This document shows positions 1-64,000 of a stretch of 64,000 bases of DNA, in pieces. The translations under genes were made by a program, and so were the position numbers. The notes under the pieces were generated by a model. It was given only the letters and a program-made list of their open reading frames with translations. It ran no database searches and was not told the origin of the DNA. Source of the stretch: Paraspadella gotoi (taxonomy: Eukaryota > Animalia > Chaetognatha). Each line of letters begins with the position of its first letter. The first letter of the stretch is position 1. The DNA is taken from NCBI GenBank assembly GCA_051294375.1, contig CM119265.1:15990896-16054895 (forward strand). Reading direction: 5' to 3'.

Positions 1-425
1 TGAATGATCAAGAAAACCGATGATATATCGAGGGTCATGGACGAATTTGTTAGCACAAGTGAGATACATCCTGTTTGTAAGTGTTAATGTAGATCATTGT
101 TTTGTTTGTTACTTCCATGGTGTGAAGAGAGAGTTTATACTCGAAAAATATAATACACACATTATATATCCTTATTGATAAAGGAGCCCTAAGATCGCAC
201 ACAGAATCAGCATCTGCCATTAATAAAAGTACAATAAACGATTAATTTATGGAATAATGACTTCAAAAGTGAAGTAAGATTGGACAGTTAGAATGGGAAG
301 GGTTATCAGGTATCTATTGGGAGCGATCGAATTATAAACCATTTTCATATATACTCGTCGTCTCTTGTTCGAAATCGTGTTAACACAGAGAGAGATGGTA
401 ATTGTTTTCTCCACTTTCCGCCGCG
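1..425. repeat. Dispersed repeat, degenerate copy of 20575-20955
   Basis: Collinear shared blocks by eye (gggtcatg, gaaaa(a)tataatac, taaaggag, aatgacttc(c)aaagtgaa, cttgttcgaa, ctccactttcc). Confidence 0.7.
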
Positions 426-1788
426 ATATCAAACTTGTTTTATTGATACAGCCTCATCGAGATCTCGCGTATGTATAGACCTTAATCTCTGAATCATTCT
501 CGTTTTCACTTGGCCTCCAGTAATACAAATTTTCATTAGATAACAATATATCTTGCAGACTAATGATTCTAGACTGGATAATGTCCTGCTATCAGATTGA
601 ATGAGGATGTCCATTCTTGATATGAGCGAGCGTAGATACTTGACCTCACACATGCATACTTGATGTAACCGATGATTCGGTTGTATCAGATGTGACATCG
701 TCCGTAGTCACGAGAGGCGGACGAGGAAGAACTTCTTCTTCAAATCTATATAGGATTTCGAGAGTGGAAAGAATCAGGAGCCTTCTGATCACTTAGAGTA
801 TTCGTGAACTATTTGACCATTCTGAGCCATCTTCGTCTCTGCTTCTCTTTCTCTCTCTCTCGGTAATCTCATTTCTCTCGTAGTCACTCTATCACTACAT
901 CATTCTCATCATACGTCTGTCTTACACTTTACAAGAGCTTGTACCCCTCTATTCAATCGGTTAGCTTGCATACCTGAGACAATTTGCCCGAAGCCGCATA
1001 TATTCTTGAGACTTACGGCTTGAGATTATCGCATCTAGTACGGAGTGTGAGCGTGTACTGTATTTGTATTTATAATTCTATAATTATATTATTTATTATT
1101 TTTATATTTTTGTATAAATCCTACAACATACTTTTTCATACTTTTTTTGATATTTGGCATAATAGCTCCAAAGGATATTTTGAGATTTGTTTTAATATTT
1201 CATTTCAATTCAAAAAGATAATTTTTTTATTTTCTTATATTTGTCACTCATATTCTAACAAAAATTTTTTTAGTTTTTGTTTTTCTTACAGCAATATTCG
1301 TTATGTTCGTTTTTCTCGATCATTTTGTATCTGCAATTCGTCTCTTCGGTCCATAAATATTTTTATATTTTCCTATATTACTTTATTCCAATCTCAGTCT
1401 TCAAGTTAAAGAACAATAGATCATGTCTTTTTTCATCGGACTAACAAATATGCGAGGAGACATACATTTTTCTTAGGTCAGTTTTTCAGGAGCGATTCAC
1501 CCAGTAATCGATTAGAGTCGGTCCTTTCGTTCTAGTGTTATATGTCACGCGTTTTTTTCTGTTTTATTCGGTTCGTTACTCTTCCAGGACAAGTAGTATT
1601 GAGCGGGTATTGTTGGTGTTTTCCTTCTGGTTTTTGTCAATCATACTCTTTGGTGTCTGTGTGATTTCAGTTCGTTTTTTCGGTGTTCTCCCTCTTATCG
1701 TTTGCGCGAGTCTTAAATGTGGAGTTGGCCGATTCTCTTATCTTTCAATTTTTCCGGAGAATTTAAGAACCGGCGGCGCGGCGGCGGC

Positions 1789-1890
1789 GACGACGACGAA
1801 CGACGACGACGACAGACGACGACGACGACGACAGACGACGACGACGACGACGACGACAACGACGAACGACGCGACGATGATGATGATGAT
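1789..1890. repeat. (GAC)n/(GAT)n microsatellite
   Basis: Directly visible trinucleotide run. Confidence 0.95.
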
Positions 1891-1979
1891 ACGGCCTTTT
1901 TTGGCCAATTATTTTTTGGAAACTGAGAGGAGGAATAAGAGGCTGGAAAGTGGCGGGAAAGTTGAAATTGTATGAGTGA

Positions 1980-1988
1980 GAAAGAAGA

Positions 1989-2032
<44 letters not shown>

Positions 2033-2598
2033 GAAGAGAGAGAGAGAGAGAGATATATAAAAATAAAAAGAAATAGAGGGTGACCTAAGGGTGAAAAAAG
2101 TAAAGAAAGAGAGATTGAGAAAAAAGAATAAAAAAAAGATAGAAAATAAAAAAGAATCAACAGAAATTAAAAGAAGGAATAAAAAAAATTCAAAAGCGAA
2201 ACAACCGAGGACGAGAAATTCCTAAAAAATGCATAATGAAGCACAAACAAAAATGAAATGGAAATCCTGCATAAAATAAGTCGAAAGGTGAAAGGAAAGA
2301 GAAGAATACCAAAATGGATGTAAGGATGTGAGAGAAAATAAGATAAACAGGAGGACCAAAAATGAAAAAAAAAACTCATGAGAAAAACGGAAAAAGAAAA
2401 AGGAGGAAAGTAAAAAGAAGGAAGAAAAAGAAAATGAGAGAAAAAAGAGGAAAGAAAAGAAGGAAGAAAAGAAAATGAGAAAAAGGAGGAAAGAAAAAGG
2501 AAGAAAAGAAAAATGGAAAATGAGGAAAAGAAAAGAAAGAAGAAAAAGAAAATGAGAGAAAAGGAGGAAAAGAAAAAAGAAGGAAGAAAAAGAAAATG
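1980..2598. repeat. (AG)n and A/G-rich low-complexity tract ending at a gap
   Basis: Visible purine-rich repeats; source of spurious Phe/Ser/Leu-rich ORFs. Confidence 0.9.
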
Positions 2599-2623
2599 NN
2601 NNNNNNNNNNNNNNNNNNNNNNN
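2599..2623. other. Assembly gap (25 N)
   Basis: N run. Confidence 1.
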
Positions 2624-4350
2624 AGGAACCGAGTACTTTGTCCCGCGACCGCTAGCCCGCCGAACCACCAATTAACCCGCGACGACAGACTTGCGTCGAG
2701 TGGGCGTTGCTCATCGAAGCTGCAGGCGGCCGACGTCGAGCGAATTGCTCGACGAAAAGCGGATATGTGTTCGCAGGGATCTGATCCGCACGAGTTTCCG
2801 CGTTGGACAAACTTTTCCTCACCCCCGAAAGGTCGGCGGCGTGCTTTCCGCCACAAACGTAACAACGTGTCCCCTCTCCCAGCTCCCTCGTCGACTTACG
2901 TGATGAAGGCCCCGTCATTTGCGCAACACACGACTCGGGAGGGTGGGTAACCTTTGCTTTAAATGCATTAATGCCGTCCGGCAGGAAGTATTTAGTTATC
3001 AACTGTAAGATTGCTTTTTTCAGATTATAACGCCGAGACGGACAAGTCATACAACCAGAGGGAGCCCTTTCAAACACCACAAGCATTCTTCACGACCAAG
3101 AGCCAGGGCCTCCGATGCGTCGGCAGTCTTGACCCGAATGGTTCGTCATTTGGAGAGATCGGCCGCCGCGCTCCTCCAAGGGGGAATAACGGAGCCTCCC
3201 TCCCAACCCGGTAGATTGAGGGAAAAAGCGCCGCTTTGAAAATCCAAGAGATCGAAGTCCTGAGACGCAGAATCCGATCTTGGAAGGGGGCCTCAGCCGC
3301 GACGAAGGCGGCGACTGCATCGGCGGAGAAACCCGGTCATTTGCAGGCTTGGCTCCCTCTGTCCTGCCCGTTGCTCGACTATCTGTGAACGAAGTAGGTG
3401 CTTCTTGTGCTCTTCCGCGCTTGAAGTTGACCTCGACGCTTGTGAAGACCTTGACGACAAGTTATCAAAGAAAGCGAGGGCGTGCGCGGTTCGGATTAAG
3501 GCGGGTTGACGCCCCGCTGAACGAAACTTGATCCGAGCGATTTCGAAGAAAAAACCGCTCTCGGTGGCAGCGTTCGTCCTGCATCGCCCACAGCGCAGAT
3601 CGGATCGGCGCCTTCGATCAAGAAACCCGCACGTCGAACTTTCCAAAGGCGCAGCGTTGAACGCGGTTGCTGGATGGACGCATTCGCGTAGGGGCGAAGC
3701 CAGCGAGGAGAAGCGCTCCGCACCCGTTGATCCCTGAAATATACCGCCTGTGATGGCTGTGCTCGAACAAAAGGGCGTAAGCTCGTCGGCGAACAAAGAA
3801 CGGAGACGCGCGTGACGCCGATACGCGCCCGCCGCCTGACAATCGTGCGTGAATATGTTGACATGGAGACGGATAACTGGTGTAGATTAGCCGGCTTCGG
3901 AAGGCGGGATCAAAACACCGCGTCGTGCAATCTGGAGTAGAGAACGACGGCCGGTGAGAGCGTGGTCAGGCCCAACGAGAAGGCGCGAGGGTGTTGCGGA
4001 GGTTGTGGCGAGACTCCAAGCTGTCTCCGCGCACTCCCTGACTCGAGACTGACGAAGCGAACCCATTGCTCGAAACATCCATCAGACGGCGACGCCTGCC
4101 CTTGGCGGCGGCTGCAAGGCGTAAGAAAGCTGCCCGATCGACGTCTGGGTCGGACCTCACCTGTCCATCTCCCGAGAGGGTTTGTCCAGCCCGGAGGCTG
4201 GTGCGACCCGTGTACTCCAGGCTGGTGAAGGCGACGCGTTGCTCTAAGGCCGAGGCAGGACGCCCGTGGGCGGGACTGCTCTCTGAAGCGAAGGACTCGT
4301 CAAGGACCGCAGCGGCGAAGGAAGGCGAAGTGAAGTCGTCCGTATCGATA
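2624..4350 (-). mobile_element. BEL/Pao LTR retrotransposon gag remnant (frameshifted)
   Basis: Minus-strand fragments RCYVCGGKH followed by further broken CCHC-like knuckles (2650-2870), and a DUF1759-like stretch (IFQG...F...ECVHP...NAA...GFL...IKF, 3530-3760). Boundaries approximate; cut by the gap. Confidence 0.65.
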
Positions 4351-7300
4351 AGAATACATGAACGTAAGCAAAAAACGGAGAAATTAGATTACCTATCAAT
4401 GAGGAAACCCCCCTTCTTTCTTCGTAAATCACATCAATATGTCAGCAAAAAGAAAATGATTTTGAACAAATCACACACAGAAAAACGGAAACACGAACCA
4501 CAAATGCCACGCGACCAAACCCCACCCGGAGGCGAAGGGGCCGCGCGGGGAGAATGTGGGGGGGGTTCGATAGAGATCATAATTCCATTCGCAATTACAG
4601 GATTTCTCTATTCGAAAACCCTCCCCACAGTTAGCCTCAGTAACGAGAAATAAACGCGGCGTTGAACAAAATATAAAAATCATAAAAAAACGAGAAGAAG
4701 AAAGAAAAGAGAAACAAAAATTTGATGGAGGGGCAAATAAAGAAAGTTTGCGCAAACGACTGATCGAATAAAGAGATAATCCCACACTTAACTGCTCACC
4801 GGCGGAATCTTTCCATTCTCCTGGCGTAGCGAATCCCGCATTTTCTTGAAAACACCGTTGTGAGGCGGCGTCTTCGAACATACTTCCAGGCTCCAGGCCG
4901 TAGCGAACGCCTCCCAGGGCTGCGTGTAGGTCTGTCCACCCCCCGAACCGACACCACTGCGTGCCCGGTTGCGCGCCCTGGCGCGCGGCCCGAGTGCGCC
5001 GTAATCCGAGTAACGGAAGACAGCGTCCTAAAAGGCAGAGGAGGGGTGCGAGAGAAACACCGACGGGGCGCGAGGCAGAATCTGGCGACGCAGGCGCCCA
5101 CTGTGAATCTCAGGGGTCCCTCAATACCCTTGTCGAGAACCGAAGAATGGTTGTCGACTGGCGATCAGCAGCGATCCTTCTCGAGATTAAATCGCGCGAA
5201 ATTCTTAACGATCGTCGAAATAAAACAAAAGAGACGAGCGTGAAGTTCAAAATTCGGATATGAAAACGCAATAATATTCGAAGCGCAAAGTCCCGATAAG
5301 TAACGAAATAATAAGGCGGCTAAAAATAGCGAAAGCGGACTGATACTATATACGAGCGCGAAAAAAGAAGTGACCGCGTCCACGCCTAGCGCACTTCGAC
5401 AACAAGAAGTAATCAGCGTCGGGACTTGGGCCTGCAAGCAGCTCTGTGCGGCGAGCCGGAAAGTATTTTCGTTTAGAATCTTTTGTTTTGTTTCACATGT
5501 CTGGTCACATGCGCGGTGTCTCGCCTTTTGGGGAGAACAAAAGGCTAACTGTGGGGGGGTTTCGAATAGAGAAGATCTGGACAGTTGTGAAAAGATTAGA
5601 CGAGAAGTTAGCCTACTTCTATTTTCGGTGGCCAAGGCTTTGTCGGTAATGATTAATGCGGGGTGAAGAACCGGGCGCCTTCCTTGGTCTCCCGAGCGAA
5701 CCTTCCTTTCATTCATAAAAAAAAAATAAAACGAGGCATAGAAAAACCAAATAGAAAAAGGTGTTAGTATAATCAAATGACTACGGTCGACACAACTCGC
5801 GCCGATCCCGTAATTGAAAAAGAAGCACATCTTTAAATATCAATCTGAAGCTGAGCTTAAGTAATAACAGAAATCAAAAGAACAAGAACCATGTCATTCG
5901 AATGTCATTGGAGATGCTGTTGAATGAATCTTGATTGTAACGGAAAACAGATCAGTGCAATCATTTTCGGTTACGTATCAACAGGAATTCGCAAGAAGGT
6001 TAATTTTTGTTTTCGTAAGGCCAAGGAAGATGTTTTCCGATAGTTCGGAATGTTTTTGTCGCCTTAAATCCACCGATCAACAAAATATTCGGAGGACGAT
6101 CGACTAGTTGGACGTCTTGTTGGAAACTTATGAAGGTCTTTGAGCGCTAAAATTCGTCACGACCTTACTTGTCTCATCCAAAATAGACCTAAAAAATATA
6201 CTCGGCGTCAGTTGGATTGTTTTTTAAGTATTCGCAGCAGCGTCTTTCAGCTTGAACCCGCATAAGGTCGACAACAAACTCCTAATGTCGAAGCAAAAAT
6301 CCTTACTTGGGGTTCACAAGTTTGGTGCCCTTTTCGATCTCTTCAAGACCCGTGCAAACGACAACGTGAGAAATTTTCGAGAGATGATTTCAGATTAAAG
6401 GGACTCGATCCATTGTAACTTACTGGCATGTCCGCCATTCCGCGCACCTTTAGTAGATCTCGCTCGGGAATAATGCCCCTCATATGCGGGGGCAGGCTGT
6501 CGATAGGTTTGATTACACTTCACCTCATCCGAGTTTCCCAGTCCACGAAAGCAACCTCGAGGAAAAAATCAAACTGAAAAAAATAGGCCATTTTTAAATA
6601 GGAAACCAGATAAAAAAAAACTACGAATATCCGAATCCTTGATGCGCTGTCTGCGAGGGTCGATGATTATGATCGCTGGTTACTATAAGACCCACTTCGC
6701 TCGACGCAAAAAGCAGCGCGCAAAGACCGATATTTCTGACGGGATTTTCATGAGCACGGCCTGTATGGCGATTAGTCTGCGAAAAAAAAATGCTGTGCAA
6801 TGTGCTGTTATAATTTAATGCACGTTTAATATCTTAATTATTTTTATTATTTTATTACTATCTAACAACTATTTATGAAATAAATATATATTATATATAG
6901 ATATACTCGGATATGTAAAAGTATATATAAAAATAAGAATGTAAATAAATAAATATTGTTTAATTAAATATGTGTTAGCGGAATATGTCAAAGTATCAGA
7001 ATAAAAACAAAAATAGAATATTAATTAATTAATTTACAAAATATATACACATATTTAAATAAAATAGAGTTTTTAGATAAAGACGTATTTCATAACATTT
7101 AAAATGAGATTCTTTAGTGGAATTCAAGTTGCATTATTATTTTTTTTGCTAATATTGTAATACATAGCGGAATCAATCAGAGACGAAGTACGAGAAAGAT
7201 GAGAGATTGGCGATTTAATTAGGTCATTGATAGCGGAGAGACAAACGAGCGATATGTAAAAACCAGAAATAATATTTTCGGAACGAAAATCTGATTATGA

Positions 7301-7419
7301 CCGGAAGCAAAAAGCAAATCAAAGCGAAATCGATCTTCCCCGGAATTCACCGAGAAGGGAGGAATGAGAAAGGGAAAAGAAGAGGAGCTAAGAGAGAGAG
7401 AAACAAAAAGACTCGCTTG

Positions 7420-10400
7420 AGAGCCCCCCAGTGGATGCGCCTGAAGGACGTGCAACGCAACACAGTAAGAGCAAAAAAGTGAAAAGTCATCTTGCTGAAT
7501 GATAGGTCCGGAGGATGAAAGTGCGGAGGTTCCTGCGTGGGGGCTCTGGGGCTGTTCGAGCCTGCGGGCATCCTCTGGCCGCGGGTTGCCGCCAACTGAC
7601 TTCTACGGAAGGGTCCACTACGCAGGCTTCAAGTCGATACGCCGAGAGTCGTCCTCTCGAGTCTGCAACGAGTGTATCGCGGGGTGCCCAAGAATGGCGG
7701 AACGTCTTGTCGCCGGGGCGACAACTCGGGAATGGGCCATCATACAGGTGCGCAGTGGACCGCGGAGCAAGGTATGCGCGTCATGGCTGGACAAATACGA
7801 AACGGAAGTATTTGCAAAGTTGAGCGGAACGTAGGAGCGAACGTGCCCGTGGCGGGTCCCAGGAACAAGGGGGGAAGGAGGGGCGCTAGCGGTCATCTAC
7901 TGATGATTGGGGCGAAGAGATTGGGCGGCGGTATCAGCGCCTCCAGGGGAGGCGCCACGAAGTCACCCGGCAGAGTAGGGGCTGTCCGCCCATAGCAGAA
8001 CGAGTTCTGCGACGGATAGCGTCTGAGGCTCTGTCTTCGAGTTGTTCGGAGGCCCAGAGAGGACCCAGGTAACTGGTCCAATCCAGTTGCTGTCTTTAAG
8101 GCGTGCGCGACAGGCGGTTTAAGGATCGCAGCTGGAGTGGCCGTTCCACGATTCCCGTGGATGTGCGGGTGAAAGGCCGTGGTTGTGGATGATTTGGTCT
8201 CACAGTCGCCGGTTGCGACGCGATGCAGCTGAGAGTGAATGGGCAAAACGACGCGAGTCCGAAGTCATCCGTACCCCGGGACCTGTTGCTCCCTCTTGGA
8301 AACGCTGATCCAATGATGAAAAAGAGGCGCGTGAGCAAAGTCATCGCGAGTATCGGCGAACGGGAGGGATGACTTCCGGCCACGTGTGATAGCGGTCGAC
8401 GCATGGTGAAATATGGGCGTCGTTGGCCCCCGAGACATCGGGAGTCGGACCCTACGACTCAACGATGGAATTGAAACGCGCTTCTCTGGCGAGGTAAAGG
8501 TTTAGCATGGGCGCCGCGGTTAATTGCCGATCGATCTTAGCCCGCTGAGACAAGCGTGCAGCGCGGGGTCAGGCGGCGACATCACTACTTTGTCAACAGA
8601 GGGCAAGACGTAGCGAGCGTGGACGAGGCGTTTGGAAGCATAATGCCCCGGGCGTGTGATAAGCCATGAACAGTGTCTGAACCATCTTCGCACGCCGAGA
8701 TAAGGAACGAGCGGCTCGCAACCCATCGGAAACGGTCGCCAAGACATGTAGCGGGACCTATTCGGACGGGTCTTGCATGGGCCAGCCGCGGTTGTCCGGA
8801 TTTCCGAGGAGACGGTAGTAGCTCTTCATCGTGGTCTGGTCACCAGCAGATGAGCAGAGAAGTCAACGCCTGGAGGCGACAGAGTGCGATAACATTGCGC
8901 AGCAGAGTATCAGTCTGACGGACGTTCCTCTTGCTTCGATGGTGCCGACTGTCCGTCGTGAACTCGGCAATTGGCGGCTTGAGTTGTCGGCCGTTGGCAG
9001 GTCGTTTCCATGGGTCTTCAACTCATGGAGATGGGACGGTACGAGAGAGTTCTGTCGCGTGAAAACGGGTGAAGGGCCGCCCATAAGATGGAAGTGCCGA
9101 AAATGCCGAGTCGCAGAGATGGCGCCGAGTATTCGCGGTATCATCCCACGCTGACGGACGCCTCCGATGGCGTCAACTTGCGGCTGAAAAAAGGCGAGCG
9201 AGACCGCCAGTTGCTCATCGATGTTCTGTCCAAGGCACTCCTCCAACGCCACGTGGAGGCTCAATCTGGTGAGGGCCGGTTTCGTTGCGCCCTCGTCGGG
9301 GTGCCAAAGTGTGCCGCTGATCGAAAGGGCTCCTTGGGCGGCGTCAAAGGCAGCGATATTTTATGTTCCGACCATTGAAGGATGCCCTTCTTCTGCTTGG
9401 CGAGGTCGTGGAGGGGCGCCAGTACGAGTGCGCGGCGTGAGGGATGAAACATCGGATTGGTAGAAGTTAATCCATGACCTAGAAAAGCGCAACAAACCGG
9501 GAACGTCAGTGGGGCGTGGAAAGTCGATGATGGAGTCGACTTTGTTCCGGGAGCGTCGGATTGCCCATTGAAGCGCTGACGCGATGACCGCATAGAAGTT
9601 CACGCGAGGCGCCCCGAAAACGCGAATTTGCCTTGTTGAAAAACTAGGCCGTGCTCCTCTAAGAGCGGTCGAAGGTAGAGCGAGGTGGCGCCGGTTTGCG
9701 TTTACTGGCCGCTGGAGGCGACGAGTAATTGTCGTGCCAAGAGACGAAGGACGGAAATCCAACCGCGGCACGACGTATCCATATGATAAGACGGCGGGAG
9801 ACGTCTGTCCGGCGATTCTTTTAAGTCGCCAAACTGGCCATGCGGAAACTCCCAAGCCCGAAAGGTGTCGCGACGGAGTCTTTTTAATGTCTTCCGGTGC
9901 CTAACCCGGGCTTGGTGGTAGCACCTTCACACAGATGCTGATTTTTCGTGTAAAATCGTCTTACCCTGAAGGTGGCCGTGAAGATCTTTGTAAAGAGTCG
10001 TGGAAAATTGGAATAACGATCATGCGTCTGAGGCGCAGTTGAGTCGGACGGAAGTCGCAACAGGGGCGCCACGCTGCCGCCGCTTAGGGAAGACGTGAGC
10101 GGCGACGCTCCAAGGCTGTTGGAGCGGCGACACGAACTGCCGCGCTTAGCCTCGGAATATCCTTTTCGCTTGCAACCAACTTTTCGGGGAGAAAGCGGCG
10201 CGGGCGTCGAAACCGGTGATTGACCGGAAGTGACGATGTGGTGATAAACGCCGTGCGTTTGGCAGTATGCGTGTCGAAGTGGGCGTTGGTCAAGCGCCGG
10301 ACCGAGTCGAGAAGGAGCTGCTCAAACTCGTTTGACGACGTTGGCGATGAAATCCGGCGTAGGAACGCTTGGGACGACATCTGGCGCGGGATGATTCAAA

Positions 10401-11600
10401 GGTAGCGGCGTACGATTGAGCCGCGTGTTCCGGAGATCCATCCAATAATTCGCGTTAGCTGGCGCAGAAAATCGGCTCCGAAGAATCGGTGCGACGACGT
10501 TCCGCAATCGACGAAGCGACCGGGAGGCGTTTGGACGTGAGCCCAGATCATAGTTTCATAGTCATAGTTCGGGCGCCTAAGAACACGGAATCCGCCGTCC
10601 CGTACAGACGGCGTTGAGGGGTGGGACGACTCGCGTTCCACGCCGTATCGTAAGGTGAGGGCAGGAAGAGCTCAACTCCGCGCTGTAATCCACAAGAAAA
10701 CTCTGAGCCGGAGTCGTAGTCCGTGAACAGAGAGAAGACGGCGTGCGGTTCCATGAGACCGTGCCACTGGGCGGTGCGGCCGGGCGTTTTCCCGACGGCC
10801 CCAAGCAGCAGGTAGGGTGGACGGTAACCTACCGAGCGCGGCTGCCGGTCGAATTCCGCGTGATAACGGCAAACTGCGATCGTCCGGGCCCATCGGCGGC
10901 GAAAATTCCTTCAGAGGCGGCGATCGGCGCCTTTGGAATGCGGTGCCGCGGTTCCCTTGATCTTTCGGGTCCGCCTATCCGACGGCGGAAGTCAAAGTCG
11001 CAGCTGCGAGCAGCGGGTCGCCGCGTCGGGAGCTGCGGTTGCTGCGGGCGAGCCCGGGCTGTGCCGGGTCTGTAGAAGTTAACGGAAATGGGCGACGGGC
11101 GCGCTGATCGGCAGTCGTTTGAACGCGCGTCACACCGCTTCGTCGATGTCCGTCCGGGGAAAAAGAGGAGCAGAAAATCTTTCGTGTTCGCCCGCCTGTG
11201 CTAGCTGTGAACGAAGACGCGGTCGCGATTCTGATCGAGGTGAAAGTGAGTGAAGCAACTATCGCGCTTGCATTTCGCGGTCGTAATCGTGGCGTTTGTC
11301 GCCGCCGAATCGCCGCCGTAGAAGGAGGGATGAGGCGACTCGATGTTTTCCGGCGTGTTAACGCGTCGGAGTCTCCGCGCACAATCTGGTTCGTTTAAGG
11401 TCGTTCGCACGGGCGTTCGAAGGCGCTGAACGGGCCGAGGACGGAGTCAGTTGGCGCGATTGTCAACTTGGCGATGAGATGCCAGTACTTTATCGTAATG
11501 AAGAGGATAATTCGACCAATCGCGAAGATACGCATTCGCATACGCGTATCAACGCGATGGGCGGCTCTTCGTCCCAGTCGGTAGAGGAAGACGTTGATGT
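7420..11600 (-). mobile_element. Ty3/gypsy LTR retrotransposon gag-pol, heavily frameshifted, no 5' LTR seen
   Basis: Minus-strand order: gag (KYWHLIAKL ~11470), protease (FLVDxxAE ~10690), RT (CGDFR/HDRY ~10020-10070; FPRPTDVPGLLRF...INFY ~9460-9520), RNase H (LAFF, RHFRHF ~9090-9200), integrase (TTAFHP, DQLP..LGLRTT, YG..LPGDF ~7960-8185) and GPY/F end (IDxLKPA ~7625). PPT-like ACTGGGGGG at ~7424-7432. Integrase after RNase H excludes copia. Confidence 0.9.
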
Positions 11601-12294
11601 TAGGGGGAGGAGCAATACCTAAAATAAAACTATTTATTCATTATCCAGGGGACGTTTTGTAAAAAATGACGTAGTATATAAACACAAAGATTTTTAAACG
11701 CCATTCACTCAGACCAATAAAATACCTATTCTTGCGTGCCATCCGAAGTAAATTCTACTGTAATAGCAAATTAGGTCAGAAGAAAACTAAAATTACAAAA
11801 ATTGAAAGTTTTAGATCAACTATGATAAAAAATGACTATATCTAATGCTCAGAACTAGTCAAAGGTAATCTATACAAGCTACTAACCTCTATATTTAACA
11901 CTTTTATGAAATCATTTGTTATCTAAATATACTAATTAACTAATCTCCATCGCTATGTAATTTCTTTCTTTTCGTTGTGTTTCGGAATTCGAGCGTATTA
12001 AAGCAGAGAGTTTTTTATTTAACTCTAGCAAAAAACTAGAACAATAAATTAATTTCAAATATTATTGCTAACAAGAGAATTATGGCATAGACTCAAATAC
12101 AAATCAAGAAATATGACAATGTCATTCATGTTCAAAGATGTTTCTATATGTACTCTTTGTCAAGTCATCAAAGTGATCCTCTATGCTTTAGTTAGAAAGT
12201 TATTTTTTGAGAAAAGAAAACGAAAGAATTACATGCTGTACAAAATTTAAAAATAACAGTCCTTGGTTATCTCTTTATTCTGCATAGGTAGCAT

Positions 12295-12379
12295 TCAAAG
12301 TCAAAAAGTTTTTTAATATTTTTATGTCATACAACAAATGTAAGTTAGTATGAAAAACGGACAATCGTTTGGCCTTCTG

Positions 12380-12418
<39 letters not shown>

Positions 12419-12565
12419 TAACCATTACTTTTTGGCAATAAATCTGTGAGAATTTCAAATCAAAATTTTGCGCGGAAGAAGGCTAACAATATAGCCGTAA
12501 CATGTCCGTTTTTCATACTAATTCCATTTGTTATATGAAATAAAAATAAAAACTTTTTACTTTAG
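12295..12565. mobile_element. MITE-like inverted-repeat element, related to 30766-30935
   Basis: Imperfect long inverted arms (acaaatg...tagtatgaaaaacggaca / tgtccgtttttcatacta...catttgt) around a (CT)n-containing spacer. Confidence 0.65.
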
Positions 12566-13895
12566 TCTTTTTCTCATCTTCGAAAACAGCATGAGCTCCT
12601 TAAACTAAATTCCTCTGTGAAAAGGTTTTTTCTTTTCACACCTGCAGAGACGAGCATTCGATATCGCCTGCTAGTCTCCAAACCACATTTCCCTTGTTAT
12701 TCATGATTTGTGTCTTCAAAAATATAAGATTTTGTGAATTTATTAAGAATAAGTTTGAAAATTTGTTTCATCAACAAATTTATTTATATACGGACATGTT
12801 TCGACTCTTTTGGTTGCGAGTCTTCATCATCTTCATCATAAACTCAACGAAAAAGAAAGGAATAATACAATGGCGAGTGAATTTATTCGTAATTTTCACT
12901 TTTCTCAAGATTTGGAGAGCCACAAAAAAAAAGCCTGTTCACTGGACGGCCCATCTCGAATTCTCAAACTTGCTGGCGTAGAAAACCAACCAATTTTTCT
13001 GCATTTTTCAAGATTAAAAAAAAAACTTCATAAACAAAACAGATAAGTTGCTGGCTTGAGCTTTCTTTTAACCAAAATTAGGTAAAATTGATCATTCATA
13101 AAAAATCAAATTTAAAAAACTTATTGGCCTTCAGGAACCGTAGTTTTTACTGTAAAAAATGTTTATTATTTTTTATGCCTCGAGAGTCGCGCGTTCCATG
13201 CATCGGCTGTAGGATGAATAAGCTTTATATAATTTAACATAGACTCTAGAGCAAGGATTTCTAAATCACAAATAATGTAAAAGTTGAATAAATGATGAAT
13301 AAATCGTGAATACGTTTTTCATAGAGAATAAATGAACTGAATCTTTAATAAAATTTCAAAAAATTATTTAATTTTTTTTATTTTATAAGGATAATACTAT
13401 AAATATATTGTATTTTGCTTTTCTGTTCCCGAACAATACTAAAAAAAATATTTTTTGTATTCAATAATCATACTATCTCGCATAAAATTATTATTGTTAA
13501 TTGACTCAAATCAAATTTTTGTTCTCAAGTGCTCCACTCTAGTATACACTATACAAGTAGTTTTTTATTCTCAATTTGAGACCTCTCTCGAACGTGCGAT
13601 ATTAAAGTTTGAAAGAGCGTTTGTCAAATTTCAAATGTTACACATATTCTTGATCTACCAGGAGAACGAATGAATAATACAACTCAAGAAAAAAAAAAAC
13701 TTTGTTAGATTTTCTTCTCAAGTGGCCTTACCTCTTTTTCCTTCTTATCTCCTTACTCCACCCGCATTCCGCTTTTCTTTTAATTTCTTTACTTGCGCTG
13801 CGAAATTTTAAAAATTCTTGCTTTTATTTTTTTCTATATGCACTCAATCATAAAAGGGACGATAACTTTTAGTACGAATATAAAGATTACAAACA

Positions 13896-15311
13896 ATGCT
13901 GACGTCACAGACGAATAACGACGAGGGGGGAATGTGTGTGGCGGGAAGAAAAAAGGTAAGTCTTTTTTCGCCAATTTTCTTTCTCGTTCTGTTTCTGATG
14001 GCATCACGCTCCGTTTATTTTTCTCCCGTTCAATTTGTTCGCTCAATTTCAAACAAGTAGAAAAAAATCGGTTTAAAAGAGAAACTGAGAAATTGTGTAA
14101 GAGAACAAGAGAAATAGGAAAAGAGAGATATATGTATATAGTAGAGAGAGTGAGAGTGAGCAGGGGGTAAACATTACGGTCGCGATAAAGAACTTCTTTA
14201 AATCGACGCCCACCTTTAACAATTCGTTCCTTTGGATTTCAACTTTTTTACCGTTCACCTGTTAAATTTTCGTATATCTTTTTCGTTTAGCTTTCCAGCA
14301 AATCTTTGCTCCTGTGCATAACAGCCAAAACTTTTCTATTGCTATTTCGGCTCGACACTGTTTTAAAAAAAAAACATCTCATGAAGTTATTGACGAACTT
14401 GTAACGCAAAATAAATAAAAAAATCGCAAACAAATGGATGTAGAGGGCGAAAACGAAAACAAAAGACAAAGCAAATGGAGGCGGAGGCGAACATTGCGGT
14501 GAGAGTAACGATCTATAATTTGGAAAGATGTAATGATTAACCAAAAACCACCGTTTGATTAATTTTAAACCAGCTCTTAAGTATCTTGTCATATTTCTCA
14601 AACCGCCGTTGCGTTAGTTTCTTCTTTTTCTTTTCCATTTTTTTTTTTTTTTTTGGTAGGTGGCACCGCCTCTCGCGGAGCGCGGATCCTGGGGAGGAAA
14701 GATCGAGTTCATGCTGACCTGCATATCCTATGCTGTCGGACTCGGAATGTTTTGGAGATTTCCCTATCTCTGTTATAAGTGAGAGAGAGTTAGAGCTGTT
14801 GAAGAGACAGTAATGATTGTTGTGTGTTAGTGACAAAACCGTTCAATATAAGCAGTCCCTGAACTTCTCTAATGGCCGCTGATGAACAACACTTTTCTGT
14901 AATGAATTAACGAAGATACACAAATAACTGAATTGACTTTTTGATCACCTGAGTATATTTTACAAGGTACTGTAGTTATTTCAAGCATAAGCACTTATCT
15001 AATTAACTAAAAAGTCTAAATGTTAAGTGAATTAAGTTGTATTTATATATATGGTTATAATTTCAAAATTAAAATGTATGTAGATTAATTATAATGCTAT
15101 TATCTCATTGTCCTTTCCCTATTCCCAAGTATTAACTAAATTGATGTAGTATTCCCCAAGTTATGAGCATTCATAATGTATGTAGTTTAGACTAACCGAC
15201 AAACAGACATATCGACCGAATAGAGTTGCTCAGCGGCTCAACCAAAATAAAATAGGATTGAGATGGAGAAATGGAGTGATAAAGGGAGGAAAGAGAGCGA
15301 ATGGGACATTA

Positions 15312-15386
<75 letters not shown>

Positions 15387-15982
15387 AAATATGCTCATAA
15401 AGAGTAAGAGAGAGCTATACGTATATCGAGAAAGAGTGTTAAAAAAGGAGACAAGAGCGAGTGACTTGGTGTTAACATTATCCCGGTTCCTTCAGAACGG
15501 GGGCGGCGCTTTCCTCATTCCCTACGTCATCATGTTGGCGCTCGTGGGACTCCCGCTCTTCTTTCTGGAGATGGCTTTGGGCAGGTCAGTTCGCGGGCCG
15601 GTCGTCGTCGCCATCGTCGTCGTCGTTTTACATAATCGGTGGAAGATATTTTTGTACTTGCACGTCGTCTCAGTCCTACTTTTTCTCTCCTCCTATTTCT
15701 TTCCTTCTTTCGTTTTTTAGTTGCGCCGCGAGTACTCGCGGAGCAACTCTATAAGTCACTTTTCGGTCGGTATATCGTCGGTCGGTTCGTCGGTTTGTCT
15801 GTCCGTCGGTCTGTCCCACTGAAAAATGGATATAATTGTTCATTTGTTAAGACAGAAAATAACCTCAAATCTAAGGGACTGCTCGCGCCGCCTTCAGGAA
15901 TTCCTAAAAGGCTAAAAACTATAAGAAATAAAAGACAGAATTTTGATGCAGTGCATGTCATAAATACACACACAATTTCTTT

Positions 15983-16030
<48 letters not shown>

Positions 16031-16391
16031 TATTTCTTTATTTCTTTATTTCTTTATTTCTTTATTTCTTTCTTTCTTTCTTCTTTTCTTTCTTTCCGTC
16101 TCAAACTTCCTATCTCCTTATCTCTTTCTCCCGTTTCATATTTCCTCAGTCCTAAAATGAGGAACGAAATAAAAAAAAACTTTTGGCACTCACCTCTCAC
16201 TCAACCCCCCCCCCCTCCGCGGGTCAGTTCGCCAGTCTTGGTCCCCTCGCCATCTGGAGGGTGAGTCCGCTGATGAAGGGACTCGGATACGCGATGGTCA
16301 TCTGTTCCGCGCTCATCAGCATTTATTACACCGTCATCATCGCTTATACCGTCTATTATCTCTTCGCTTCTATGCAGGTTGAGAATGGGAG

Positions 16392-16482
<91 letters not shown>

Positions 16483-17647
16483 GTCAACGAAAGATGTGGC
16501 TTCAACTGTTAGGTAATAGGCGAAAGTTGACGAGTTTTCGCCTCATTCTTCTCGTTATTTAGATGTTGTCGTCGTCGTTCTCGACTTAGTTGTCTTTGTC
16601 GTCGTCGTCCTGGTCGTCCTCATCGATGTCGCAACTGGATTCTTGTTGTCGAAATGACATCATCGAAGACCGAAAGAAAAAAAGAAAAGAATTTCGGTGA
16701 CAAAAAACGAGGATCGAGACGATGATTAACCACGCCCCTTTCTTCCCACAGTCGCCCGTCCCGTGGTCGATCTGCGGCGTCAACAACGAAACCGAGAGCG
16801 TCGCCGAGTGGTGGCTACGCGGAACTTGCGTCATACACAACCGCCTTTTGTTTGACTGATTTTTGTGTTTTGTTTTTTAAATTTATTTTGCTTTCCAGGT
16901 AAATATTTTGATATTGCTATAAATCTCTTTTTTTTTTTAGTTTGTTCTTAGTGCGTGGCCGAGAGTTTGTTAAGTTGGCGCCGTTTCGTCGTTTTGTTTG
17001 TTCGTTATTGAGTTTTATTGTTTTGCTTTATTTTCGTACGTGCGTTTTCTTCGTGACTTTTCACTTTTCCTCCTGTTGCTCAGTCACCTGGAAACAACAA
17101 GGACACAATTTCGTTTCGATGCTGCGAAGAAAAAAAAAATGGCGGTACGAGTGAAACGTTTCAGTTTTCGTTTTCGCATCAATGCTTCAATTGACAGCAC
17201 CGCGATCTTTTCATTTGCAGTGAAACGACAGACAACCGTAGTAGAAAGTTGAATATTCCAAATTCCGCAAGCATACATACAGAAACAGTTATAAACTTTA
17301 TTGAGAGACGCGAACCGAAAAATCCGGTGACCGCATCTCAAACACGGAAATGAAAACAAAGAAAACGAGCCGCTTTTATATTTTCTTTTGTTTCGTTAAA
17401 GCTTTACTCGCTATCTAGGTATTTTGCTTTCATTACCTTTCCCCGTTCCTTTCTTTGTTGTCTTCATTTCTTCCTTTAGTTTCGGTCGTTTTTCTTTGTT
17501 TTCTTTCGCTTTTTTCTCTGTCTCGTTAATTTCTCGTCCCGAGTGCGACGATTTGCTATCGAGTTTCCTCCGAATTCGCATTCAAACCGAGTCATCGCTC
17601 TGTCTCTGTCTTGTGAACTCTTGTCTTTGGCCCTCTCTCTCTCTTCT

Positions 17648-17718
<71 letters not shown>

Positions 17719-20700
17719 TCTCTCCATCTCACCTGCGAGGTGACGAGCGACAAAATCACACACGCCTGTGACACGGTACACCACGCTCATTCAACGTCGT
17801 CTTCAAAGGGCACCAGAGATGGCGAGGCGCCTCTTCCATTTCCGGTCAAAATCCCCGAGCGAACACTACTTCTCGACCGATCCTTCGAATATTTTGCCCG
17901 GTAAGTTCATCGATCCAAGCATACACAGCATAGCTTTCTTTCATTAACTGGGTGATGACGATATTGATCGCGTTGTGCAAATGGTTGTTTTTAGTCGGGT
18001 CATGCTTATAAGCAGGTCCCGGCGCTATAATTCACTTTGTCGTCCGTCGGTCGCGCCCATCAATCTTGTACGGCATTAATTATTTCATGTCAAAACATCA
18101 AATTAAGATAAATTATGCCAAAAAAATGATGTCCGTCCGTCCTTCTGTCCGTTACTGTCTGTCTGTCCTGTTCCGTCCGACCCTCCTGTCCGTCCCTCCA
18201 TCCGGTCCGTCCCACCTTAACAAAAAACAACTAATTACTCGTGATTGATGGATGGTATTGAATGAAATTTTGTAGTGTTGGTTAGGGAGTGTGTGTGATT
18301 GAGCTGATGATGAAGTTTCATGAATGTCCAAGTGGAAATGAGTTTAAGGAACCCAGTTGATCGAGGGTAGGGGGGGAAAAGGCTGATATCATACAGTATT
18401 GGTCCTTCCATCTCCCCGATTCCAAAAATGTTAATTCTATTCTTCTCATTGTCACATGGAGAAGTGGTCAAAAAAATTCGATGGTTTCAGGCTCGCCTAT
18501 TTTGTTTAAAAATCGGTAAGGGGCAAATCTTTTCCAAGTTTGCGATTTTTTTTTCTCACGTAAAGATGATATAGAATTTCTTTTTTTGTTTCCAACTTTA
18601 CACTAAAATTAATTCTTGAATCCGATAATGACGAGAACGACAAGAACGAACATAACGAAAAGACGAAAAAGAACAAAAACCAATAGAATAGAGATGACGA
18701 AACACGACGGCGAAGAACGAAAAAAATGGATAACAAAACAAAAACAACAGACTATGACAAAAAGAATATGACGAAGTAAAGACAACAAAGAGTACGGCAG
18801 AAAAAAGAGAGAGAGAAAGAAAGAGATAGAAAGAAAAAAGAGAGACTCGGAAAGAGAGAGTTTCAAATTTCAAGCAAGCAGCGGGATTAGTTTAAGTACA
18901 GATTACTAAGTTAATAATTGACATTTGATTGTGATTATGACGACGAAAATGACAAAACAATGGCAAAAAATACGGCGAATATGACGAAAAAAAGTTGAGA
19001 AAACGACGACGAAGAGGAAGACAAAACCGACGACGAAAAAGACAAGAGACGAAAACGACGAGCGAAGATGACTACGAAAAAGATGAAGCCGAAAAACAAC
19101 GAATACGATGGTGAAGATGACGGCAAAGACGAACTCTAAAACCACGTCAATGATTTTTTATTATAAATTTATTTGACATATGGTAATAACCTTTTTTTTC
19201 TCGTTTGTTATGTGTATTAGAGGGCTATTTGGTTTCCTTCACCACTTGACCACTATTCTTTCTCAACTCTGTGTGGGAAACTATTGCCCTATCTCTCTCT
19301 CTCTCTCAATCCTTTCCCTTCTTTACACAAAAAACTATGTCTAACAAGTCACAAATTTATTTGACGCTGATGAAGGCTGCATACAAAGCCGAAACGTTTC
19401 AAAACGTTTCTTTGAAATTAAAAATCGTTGTAAACTGAAACCAAATTGCCTATAAATTTATTATAACGAAACGACAACGAAAACGATAAAAACGACGATA
19501 AAAGAACGACAAAGAAAACAATGACGAAGACGACGATGAAGACGACAACGAAAACGGATGAAGACGACGACAAAACAACGTAAGATGATAACGATGACGA
19601 CTGAAGACAACGACGAGAGGAAAACGATGAAGACGACGACAAGGAAAACGACGAAAATGACGACGAAACGATGACAAAACGACGACGAAAATGACGGTGA
19701 AAATGACGACAAAAACGACGACGGACGACGAATGACGACGAAACGACGACGAAAATGGACGGTGAAAACGACGACAACAAAAAACGACGACGATGAAACT
19801 GCTGTGAAGACGAAACAAAAACCAACTCTCTTCTCTCTTCTCTCTCTCTCCTCTGCTCTCTTCTCTCTCTCTCTCTCTCTCTCTCGGCGACTTCGACCAA
19901 AATAAATTTAGGAAAACGACAACGATACGACGAAAAAGTCGAAAACAATGACGCAAACGACGAAGAAACGCCAAAAACGACGACAATAACAACGACGAAA
20001 ACGACGGCGAAGAGGAAACAAAACGATGACGAAAAAGATGAAGAAACGACGGCAAACACTGTCATTGAATTTTTTTTATTAGAAATTTATTACAACGAGT
20101 GAGAGAGAAATGAGAGAGAAAGGAAAAAAAATATAATGAAACCAACATGCATTTTCAATTTTATTAAAAATTTGATTTTGAAATTCATTAGCCTCGCAGA
20201 CGTATTTTGCTGGTCGTCTTCTATTTCTGTTAAAAATAATGGTTATGAGTTAAATTTTATTCATTCACTATTTACTAACTTTATAATAAGATTTTAGCAT
20301 CAATATCTCCATTTTATTGTTGGAATTAGTCCAGTCTTTCCGTACATGTTGAGTTCATCACTTTCCGTCTGGGCCACCTCGTACGCTGATTATTTTTTTT
20401 CTTCAAAAAATAAAAAAAAAAAAAAATCGGAATAGTTAAAAATTATGGTAAGGATAAATTTTAAATCATTTTTCTTTTCAAATCAATTCACTAATTGGAT
20501 AGAAATGTAACCTCCAACATTAATACAAGTATGAGAAGAAGGAAGCGCTCTTTATCTCTCCTAAAATTCAATCAGTTGTGAACAAGAGTCAAAGGAAACT
20601 GGAAAGATATTTTAGGGGTCATGACAAATGTTTACCAAATGAAATAACATCCTTGTTTGGAAATTTTAAGAAGGATTTGGTTTTTTTTTCTGTACTTTCC

Positions 20701-23700
20701 TGTGGCGTATCTGAAAATATAATACCACCATTAAAATTTCCTTTATTAAAGGAGGCCCAGACGCAAGAATTTCAGCTTTCTGCATTAAAAAATAAAAATT
20801 CGAAATTCATGGAAAAATGACTTCCAAAGTGAAAGTAAGAGAATGGAGGGTATCAGTATTTAGGGAGATCAATTAAAACATTTTCCAATAAATATCTCGT
20901 CCTTGTTCGAATTGCAACAAGAAGATGGGAATTTTTTCCTCCACTTTCCCGCGCGAAGAAAAATTAATGACTATCACCATTCGAATTCCTTTAATTGATA
21001 GACCCTTAAGCTTATGATATCATTTTTATCACTGGGTCCCCTTAAATGGAAAAAAACAAAAAAATATATTTCATTATTTGAACACCAATTACTCATGAGT
21101 GGATGGGGCAATTGACCTGAAATTTTGTATGTGGGTTAGGAAAGTGTGTCATTAAGCTGGAAATCAAGTTTTGATGGGAATCGTTTAAGTGGAAATGAGT
21201 TTAAATGGAAAAAAACAAAAAACCTGTTTCACTAATTGATTATGCTGTCTTTTTCATTTTTATATTAAATTATAAATGCAAGATGTATAAATTAATCTAA
21301 TAATTAATCAGTTAATTAATCAATTAGTCAATTAATTAATCAATTATTAATTAATCAGTCAATTAATCAATCAAAACAAACATTTCAGATCAAGTTAATT
21401 AATTAATGGACTAATTAATTAATTAATTATTAATTATTTAATTACGATAATGATCGTGGGCAGATCCGACATTGTTTGCTCAAACTTGTTCCTTTTTTGC
21501 CGGGAGGGATTAGACTCTATCTCAGCCTCATTCATACCCTGTGTCTCTTTACAATTTTACTTTCGCGGTCTCACGATTGATAAAACCAAAAGAGCGGGAT
21601 GAGTAAAGATTATTATAAATGAAAGGAGGAGATAAAAATTGAAAGGATAAAAAAAAAAGAAGAGACGAGCGCAGAAAAATAAAGAAGTGAGAATCGATGG
21701 GATGAAAATCCGAAAAAGAAAGTTTAAGAATCAAAAAAGGATGAAGATTAAAAGTTCAAACCCAGAGAGACATAAATAAAATTTTTGATTGAAAATATTT
21801 ATCATTGATCAAAACTTAAGTATTATTGGACAGTATTGAACACTAAGATTGACATGGTGAATTTCGGCATCCAGGACTGCTTAGCAACCGCGACTGAGAA
21901 GTAAAAGAAGATAAATCGTATCTACAGGGCGTGAGTGAGACGAGAAAGAGAAGCCAAGATGAAGAAGAATAAAGGGAGAGGTAAAACGAACGCGAAAAGT
22001 CGCGGTGGCGACTGGAGCGGGTAGGGAANNNNNNNNNNNNNNNNNNNNNNNNNGAATAAATTAATTGGGCGAGAATATAAATTTTATTTAGCCAAAAAAT
22101 TGGTAAATGAACCGGCCTGCATAAAACCTCCTCTTAATCAATAATAAAAACAGAAAATACTACCGTCATATACGCTAGAATGCCCGGCCATCTAATACTC
22201 GACACCACAAATAATTTCAATAGTGATAAAACCGATAGTATGAGAGTAGTTGAGATAAGAGACAAAGCCACTAAAAGACTGGAGACTGAAGCTCGACGAC
22301 CCCAATGCGAGCAAAAATAGAGACCAGCCTGAAACTGATCAGTGAAGTGTGAAGGTATGTTTCAAAGAAAAGACAACTTCATTAAGTATTCCGATCTTGG
22401 GAAGAAAAAAAAATACATATTGTTACTCCGCATTATCATCAAGTAAGGAGCTGACTATAATGAAAATGGTACAACCAATATTAAAAATTATCCATCTTAC
22501 TATTTACGTAATATCTCGTATACTATCATATATTACTGATCTTATTATATCTATATTTATACTATCTCGCTATTTTCCAGGACGCACACCTCAAAATCCG
22601 TCAGATGTCGTCTTCGTTTTCTCAAACGTCAACGGAAATTAAGACTTTGAAGCCGGCAAACGCTAAGGCGACGAATTCCTAGCGGCGAAAAACGAAAAGA
22701 AAAAAAAAAACAAAAAAAAAAAAAAAACAGTTGGAACGTAGATTTTTTTATTTTGTTGAGATGAAAAAGGAAAGGGAGGCAATTTCGACGACGACGACGA
22801 CGACGACGCGACGACGACGACTACAATGCAGACGTTGACTTTGCCTCAGTGAAACCAACTGAGATAAGGGACGCCGAAATTAGAAGAGAAAGAAAATCGT
22901 GCACTTGATTGGGTGTAGGATTGGTCGCGCCTCCACGAGTCGATGCGACGGAGGAAAACAGAAGAGAGATACGAGGAGAGGAGAGGAAGTGTTAGAGAAG
23001 AGACGGAGAAGAGAGAAGGGTCGGGAGGAGGTTTGAGAGGGAAGTGTTCGTTTATGCGAGATGAGAAGAAGAGAGAGAGAGAGAGGAGGAGGAGAGAGAG
23101 AGAGAGAGAGAGAGAGAAGAGAGAGAGAAGAAGAGAGGAGAGAGAGAGAGGAGAGAAAGAGGAAGATGAGAAGATGGATGTAGGAGATGACGTTTTCGAC
23201 TATAGGAGAGAGCCGAGAGAGATAGAGGAGGGAGAGAAAGAGAGAGGGAAGTAGACGGAGAGAAAAAAACAAAGCGGTTACCTGACGATCATACTTTCCC
23301 GTAATCATCTTTTTTACGCGTTCACATTGACAATCTCTCTAGAATCAGTTATATTGCGAATATACATAATCATGAGGCAGGCAACAGAAAACACTATATA
23401 GCTGAGACGTGCGAAGAAATTCGTCACACCGCCGCCCGCCGCCTCGCAGTCACCCGGGGCGACGGCAGCGGCCGGGTGGCCGGAGCGCGCCCAACGGAAG
23501 GCCGGCGCGAGGCCGTGCTAGGAAGCGCCACAGCCGAGACTCGAGGACTTCAAATGTGCGGCGAGGGGGGTGAGAGTCGAGAGTAGAGGGAGACGGGAGG
23601 TGGAGATGGGTGGAAGGGGGGGAAGACAGAGGCGAGCAGGATGGTGAGTGGGAGGAAAGAGAAAGCGTGGAATTTAGCGAGTACAAACTTTCGCCGTTGA

Positions 23701-26700
23701 GCACGATTCATAGGTAGAGAGTGAGAGGTGAATGGTTTTCGAGAACCTTCACGAACTTGTATATATTCAGATCTTTCCACACAGGTGTATAAAAGAACAG
23801 GGATTGGAATTATTACATAGAATAAATAGTGTCTCTCGTTCTATTCAACTATCCTCGCAATTCACGTATATACAAATCGCATATACGAATTTTTCAACAT
23901 GCAAGTCTATAAACCAGATGCACGACATAAGGCGATTTTTCTTTTCATTCGCTGCCGGTTCCGAAAGGTGCTTCTATTTTATAGGTGGGTAACAGTAATA
24001 GTAAATAATTCTTATTTTATTTAGCGGTGGAGGTCTCTCAAACTCGCTTAAATTGCAGAGCCGGGAACATCTAATAACGTCTCTATTTTTCTCTTCATGC
24101 ACGTTCTCAGGCTGATTTTGCCGCGCAAGTCTCTCGGCTGCTTTCAGGTCTGTGCCTCCGAACCAGACGTGTAGGCGTCGGATTGTTTTGCGCGGCAACT
24201 GGTTCCCCCTCCACAGAATTTCGGTCTAGTCCTTTTGCCCGCAAAGGGCGAAATGGACTATTTAGATGGACTAAAACTAAGTGCTGTTTATATGATTCTC
24301 GGAGACTAAATAAATTAGATGTCTCTCGGGTAAAATAAGATAATTAATATAACCGCAATAAAGCCACCATGCGGGCTGTATTTTTTCTGCAGGCCAGCTA
24401 TACGGTATCAATAGGTGAGAGAAGGGCAGGTTAGGTAAAGTGGGCGCTTTATCAGGTTGTGTAAATAGTTCGTGAATGAAGAATCCAATCTAGGCCTAAC
24501 TTAACAGTCAAGGTTCAACTGTAGTTGATTTTAGTATTGTATGCCGCTAACTGGAAAGAGTGATTATGTGATTCTTGAAATAAAACCATGGTGAATGTCT
24601 TAGAATTATCTGTAGTATAGTACAGTTTTAAATATATTTAAGGAATAGCTGAAAATGGCGACCACTGCAATGGAGCAAATTTACTTGAAAAAATGGATGG
24701 TACCCTATAAGGAAAATATGCGTGGAATTGTGACAGTGAACAATATCCAATGAAAAATTAATTAATAGTTGCTTGATTCTTTTATTTGGTGATTCCATAA
24801 TTGTATACTATTTATTGCTAAAGATTCTGCAACTTACGAAAGTTCACCTTGTTGATATAAAGAGTGGCCAGTTAATCAAGTTTCACGCAAAAAAATTCAT
24901 AAAAAATATTCAATATGGAATTTGTGGAAAAATATTATATATTGTATAGGTAACTTCGTAGTTCGACTAGTGCACCGTCTATTTATTTCTCATTTTTTCG
25001 ATGATTTATGCTAGTGCCTTATAATTTTACCCATGTTTATTTTGACAATACCTAATTTTGTTTTTGTCTCTGGACTCCAAACTTGTGGGTGTAAGAGAAG
25101 ATCTAAGTAAATTCCTCTATCATTTATCTCGAGAGAGCTGAATTACGCTACGTATGGTCAACGATTATACGCGGTATTACATAAACCGAATAGCTCTGAG
25201 TTTAAAATGGGCTTTAGAGTACTGAATGTGCTATTGATCAACTTTCAAGAAAATTTTGTGAGAATGAAGGGAAAAAAATCATGAAGGAGAGAATTACAAA
25301 TTGAAGTTGTCAAACACAGAATTTTTATTAAGAGGAAAATAAATGAGTATTAAGGAACATCAGATTCTGGAATAATTAATTATTAATAGGGGTAATCTAT
25401 TATTTACTTCTCTCTGCTCTATTCTCGTGCTACTCGGTTCTCTTCTTTCTCTCTCTCTCCTCTCTTTTCATCTCGTCTCTCGTCTAACGTCTGAGCAAAA
25501 GAAAAAAAGAAAAAAAAAAGAGAGAGAGAGAGTCAGGGTTGTGGAGAAGGGGGGGGAACAGAAGGTGGAGGAGGAGGAGGATAGAGGAAAACTATCATTC
25601 AAGTTTTTATGTTTTTGTCGCCGCGAGAGAAAAACAAAAGGACAGGAGAGGAGAGAAAAAAAAACGTGCGACGCTGAAAAAAAAAACTTTAATAAAAAGA
25701 AGAAAAGTGGGTTTAATCATTTTAATTCCCACGTTGCGGGAATTTTTTTTTTTTTTTTTTAAATAAATACATTCCCTTTTTTTTCCCTCCGCGTTTCTCA
25801 ATGAATAATGTTATTTTGTTTAGGCGTGAAAGAGAATTCCGCGTAAACACTTTATTCATGAGGAACCGCGCGGTTCCAAGGGGAACGGAGCAGACCTGCC
25901 GCTTTTGTTCTTCGGAGAAGAGATCCCGTCCCGCGAACTACAGCCCCAGCCCAATCTTTTCATCTCCAGCGTTTCAACTCTTAGCGACAGCGTCATAGCG
26001 ATGATCTCGTCTTATCCAATCCAACCACAATGTCTTTTTTTTTTTAACAATCATTCCCTCTTCCTTCAGCATCTTTCCAACATTGTTAAAACGTTCGGGG
26101 TTAAAACAACTTCATCTTTTCATAACATCGAAATTTATCTTTATTTTCGCTCCTTTTTTTTTCACCAGATATCAAAATCCAGGGGTTGACGCTCCGCCGT
26201 CTCGAGATGCAACTTTTATTCCTCCCATTCATTTTGGTTTTGTCTCCTTCCTTCTCTCCATCCCATCCGTATCTCCCGCAGTCGGTCTTTCCCTTTCACC
26301 TCGTCGCATCCTCGCGGCGACTCTCGCTAAATATCGCTTTCAATTTCTCTCCTCCCGGCGAGTTTCTCCTTTATTCAACCAACTTATACATACGTTTTAT
26401 TACTTTATATAACAACCGTCAACCGTCGAACCATATATCTCATTCTTTCCCCCCCCTCCGCCTGAAGCCATCGACGCCGCCGACATCGGCGCCCCGCAGT
26501 GGCACCTCTCCCTCTGCCTCCTTCTCTCTTGGATCCTCGTCGCGTTGGCGCTCATCAAAGGCGTCGAGACTTTGGGTGAGTCGAGGGTGGAAACGTTTGG
26601 CGAGAGGATGGAGAAAAAGTCGGCTCCTTTTTTTATTTATTTTTGTAATTCTTTTTAGTAAGGTAATTTCACTTCTATTTTAAAAACCCCTTTCGCTCCA

Positions 26701-27020
26701 TCCCCTCTCTTCCTCTTCCTTCCCCACTTCCTTCCTCTCTTTTTTTTTCGTTCCTTCCTTCTTTCCTTTCCTCTTTCTTTACTTCTTTCTTCTTTTCTAC
26801 CTTTTGTTGGTGCTCGCTTTAAACCCTTCCTCTCTTCTTCGCCCGAGGCTATCCGCAACCCTTTTTACGAAATCTCACCACTGCCATATTTCTCCTTTCC
26901 TCGCGATAAATAAAAACAAAAGAAAAAAAAGTAACAAAACGAAGACGCATAAAAATAGAAAACATTCGAAATGAAACAAAAAACAAAACATCCGTCACGT
27001 GTACTGCGTAATTTCTCTCT

Positions 27021-27097
<77 letters not shown>

Positions 27098-30000
27098 CTC
27101 TCTCTCTCATAAACAGCAAAAAAAAAGCAATATTTTTACAAAGCCTAAACAGGAAATTCTAAAGCGGCCATATTCTTAATCGTTATCGCAATTGGCAAAG
27201 AATTCTCGGGAGAAAAAAAAGAGCGGAGAGATAAAATCGTTATCGTTTCCTCACCTCCCCCTCCCCACCCCCATTCTATCCCTCGCTCAAAAAAGGTAAG
27301 GTCTCCTACTTGACGGCCATCTTCCCTTACATCCTCCTTACCGTCTTGATCATCAACGGAGCGTTGCTGGAGGGAATCGTCGAGGGGAGTCTCTACTACA
27401 TCGAGCCCGACTTCACTCGACTCTCCGACATCAACGTTTGGTGAGCAGATTGTTTGGCAATTATATTTCGGGACCAATGTATTCGTCATTCAGGAAAGAC
27501 GCGGCCGTTCAAATCTTTTACTCGCTCGGGGTGTGCACGGGCGGTTTGATCACGATGTCGTCCTTCAACGACTTTCGCAACAATTGCCTCAAGGACGCCA
27601 TCTTGGTGGCTGTCATCAACTGCGCCACTTCCGTCTACGCCGGTTTCGCCATCTTCAGCATCATCGGTGAGCTAATATGCTGACACGACATACTGAGACA
27701 AATAGCCCGGTTTACCCGTTGCTACTAATAACGTTTTTTATCAAAAATAAAAGGATAGAATTACGCGGCGTGAATTTTGACGCGTGTTGACATCGGACTA
27801 GAATTTGATCGCTTCTATTTTTTTTGAAACGTCAAAAAAGAATAGAAAAAAAAATATCGAAGACTTAGAGAAGGAAGCGAAATCTTTTTCGCCGCCTACA
27901 CAATTTTGCCTTTTTCTTTCTTATCCTTTTTTTTTTCACAAGATATATCCTTTATCCCCTTTCATTTCGTATCTTCAATGCGATTTTTTTTTCTCTTATC
28001 GTCTTTCCCTCTTTGCTCTATCTCTCTCTCTATCTGCTCCAAAAAAAGTATAGACTGTAGTATATATTTTAAAAAAGATTAATCGACCTGGATGTCTGGA
28101 AAAAGAATCTACTTGAGAGAGCTTGCATTTCAATTTTATTTCCCCATTTTTTTTCTCTTTTCTTCATAACTTTCGTTTTTATCCAATTTCCTTTTTACTT
28201 TTAATTTTGTTCTCGTCTTTGAAAACGCTCCATTAATTCACATAAGTCCCTTCCACTTTTGAATATTGTTTTCACTTTCACTTTTCTCAACCACCGTATA
28301 ATCTCCACTTTTCTCCGAATCCACAAGCCACTCTCAGTTCCCTCACTATCCACCTATATTCCTCCCCAGGGGATGAAATCTTTTGCCGAGAAAAATTTCG
28401 CGAGTATAAATTCCCAAACGCCGTTAAATGTTTACCGTTGCCAGGCATCCGTAGCGACCATTCTTCCTGCTTCCTTATTTTTTCTCAACCCAGAAGATTC
28501 TTTTGCATTTTAGCTTCTCAAAAATGTGTTTCGTTTTTTTTTTCTTCTATTAGCACTTATTAACAACGAATCCCAAACTCGTATCACGCTACCGAGTATT
28601 TATTTTTCTGGAAGCAATTTCCTTACCCAAACAGAGATCGCATGGGTACCAACCCGCCCCCAATTTTCCTTCAAATCGCTCACAACTCAACCCACCCCCT
28701 TCCCATCGCAACATTCTTTTCCCGTTTCGAAAAAAACTATTTTGTCCCCGAACGATCGTAAATCTTTCTCCTTCACTCTCTACCCCGCTTCTTTTTCTAG
28801 AGGTACGACTCTCTCTCTCTCTCTCTCTCTCTCATCTCTTCTCTCTCATCTCTTCTCTCCTCTCTTCATCTCACACCGAACTCTCTGTCTATTCTCAATT
28901 CATATAAACAGGATACATGGCGCACAAGGCTAACATCAAGGTAGAGGATGTGGCCACCAAAGGTCCTGGCTTAGCCTTCGTCGTTTACCCCGAAGGACTG
29001 TCCCTTCTGCCCGGCGCGCCCTTCTGGGGGGTTCTCTTTTTCTTCATGATGTTTACGTTGGGCATGGGGTCTACTCTCTCCATGATGGAAAACGTTCTCA
29101 GGTGATCGAAACCTTTATAATTCTATTTGTAGTATGTCGCGGCTTGTCGTACGTGCGCTTGTGCCGTTTTCGTCCGGCCGAAGGGACGTAATGCATAGAC
29201 GAAAGGATGATTTATAGAGTCGCCCTTCATGAGTCTAAAAGCCTAGTTTAACGCGATCTGACCAGAAAAAAAAGAAGAAAAAACGAAAGAGTTACGAGTT
29301 ATTGTTTTGGCCGTTATTCGCCGCTTTAGAGGTATTTAAGAAACATAAAACAAGGAAGAGTGAGACGGATCGGCCTATTCGAAAATAAGGAGGTGGCGAG
29401 AGAAGATAGAAGAACGGTTGCTTCGGTTCCATTCCGGGATACGACTCATTAAGAAAGACAAAAAAAAACACACATTATAGATTGCGTCAAGATCAGCACC
29501 GGGCAAGAAAAAATAATATTAATAAAAAACAAAAACAAATTAGAATATATTTTTATTTTGTAAATTTTTTTTTCTCGAAATGTATAGTTTTTTTCTACGT
29601 TCGTGGTATATACTTTTCTTGTTAGGTTACTCTTTACGTTTTCACTTCCCGGTAATAATGTCAGTATTATGGCAACAGCCGGGTTGCCTGCGATGCCCAT
29701 TGGGATGGGGCATCTCACTGTTGGCTTTGGGGGCTTCCGACCCTCAGTGACGCCTCCAGTCACTGGCGCGGTTACCCTAGGACGGTCTCGCTTTGCCAAC
29801 ACAGAGGGAAGTCGTTAGGACTGTGGATGGAACACTACGCCTGGGATGGTGTGTTCCCCCTCTGAGCCATTGGATTTGGCTAACGGATGGTGGACGTGAG
29901 GCGGTGTGAATATACCGCCACAGTATATCAATTTTAATCTTTATTTCCTTTCTTATGATCCTCCACCCGCTCATAACATTCGAACCATCTTCTCCCATCT

Positions 30001-31305
30001 CCTCCAATCACTTTCAGTTCCCTCTTGGACGAGTTCCCACGATTCCGCTCGTCTCCCTGGAAAAACGCGGCATCTCGTGGCATCGTTTGTCTCATCTGCT
30101 TTCTCCTGGGACTCCCCATGGTCCGTCCATAATTTGCTTACAAACTGTCGGGGTTGAAATATAGGGAGGTCAAAAAAAAAAGCAAGCGATATGTATGTCG
30201 TAAACAAATACATTTAGCTATCAAGTAAAAACCGGGTGTAAAAGAGCGAATACAAATTTTTCAACAACATTTCTTTTTTTATTTTCTGAACACCATCAAT
30301 CCATCATCTTTAAAAAATAGTTAAAAACTGAGGGGGGGGAAGAGCGTTAGAATTTATAATTAATGCAATTTTTAAAAATTAATCCAGTTTACTTATTTTA
30401 CATCACCTTCCTTCGAAGGTGTGCCGCGGAGGAATGTATCTCCTCCACCTGGTGGACGTCTCCGTCTCCAGCTATCCTCTTCTCATCATCGCCGTCCTCG
30501 AACTCGTTGCACTAAACTACATCTATGGGTACGAGGCCTTCGCTGAGGACGTCGAACTCATGCTTGGCAAAAGGTAGGATGAATGTTAATTTGTTATGCA
30601 CATTGTTCAGTGTTCACAATGTACAGGAGATTGGCAAAAAGAAAGAAATCCAATGCACGTAGATCCATAGCCCAATGACCTTGCCATTCCTCTTCTCTTG
30701 CCATCGTTAAAGTTTAGTATTGACGTTGTGTTATTTTCCTTTCTTTTCGTTGTGTATTATGATTTAGAAAAAAGTTTGAATGTAGTGGCAACAACGAATT
30801 TGTTTTATTATGAAAACGGACATGTTTCGGTTCACAATACGAACCTTCTTCAGCACAAAAAGGAATTGTGAACCGAAACATGTCCGTTTTCATAATAAAA
30901 CTAATTCGTTGTTGCCACTACATTCAAACTTTTCTGTAAAGTATTGACGTTGTAATGGTAATATGGATTAGGCAATAAGCCGGACCAAAATAAAAGATCA
31001 CGTCGGGATAAATAAATTCGATTATTGTCTCTACCTCCTGATCTTTTTCGTCCGCCATTTTGAAATCGAAACCTGTCGCAAATTGAAATGCGCTTTAAAA
31101 CGTTGCCTTCGTCGTCGTCTGTGTCTTTCTCGTCGTCGTTCACCTCGTCGTCGTCGGCGTCTCGGTCTTCTTAAAACGTCCTAACGACCAGAAAACCGTC
31201 GTCCCGTCTCCCGTCGCCTGATTAAAACGCCGAGCGTCGCGGCGCACAGAGAAAATGGCGTAGGCCGATAGGGCGCAGTGAAGGGGAGGAGAGAGTGTGA
31301 GGGAA

Positions 31306-31378
<73 letters not shown>

Positions 31379-32777
31379 GAGAGAGAGAGAGAGACATGCT
31401 CGATGTTGCGGGACCTATAGTGAGAGTAGTTAGAAGTTAGAACAATTTAAATGGTGGGGCATACAATGTAAGTACAGAGACAGGCTCAAGAGTTTCACCT
31501 TAAAAATCTCACAGGAAATAAAGCACCTAAAGTAATTACTAATTACCCTAAAATCTTACACACTATGTACATGTTTTTTATCCTCATGTTTCTCATTTTT
31601 CCGATTCCCGCTTTCCTCACCTATCCACCCACCCTCCAGGCCCAACATCTATTTCCAAATTTGCTGGAGATTCGTGTCCGGCGTCGTCATCCTAGCCATC
31701 ATCGTTTTCTCGGCCATTGAACCACACTCGATCGCCTTCAACGACTACCTCTTCCCGGCTTCTTACCAAGTGCTGGGGGCGCTCGTTCAGGTTGGAACGA
31801 TATTTAATACGTTTGTTCGTGTTTTCGGTCGATGGAAGTCATACGTAGGAAAAAAAAAATCAGGATCTCCACTATGGAAAATAAGATTTTTGTCACTAAA
31901 TTCACATTTTTATTGTTGTTAACATTAAAACTAAACGAAATTTTGTTTCCATGTTGTCGTTGCTAGGCAACGCCCATGATGGCGATCGTGTTGTTGGCGT
32001 TCGTCGGAATTTGGACAGGAACGCCTTTGTGCGTTCGATGGTGGAAAGAAGTGAAGGACGTGGCCCGACCCGAATCCGATTGGGGGCCGGCGAAAAAGGT
32101 AAGTTTGGTCGTCGAGATATCATACATAAAAAACAAAACCTGGAGCGACGAAATCGCGAGACGATCTCCCAAGGGATCGAAGATGGTGAAGACGATACGG
32201 AAAACTTTGTCAAAAATAAATAAGATAAACTAACTCTGACGTTATTCACTCAACCCCCTCACGCACGCCGCGTTGGGAGTTTTTCTCTCGCACCCGATGC
32301 ACGTGAGCGCGTGTTTCCTCATTCTCGCGGATCCCGTTGGAGATTCCTTTTGTATCCTTTTGTTTTGCGATTTAAAAAAAAATTAAATATTAAATTCCAT
32401 TTTTGTCCTCGAACTAGAAATAATTATAGACTCGTCACGCTTTTACCCTCCATTACGATTTTAAAAAGCGGAATTGACGGTTACTTACCGACAATGAACA
32501 CTAATCATGCAACACAGAAAATTAAATTAAATATTAAAAGGAAAAACAAGATCTCATAGTAATACAAGGGTTTTTATAATTTCAGGAAAACCGACAGGGA
32601 AAATACGCCGATCCGAGTGCCGTCTCTTACTCGGTGACGGGAGGCGGCCTATACGGCATCGGGGACACCGGGAACGCTGTTTACGAGACGCCGAACGACG
32701 CTGATTACGACGGAGATGTTTCAAAGTGGAAGGGCCACATCAATCAAGGCGCAGATGTTTTTGAAACGTACATGTGA
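13896..32777 (+). CDS. SLC6 (NSS family) Na+-dependent amino-acid/neurotransmitter transporter. Exons approx 13896-13955 (tentative), 14660-14778, 15496-15584, 16228-16377, 16752-~16829, ~17740-17873, ~22581-22607 (tentative), 26468-26575, 27296-27440, 27494-27666, 28912-29101, 30018-30120, 30419-30573, 31640-31790, 31967-32098, 32586-32777
   Basis: [93 protein letters not shown]; ends in PDZ-type ETYM. Exons from 26468 onward join cleanly by GT-AG; 5' exons contain single-base indels. Confidence 0.93.
14800..14887 (-). mobile_element. Internally deleted copy of the tRNA-derived SINE at 56857-57065
   Basis: Shares tgaagagacagtaat...aaccgttcaatataagcagtccctga and aatggccgctgatgaac but lacks the middle. 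Confidence 0.8.
15190..15248 (-). repeat. Helentron/DINE-1-like non-autonomous element end
   Basis: Reverse complement of the ttttagttg...agcaactcta...tcggtcg motif at 15714-15820. Confidence 0.5.
15314..15383. repeat. (AG)n microsatellite
   Basis: Visible run; similar runs at 16395-16480, 17635-17722 (CT), 27015-27108 (CT), 31305-31394, 59473-59507 (CT). Confidence 0.95.
15714..15820 (+). repeat. Helentron/DINE-1-like non-autonomous element end
   Basis: T-run, hairpin cgcgagtactcgcg, gcaactctataa, then GTCG/GTCC/GTCT tetranucleotide tract; related ends at ~17987-18215 and ~29170-29240. Confidence 0.55.
18230..18350. repeat. Dispersed repeat shared with 21087-21203
   Basis: aattactc..ga..ggatgg...tgaaattttgta..g..ggttagg..agtgtgt...agctg...aagttt...aagtggaaatgagtttaa occurs at both sites. 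Confidence 0.75.
18615..20060. repeat. Degenerate GAC/AAC-rich low-complexity tracts (18615-19150, 19465-20060)
   Basis: Visible acgacgaaaa-type repetition. Confidence 0.85.
19358..19405 (+). ncRNA. Minimal hammerhead-ribozyme-like motif, probably a Penelope-like element terminus
   Basis: CTGATGA-A-GGC-loop-GCC-GAAA-CGTT with palindromic stem III; stem I (tttga/tcaaa) imperfect. Confidence 0.55.
20575..20955. repeat. Dispersed repeat, degenerate copy of 1-425
   Basis: See 1-425. Confidence 0.7.
22029..22053. other. Assembly gap (25 N)
   Basis: N run. Confidence 1.
29653..29925 (+). ncRNA. GC-rich multi-hairpin structured element of unknown class in an SLC6 intron
   Basis: At least seven stems: ggcaac/gttgcc, gatgccc/gggcatc, tgttggc/gccaaca, cagtgac/gtcactg, cagaggg/ccctctg, ggaacac/gtgttcc, agcca/tggct, ggcggtgt/ataccgcc. 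Confidence 0.4.
30766..30935. mobile_element. Near-perfect long inverted repeat (foldback MITE-like)
   Basis: ~70-bp arms (aaagtttgaatgtagtggcaacaacgaatt...ggttcacaat and its reverse complement) with a ~26-bp spacer. Confidence 0.85.
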
Positions 32778-33728
32778 ACAGATGATAAAACGATTTTTGT
32801 CCTTGCAAACGTTACGTTTTCTTGTTATTAACGTCTTTTTCACGGTTTGTTTATTTTCTCTTTTGGCGCCCGTATTTAAGCAAATTAATTTGCCAGGATT
32901 TTTATGTTTTCGAAAATGCAAAGCCAGAGGCAACAAAAAAATATTTCGAAAGCAAAATAAAAAGGCGTTGGAATATTGTTGAAATAAAATAAAATAATTT
33001 TTATTTAACAATGGTTTAGTCGATCATGATTGTCAAATCACTTTTCTCATCATACATCCTTTGCCTGTAAACTTAACAGAACATTGTGGAATGTGGAATG
33101 AGCATACTTTCACCGGCTTTGTTTAAAAAATCGGCTAAAGCGGACGGGTGTTTTTTTAAATATAACAGAGCGATTTGATAGAAAGTCCCTAGTTATTTGT
33201 CCTTTTTATTTATCTGCAAATCAAGAATATCTCGGAAAAGTGAACTATGGCATAGATCACTTGAGGCATAATGATACATTGATAAGATGGTAATTGACAA
33301 GGCATCAGGGTTCAGTCGCGAAAGAATTTGAATCGAAACGAAGCCCCAAGTTACTCTAGATATCTCCTGACGAGGGTAACTTTGTGCAACTAGTAGTAGT
33401 AAAATCCTGATTAATTTCGAAAATAAAAAATCCTCATGGCTCATCCGTTTGTTGTTTTGTTTCTTTTTAGCCTCTAAATTTTGAGCGGAGCACGGAGCAG
33501 CACATCCCGCCCTCTTGAGTCAGAAAACCGCGGAGTGCACCTTCGAAAAAAAATAATGTTACTTTCTCGTGTCTCTTGCTTCTTGCTGCTCACCTTTGCT
33601 TCTCCCTGAGTTCACGACTCAAGGCCAGCTGGTTAACTTTTGGTGAGAGAAGCCTAAGGCGAGCATCGTTAAATTTTATTTTATATACATTAATCTAAAT
33701 CCTAATCTCGCTCTTCCTTTTTTTAGGC

Positions 33729-35587
33729 ATGCGAGAATTCCTGCGCTCAGTTGCAGCCAGCAATCGAGCTAACTTATCCCTTTACGCAACTACGGCAAGT
33801 ATCTACGTTCATTACCCCTATTGCTCTTCGCTTTGTACTTACTGCGGCTTCAACAAATATAGATACTCGGGATCTACCCCAGTGGAACGAGAGGAGCTGA
33901 GGAAATGTCTAGCGCAGGTGCGTTGCAGAAGATCCACGAAAAATTTTTTAATGAAATTTACGATTAACATGGACGAAAGTTCTATCTGCATTGTCCTGAA
34001 AAAGAAAATTGATTGATTCACCCTACGATCTCTCCACGACTACCTCTATTTCAGGACGTCACTTTTCAATTGAAAAATTCTTTGATAAATCAAGTATCAT
34101 CAATATATTTTGGCGGCGGTACACCAAGCTTGGCACAGCCTCAATTGGTTAAAGATGTCATTGATGCGGTTAAAAGTAATGCTAGTTTACTGGTTAGTTA
34201 TGAAATAGACGAAACGCGGTTGTTTTGCTCACATTTTCTCATAAATAATTAATGTCTATTATTTATACTTACAAAAAATTGTAAGGAAGACGCGGAGGTG
34301 ACTCTGGAAGTCAACCCATCTCAAGAAGTCTGTGAAAATCTTTTGGTGAATTACAAGAATGCCGGCGTCAATAGAATTTCCATGGGAGTTCAGAGCCTCC
34401 GAGATTCCGATTTGTCGGTGAATAAATGGTTAACTTCAAATTGGTTAAATAACGAACAATTGTAGTATATCTTTAATTGTATATTGTATAATACATTTTT
34501 CTTAAAGAAATTGGGCCGTTCACACACTTCTGCGGAAGCCGTTGCCTGTCTTGTATCGGCCCGAAACATCTTCCCCTCGAGAGTTTCCACTGACTTCATT
34601 TTCGGACGACCGTCCCAGTCATTACAGGATCTTCGGCAAGAGCTCCTTCAACTGATTCCCTTGGCTGACGACCACGTTTCCATGTATCAACTAACTGTGG
34701 AGAATGGTACTCCCCTCTTCAAGGTTCTAACGATTTTCAAGAAATTAAAAAATTTTAAAGAAATTAACTACGTAATACATATAAACAAGGAGAAATAATT
34801 TCCAAACCTTTTAGTCTGTCAAGAATAAAAAGTTGACTTTACCGGGAGATGTCAAGCTAGCCAAAATGTACGATACTACTGTAAAAACATTAAAGGACGC
34901 CGGTTACAAGCAGTACGAAGTGTCCAATTTTTCAGCGACTGACGCCGCGAGATCTCGTCATAATATGAACTATTGGTAAGAGTGCAATAATAATAGCCGT
35001 AAAAATATTATTTTTAAAAGGTATAAAAAATAAATTTATATATATATATATCTTTCATTTAATAGGATGGGCGGTCAATATGTTGGTGTAGGGCCCGGCG
35101 CTCACGGACGAATTATTAACCCAGTTACCCTCGTCAAAGAAAGAACCGTTCAAGCTCCTCTGCCGAAAAACTGGAATCGTGAAGTTAACCTATATGGTCA
35201 TGGAATTAAAAGTCGAGTAATAAATAAATAATAACCAATAAAGTTTAAAGTTTTTATGTTGTTTGTTTGTTTTTATAGACGCCAATGTCGCTAAGTGATT
35301 GCCTTGAGGAATTACTGATGGCCGGACTGCGGACGAACGACGGAGTTAGCGAAAAATCGTGGAATCGCATTTTGACTTTTCATTGCTCGGAGAAAAAAGA
35401 CTGGGACGATCTGTCGATGCCGAATATTTTTAGGAAGAAGTCGTCCATATACCTAGATCATCTTTTCGAAAATAGACAACTGGTTTATGACACAAATTCT
35501 CTTCTCATTCCTGACAGTTGTCTAATAGTTTCGGATTCTATTATTACGTACATTTTTAACCACCTGCACACCGTGCTGGCCACGTGA
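33729..35587 (+). CDS. RSAD1: Radical SAM domain-containing protein 1 (HemW-like heme chaperone). Exons 33729-33917, 34055-34192, 34286-34417, 34508-34723, 34815-34975, 35066-35216, 35279-35587
   Basis: YVHYPYCSSLCTYCGF (CxxxCxxC), SIYFGGGTPS, EVTLEVNP, GVNRISMGVQS, HVSMYQLTVE, YEVSNF, RHNMNYW, GVGPGAHGR; all GT-AG and in phase. Confidence 0.93.
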
Positions 35588-35804
35588 ATAGCTTATTCGT
35601 AATAAAGAATAAAAACGAGCCGTGTTATGATTGGTTAAAAATTTTCCGTGACTGCTACAGATTACTTATTATCCAATATATTTTTTTGATTTTGTTCAGA
35701 AAGTTATTTGCCTTTTATAAAACTTTTTCAGATGAATCCACGAGACTAAATCTAAACCAAAACTTTCTGGTCGCTCACTGTAGTGACTACTGATTAGGTC
35801 AAAC

Positions 35805-37644
35805 ATGTCCACCTCCTCGTCGGCGGCCTCCGCCGGGGTCGAGGTCACCGTCACGGAATCCCGTCTTCCTAAGACCCCCCTCGCCCTAGTGGTTTTCTTG
35901 GTGTATTTTCCACTTGGATGCTGCCTAGCTCTCGTCAGGTTGGTCGCTCAGCTTGCGATAGTCGAGTGAATTTCTTTTTTTTTTTTCCTATTTTCCTTTT
36001 AATTCTGGACAGGTTCCTCCTTTCATTTCAAATATTTATTTTCACCACAATCTGGCCTATTTGCCGCTTTCGGAATTACATGCTTCGCACAATGTGTTCT
36101 TACCTTTTGGGAATATGGGTAAAAGAAGAAAATAATTCTTCGTTTCCGACGCCTCCGTCGCCTCGAGTCGGGAGTATTCGGCCACGACATCATCTCAATC
36201 GATCTCCGTCCGACGACATGTCGGACGGAGCACAGGTCGGGGTCGATGCTGCCACTTCCGCAGCCGTCCCAGATACCCCAGCAGAAGCTGGAGGTAATTC
36301 CACACCGATCGACGAATCCTCGCCCAAACTCTTCGTCGCCAACAGTGTGTCTGTCATCGACGGCGCCGTCGTTGCGCTTCTGTTCCCGAGAACGCGCGTT
36401 ATAAACACGATCAAACTGCCTCGGCCTTTGTCATGGCTTTTGGGCTATGAAAGGCTTTCTGGACGCGGAACTAACGGAACAATCTCCGCCCTGGAACAAT
36501 TGTTGTCTTCAAGGGGCGATAACGTTCTGGTTTTTCCCGAGAGATGTTTGACGAATGGAAAGGCAGTTTTGAAGTTGGACGAGAAACTAGTTTGGTGCGA
36601 AACTAAGAAGAGAGAAGATGCCGGCGACGGTTAGTTTTTTTAGAGTTTGATTCATGGGTTCTCGTGTACGTCTTTTAAATTTTATTATTCAGACGGCAAA
36701 TACGACCCCCGTTCACTGATAGCGCGTATTCATCCTCTAGTCATTAGATTCAGACGGTTTCCAGTTGATTTTCCCGCCACAGTTTTAGGGAGCACCGAAC
36801 TGGCTGATCTCTTTTGGATGCTATGGTGAGTAACTCAATCTTAGGAGCAATTATTTTCAGACTTCATGGTTTATGCTCCTCAGGGCCCCAGTCAACCTAA
36901 TCACCGTCCAAACTCTCTGCCCGACCGCGCCTCGCGTCGGCGAAACGCCGGCTTCCCTGGCTGCGCGTGTTCAAAGCCTCATCGCCGACGCCCTTGGAGT
37001 TCCCGCTCTTGCGCACAATGACATCGAGCTCCGCGAATATGCTAAGCGCCGCCTCAGGGACGTCCAGTACGAGGACGTGGTCGCTATGGTTCCCGGAATG
37101 GCCGGCCATCGTCGCGAACGACGCCAGGATCGCGCGTCGCGCGAGTTAGTTATCGATACAATGGTAGCGCAGATCAAGACGGTTCTTCCGCAGGTTAGGC
37201 GCAGCGTATTTTCAATTTACCTGCAGTCTTGTAGGAGTTGGGGAATTTTTCAAATATTTTTTTTAATCCAAGGTCCCCGTCGCCTTGATACGTCGTGACG
37301 TTAAACAAACACGAGACGTAGATGTGACGATAACTCGATTCTTGGAAGGCACCATTCCTTACGAGCCAGAGGATACGACTTCTCCCTCGCGCGACGACGA
37401 GCACAAAACAAACGACACCGACGCTGCCTCTTCCCTTTCCGAACTGATTGAGGCTCGTCCAGGAACGTCGGACAAGCTCGCCCCCGACGGCGCCGTTGCC
37501 AAGCCTCGGCCTTCGGAGTTGGCGGCTACAGAGTTTGCGTCAACTTCACGTAATCGTCAGTTATCCTTCGCAGATCGTAAGAAGTTCATGATCGAGCAAA
37601 GCCGAGAGAGATACTTAAAAAGGATGAAATTGAAAACCGCCTGA
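35805..37644 (+). CDS. AUP1: Ancient ubiquitous protein 1 (lipid-droplet/ERAD factor). Exons 35805-35938, 36013-36629, 36693-36825, 36884-37193, 37273-37644
   Basis: N-terminal hydrophobic hairpin (LVYFPLGCCLALVR), acyltransferase-like FPERCLTNGKAVLK, CUE domain (MVAQIKTVLPQVP...DVKQTRDVDVTITRFLEG) and C-terminal G2BR (RQLSFADRKKFMIEQSRERYLK). Confidence 0.9.
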
Positions 37645-37907
37645 ACAATTTAGGCGAAATTGCCTATCGCTATCTAGCCGGATGTCTTTTCCCCCCATTA
37701 ATTACTAGTTGAAGTTTTAAACTTAATAATTGTTGCTAAGTTCGATCTTCTTTCTATATGAACGTTTGATCTTTAGTTGGAGCTTACAGGGTACCCATCA
37801 TGAACTAAACTTAGCCGATCAGCCCTATAGTTCGGCTTGACGATGATCGCCATGTAGAAAAAATGCTCTAATTGAAACTCTTTATAGCGTCGAACCACGA
37901 CGACGCG

Positions 37908-40900
37908 ATGTATATAGTTTGGTTCCAAGCGCTCGTCTTGGCGTCGCTGTTGAGGGCTGGTTCCCTATTGGTGTCGCCAAACATCCAATGGACGCCGTGC
38001 GTTCGAGGATGTCGTTGCCAAACCGAGCGACTCTCGGAGAAAAGGTTCTTAAAGCGATTTCAATAGATTTAAACAATTAATTCCAATTATCGAGAATTCT
38101 TTAATTATAAAGCGTCGCCACTTTGGGCGAGAACGCCACGACATCTAAAGATCATCTCTATGTCGTCTGCACCCGAGGCCACAATATCAGTTTGCCCCAA
38201 TTTCTCGAAAAACTGTTCCGATTGAATTTTGAGTTCCACCGCTTTCGTGAGGTTCGAAAAAGTTGAAATATCAATTCGTAGTTATCTTACCTTCGATTTC
38301 CAGTCAAAATTTTTTTCCCCGCTCTTCTTTCCTAGGTTTCCGTGGAGGGACTGCTCATTCCTACGTTTTCGCCCTCTTCCTTCCTCGTTTTTTCTCGATT
38401 GGAGATACTAAACCTTCGTAACAATCGAATCTCACGAATAGCCTCGTTGGCCTCCGACGCTCTGGCCACTACCGACGTCTCGATAGACGCCGCCACTTCA
38501 GTACCGGGGGCAGAAGCCATGGCCTCGACCGATAAGGGCGCCGAAATAGAGGCCCGCCTCGTATCACTCGATTTGCGGTCCAACAATATCAGGGAGGTCG
38601 GGGAAGAGACCTTCAAGAAGATGAAACGTCTCCGTGTATTAAACCTTGGCTCAAACAACCTACATTCCCTTTCCGTCGATGCATTTATAGAGAACCGCAA
38701 TCTCCGGGAGCTCCACTTGCAGGCAGGATGTTATTAATGCGAGGAATAATGAAAAAGCGTATAACTTTATTATTCTTTATTGATTAAGGTTCACGATTTT
38801 TTTTTTTCGCGCAGGACAACTTCATTATGACATTGCCGCAAAATATCTTCGATTCATTGACTCATCTCAAGAGTTTGGATCTAAGCCGCAATCAAGTTTT
38901 CTACCTCCGTAAGACGTTTTTCCAAATATTTCCCCCACCCATACCCATACCTATACATTACCCATACCATAGTTAATATTAGTAATTCTCTTTTTTAAAT
39001 TCAACCCAGATGACGGAGCGTTCTCCTCGCTTCGGGAGCTGCGATACCTCAAATTAAGTTCCAATTTTTTGACCTTAATTCCGCGCCAATGCTTTAGTTC
39101 TCTGCCCCACTCGGCCAGTATCAGCATTCAAAACAACCCCTTTCAGTGCGCCTGCGGGATCGAGTGGTTGTTGAGCGAGTTTCTTGCCAACAGGTCGGCA
39201 GTTGTTTGTACCCATTTGTTACTTGTATTGGTGAATGACGATCAACGCTGAAAATTTGGTTCCATTTGGTTCCATTCACTCGCAGATACACATTCGACGA
39301 ACCCTACTCTATCCGTTGTGCCTCGCCCTCGAATTTGGCGGACCAACCTTTGATCTCCCTATTCCCGGATCCCGCCGTCCCGTTGCCGTGCGATCCGCCG
39401 TCCGTCTCCATTTCCGGTTCGGGCCTTGACACCGGCTCAATTCCAGGTTCCATTTACGAGTCCATGTTCGGAGCCGATCCCGAAACCGTCGATAAGGCCG
39501 TCGTTTTAGTTCGCGGAAACGCCGAACTCAGCTGCAACGTCAAAGCGGGGATGCCCCGTCCCTCTCTTTTGTGGGAGCTGCCTTCTGGTACAATTTTCTG
39601 CCTTTGTACTCCGGTTTTATTTCAAAATAATTATATCATATTTATTAATTTTTTGTAGGGAAAAAGATGGCTGTCCCACATGCGCATCACATATCGCAGC
39701 AACTTATTAACCATGCAAATATTACGGATTTTAGATCGTTTCAAATGAAGCCGCTCGATTCAGAGCACACAATTTCGGTACTTACGGACTGAGTCGACTG
39801 ACATTAATAATTTATACTATAGTATGTAATTCATACTTCATAAATTTTAAGTTATAGGTGATTTTTTATATTTGAATAAAATTGAAGCAACCAATATAAA
39901 AATTTTCATTCATTCAATAAATTTTATTCTTTCAACAAGGTTGAAAACGATAAACAATAAAAGGCTCAGATGCTAAGTCTATAACAATGGTATTTACAAG
40001 GTCAAAGTTTGATCATAAAGAGAAAGAGGGTAAACGAACGAGGGTGAGGTCATTTCAGTCACTAATATCAAGGTTGCGTGTTGTCGTTGTCCACACTATC
40101 ATGCTTCTGACTTTGGACAGACTCTCATAAGATAATAACATATCATCAAGACTCTCTCACAGTCTAGTTAACTCCCGAGTACCTAGTTTCCCTATTAATT
40201 AAGTAGATTAATGTTTCTATAAGTATTTAATCGGGGAATATTATGTAGTACTCCGCACTAGAATCAAAATAGAACATTGGTTCAACCAAATATTCAAAAA
40301 ATAAGCTATATTAGGCTATATTAGTGGCTATTAATATTATAGACTTAATACAACAATTTCATTTCAATAGGAGTTTTGTAGACAAAAATTAAAATTTAAT
40401 TTAGGTAATGAAAACAATTTTAGCATATAACTTTGAGCATTGAGCAATGGCTTTTTTTCTTAGGTTGCACCACCGGGCATTTTGCATTTAACCGATTTCC
40501 GGTTTCCCTTCGCCGGAAACTACACTTGCCACGCCCTCTCTCCCGCCGGGAACTCCTCTGCTTCGATCACGGTGGAAATTCAAAGTGCCGTTTGGAAAGT
40601 CTACATCTCATCGCTATTCATCTGTTTTGGAACAGTCGCTGTTTCCATCATTTTAGCGGCGTCCATAGGTCAGCACTCGGTTGAAAATATACTACGTACT
40701 GTATTTGTTTTTAAAATTATATTTATGGTCTTGAAGTTAAAGATAGTCTGTATTTAAGAGACAACGATTAATTTTAACGAAGGATAATTTTAATTTTTCT
40801 CCGGTGAGTCGTAAAATATAAAAAGTAAAGTTATTTAATCCTTGGAGGAGTACATTTGTTGTTGTCACATCTGTAAAAAAGCGTACTTCATTTTAGTATC

Positions 40901-43634
40901 TTCACGTAACTCGTACTAAGAGTAAAAGTAAAGTAAAAGTAAACGAAATGACCTTGTAATCCGACAGTTCATTTTCTGTGGATCTGAGCAAAAGGTCGCT
41001 TGCGTCGCGAATGTCGTGTAGGCGCACGAGCGCCGATGAAGGATTTTTCCGTCTCTTAAATCCACATACCTTATCGTCATCGTTTTTTGTTTTGTGTATT
41101 TTTTTTGTAAATTTTCCTAATTAAATGACATTTTAAATATTTTATACTTGAATTCGACGCATCCTCCGCATTCGAAGTTCATCGGCTGTTTGGCGCATTC
41201 CACGTTTCCGCACTTGATTGGTTTGTTTTTAGGATCACCGCATCGTTCTTTCTTTGGGCTTTTTCAAAAACATTTTCATGATTACAACCAAGACCAAGTC
41301 AAAGATTTTGATGATTCATTTTGTCACCTGTCTTTGTAACGGTAGTCTTTCTCGTATAAACAGACGGTACAAAAAGCAGGAGTAACCTCTGTAAAAATCT
41401 GCTTGATCAGAAGACAAAACAAGAAAAATATTTGATTCCTCATTATTTACATACGATAGTAATGTATCCGGCTTAAAATGTGTACTGCTAAAAGTTTTCG
41501 TCCTCATTTAACGTTTTCTCAGGATTGATCGTTCTATTGGTAACCCACTACGAGAACAAACGCCTTCAGTTGACGGGACTGGATGGAACGCCTCCCATAT
41601 ACCCGACCCCAGAAGAATCCCCGCAACTAACTCATCGCCTTCTCACCATTCCCGTTAACGCAGGTAAGTTTATATCACTTTAAGTCAGAAACACTTAGTC
41701 TATCGGCGTATCACTAAATTCTCGGAATTGCCGATACAGCGATGTTCGAAAACATCCGTGACGGTTACGACAGTCTGCGAAGCAAAATCAAAACCGGGTT
41801 GGACAAGCGAATGGAGAAAGGAAGATTACTGGTGGAGTTGGCTTGGGTTTCCGGAGAGACGGCCATCACTGGGCTTAGAGAAGGAACTTCCAGCGGAATT
41901 TTAAAGGTGAGTGACAGGAGGCAGTCGTCAACATTCTAAGAAATAAGCATTTTTCATTGATCTTTCCATCTAGGATAACAGATACATAAAAAGAAAGGTT
42001 TGTCTGACAAGGTGCTAAATATGTAAAATAGGATAAGCGGGTTCTTGTTAGTGATGCACTCGCCTTTTATATGATCTCACACTGTTGTCCAAAAATTTTA
42101 TTAACTATTCTTTGTCTAACAATCAATCTCGCTAATTCTAAAACATAAACATATGGCCCAACCAGCTTTGCTAATTTTCGAATGCTCTGTGGTTCAAAGC
42201 CGAGATAAGGCTTTGTGAGGATTTGTAAGACGTGTGAGGATTTAAGCATCCTATCGCAGTGCCGTTTGGGAAGTGATTTTTATATGCGGAACTCGGTAAT
42301 CTATTTGCTAACAATGAATAGGGTGCGTAATGTTTTTGAAAAAAACTTTAGTATAATATACGTAATCCTAGAATAATACGTGCGGTCTCCAAATTTTTAA
42401 TTTAGTGGGATTATTACGCTCCCATTGTTTTGATGTTCATTTTCGCCACTTCAACGTATTTACTCTCAGATCGATCATGTCGTGCGCGAAAGCGGCGTGG
42501 CGTTCACTCGAGGAATTCGTGAGGGCGGCGCCGCCGTCAACCGCACCATCCGTGAGAGCAGCGCCGTCGTTTCTCAAGCCGTTTACGATTCCGTCTCTGC
42601 CGTCAAGGTTAGTAATGAAAATATTAAAGGCTAAAGTTTTCAAATAATATTTTAATTTTAGGTGTAAAAAAAAATAAATTGCAAAATTACTACTTTTAAT
42701 TACTATGTTTAAATTGTAAACATAAATTGATTTATTACTTCTATATAGGTTAGTTGTGATGAGTATAAATAGTACCTTCTGATAGAGATATATAATTATA
42801 TATGTACTTGCGGAATTAAATTTTAATTTTAAAGGGGACAACACTATAAACTAAAATGTAATTCTATTGTTTTTACCTCATCCATTTTAAAATTAAGTGG
42901 AGTTTTGAGATAATCACTGATTAGTTAGCTGGGAATCTATATTATATTAATAATTGTAAAACTGCAGTGGATCACATATTGAGGAATATTCATAAAACGT
43001 TTGTCTTAACCCCCCCCAACAGGACAATGTAAAGACGTTAAAGGATTTGTGCGGTGGCGTCCCAACCACGGCGTCGATCTGTGGCGACACCCCCGCTATT
43101 GAGAACGGCGAACTGGACGATCGTTGTTTCGATGAGGCTTTCATTGCTGGAAGGCGAAGCCTCGCCAACGGCGTCGTCATCGGCGCCGTCGTCGTTAACG
43201 CCGACGAGTTTCTTCAGGAGTCGGCGACCGACAATATCGGGATCGAAGCGCAGGTCCACCGACATCGGGAAGACGATTTCCGCGACTTCGCTCGAGTCAG
43301 CAAAGTCAACGAGAACAAGAGATCGAAACTGAAAAACGATTCCAGCAAAAACCATCGAACGTCGCCTCTGACGTTGACGCTCAACTCCATCGCCGAGGAT
43401 GAAAGCGAAGGCGGCGGAGGCGGCGTCGCCAACTGCGCGGAAAGCGAAGAGAGCCCAGTCGTGAAGAACGATGTCGACGTCAGCGGAGGAGAGATCGATA
43501 TTATCCTCTCGAAAAGTCTGGGAGATGAATGCGGCGTCGAAGAGGTCGATTTCGGCGACGTTACGAACTCTCACAGTGACGATACTGCGAATGGAAGCGA
43601 TGGAGCTTCGTCCCAACACGTGCCTACTGCCTAG
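37908..43634 (+). CDS. Type I membrane LRR + Ig protein (LIG family, IGLR-2/ISLR-like architecture). Exons 37908-38044, 38113-38251, 38336-38722, 38815-38908, 39010-39193, 39286-39587, 39659-39777, 40464-40668, 41523-41663, 41740-41906, 42470-42607, 43023-43634
   Basis: Signal peptide, LRRNT (PCVRGCRC), LxxLxLxxN repeats, LRRCT (NNPFQCACGIEWL...CASP), Ig (LSCNVKAGMPRPSLLW...GNYTCHA), TM segment, long cytoplasmic tail. Confidence 0.88.
40831..41443 (-). CDS. Secreted three-finger/Ly6-uPAR-like Cys-rich protein, 127 aa, nested antisense. Exons 41443-41328, 41258-41148, 41069-40953, 40870-40831
   Basis: Three GT-AG phase-2 introns give one open frame: MRNQIFFLFCLLIKQIFTEVTPAFCTVC...RCGDP...KCGNVEC...CGGCVEFK...RRSC...FC...NCRITRCDNNKCTPPRIK*. 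Confidence 0.8.
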
Positions 43635-44166
43635 ACTTATAAAACCGTAGTCCTTAACCTAATATTCTTATACTTATACTTATTTATCAATCAATGGGAT
43701 TCCGGGCAAAACCTATTCGGGTTTCATTCCGGGAAATTCGAACCCGTGGCGCGAGATCATAAAATACATTACTCTGTTTTATATTATCATTATTACTTTT
43801 AACACCACATCTAGCAGATTAAATTTACACACTGGTCCACCAACTTTTAGGGAATCATTTGTGAGTGATACTCGGAAAATTCGCGTTTTGGTTATAATTA
43901 AAAATAAAAATAAATTTAACAATTACTAAATATTTATTAAAATGTATTATTAAAATCAGTTTGCATACAACAAAGTGGAATTAGATAGCTAAATTCATGT
44001 TTAAGACAAACCCATAACTATAACAATCAAGGTGCTGACAATGATTATGTATGATCGCAGTATGAAAATATTTTCTATAAAACATTTCATTAGGACGTAT
44101 ATTAGTCCTAATATTAATTTTTTATCGCTTAATGTAAGCCAATTAAAACTAAATTATAAAAAGTAA

Positions 44167-47100
44167 TCATTGGTTTATTTCCCATCCTTTAGAAGCGCAC
44201 CATTCATACGCATTTATAAAGATCTTCATCCACGGAGATTCCATCTTGTCGTCGACCTTTCTGTCAATCCAGGGCCACTGCCTCCAAAGGGTACAGCGCT
44301 CCGGATGAGGCATGAGGGCCAAGTGGCGCCCGTTAGGTGAGACGACTCCAGTGATTCCACGTGGTGATCCGTTGGGATTGTGCGGGTACGCCTCAGTTCC
44401 CACGCTGTCTCCAGGGGCCACGAATTGGAGACAGGCAAGCGAGTTAGATTGAAGTTTGTCCAAAAAAGACTCAGGATCTGAAGGGTTATGGTTGCTTCAC
44501 AGGTCACAAAACGAATGTCCAAGTTTAACAGGGCAGTAATTTGAATTTCAGAGCTAACCGTTTTGAACGACTTGAAGGCGACCCTCCCCGTGGGCAACCC
44601 AAACGCCGAGGCGCCAGTTGTCCATTCCCTTCAACAATATCGAAGGCGATGGGTTGATTTGGACGCAGGAAAACCGTGATTCGAATCGACCGCTGGTGTA
44701 AGAAAGGCTCTAGATTAACGCTTAAGTGAAAAAAAAAATTTATTGCACTTTTTTGTTTACCTGTGGTTGTGAGTATACCGTAGAGGTTTCGATGCTTCCA
44801 TATCGAGTCGGGGCGGTGAATTTTCTTTATCGAATTCGTCGTCTTCCAAATCTCCTATCCATCCCAACAGCGCCATCAGCTGACATCCATTGCAAACTCC
44901 CAGTGAAAAGGTTTCCGGTCTGAAGAAAAGACGACAGAATTGGTTGACATTCATGACCGGTTCTTTTTATTTGTACTCACCTGCTGTAAAAACTTTCAAA
45001 TTGTATCCTGGCTATCGGATTCGCCAAAATCGTGGCGGCCCAGCCCTTTGCTGACCCAAAAACGTCCCCGTAGCTGAATCCGCCTACAAAGGCGAGCCCG
45101 ATGAAGTCCTGCAGCGAGACGCGTCCAGAAACGATGTCGGTCATTGTCACGTCGTAAACAGCAAATCCCACTGTTTTAAAGGCGGCCGCCATCTCTCTAT
45201 CTCCGTTACTCCCTTCTTCTCTAACAATAGCGACATTGAAAGTATTGTCGGTGACTGTAGAAAGCTCGGAAGGCATTCTCCATTCTTCGTCCCATCTGTA
45301 TCGGATGGCGGGGAGATCGGCATCGAACATGGCGGCTTCTTGGTCAATGCATGTTGGATTGGCCTGAAGGCGGTCGAGTGTCAATGATGTTGTTTCCCAC
45401 GTGCGTCTTAAAGATGACAAAGAGTGGCTCAACACGCGCACTCCGTTTAATGACACAGACACCATAGCCTCCTTAATAGGATCTGTGACCGTCCCGATGA
45501 GTTTCGCTGAAATACTTGCTTCTTCAAACTTTCTGACGACGGCTTCCATTTTATCAGATTCAACTTCTAAAATGAGACCAGGCTCTTCCGAAAATATTTC
45601 TTTCCAGTCATTCTCGCTGGATTCAAGGTTGATGTCGAGAGAAATCGAATGAGCAGCAAATGCCATTTCGAGGATGGTGACGATTATTCCTCCGTCACTT
45701 ATGTCGTGCCCTGCTAAAATGTCTTCGTTTTCAATGAGATCCTGCAGGAAAAAAAAATGTAGCTGATGGAATCGAAAGCACGTTTATCGTTTTCTTCAAA
45801 GTTGTAATTCACCTGCATAATTTCAAAAGTTCTTTTTAAGGATTCCGAGTCATCCAGGTCAGGACAATCATTTCCCAATTGTTTGTAGCATTGAGCTAAT
45901 GCGGTTCCTCCAAGTCGTCGCTTGCCTACAAAATAATTAGTTTATACATACATAATTTTGAATTTCCATTATTAAAAATATTAATTATCACCATTTCCCA
46001 GATCAATGTGAAGGACTTGTGTTTTTCCTATTTTTCCTTTAAATTCTGGCGTCAGTTTTTTCGTGACGTCTGGCACTGTTGTATATGCACTGATTACGAG
46101 AGCACCAGGCGCCTTCACTGTCTTTTCCCTTACTCTTGCCGCCATACTCAATGAATCTTTACCCCCATCAATTGCAATTCCAATGTTGTTCATTATTTGA
46201 CACATCGCTTCACAGGCACGAACTAATTTAACTCCTTCGCCCTCCAATTTTGCCGGCCACATCCAGTTAGCGCTACATTTGATGTCTCTTAAGGACGTCA
46301 CTCGGACCATGGACATTGAAAGAACTGCTTCCGTAACAGCTAATCGTGCTCCCGCGGCAGGATTGATTAAAGTCTTTATGGGTTGCTCGCCAATCGTCGT
46401 AGCCGCACCGCAGAGGTCAAAGTGTGAGAGGCAGACAAGAGCAAAGTCGGACAGTGGAGTATGATGGGGACCGACGCATTGTTGCTGAGCCACCAATCCA
46501 GTGACTGAACGATCTACTTTATTTGTAAGAAATCTTTTGGAACCCACAGTTGGCAGTTTCAAGACTCGATCTAAAGCGTCTTCAATTCTCAAATCCTGCT
46601 GAAAATCAAGAGGTAAGAGTTCTTCTCTCAAGCTCGAAAGGTCGAATTGCTTGGGAGGCATGTCGCCGAGAATTTCACCTAAGCTCAAGTTTACAGGATC
46701 TCCTCTATCATGCGATGGGTCACTGCTCTGCCTCCGTTTCGTCGGGGGTGAATTAGTCAATGAGTAAACTTGTTCGTCTTCATCAAAATCTTTCAAAACG
46801 ATTTGTCCATCTCCTGTCACCTTGCCTACTACGTCGACTGCGCATTTCTCCCTTTTTGCCATTTGCTGAAGGAAATCGACATCAATTGGGTCAACAAGAG
46901 CGGCGTTGCTTTCTTGATATTCTGCCCCCCAGATCTCTTGTACCGAGATCGAATTGTCTCCGGTAGAGAATTTGGAAGCATAAACTATGCCTCCACCATT
47001 CTCCCCTTCAACGATCTCTTTTAAAACATTACCGTTTCCCCCCGCTCCTTGATCGTGAATAGATTTTAATGGGTTTTTTATTTGGTCAGTTTGAGCGTAG

Positions 47101-48856
47101 GCTCGTTCCGCACAAGATCTTATGATGCGGTTCATCTTTTGTTCCATTTCGGGATCCCCTCGTTGGACAGCTCCGAAATCAAGGTCGGTGGAATTATCTC
47201 CTTGTATTGTTATTGAAGATGCGGCACCGCCACCCATTCCGATTCTGTATACTGGTCCCCCGACCTTCACAATGCTGTCTCCGGGTTTAGGTGGATCCTT
47301 TTTTGTATTATCCCTTAAAATAGTTCCAATACCTCCTGAAAACATTATCGGTTTTATCCATTCCCGACGGTTAGAAACTTCACTGCTGGTCTGGTGTTCT
47401 TGAAATTTGATCATTTGCCCGAATGATCTGGAAAAACCTAATATTAAAGGCTCTCCAAATTTATTTCCATAATCAGAAGCTCCATTGGAAGCCTGAATAA
47501 TAATTTCTAACGGAGAAGAAAAGTTACAAGGGTATTCTGTTTTATCTTCCCATGGCAGATCAAAACCTAGAATGTGAAGATTACCAAAAGCATAGCCAGC
47601 GGTACCTGCAATTGGTAAGCCTCCTTTTCCAACTGCCTGAACATCTCTCAGACGCCCACCAGTTCCAGTTGCTGCCCCAGGAAAAGGAGCAACCCCAGTT
47701 GGAAAATTGTGTGTTTCTGCAGTAAATACAACATCCGTTTTAACCGGTCTTGATCGCTCTAATTCATATGCACTAGAAGAAAAAGATTTTGGTCCTAGAG
47801 CCTTAACGTCAAATCCGTTGATTGCCGAAGAATTATCAGAAAACGCGATTACGTTATTCTCGTTGGAAAATTGTTTTGTCGATGCAACAAGTTTAAAAAG
47901 GTTGGTCGGTAAAGGTTTCCCATCTATATTAAGATTACCTTTAAAAAACCAATGGCGAGAATGTTCGCTGTTTGATTGTGCAAGATCGAAACATTCGACA
48001 TTGGTGGGATCACGTTTTAGCTTGTCCCGAAACAGAGTCAGGTAGAAATCAAGGTCCCATTTATCCCATGCCAGACCGAGATTATTGTTTGCTTCTTCAA
48101 GGGCTTTGCGGCCAAGATCTAAAACAGGAATTGAATACCAGGGTTCTCTTTGCAACCCAGGTATGGAAAACGTTTCCAAAGGCTTGTCATTGATCGTTTC
48201 TGTCATTCGGTCATAAAGAATTTCGTTTATTTTGGCTATATTCTTTGGTGAAAAAACTTTGCTGGAATTTTGCGTATCGGTTGAATACGTAAATTTGTAT
48301 CTTATAGCTCGTTCCAATCGTTTAACTTTGTGAATTCCAATTGCATGACAAATGCTAACAGCGTTTGTAGAAAAAGGAGTAGAAAACGACAACCTTGGAC
48401 CAACTTCAATAACGACGGTTTCGTCGTTCTGAGAAAAAGGAATTTTACTTAATCTGCTTCTTAAACCCAGATGCGTTTTTCTTGATTTGAGACAATCGGG
48501 CTCTAATATCAGCCACGATAACTTATCAATAACATCGTTAAAATAGAGCTCAATGTCTTCCGGATCGTCAAATGCTTTTTCATCGAGTTCAACATAATAG
48601 CAAAACTCGGTCTTCAAAGTTAAGCTAAAACTTTCGTTATTTATTCTGACAGGAGAGATGGTGGTTTTGTCTATTTCGCCTTCTCCATCATAGCCAAGCA
48701 GTTGAAAAACCTAATTAAAATGTGAGCGCTGAATAGTCTTTAGAATTTGACATTTTATTCATTAGTAATTCATACCTGTTGCAATAGTTGAGTTTCTTTG
48801 GAAATGGCCAGTCCTGGAGTTACGTAGAGAGGAAGCAAAGGAATTTTTGTTTCCAT
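44167..48856 (-). CDS. PFAS: Phosphoribosylformylglycinamidine synthase. Exons 48856-48776, 48710-45992, 45925-45813, 45741-44981, 44919-44761, 44692-44559, 44477-44167
   Basis: EVGPRLSFSTP, QSNSEHSRHWFF, AETHNFPTGVAPFPGAATGTGG, SIHDQGAGG, DGGKDSLSM, GGFSYGDV, GVCNGCQLM, WVAHGEG, YPHNPNGS, MPHPER. Confidence 0.98.
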
Positions 48857-49858
48857 TTTAATTTTAAAACATTAAAATAAAATCAGATTAGTGGTGATGC
48901 TACGTTGAAGTCGATCGGTTGTGAATAGGAAAAAAGACTTTGTTTCCTCCTTGGCTTTAGCGGCTTATCAGGATAAGGGTGAACCCCTGTGATAGCTTTT
49001 GAGAATCCGATTCATAACCTCCAGATATAACCGAGCGTGTTTAAACTTGTTTTACTGCCGAGAAATAATCAAAGACATTCTGGCCTTTACGAAGATCATT
49101 AAACCCATGCCAAAACAGTTCAGCAAGAGCAATCACTCATACCCTGTTAAGATAAGAATTTCATAAATTATAATAAGGCGGGAGATCTAAGAGAAGAAGC
49201 AAGACTTTTAACATAGAGGTTTTGCGACGACCAATCAGAATAAAGCTTTTAGGGCGACCCGAATCATCAGGTGAAGTCAACCAATCAACAGATGCTACAT
49301 TTTTCGGTGTAGAAGTTACCCGCTCTCTGCGGCATAAAATTCCTACTAACCTCTGGATGACCTCTATAGTCTACATTGCCCCTTAAAAAAATTTACGTAC
49401 TATTTAACTATTATAACTATTTAACTATAAAAAATTATGTACTATATAACCTACTATAATTGACCTAAAAGAGAGCTAAAATTATTTTCAGTCAGCCATC
49501 CTTTTTAATGTCGTTTGCTTATTTTCTCCATGGATTTTTTTGGATATTTTATGATTTTCTTTGGTTGTATGAAATTTTGAATTTTTTTAACGTTCAGTAA
49601 CTAAATTTAAAATAAAGTTTTAGGTGTGTAAAATCTAATTTATAATGATTTATCTATGTTTTCTAATCAGGTTTTGTCACACTTTACCCTTCTCAGCTTA
49701 ACTTTCCTCAGATACTGCTTCGCAGGCGAGAAGAAAACAAAAGATTTTTGCGCCTTGCTCGTTGCGCCACCTCTGCTAATTTCGGCAGATGATCCGAAAA
49801 GTGTGTCTCCTGCTCGAAAACGTTTTCTATTCTTTACAAAATCCCCGTTGTTACCGTC
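48857..49858. promoter_or_regulatory. Likely bidirectional promoter region between head-to-head PFAS and FIP1L1
   Basis: ~1 kb between divergent ATGs; CCAATCA boxes at 49231 and 49281. Confidence 0.5.
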
Positions 49859-52163
49859 ATGGAAGTGAATGACAATTCCGCTGACGTCTCTATGTCAGAA
49901 GAGCTGGATCCGGCGCAAAACGATTCCGACGAAGCGCAGCCGGAAGCGCCGAGTAACGGTATATAGAACAACGCGTCTTTTGAATTCCAAATTTAAACAC
50001 TCGTTACTTTTTTTTCTCGTCTCGGTTCGACAGGCCAGAGGATGGACGAAGCGCGACCCGAAGGTGCGGAGGAAGAGGCGGACGATGACGACGACGACGA
50101 CGAAGACGACGACGGAGTTAAAGTGACGATCGGCGAAATAAACTCGTCGCCGGCGACCGGCGCCAACTTTCGCAACCGATTCGCCAAGGGCGCCGCGGGT
50201 GCCAAGGGCGCCGTCGACAACGGCGAAGTCGTCGAGAAGCAAAAGACGACGATCGACATCGACGCCGAAGGAAACATCGGCGGGATTCCGGTCGGTTTAG
50301 TTGAGATGATATGGTGAAGAAGGGGGATGTTATGAGTTGTTGCGGGGGATGCTATCATGATAACGATTTTTTGCGTATTTCAACATAATCTAGCGTTGCT
50401 GCTAATGTTTAATTGAATTTAAACGAATTGAATTAATTAAAATGAGAGCGACCGTTTGATTTATTAAATTCGATTGATTGTTGGAAAATTATTGATTGAG
50501 TAGAACTAATTTTTAGTTAATGATTGATTGAGCTCTGGCAATGTTTTATTTTTATTTTCGATGATTGATAATAATTACTTTTTTAATTTATTTTTATGTT
50601 TGATTTATACTAATTTGTTTATTCGGGCTAATAAACAATTGTTTTAACAGGTCAAAGATTTCGACGTGGACTCCATCGCCGACAAGCCTTGGCGAAAACC
50701 TGGGGCCGACATCACCGATTACTTTAATTACGGTTTCAACGAAGAATCATGGAAGGCATATTGCACCAAACAACAAGTACAGTGTCGTGTATAAAGACGG
50801 GCTTGCTTTCATTCATTATTCTTTAAACGAAGCTCAAACTCCTTTCGTAGAGTCTCCGCGTCGCTAATGGACTTCCCGCCATTGGACATCCGAACTTCGC
50901 TCCGGAAAAAGAGTCTCTGCTTGTTGAGCCGTTGGGGAAGAAGCCCATGGTTATCGACATGGACAAGATTCGTGAAAAGTTCAACATTCTTGGCGACAGA
51001 AGCAAAAACATTAAAAAGAGGGACCTTCCTCCTATGGTAAATTTTGAAACATTGTATTTTGATTTTATACTTGTATAGTTAATTTTTTAAAATTCTTTTT
51101 CTAGCCTCAACCGACTGGTCATGTTACGAATTCGATCGCTGTAATTGGCGGCTCGGACTCAACCTCCCGACGCCAACCCCTACCCAATGACGGTTCGATC
51201 CCGACGCTCAGTTCCAAAACCGACGCCGCGCCCATCAATCCACTGGGAATCGATCTCTCTCAGCCCCCGCCAGGATTCCCCACCGGTGCCGCCGTTCCCC
51301 CAATGCCTCCGACGGTGGCTTCCGCCGCGGCAGCCGCTTTCCCGCCCGTCGATTCGACCTATTTCGCCCCCAACATCCCGCCCTTCGGTGCTCCGCCCTT
51401 CGACCCATTCGTGACTGGCGCCGCCCCGGTTGGAGCCTTCCCGCCTCCAATAGGCTTGCCCCCGGGTTCTACAGCGCCTTCTGGCTGGCAAGCTCCACCT
51501 TCGGGTCCACCTCCGTTGGGTTACCCGGTGGCTACAGTTGGTCAGACTGCCCCGAGACCACTAAGTCCCGCAGTTAAAGAGGAGGAACGGGAAGATGAAG
51601 AAAGGAGAGAGCATCGTCGGCGGGGTCACTCGCATCATAGGGATTCGAGTGAGTTTTCGACTACAATTATGAGTTGAAAAAGATATAATATACTTTATAC
51701 ATGTAATATGTATAAAATATGTAAATATGGCATATGCTTGTTTTGTTATTGTTAGCATTTTTATTCGGTATTGCCAAATGGTTCGGAAAGCAATCTCGGG
51801 TCTAAATCCAGTTTTTTCCTTCTTACTACTACTATAATAATAATAATAATAATAATAATAATTTTTATATTGGTTGTACCAATTTCATAACGATTACTTA
51901 TTTAGCCTTTCGCTCCCTCAGGCTCCCGTCATAGATCCCCGCCGGAGGAACCTTCCAGCAACAGGTCCAGATCTCCCTCACGAAAGGAAAAGCACAAGGA
52001 CAGAGAGAGAAGCGAAAAACGGGACAAGGACAAAGAGAGAAAACGAGGCTCAGGAGAGGAAGAGAGGGACTCCGGAAGTCGTCACAAGAAAAGTAAGAAG
52101 AGCGACCGGGACAAGGAGCACCGGCGAGAAGACCAAGTCGAAATCAAGAGAGAACCAGAATGA
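49859..52163 (+). CDS. FIP1L1: Pre-mRNA 3'-end processing factor FIP1. Exons 49859-49958, 50034-50290, 50651-50776, 50851-51036, 51105-51648, 51922-52163
   Basis: Acidic N-terminus ([13 protein letters not shown]), Fip1 motif [28 protein letters not shown], Pro-rich middle, R/E/K-rich C-terminus. Confidence 0.96.
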
Positions 52164-53231
52164 CCTTTTTGCCCTGTCCTTTTTTGATTGGTTACTTTGT
52201 GTTCTCATCGTGTCTCCCGGTACTTTTTAGGATTTCAGATTAGTGTGACAGAGTACATATTCTACAATTGTCGAATTGTAATATTGGCAGAATTTTGATT
52301 CGGCGACACGATGCGGACTACACAATAGAAGTTAAGATGTATATCCTATTGCTTGCGTCGTGTTCATTCCGTTCATTTTTAATTATAGAAAATTATCAAT
52401 TAGTGTGTTATTTATTTATTTCCGTCTGTATTCGATGGTGTGCCTTAAGTGACTACGAAATGATTATTGATACTCTGAAAGAAGATTATTTCAGTTACGC
52501 GGTGCAGAGCATCTTAATGACTAGCCACAGTAGCCACAGTAGCCACACCCATGCGGCCTCCTGGTGGCGGATAGTCAGGGGATTTTTCTGTCAGTTCGAG
52601 TGCGATCCAAAACGTTTAATTGGGCGCGAGGCTGTCCGGCTCTAAGATAACTAAAATTAGTAACCTTAGCTAGTAATTAATTTTGTTCTCAAGATATTGT
52701 ATGCTTGGCGACGCTTCCGTTTTGGTAATTGGTAATTCCAGTTTTGAACCGAGTTATTGTAATTTAAGAGCTTTAGCCTCGTCCTTCTATTTGAAGGTCA
52801 GGTATGAAAGGTGAGGTAAACCTTAATTATTATTTCGAGTTTTACTGGATATTGAACGCGATTTTGCTGAATAAAAAATTAAATTTCAAGGTCAATGTCA
52901 ATGATCTCGATTTCAGTTCGAAGTTAGCTGTCGATGCAAAAACATCAAAATATAGTGACGGAAAATACCGAGATGCTGAAAATACTTTTAGGTTTAAGGT
53001 TTAAGTTTTGAGATGTATTTGTTTAAAATTTACTATCCCTTATGATGATCAATATTAAATGAAATGTCCATCTTTCATCGAAATTATTTTGTCCAAACCG
53101 GTTTATCGCCGAACGAGTTTTCCGAAATTTCTACAAACGAGATTTAACGAGCTGCGTCCTTAACTCGAGCCAATTTAAAGTGTTTAAATAATATCTTTTT
53201 AAAAATTGAATATCTCTCGCGAAATTCGCTG

Positions 53232-55348
53232 ATGGAGCTACAAATTGGTGTTTTGCTCATTTTGATGGCTTTTTCTGGTAAGTGTTGCCGTTGGTTAAAC
53301 GAAAGATCGTACACATTTTAATTTCAATTCGTTAAATTTTCAGAAACTTATTTAACATTTTTAACAAATATTCGGGTGAAAATATTCCGTTATTTTGGCT
53401 TTTTATCAATTCTGACTTATATGATAACAGCGGGGAAGCCAACGACGAAGAGAGAAACCGAGCAACGTTTGGCGCAACGTTTAAAAAACGTTTTTGATAT
53501 TCGTGCAATTTACAAAGGTAGTGAGCATGGTAATTTTATTCTTAAAGACGTTTCTGGTATGTTTAATAATTAATTCAACCAATCAGGGACTGTAAGAGGA
53601 ATTACGGGCCCATCGACTGGCCCCCTGGCCGGCCTCCCCCCGCTCTCCATGTTTTTAGTTTTCGATTACCGACTTTCTGCCTTGAACTTTTACTGTTTTA
53701 CTGAAACTTTTTTTTAAATCACAATTATTCTGCCTCTCTTGTCTGAGCGAGGGGTCTAAATTTGTTAAACTTTCTGACTAGATGAGATACGGTTATATAA
53801 TATATATAAATATATCACAATCATTTTGCCTCCTCTTTTTTTCTTCTTTTCTTTCTTTCTTTTTTTCTCTCTTCTGAGGGGCGAGGGTGTCCCCCCTCTC
53901 GTCGCCCCTGCGACCAATATCAAATTATCCATTTATTTATTAAATAAGCGGTAAAATTTTACATTCACTGTTTAAGATCTTCCGGTCTTTTTTTTTCTTT
54001 TTATGACCACAAACGTGAAAATAATTTCTTCCACGAAAAAATGAGTTATTAAATCTTTTAATATTAAATTGTTTTTCGGATATTACCCCAACCACCCTTA
54101 ACCCGAACTACCCCTTACAACATCTACCCCTAACCCTAATATCCCCAAACCTTAACTACCCATAACCACCCCTAACCCTAACCAGTAACCACCCCTAATA
54201 CTAAACACTCCAAACATCGGGGTTTGATAAATAAATAAATAAAGTAAATTTTTACGGGTAAAATTTAACTTTCGTCGACCGGGATTTTGGCGTCTTTTGA
54301 ACAACTATTTAAAAATATTTATTTTTGTAAACAATTTTTAAAATATTATTAACCTAACTCTAAACCTTTTTAACCCAAGCCACCTTTGAGTTTATCCCTA
54401 AACCCCCTTAACCCCAGTTGGCGAAAGTAAAATTATGCCAAAAATGGTAAGTTCGAATAAAAAATAACCGATTGTCAGCCTATGGTGGTTTAAGTCCTCC
54501 TTCACTCTGTACCAGATAATGTAAAATACTCTCTCACAATCTCGTTCAATCACTTCCTCAGTACCTGGCTTCCCTATCAATTGAAGTGGTATGATATTTC
54601 AAAGAATGAATTGATGCATTTGTCACTTTTATGTGGTTGCCCTCTAGGACCTCCAAAACGTTCGCAGGGCGCGTCTCAGGTCGCCAAAGTAATGATAGAT
54701 GACAGTGGCAATCGCAGCGATACAAACAATAGGAATCCCGTAAAAGGGCTGGAAAACAATCTGGAAGTTAAAAAACAAATCGTGGAGAAACTCCCGGTCG
54801 TTGGAAAAGATAACCTCACCGATTTGGTAGATGCCGAAAACAGTAATGGGGACAAAGACGGAGAGAGAATAGGCGAGGGCGAGGTTCAAGTTCTCGTCAA
54901 TCTGTCCGGAGACGTCATTGAAGCAACTTGTCTCGACGGTGACGGTTGCAACCAAATCAAAGCCAACGCGCAAAGCCTTTACGATTTAGTGAGTTGTCAC
55001 TTGCTTCCGCACTTTAAATTTTTTTTTTCTGGGAATTTGTTCTATACAATAGCTTAGATAATCCCCCCCACAAAAAAAAAAACAAACAAAAGACTTTAGA
55101 ACTAAATATCGGAGTGAGACTAACACCTTCACGTCCATAATACAATTCGTCTTTTTGATGTATTATTTAATTTTTTATCTCAGGTTTGTCATCACAAATC
55201 GAACATTCTTCAAGGATGGAAGAATCAAGGCTGGTCTTTGTGTGAAAAGAACTCCCCACCCAGTTCGACAAAAGAGGCGTGCGAGTTGTATCCAATGAGT
55301 TATTATTGTTGCAAATCTTGCAAACGAATTTTGGCCGGCTTACGTTAG
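53232..55348 (+). CDS. Secreted precursor (212 aa) with C-terminal 8-Cys PLAC-like module. Exons 53232-53277, 53431-53517, 54648-54988, 55184-55348
   Basis: Signal peptide MELQIGVLLILMAFSAG, KR sites, then CLDGDGC...C...C...C...YYCCKSC; GT-AG introns in phase. Confidence 0.78.
53584..53910. mobile_element. hAT-like MITE with 8-bp target-site duplication
   Basis: Ends CAGGG...CCCTG flanked by caaccaat (53576-53583) and cgaccaat (53911-53918). Confidence 0.6.
54085..54205. repeat. Degenerate CCCTAA-like tract
   Basis: ccctaaccctaa and variants; more at ~54350-54415. Confidence 0.6.
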
Positions 55349-56856
55349 ACGAAGCAAAACCAGCGCCTGACTTGAATTATGAGATTAGAAACCAAATCGT
55401 TCTTTGTCTTATACAGACTATTATAAATGCTATTACGGAATACGTTGAATTGTATATATAGTTTTTTTCCTAGACCGCGGTATGATTTTGTGGAACGTTT
55501 TAATAGACTTAGCCTATCTTGCCTATTTTATAAATAATCTAAAGATTATTTATTTATTCAAAAAAATGTAGCTTAGTAATTTTATTTTTCACACTAAGTA
55601 TTTAAAATCCGTTTTTAGTCTAGCCTACTTAAAGATATACTTTAGGAAATAGCTAAATATATTTTTAGAATTTTTATCATTCGCACTTTCTGTCAGCGAT
55701 AAAATTGTTGTGATTGTATTCTTAATTTACTGAGATCCTCTTGATCTAGTTCACTTTACCGATTAGCCAATGGCGCCTCGTATCGGGGCCTTCTCTTCCC
55801 CTAATCACGCCACACTCTATGTACGGACGTTTTTTCTCTCCCGGCACGCGTTCTCGCGTCGTACCGCTCTCGCTCTCACTTCCCCCATATTTGCGCTCGC
55901 TCGCTCGCTCGCTCGCGTTGCTCTGGGAACGCTGGGATAGTAAGACAGTTTCCAGGGCGGCGCGCGCGACGGCCTCGTTTTTCGTGAAGTACGTGAAGGC
56001 GACGAAAATAAAGGAGCGCGACCCAACGTCGTGTCCAATACGAGAGAATCTTCATTCGCACGCTCAAAATTTATTTATTTTTGAAAATATCTTTTTTTTT
56101 TAAAAATAATGTGATAAATTTAGAAATTGGAAATTTAATTTTAAATCACTAGGCTCTGTCCCCAAACCTAATAAGTTAGATGGTCGCGACGAAACGCACG
56201 TTGCTTTCCGCCGCTGCGTCGTTTCCGTTGCAGCTGCGAACGCTGCCACTTAGACGCTGCCGCTGCATCTCTCCCCATTCGTCTTCGCTTCCAGTCCACA
56301 CCTAGACCTCAGTCCTACGCCGTTCATTTTTTTTTAATGAATTTATCTCCGCAAAAATTCGTTAAATTGAAAAGTATTTTCAAAACGACTGCATTCTGTA
56401 TGCACCAAGTAACGTATAAGTCTCCCTATACTACACAGCAACTGAAGTGTATAAGCACAGTTTTATTTCAGCATATTTATTCCATTAAAAAAATCACTTT
56501 TTGGACAGTAGTGTTTTTTTGTAACTATTGTATATTATACAAAAGTTAAAAATTATACGATGTATTTATATATAGGAACTGAAAAATCGCGGGAAATTAT
56601 GGCCTATTTACGAATTTTCTTTTACGTAATCTTTATTTAATGTTATCTGGACAAAATCAACTAGATCTTTATAATTGTCTTTATAAATGTCTTGATATTG
56701 TCGTAATTGAAATTCTATTTAATTGTACTATGCGACAAATAATTTGTTTCATTCCTCAACCTTGTTTTTTTGTATTTTTGTTATCGAAGCTGCAATTTTT
56801 TTTTTCTTTCTTTCATCTCGTATTTGTTTTTTTTCTCAAACATCATAACTTACTGG

Positions 56857-57065
56857 TGAAGAGACAGTAATTATTGATATGTGTTAATGACAGAACCGTT
56901 CAATATAAGCAGTCCCTGAGCTTCGGATCAGGCTGTAACACCATGTTACAGGCGGGTTAAGCGCCCCGTCCCTCTTAACTGCTGGGCGGACACCGGACTA
57001 GAACCCCGGACCTTTGGGTAGGGAGGCGAATGACTTGCCTCCAGCACCAATGGCCGCTGATGAAC
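56857..57065 (-). mobile_element. tRNA-derived SINE (head resembles tRNA-Gly)
   Basis: Minus strand A-box-like TGGTGCTGGAGG, B-box GGTTCTAGTCC, acceptor-like stem GCGGCCA/TGTCCGC, broken anticodon stem, non-tRNA tail shared with 14800-14887. Confidence 0.75.
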
Positions 57066-58877
57066 GGTTGGTCGATTTTAGTCCACCATACTGGCTCTTT
57101 TCCAACTTAACAACATCCAGCAAGAAGACGAAATACAAATTATAATGATATTGTGAATTATAAAATGATAACTTCCTGTGGTTATTGAAAGTTGTTGAAA
57201 GTTTTGTTTTTCTCGGAAAGTATCAAAAATATGTCGGGGAAAACAATTATAAATAGCAACTGACTTAAAATGCCCTTTGCGATTCCTTGACTTCTAATGT
57301 TTTTATGTAAACAACTGACTGTCGCAACTCTGGCTATATTTTTCATCTCACCGTGATTTCTTTTGCCTCCCGCCTTCACTCCCTGATCCTCCCTGATACA
57401 GTTACACTCCCACCCCTTTTTTTCTTTGGCACCAGCGTTTCAAAACTCCCCTCCGGCCAAAAATCCTCCAAGTATTCCACTCGCGTCTCGGATTGGTTCC
57501 CCGGGGATTCCTCCCGGATTTCGATTGGCCGACATTCTGCGATGGGGCGTTGAGAAGCTCAATATGTTGACTGGATGAAAAGGACGCTATGCTGCCGCCG
57601 AAATTGGCTCTTTCATGAGTTCTTGGGATTGATGGTGGCTCCTTTGGCTTCTCGGGACCCATTTGGCATCCGAATCCAATTTATTGCTTCAGTAGTAAAA
57701 ATGATATCGGCCCATAAAAATAAGAAAAACATGAGTGTTCACTCCATATTCCCGTGTTTACGTCCTTGGCGTAAAATGCGGATTCGTTTTAATAAATAAA
57801 CAGAGCCCAAAGTTTACAGTTTTAATACAGCTAATACAGTTTTAACGATTTTAAAAGGGTTTTCTGTGGTAATTGCGCATATTCTCGACTATGAAGTGCC
57901 TTCCTCGGACGTTATTCTAAACTGTTAATCTGAACTGTTAATTTCCAATTGTTCCAGCTAACGTTCGCTGTCGCAAACTTATCACCTAATTCGATTGAAA
58001 CAATTAAATAGCTGGAACTTGCGCTAAACCTAAGCGAAATATATGCCAACCTAGAAAGAAATATGAAAGAATTGGGAGACATACCGGAGCAAGCCAGCAG
58101 AGACAAGATGAAAGAGAGAAAAAAATCGTTTAAGACGTAATGAGCGTGATAAATCTCGGCCATCGAACGTGAGAAGAATTCGGGCCTTGTAAGAGAGAAG
58201 AGAGAAAAAGGAAGGAAAGATCAGAAAGAAATCAAAAGAATAAAAAGAAAGAGAACGTTGACGGTGAAATAGTCAGACTTCCAGTTTAAATTATTCAATC
58301 TCGCCTTCAGCGTTTTCGAACTTATCCTGACTGCCTTCTTTTAATGTTTTTTCTCCTTATGATACTAGTCTGTCGTGGAGCTTTGGTACTCATCTTTAGA
58401 ATTTGATATTAGTTATTAGATAAAGCTCATGTGTTTGAGAATTCATTTTCTCAATTCGTTTGTGCTCTTAAATTTATCGGACACGGTTTCGATAGTTCAT
58501 TTAAGCCAAGCGAGAGGTCGCCTGATTTTATCAAGCGATCTAAACGCCCAGCGATGGCGCTCGAGGTTGCTTTGTGGTTTAAAATCAATTCGGAAACCCT
58601 TCTGGTGGAGCCTGAAACCATTCTTGTGGAACTGCTGAATCAGCCTTCAAGACGTTCCCAGTTTTGCCTTTGAAAGAAACTTAATTAAAAGAGGGAAAAG
58701 GAACGGTTTTTTTTCCGATTGAGTTAATCCTGCTTAATTTACCGGACACAACGGCCGCGCCGATCGATTGCGTTTCACTCAGAAAACTTTACGAGTTTTA
58801 GGTTAACGTTCGACAAAAAAAAATTCTAAATTATGTAAAATTAGTATGACGGTACGCAATTCTTTTTTTTTTTTTTT

Positions 58878-59148
58878 AAACTGTTCACTTATTTTCTCCA
58901 TCTGTTTAAACTGTTCACGTTATTTTCTCCATCTGTTTTAAACTGTTCACTTATTTTCTCCATCTGTTTAAACTGTTCACTTATTTTCTCCATCTGTTTA
59001 AACTGTTCACTTATTTTCTCCATCTGTTTAAACTGTTCACTTATTTTCTCCATCTGTTAAAACTGTTCACTTATTTTTCTCCATTGTTTAAACCTGTTCA
59101 CTTATTTTCTCCATCTGTTTAAAACTGTTCAACATTATTTTCTCCATC
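58878..59148. repeat. Minisatellite, ~30-31-bp unit x ~9
   Basis: aaactgttcacttattttctccatctgttt repeated in tandem. Confidence 0.95.
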
Positions 59149-59469
59149 CCAGATGATCGTCCTCTCTCCCCTGAAGATCCATGGGCGCCGCCTCCCTCCG
59201 TCCAAAGCAAAAAACCGCCGTCTCTCTCCGCTCGAGCCGCGACACTTTACGCGCGAGGGCAGAGACCGTCGGCTGGCGCGCTAAGTCTCGAAAAGTGAGA
59301 CCGCTCGGCTGGCCCAACACCCCCCCTTCCCCTCCCCTTCTTTTCCCCTCTTTTTTTTTTTTTCTTCTAAAGCGGGAAAGAAAGATTTGGCCGCCAAAAG
59401 CCGTTTCTATTCACGAGCGTCGCCGGCCTTTAGTCTCTCCCCCCCCCTCCCTCGCCCGTTTGAAAAAAG

Positions 59470-59511
<42 letters not shown>

Positions 59512-59992
59512 GTCAAGAGACGCCGCCAAGACACGCGACAAGCAAAGACGACGACTACGTCATATCACTGGAAATTTGCTCAGAAGAAAAAAAAAAAAAA
59601 AAAAAACTGGTTTAGCGTCGATCTCTCAAACGGCGTGGCCTCTTATCCCCACCGCCACCCAATCCTGTCCGCTTCTTCTTCTTCGGTTCCACAACTTTTA
59701 AAAACCTCTTAAAAACCTTCAACCGGAAGACATATTTACCGACGTACGATGACAGCAGTAAATTAAGGACCAAAACCCCAGCTCCCTGCCTCCTCCAATA
59801 AAACAGCCCCGTTCCAGTCTCTTTTTTTCTTTTTCTTCTTCCCTTCTTCCCTATATCATTTAATCGTCCCAAAGTTAACTTCTCTCTCTCTTTTTACTTT
59901 TAATCTCACACTGTAAGCATGGAAATTAACGTATAGGAATGCAAATTTATCTACATTGTATCTGCCTTATTATAAGTGGACGAATTTAAAAA

Positions 59993-60014
59993 NNNNNNNN
60001 NNNNNNNNNNNNNN
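59993..60014. other. Assembly gap (22 N)
   Basis: N run. Confidence 1.
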
Positions 60015-60247
60015 AAAAAAAACAAAAACAAAGTCGTCCATTATCTATCGACTAATTCATCTCGGAGCGAACAAAAAGACAGTTTTGAATCCACGAAGTG
60101 TTCTTTAAAAGTCACTCGAGAATGGGCCGCACCCTTATTTTTTCTCTTTTTTATATTTACTACGATTCGTGCTAAAAAACTGTAAACATTCAACGAAATA
60201 CCGTTTGTATTAAATAAAAAAAAATCTCTTTTTTTACATCGTTCATC

Positions 60248-62257
60248 ATGTTGCCCGTCACTATCGCTTCCTCCACTCATTTTCCCAGCGGAAACGAGTT
60301 GTCCCTCTTTTTTCTTTTTTTCGTCCTTTTGCCGGAGACCTTGTCGCAAGACTCCCCATCGACACCGCTCAGCAACGAGAGCTTCCGGGCGGTGGAGGAC
60401 GACGACGACATCAGCAACCACATCGTCGATCACGTCGTCGACGAAAACGACGCCTCCACTACCGTCGCGAAGACGACGACCTCGACGCCGACGAAAAATG
60501 CGACGTCGTCGTCGTCGTCGACGAATCCTAAAATTGGAAAATCGACGGATTTGGTGAACATTGACCTTCACATCGCGTGGAGGGGCATTTTCTCCTTGAT
60601 GGTGAGACGCCGAGTCGGTTGCATGAAACATTTAAAAAACATTTAAAAACTTGACAGATTGACAAACTAAGGACAACACTTGTATAAGAATTTCCTGTGA
60701 GTGTTTTTTTCATCATCTTTTCTCTGTTTTTCTTTCCTCGTTTTTCTTTCTGTTAATTACGTTCTCTCTTCTCCCTCGGTCTTCGTCTCGTTCTCTTCTG
60801 CTCTTCTCTCTCGTTCTCTCGAAAATGGGGGGGGGGAATAGGGGAGCACCCATGGCCGGTCGTCGACCTGACTGAAACATTTCTTTTCAAGGACAGAAAC
60901 TGACCAATGGTCAGTGACCATATATATTCTCGCTTCACTTTTCTCTTTTTTTTTTTTTTTTTGTCGGTCTGCGACGCCGTTTGTCTTCATGGGTAAATAA
61001 GGAACTTAGTTTTTTTTTTTTTTCTGCAATAGTTTGATATTTAGTTTTTGAAAAGGTTAATGTTGTTTTTAATAAGTCACCTAATTAAAAATCCTTCTCT
61101 CAGTCTTCGGTCAGAAACAAGAGCATTCATTGTACGTCTTTCTATCTCTGATCTTTATCATAGGTTAAATGGGAGGCGATAGTCATGGATCCCTCGATGA
61201 CCATTCAAGGGTTGCGTTTGGAACTCACCGACGTCACTCACTGGAGGCATCCGGAGAAACACGAGGTTTGTAAACAGAGTATTAGATTTTAAATTATTAT
61301 ACTGACTTTTATATACCATCTTCGTTTTAAGGATACGTTAAAACTGTTGATTGCTCCTGGCATAAATGAGAAAGAATTCTACCATTTACGTTCGGATACG
61401 AGGTAAAAATTATTCGTGTCAAATGAACTTTCCTTGGTTACAATAATTTCTTAGTAAAAAAAAAGAAAATTCATAGTTTTTAAATCCCGCACCCCCAACC
61501 GGGACCCACCCCGTTTTTCACAGGTACAAGATCTGCTTGCGTGCCGTTTTCGCGCGCCCCGAGCGAATGAGCGCCCCGTCATGCATGAAAACCTCGACGA
61601 AGCGCATCATGCTGCCCGAAAATATCGCATCGGCGATCATCATCGGCGCCTGGCTCCTCATCACCGTTGTAGCGTCTTTCGTATGTTGGTACAAACATAA
61701 GATGACAAAACCGGGGGACAACCACGAGCAGTACAGGTGAGAGCTAGAGACAAAGAGAGAGACAGAGAAAAGTTTATTAAATACTTATTTAACCGACCAC
61801 TAAATAAAAAAGAAAAAATGAGGAAAAAAAGAAGAGGAGAAAGGGAGAAGATTGAAAGTTGGAAAATATTAATTGTTTATTCCCAGTGATTTCATTCGTC
61901 ACTCATTAATCATAGTCTTCCAGTAATAAAGTCAGGCCTTTCTCCACCCTTAGTAATACGTGAAATGTTACTCCCTTCTCCAGAATGATGCTAAGTCCGT
62001 CGGACACGGAGAACACAATCGGGTCGCCCACTGGAGGCGGCCTTGGCCTGGACAACGCCGGCCTCTCGCCTATGACGCCTCCCGGAGATCCGCCGCGTGT
62101 TGTAGAGCCGGCGCCCGTTTCGCTTTTCCCCGACCTTCAGGGGCAGCACCATCTAATCAAAAACGCCGTCCCATCCCCCGCCGCCTCCGCCGCCAACACC
62201 ACCACGACCACAACCCGGAGCTGCACGTGCCCGAAGACGCATTCCGGGACCGCGTAA
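60248..62257 (+). CDS. Single-pass membrane protein with Ser/Thr-rich stalk and one FN3-like domain. Exons 60248-60601, 61164-61265, 61332-61402, 61524-61736, 61984-62257
   Basis: Hydrophobic signal, mucin-like T/S tract, FN3 pattern (LMVKWE...LRSDTRYKICLRAV), TM (IASAIIIGAWLLITVVASFVCWY), Pro-rich tail; GT-AG introns in phase. Confidence 0.8.
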
Positions 62258-64000
62258 AGCGCGAGTGACCGGTCGCGTTTCGTCGTTCGACGATAAGACG
62301 TTGGAGGGTGGTATCGAGAGCGAGTCCACGACGGTTTGGACGACGATCCATTCGCTTAGCCCTAAACCCCGGTGTGTCAAAGAAGGTCTAAAATAAATAC
62401 CTGGTTTCCCGCACGATCGGTACAAGATGAGTCTTTCTAGAACGCGATTTCAAAAGGATTATTAATGAATGAAAATTTGAATTAATTTTACCGCGAATTA
62501 CATAAAATCAAATTTAGTCAAGTTTTTGGCTATATTCTGGTATTGTTGTAGTCGTGGATCTTGATTACCCTGTTCCGCTCGTTAATTCCGCGTTGTTTCA
62601 TTGCGATTGTATCGAAAATAATTAAAAATTTTTATTTGGTAGTTTGATTTTTATACTGGAGGAGTATCGCGTTGCAAGCTTAATAAATTTGTTTTATATA
62701 ATTACTAAATATGCTAAAGACTAATTAATACGTTAATAGATAACAAAAAGGTTCATTATCAATAGCTTTCTTTAAAAAAATATCTTGAGTTATTGTTCTA
62801 AATAGTTTTTAGAAGTAAAAAATTTTAAACCTTTAAAACTTTTGCGATAAATACGTATTATTCACGTACATCGGCATGTTCTCAATGACTAGTCAACCTT
62901 CTTCAAAAATCTTAAAATATCTTTAAAAATGAGTAAACTTGCAAATTGCGATCCAATGCTTAAGGGATCAACAGAATTCTTCTGTGATTCTGTGATTCTT
63001 CTGTGATTTTTTGTTTTACTTTCTGTAATGTGAATTTTGTTCTTTTTTCAAATAATCGAATTCTAGGCTGTGTTGAGAGTTTTTATAATTTAGTTTCTCC
63101 GGCATTAAATGAATTCATTTTTTCCCCCCATTTTTTTTTTAAATAAAAATAATTATGTTTGCATAAGCTTTTTTCAAAGGCATGCGGATTCTAACATACA
63201 TACGTGCCATCGATGAAAAATATAAGCAAACTTGAAAACATGGAGTCGGAAAGATAATGAAAAAAAGAATTCATTCGTATATGCCTTTTTTCTCTGAGAA
63301 ATTCCAAATGAATTTTACGAATTTTTATCTAACTCGAATAAGCACAGGTCCTAAACATAACTTTGCAGACAAAATGTCATATACTTGGATGATTTTATTG
63401 TGCCTTCTGTTAAGGTAGCGAAAGTTAGAAAATTTTAAAATAAAGAAATGTTTTAGACTAGTCAAAAATTGTTTTCCGTCGTAAATACGGCATTTACTAA
63501 AATAGATCCTATCTTTTTACTTTTTTAAAAAACATTTTAAAAGTTGATATATTGAGTAATTATTATTATTATTATATCAGTCTGTATTCAAAACTGATCT
63601 TTGATTTTCTATTCTTCTTGAATTACCCCTAAGAATTAGACCCAACTTTGATATATTTTACTAAAAAAATATAAAACTCACGTAAAAGAAAAGTTTTCAT
63701 AGTAATATGAAAATTTTTCATGGAAGTATGACTAAAAATAGCTTGTTACAAAAACAGCAAGCGGCTTGTTCAGAAAACTGGTGTCATTCATCCAAATTAA
63801 AATTACATTATTTTGTTGTTGCCCTGTTTTCTAATAAATTGATTTATTTGTACCCTTCGTTTTTGCCATGTTCATTATTAATTACTTATAATGCATGCTC
63901 AGCATATGCCAATACATTATGTTACTTGTTAAATTTAATGTTATTGCTTTGATACAGTGATTATGCGGTTCGCAGAGCCAAGATTTAGCTCCATGTTGTC

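Follow-up and report, generated by a model that had tools for sequence, protein, structure and literature searches.

A four-exon gene for a three-finger-like, 12-cysteine protein lies antisense within an intron of a chaetognath LRR-Ig gene

An intron of an LRR-Ig gene in the chaetognath Paraspadella gotoi raises the question of whether a second gene is hidden on its opposite strand and, if so, what kind of protein that gene encodes. The locus lies in a window of 64,000 nucleotides (GenBank GCA_051294375.1, contig CM119265.1, forward-strand positions 15,990,896 to 16,054,895), which is the whole stretch of DNA analyzed here. An initial annotation of the sequence had proposed that the intron holds a minus-strand gene of four exons, with three short phase-2 GT-AG introns and a 127-aa ORF, encoding a secreted three-finger-like protein. 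Our analysis establishes that the nested locus is a real, expressed, and independently spliced four-exon gene, whose parts are listed in Table 1. The three-finger assignment and the proposed roles of the protein carry graded degrees of confidence and are weighed below.

Table 1. Features of the nested gene and its host, in window coordinates.
Feature	Position	Strand	Basis
Host gene of 12 exons; product of 874 aa, signal-LRR-LRRCT-Ig-TM-cytoplasmic	37908..43634	+	RNA joints, exon translation, Pfam
Host intron, 854 nt, GT-AG, phase 1, within transmembrane helix	40669..41522	+	RNA joints, translation
Transcribed 5' flank, 79 nt, reaching host acceptor	41444..41522	-	Contig cover
Nested exon 1 (coding), from the ATG through the signal-like stretch and CxxC to the first half of finger 1	41328..41443	-	RNA contig, translation
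Signal-peptide-like stretch, residues 1-23, cleavage site uncertain	41375..41443	-	Hydropathy; inferred
Nested intron 1, 69 nt, GT-AG, phase 2	41259..41327	-	Absent from RNA contig
Nested exon 2, with five Cys, the CGDP motif, and the second CxxC	41148..41258	-	Translation, RNA contig
Nested intron 2, 78 nt, GT-AG, phase 2	41070..41147	-	Absent from RNA contig, cut +4
Nested exon 3, with DGKI and RSCAY in the predicted hairpin of finger 2; C7, C8	40953..41069	-	Translation, RNA contig, insect comparison
Nested intron 3, 82 nt, GT-AG, phase 2	40871..40952	-	Absent from RNA contig
Nested exon 4 (coding), with C-x4-C-Thr and the six-residue tail up to the stop; GPI signal absent	40831..40870	-	Translation, RNA contig
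Three-finger-like 12-cysteine domain, residues 25-121	40852..41371	-	Cys pattern; fold inferred
Transcribed 3' flank; ATTAAA at 40794	40669..40830	-	Contig cover, sequence

The gene model is carried by a single 672-nt contig from run X1, which spans 40650-41550 and omits exactly the three nested introns of Table 1. Spliced RNA across all three junctions, which the initial annotation had proposed to look for, is thereby seen in one contig, and joining the four coding exons gives the expected 127 codons plus a stop. On the plus strand, the ends of all three skipped stretches read CT..AC, and the strand of the nested transcript is read from these splice dinucleotides, not from stranded reads. The contig matches the window without a single letter difference, and the X1 depth bins across the nested introns fit an absence of intronic cover, with the qualification that contigs lose rare forms. 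Run X1 is labeled only 'RNA?', is stored as contigs, and represents one run from one study; it behaves as spliced RNA because the GT-AG introns of the host gene are skipped in it as well. Two further runs, X2 and X3, derive from other organisms and contribute no evidence. An alternative acceptor for intron 2 at 41054, giving a 122-aa product, is ruled out, as the contig uses 41069.

Additional features of the sequence accompany the transcript. An in-frame stop lies 6 nt 5' of the nested ATG, and no Rfam match was obtained within 37400-44000. Dinucleotide shuffles of the 854-nt intron produced a GT-AG spliced ORF of at least 110 aa in 22 of 300 cases, and one that also held more than seven cysteines in none of the 300. 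The ORF list contains no minus-strand ORF of at least 80 aa at the locus, in agreement with the original statement that the gene is missing from the ORF track.

The host protein has a Pfam match to LRR_8 and weak matches to LRRCT and Ig. We assign its intron a length of 854 nt because the loose ends at 40669 and 41521 fit the host splice 40668/41523, and the nested gene occupies 72% of this interval. The nested coding region lies entirely within the intron, while its UTRs possibly extend into host exons. From the nested ATG to the host acceptor there are just 79 nt, wholly covered by the contig, so the nested start site is probably situated at or beyond the next host exon, bearing in mind that contigs alone cannot reveal a transcription start. 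At its two ends, the X1 contig also overlaps the adjoining host exons by 19 and 28 nt, against a bridging threshold of 31 letters, which hints at overlap of the nested transcript with its host. PMC4394429 reports that about 10% of the genes of Drosophila are nested, that in humans two-thirds of nested genes are located on the strand opposite to their host, and that most human nested genes are functionally unrelated to their hosts. The arrangement reported here most likely arose through genome packing, without a functional link to the host receptor.

Translation of the RNA-supported exons yields a protein with 13 cysteines, of which the first belongs to the signal-like stretch and the other 12 follow, as had been described from the sequence. 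The signal-like start is modest, with a 9-residue hydrophobic core at residues 5-13 and a hydropathy peak of 3.4. The N-terminal CxxC comprises C25 and C28, the last cysteine is C121, and the 12 cysteines fall within 97 residues with spacings of 2,16,9,4,8,2,18,11,7,4,4, followed by Thr and five more residues; the xCxxC start and the C-x4-C-x4-C-T end claimed at the outset are both borne out. The protein is basic, as proposed (19 K/R versus 12 D/E, junction residues excluded; pI about 8.8), and contains no N-x-S/T site. A GPI signal is likewise absent, the stop falling six residues past C121. Strand propensity is present on both sides of the finger-2 turn, and the introns interrupt the protein at residues 39, 76, and 115.

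To place this protein relative to the Ly6 family, we used 47 insect Ly6 domains from the available part of the PMC4476152 supplement, counted by eye. The nested protein shares with them the CxxC start (47/47), an Arg two residues before C6 (44/47), and an 11-residue C6-C7 gap (34/47), a length within the 11-14 residues that characterize the Quiver/Crooked type. RSCAY at C6 appears in 6 of the 47 domains, and the combination of RSCAY with CGDP at C3, which the nested protein also has, in two (Crooked). DGKI occupies an equal position in the 18-residue finger 2 of one Twit orthologue and of the nested protein. If two of the middle cysteines are treated as an additional pair, the nested spacing becomes 2,16,9,16,18,11,7,4,4, in which C2-C3 (16 versus 7-11), C7-C8 (7 versus 9-15), and C8-C9 (4 versus 1-2) are outside the insect ranges. 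The Lys/Thr two residues after C5 is missing, and the final Cys-Asn, found in 47 of 47 domains, is Cys-Thr in the nested protein, with the same letters in the RNA contig. Altogether, 10 of 15 family features are present, namely six of nine spacings and four of six motifs. Such a score was reached by 4 of 5000 full shuffles, and four of six motif features by 411 of 200,000 cysteine-fixed shuffles, figures that flatter the match because the 15 features were picked after the protein had been seen. The disulfide pattern 1-5, 2-3, 4-6, 7-8, 9-10 is compatible with the nested spacing, for which four assignments of 10 of the 12 cysteines to the Ly6 core tie.

Published definitions lead to a similarly mixed picture. 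An LU domain is described as having at least 10 cysteines within 60-110 residues (PMC4492491), and the nested protein has 12 in 97. The final Asn is called invariable in PMC6600238 and is one of three LU selection rules in PMC4492491; the nested protein conforms to two of these rules and departs from the final-Asn rule. The typical, though not invariant, LU gene has three exons, phase-1 introns, and an intron at the tip of loop 2 (PMC6600238), compared with four exons and phase-2 introns in the nested gene. Three-finger genes were present in all 387 of 387 invertebrate genomes surveyed, secreted forms included (PMC13719153). In a starfish, 2 of 48 are likely secreted (PMC11595613), and none of five short motifs was found in the supplement of that work. 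On the strength of its cysteine pattern and motifs, the nested protein probably adopts a three-finger fold, and it is likely a divergent soluble variant that we do not file as a family member. The original three-finger claim thus stands as regards motif and spacing likeness to the insect domains, and is weakened by the missing final Asn that defines the family and by the lack of an HMM match.

Database searches used single exons as queries, or a read-through of exons 1-3 that includes 49 intron-derived residues and ends before exon 4. With these queries, Pfam returned no accepted match, QVR included; two word-index searches returned no relative; and no PDB sequence was accepted. The exons 1-3 read-through had no match among 1.84 billion representatives at E up to 0.001, exon 3 had no homologue among longer proteins, and 0 of 123 pattern matches in metagenome contigs were confirmed. 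A single-sequence model of the intron-containing read-through had a pLDDT of 35, too low to be informative, and a fold search with it gave no match and is equally uninformative. Below the cut-off, Pfam Pox_vIL-18BP (E 0.011-0.089) and an IL-18BP entry in the PDB (E 1.6) were attributed to chance resemblance in a short cysteine motif and not accepted. The databases include no close relative of the animal, a gap that makes all of the homologue negatives weaker. The neighboring PFAS protein shares 50-58% identity with annelid, arthropod, mollusc, and vertebrate proteins without distinction, and in a quick tree of 46 rows (the window protein plus 45 of 120 matches) it lies on a very long branch that the tree does not place.

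Comparison with characterized proteins helps to locate the nested protein within the diversity of the proposed fold. In the insect Ly6 cluster III/V subfamily, especially Drosophila Crooked (CG17218), CG14401, and Twit, we find the same CxxC start and CGDP at C3, an 18-residue finger 2 with a Gly tip, RSCAY, an 11-residue C6-C7 gap, and a final C-x4-C; the 16-residue C4-C5 gap is shared with Crooked. Unlike these 10-cysteine proteins, the nested protein has 12 cysteines, a longer finger 1 with a shorter finger 3, C8-x4-C9, a Thr in place of the final Asn, and no GPI tail. Six disulfides are not new, as Drosophila Coiled already has 12 invariant cysteines (PMC3058042). Coiled is also a single 12-cysteine domain, but its extra cysteines follow C6, whereas those of the nested protein precede C5, and Coiled retains the final Asn together with a predicted GPI anchor. 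Like Quiver/Sleepless, the nested protein is a single small domain of the proposed fold; Sleepless, however, is GPI-anchored and N-glycosylated, and the nested protein has neither anchor nor glycosylation site. The vertebrate secreted LU proteins SLURP-1/2 and PATE have a signal peptide, putative in the nested protein, and resemble it in their single domain and stop shortly past the last cysteine, yet they retain 10 cysteines, the final Asn, and a three-exon gene, and no sequence similarity to them was detected.

What the protein does is a more tentative matter. The reading we favor, which we place just short of an even chance, is that the nested gene product is a secreted, divergent Ly6/Quiver-like protein that tunes the animal's own surface receptors or channels. 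Its signal peptide would be cleaved and the protein secreted; ten cysteines would form the Ly6 core, and the remaining two would add a further bridge in the linker that joins finger 1 to finger 2. The hairpin of finger 2, which is basic, may bind a receptor or channel in the membrane in the way that Quiver/Sleepless uses its loop 2; in Sleepless, this loop is required for binding to Shaker and nAChR (PMC4735452). Lacking an anchor, the protein would diffuse freely, as do SLURP proteins (PMC6502960). A more far-reaching version strikes us as quite improbable: that the protein represents a new soluble invertebrate three-finger subclass, with no final Asn and an extra finger 1-2 disulfide, in an animal lineage that has scarcely been sampled, serving as a diffusible channel ligand or weapon, its anchor loss independently repeating that of vertebrate SLURPs and snake toxins and its promoter lying in a host coding exon.

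The same fold might instead have a structural or assembly role, with the secreted protein assisting epithelial junctions, cuticle, or matrix in the manner of Drosophila Crooked, Coiled, Boudin, and Retroactive. Crooked, the closest motif match by eye, is a septate-junction protein (PMC6600238), and Retroactive has a role in cuticle organization; however, all 45 of 45 Drosophila LU genes have a predicted GPI anchor (PMC6600238), and the anchorless nested protein departs from them. We regard this role as unlikely. Equally doubtful is a different fold altogether, in a lineage-specific, cysteine-rich secreted protein such as an antimicrobial, protease inhibitor, or pheromone. The cationic character, the absent Asn, three of nine spacings off, the atypical intron phase, and the lack of an HMM match all agree with this possibility, but the family motifs lie at equivalent cysteines in the correct order, and few shuffles score as highly.

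The initial annotation had also named the protein a candidate toxin, and a soluble, basic, disulfide-rich product would suit a secreted toxin or defense protein acting against prey or predators. GPI-anchor loss has been proposed as a step toward three-finger toxins (PMC6502960), and a defense role has been hypothesized for secreted invertebrate three-finger proteins (PMC13719153). Against this, the 64-kb window contains no paralogue, tandem or otherwise, the exon and read-through queries found no toxin-family match, and nothing in the analysis points to a venom context or a venomous animal, whose lineage is unplaced; the toxin claim is not upheld, and we consider such a role very unlikely. Least probable, and very unlikely in our assessment, is a main effect in cis, whereby the antisense transcript would disturb how the host is transcribed or spliced at the intron dividing its transmembrane helix. 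The X1 contig does span the whole host intron together with short stretches of both flanking exons, and inverse regulation has been proposed for opposite-strand nested pairs (PMC4394429). Those overlaps are nevertheless below 31 letters and could be accounted for by host pre-mRNA, host and nested transcripts are both present in one run, and an intact ORF with 12 cysteines suggests that the gene acts through its protein.

Nesting, 12 cysteines, and secretion are each already known separately; in the part of the literature covered, no paper describes a soluble 12-cysteine form without the final Asn or an invertebrate nested Ly6 gene. The locus adds a confirmed gene that was missed by ORF scans and protein databases. 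The nested protein offers a natural unanchored scaffold for studying the roles of such proteins outside vertebrates. If the three-finger fold is true, Ly6 proteins can lose the final Asn, the 'invariant' residue by which their genes are collected, and counts of soluble invertebrate three-finger proteins may therefore be too low.

The LRR-Ig gene, which hosts the nested minus-strand gene, lies downstream of the upstream gene at a spacing of 263 nt, and a single unbroken RNA contig (from run X1, which behaves as spliced RNA) connects that gene's 3′ end with LRR-Ig. The upstream gene, provisionally labeled AUP1-like, matched CUE and Cue1_U7BR, both weakly. The continuous contig could reflect overlapping UTRs or read-through from one gene into the other; it could also derive from an operon with trans-splicing. 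An acceptor-like TTTATAG sits immediately 5′ of the LRR-Ig ATG.

Positions of features in the window
Feature	Position	Strand	Remark
Sodium:neurotransmitter symporter (SNF) gene exons	15313-27683	+	set among long AG microsatellites
GC-rich block	about 7200-11400		43-57%, from base composition
Region where one RNA contig joins upstream and LRR-Ig genes	37500-38040	+
Host intron 3, with GC-AG donor	38723-38814	+
Putative repeat, host intron 7	39888-40122
Stretch near putative repeat	40148-40217		72% alike to 54525-54600
Host donor read-through	40669-40757	+
Acceptor-like site, nested exon 1	41382-41397	-
PFAS	45981-48710	-

Within host intron 7, one stretch gave 88-99% matches with loose ends to many other RNA contigs, which suggests a dispersed transcribed repeat; Rfam returned zero matches for it. 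Elsewhere, frames in the GC-rich block resemble a decayed retroelement on visual inspection, and none of the four ORFs tested there had a Pfam match at E up to 0.01. The neighboring PFAS gene is coded mostly by one 909-codon open stretch, in contrast with the many short introns of the surrounding genome. Its protein is ~54% identical to homologues of all phyla alike, and its branch was very long in a quick tree of the window protein and 45 of 120 hits.

The GC-AG donor of host intron 3 is consistent with both an RNA joint and the open frame. Inside nested exon 1, an acceptor-like site is 88% alike to the nested exon-4 acceptor, and no RNA joint was found at it. Reading through the host donor within the transmembrane-helix codons would add ~29 residues, another hydrophobic run among them, to the half helix before reaching a stop. 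The RNA evidence over this stretch does not distinguish host read-through from the antisense 3′ flank of the nested gene. If made, the product is predicted to be a receptor that would lack the cytoplasmic part.
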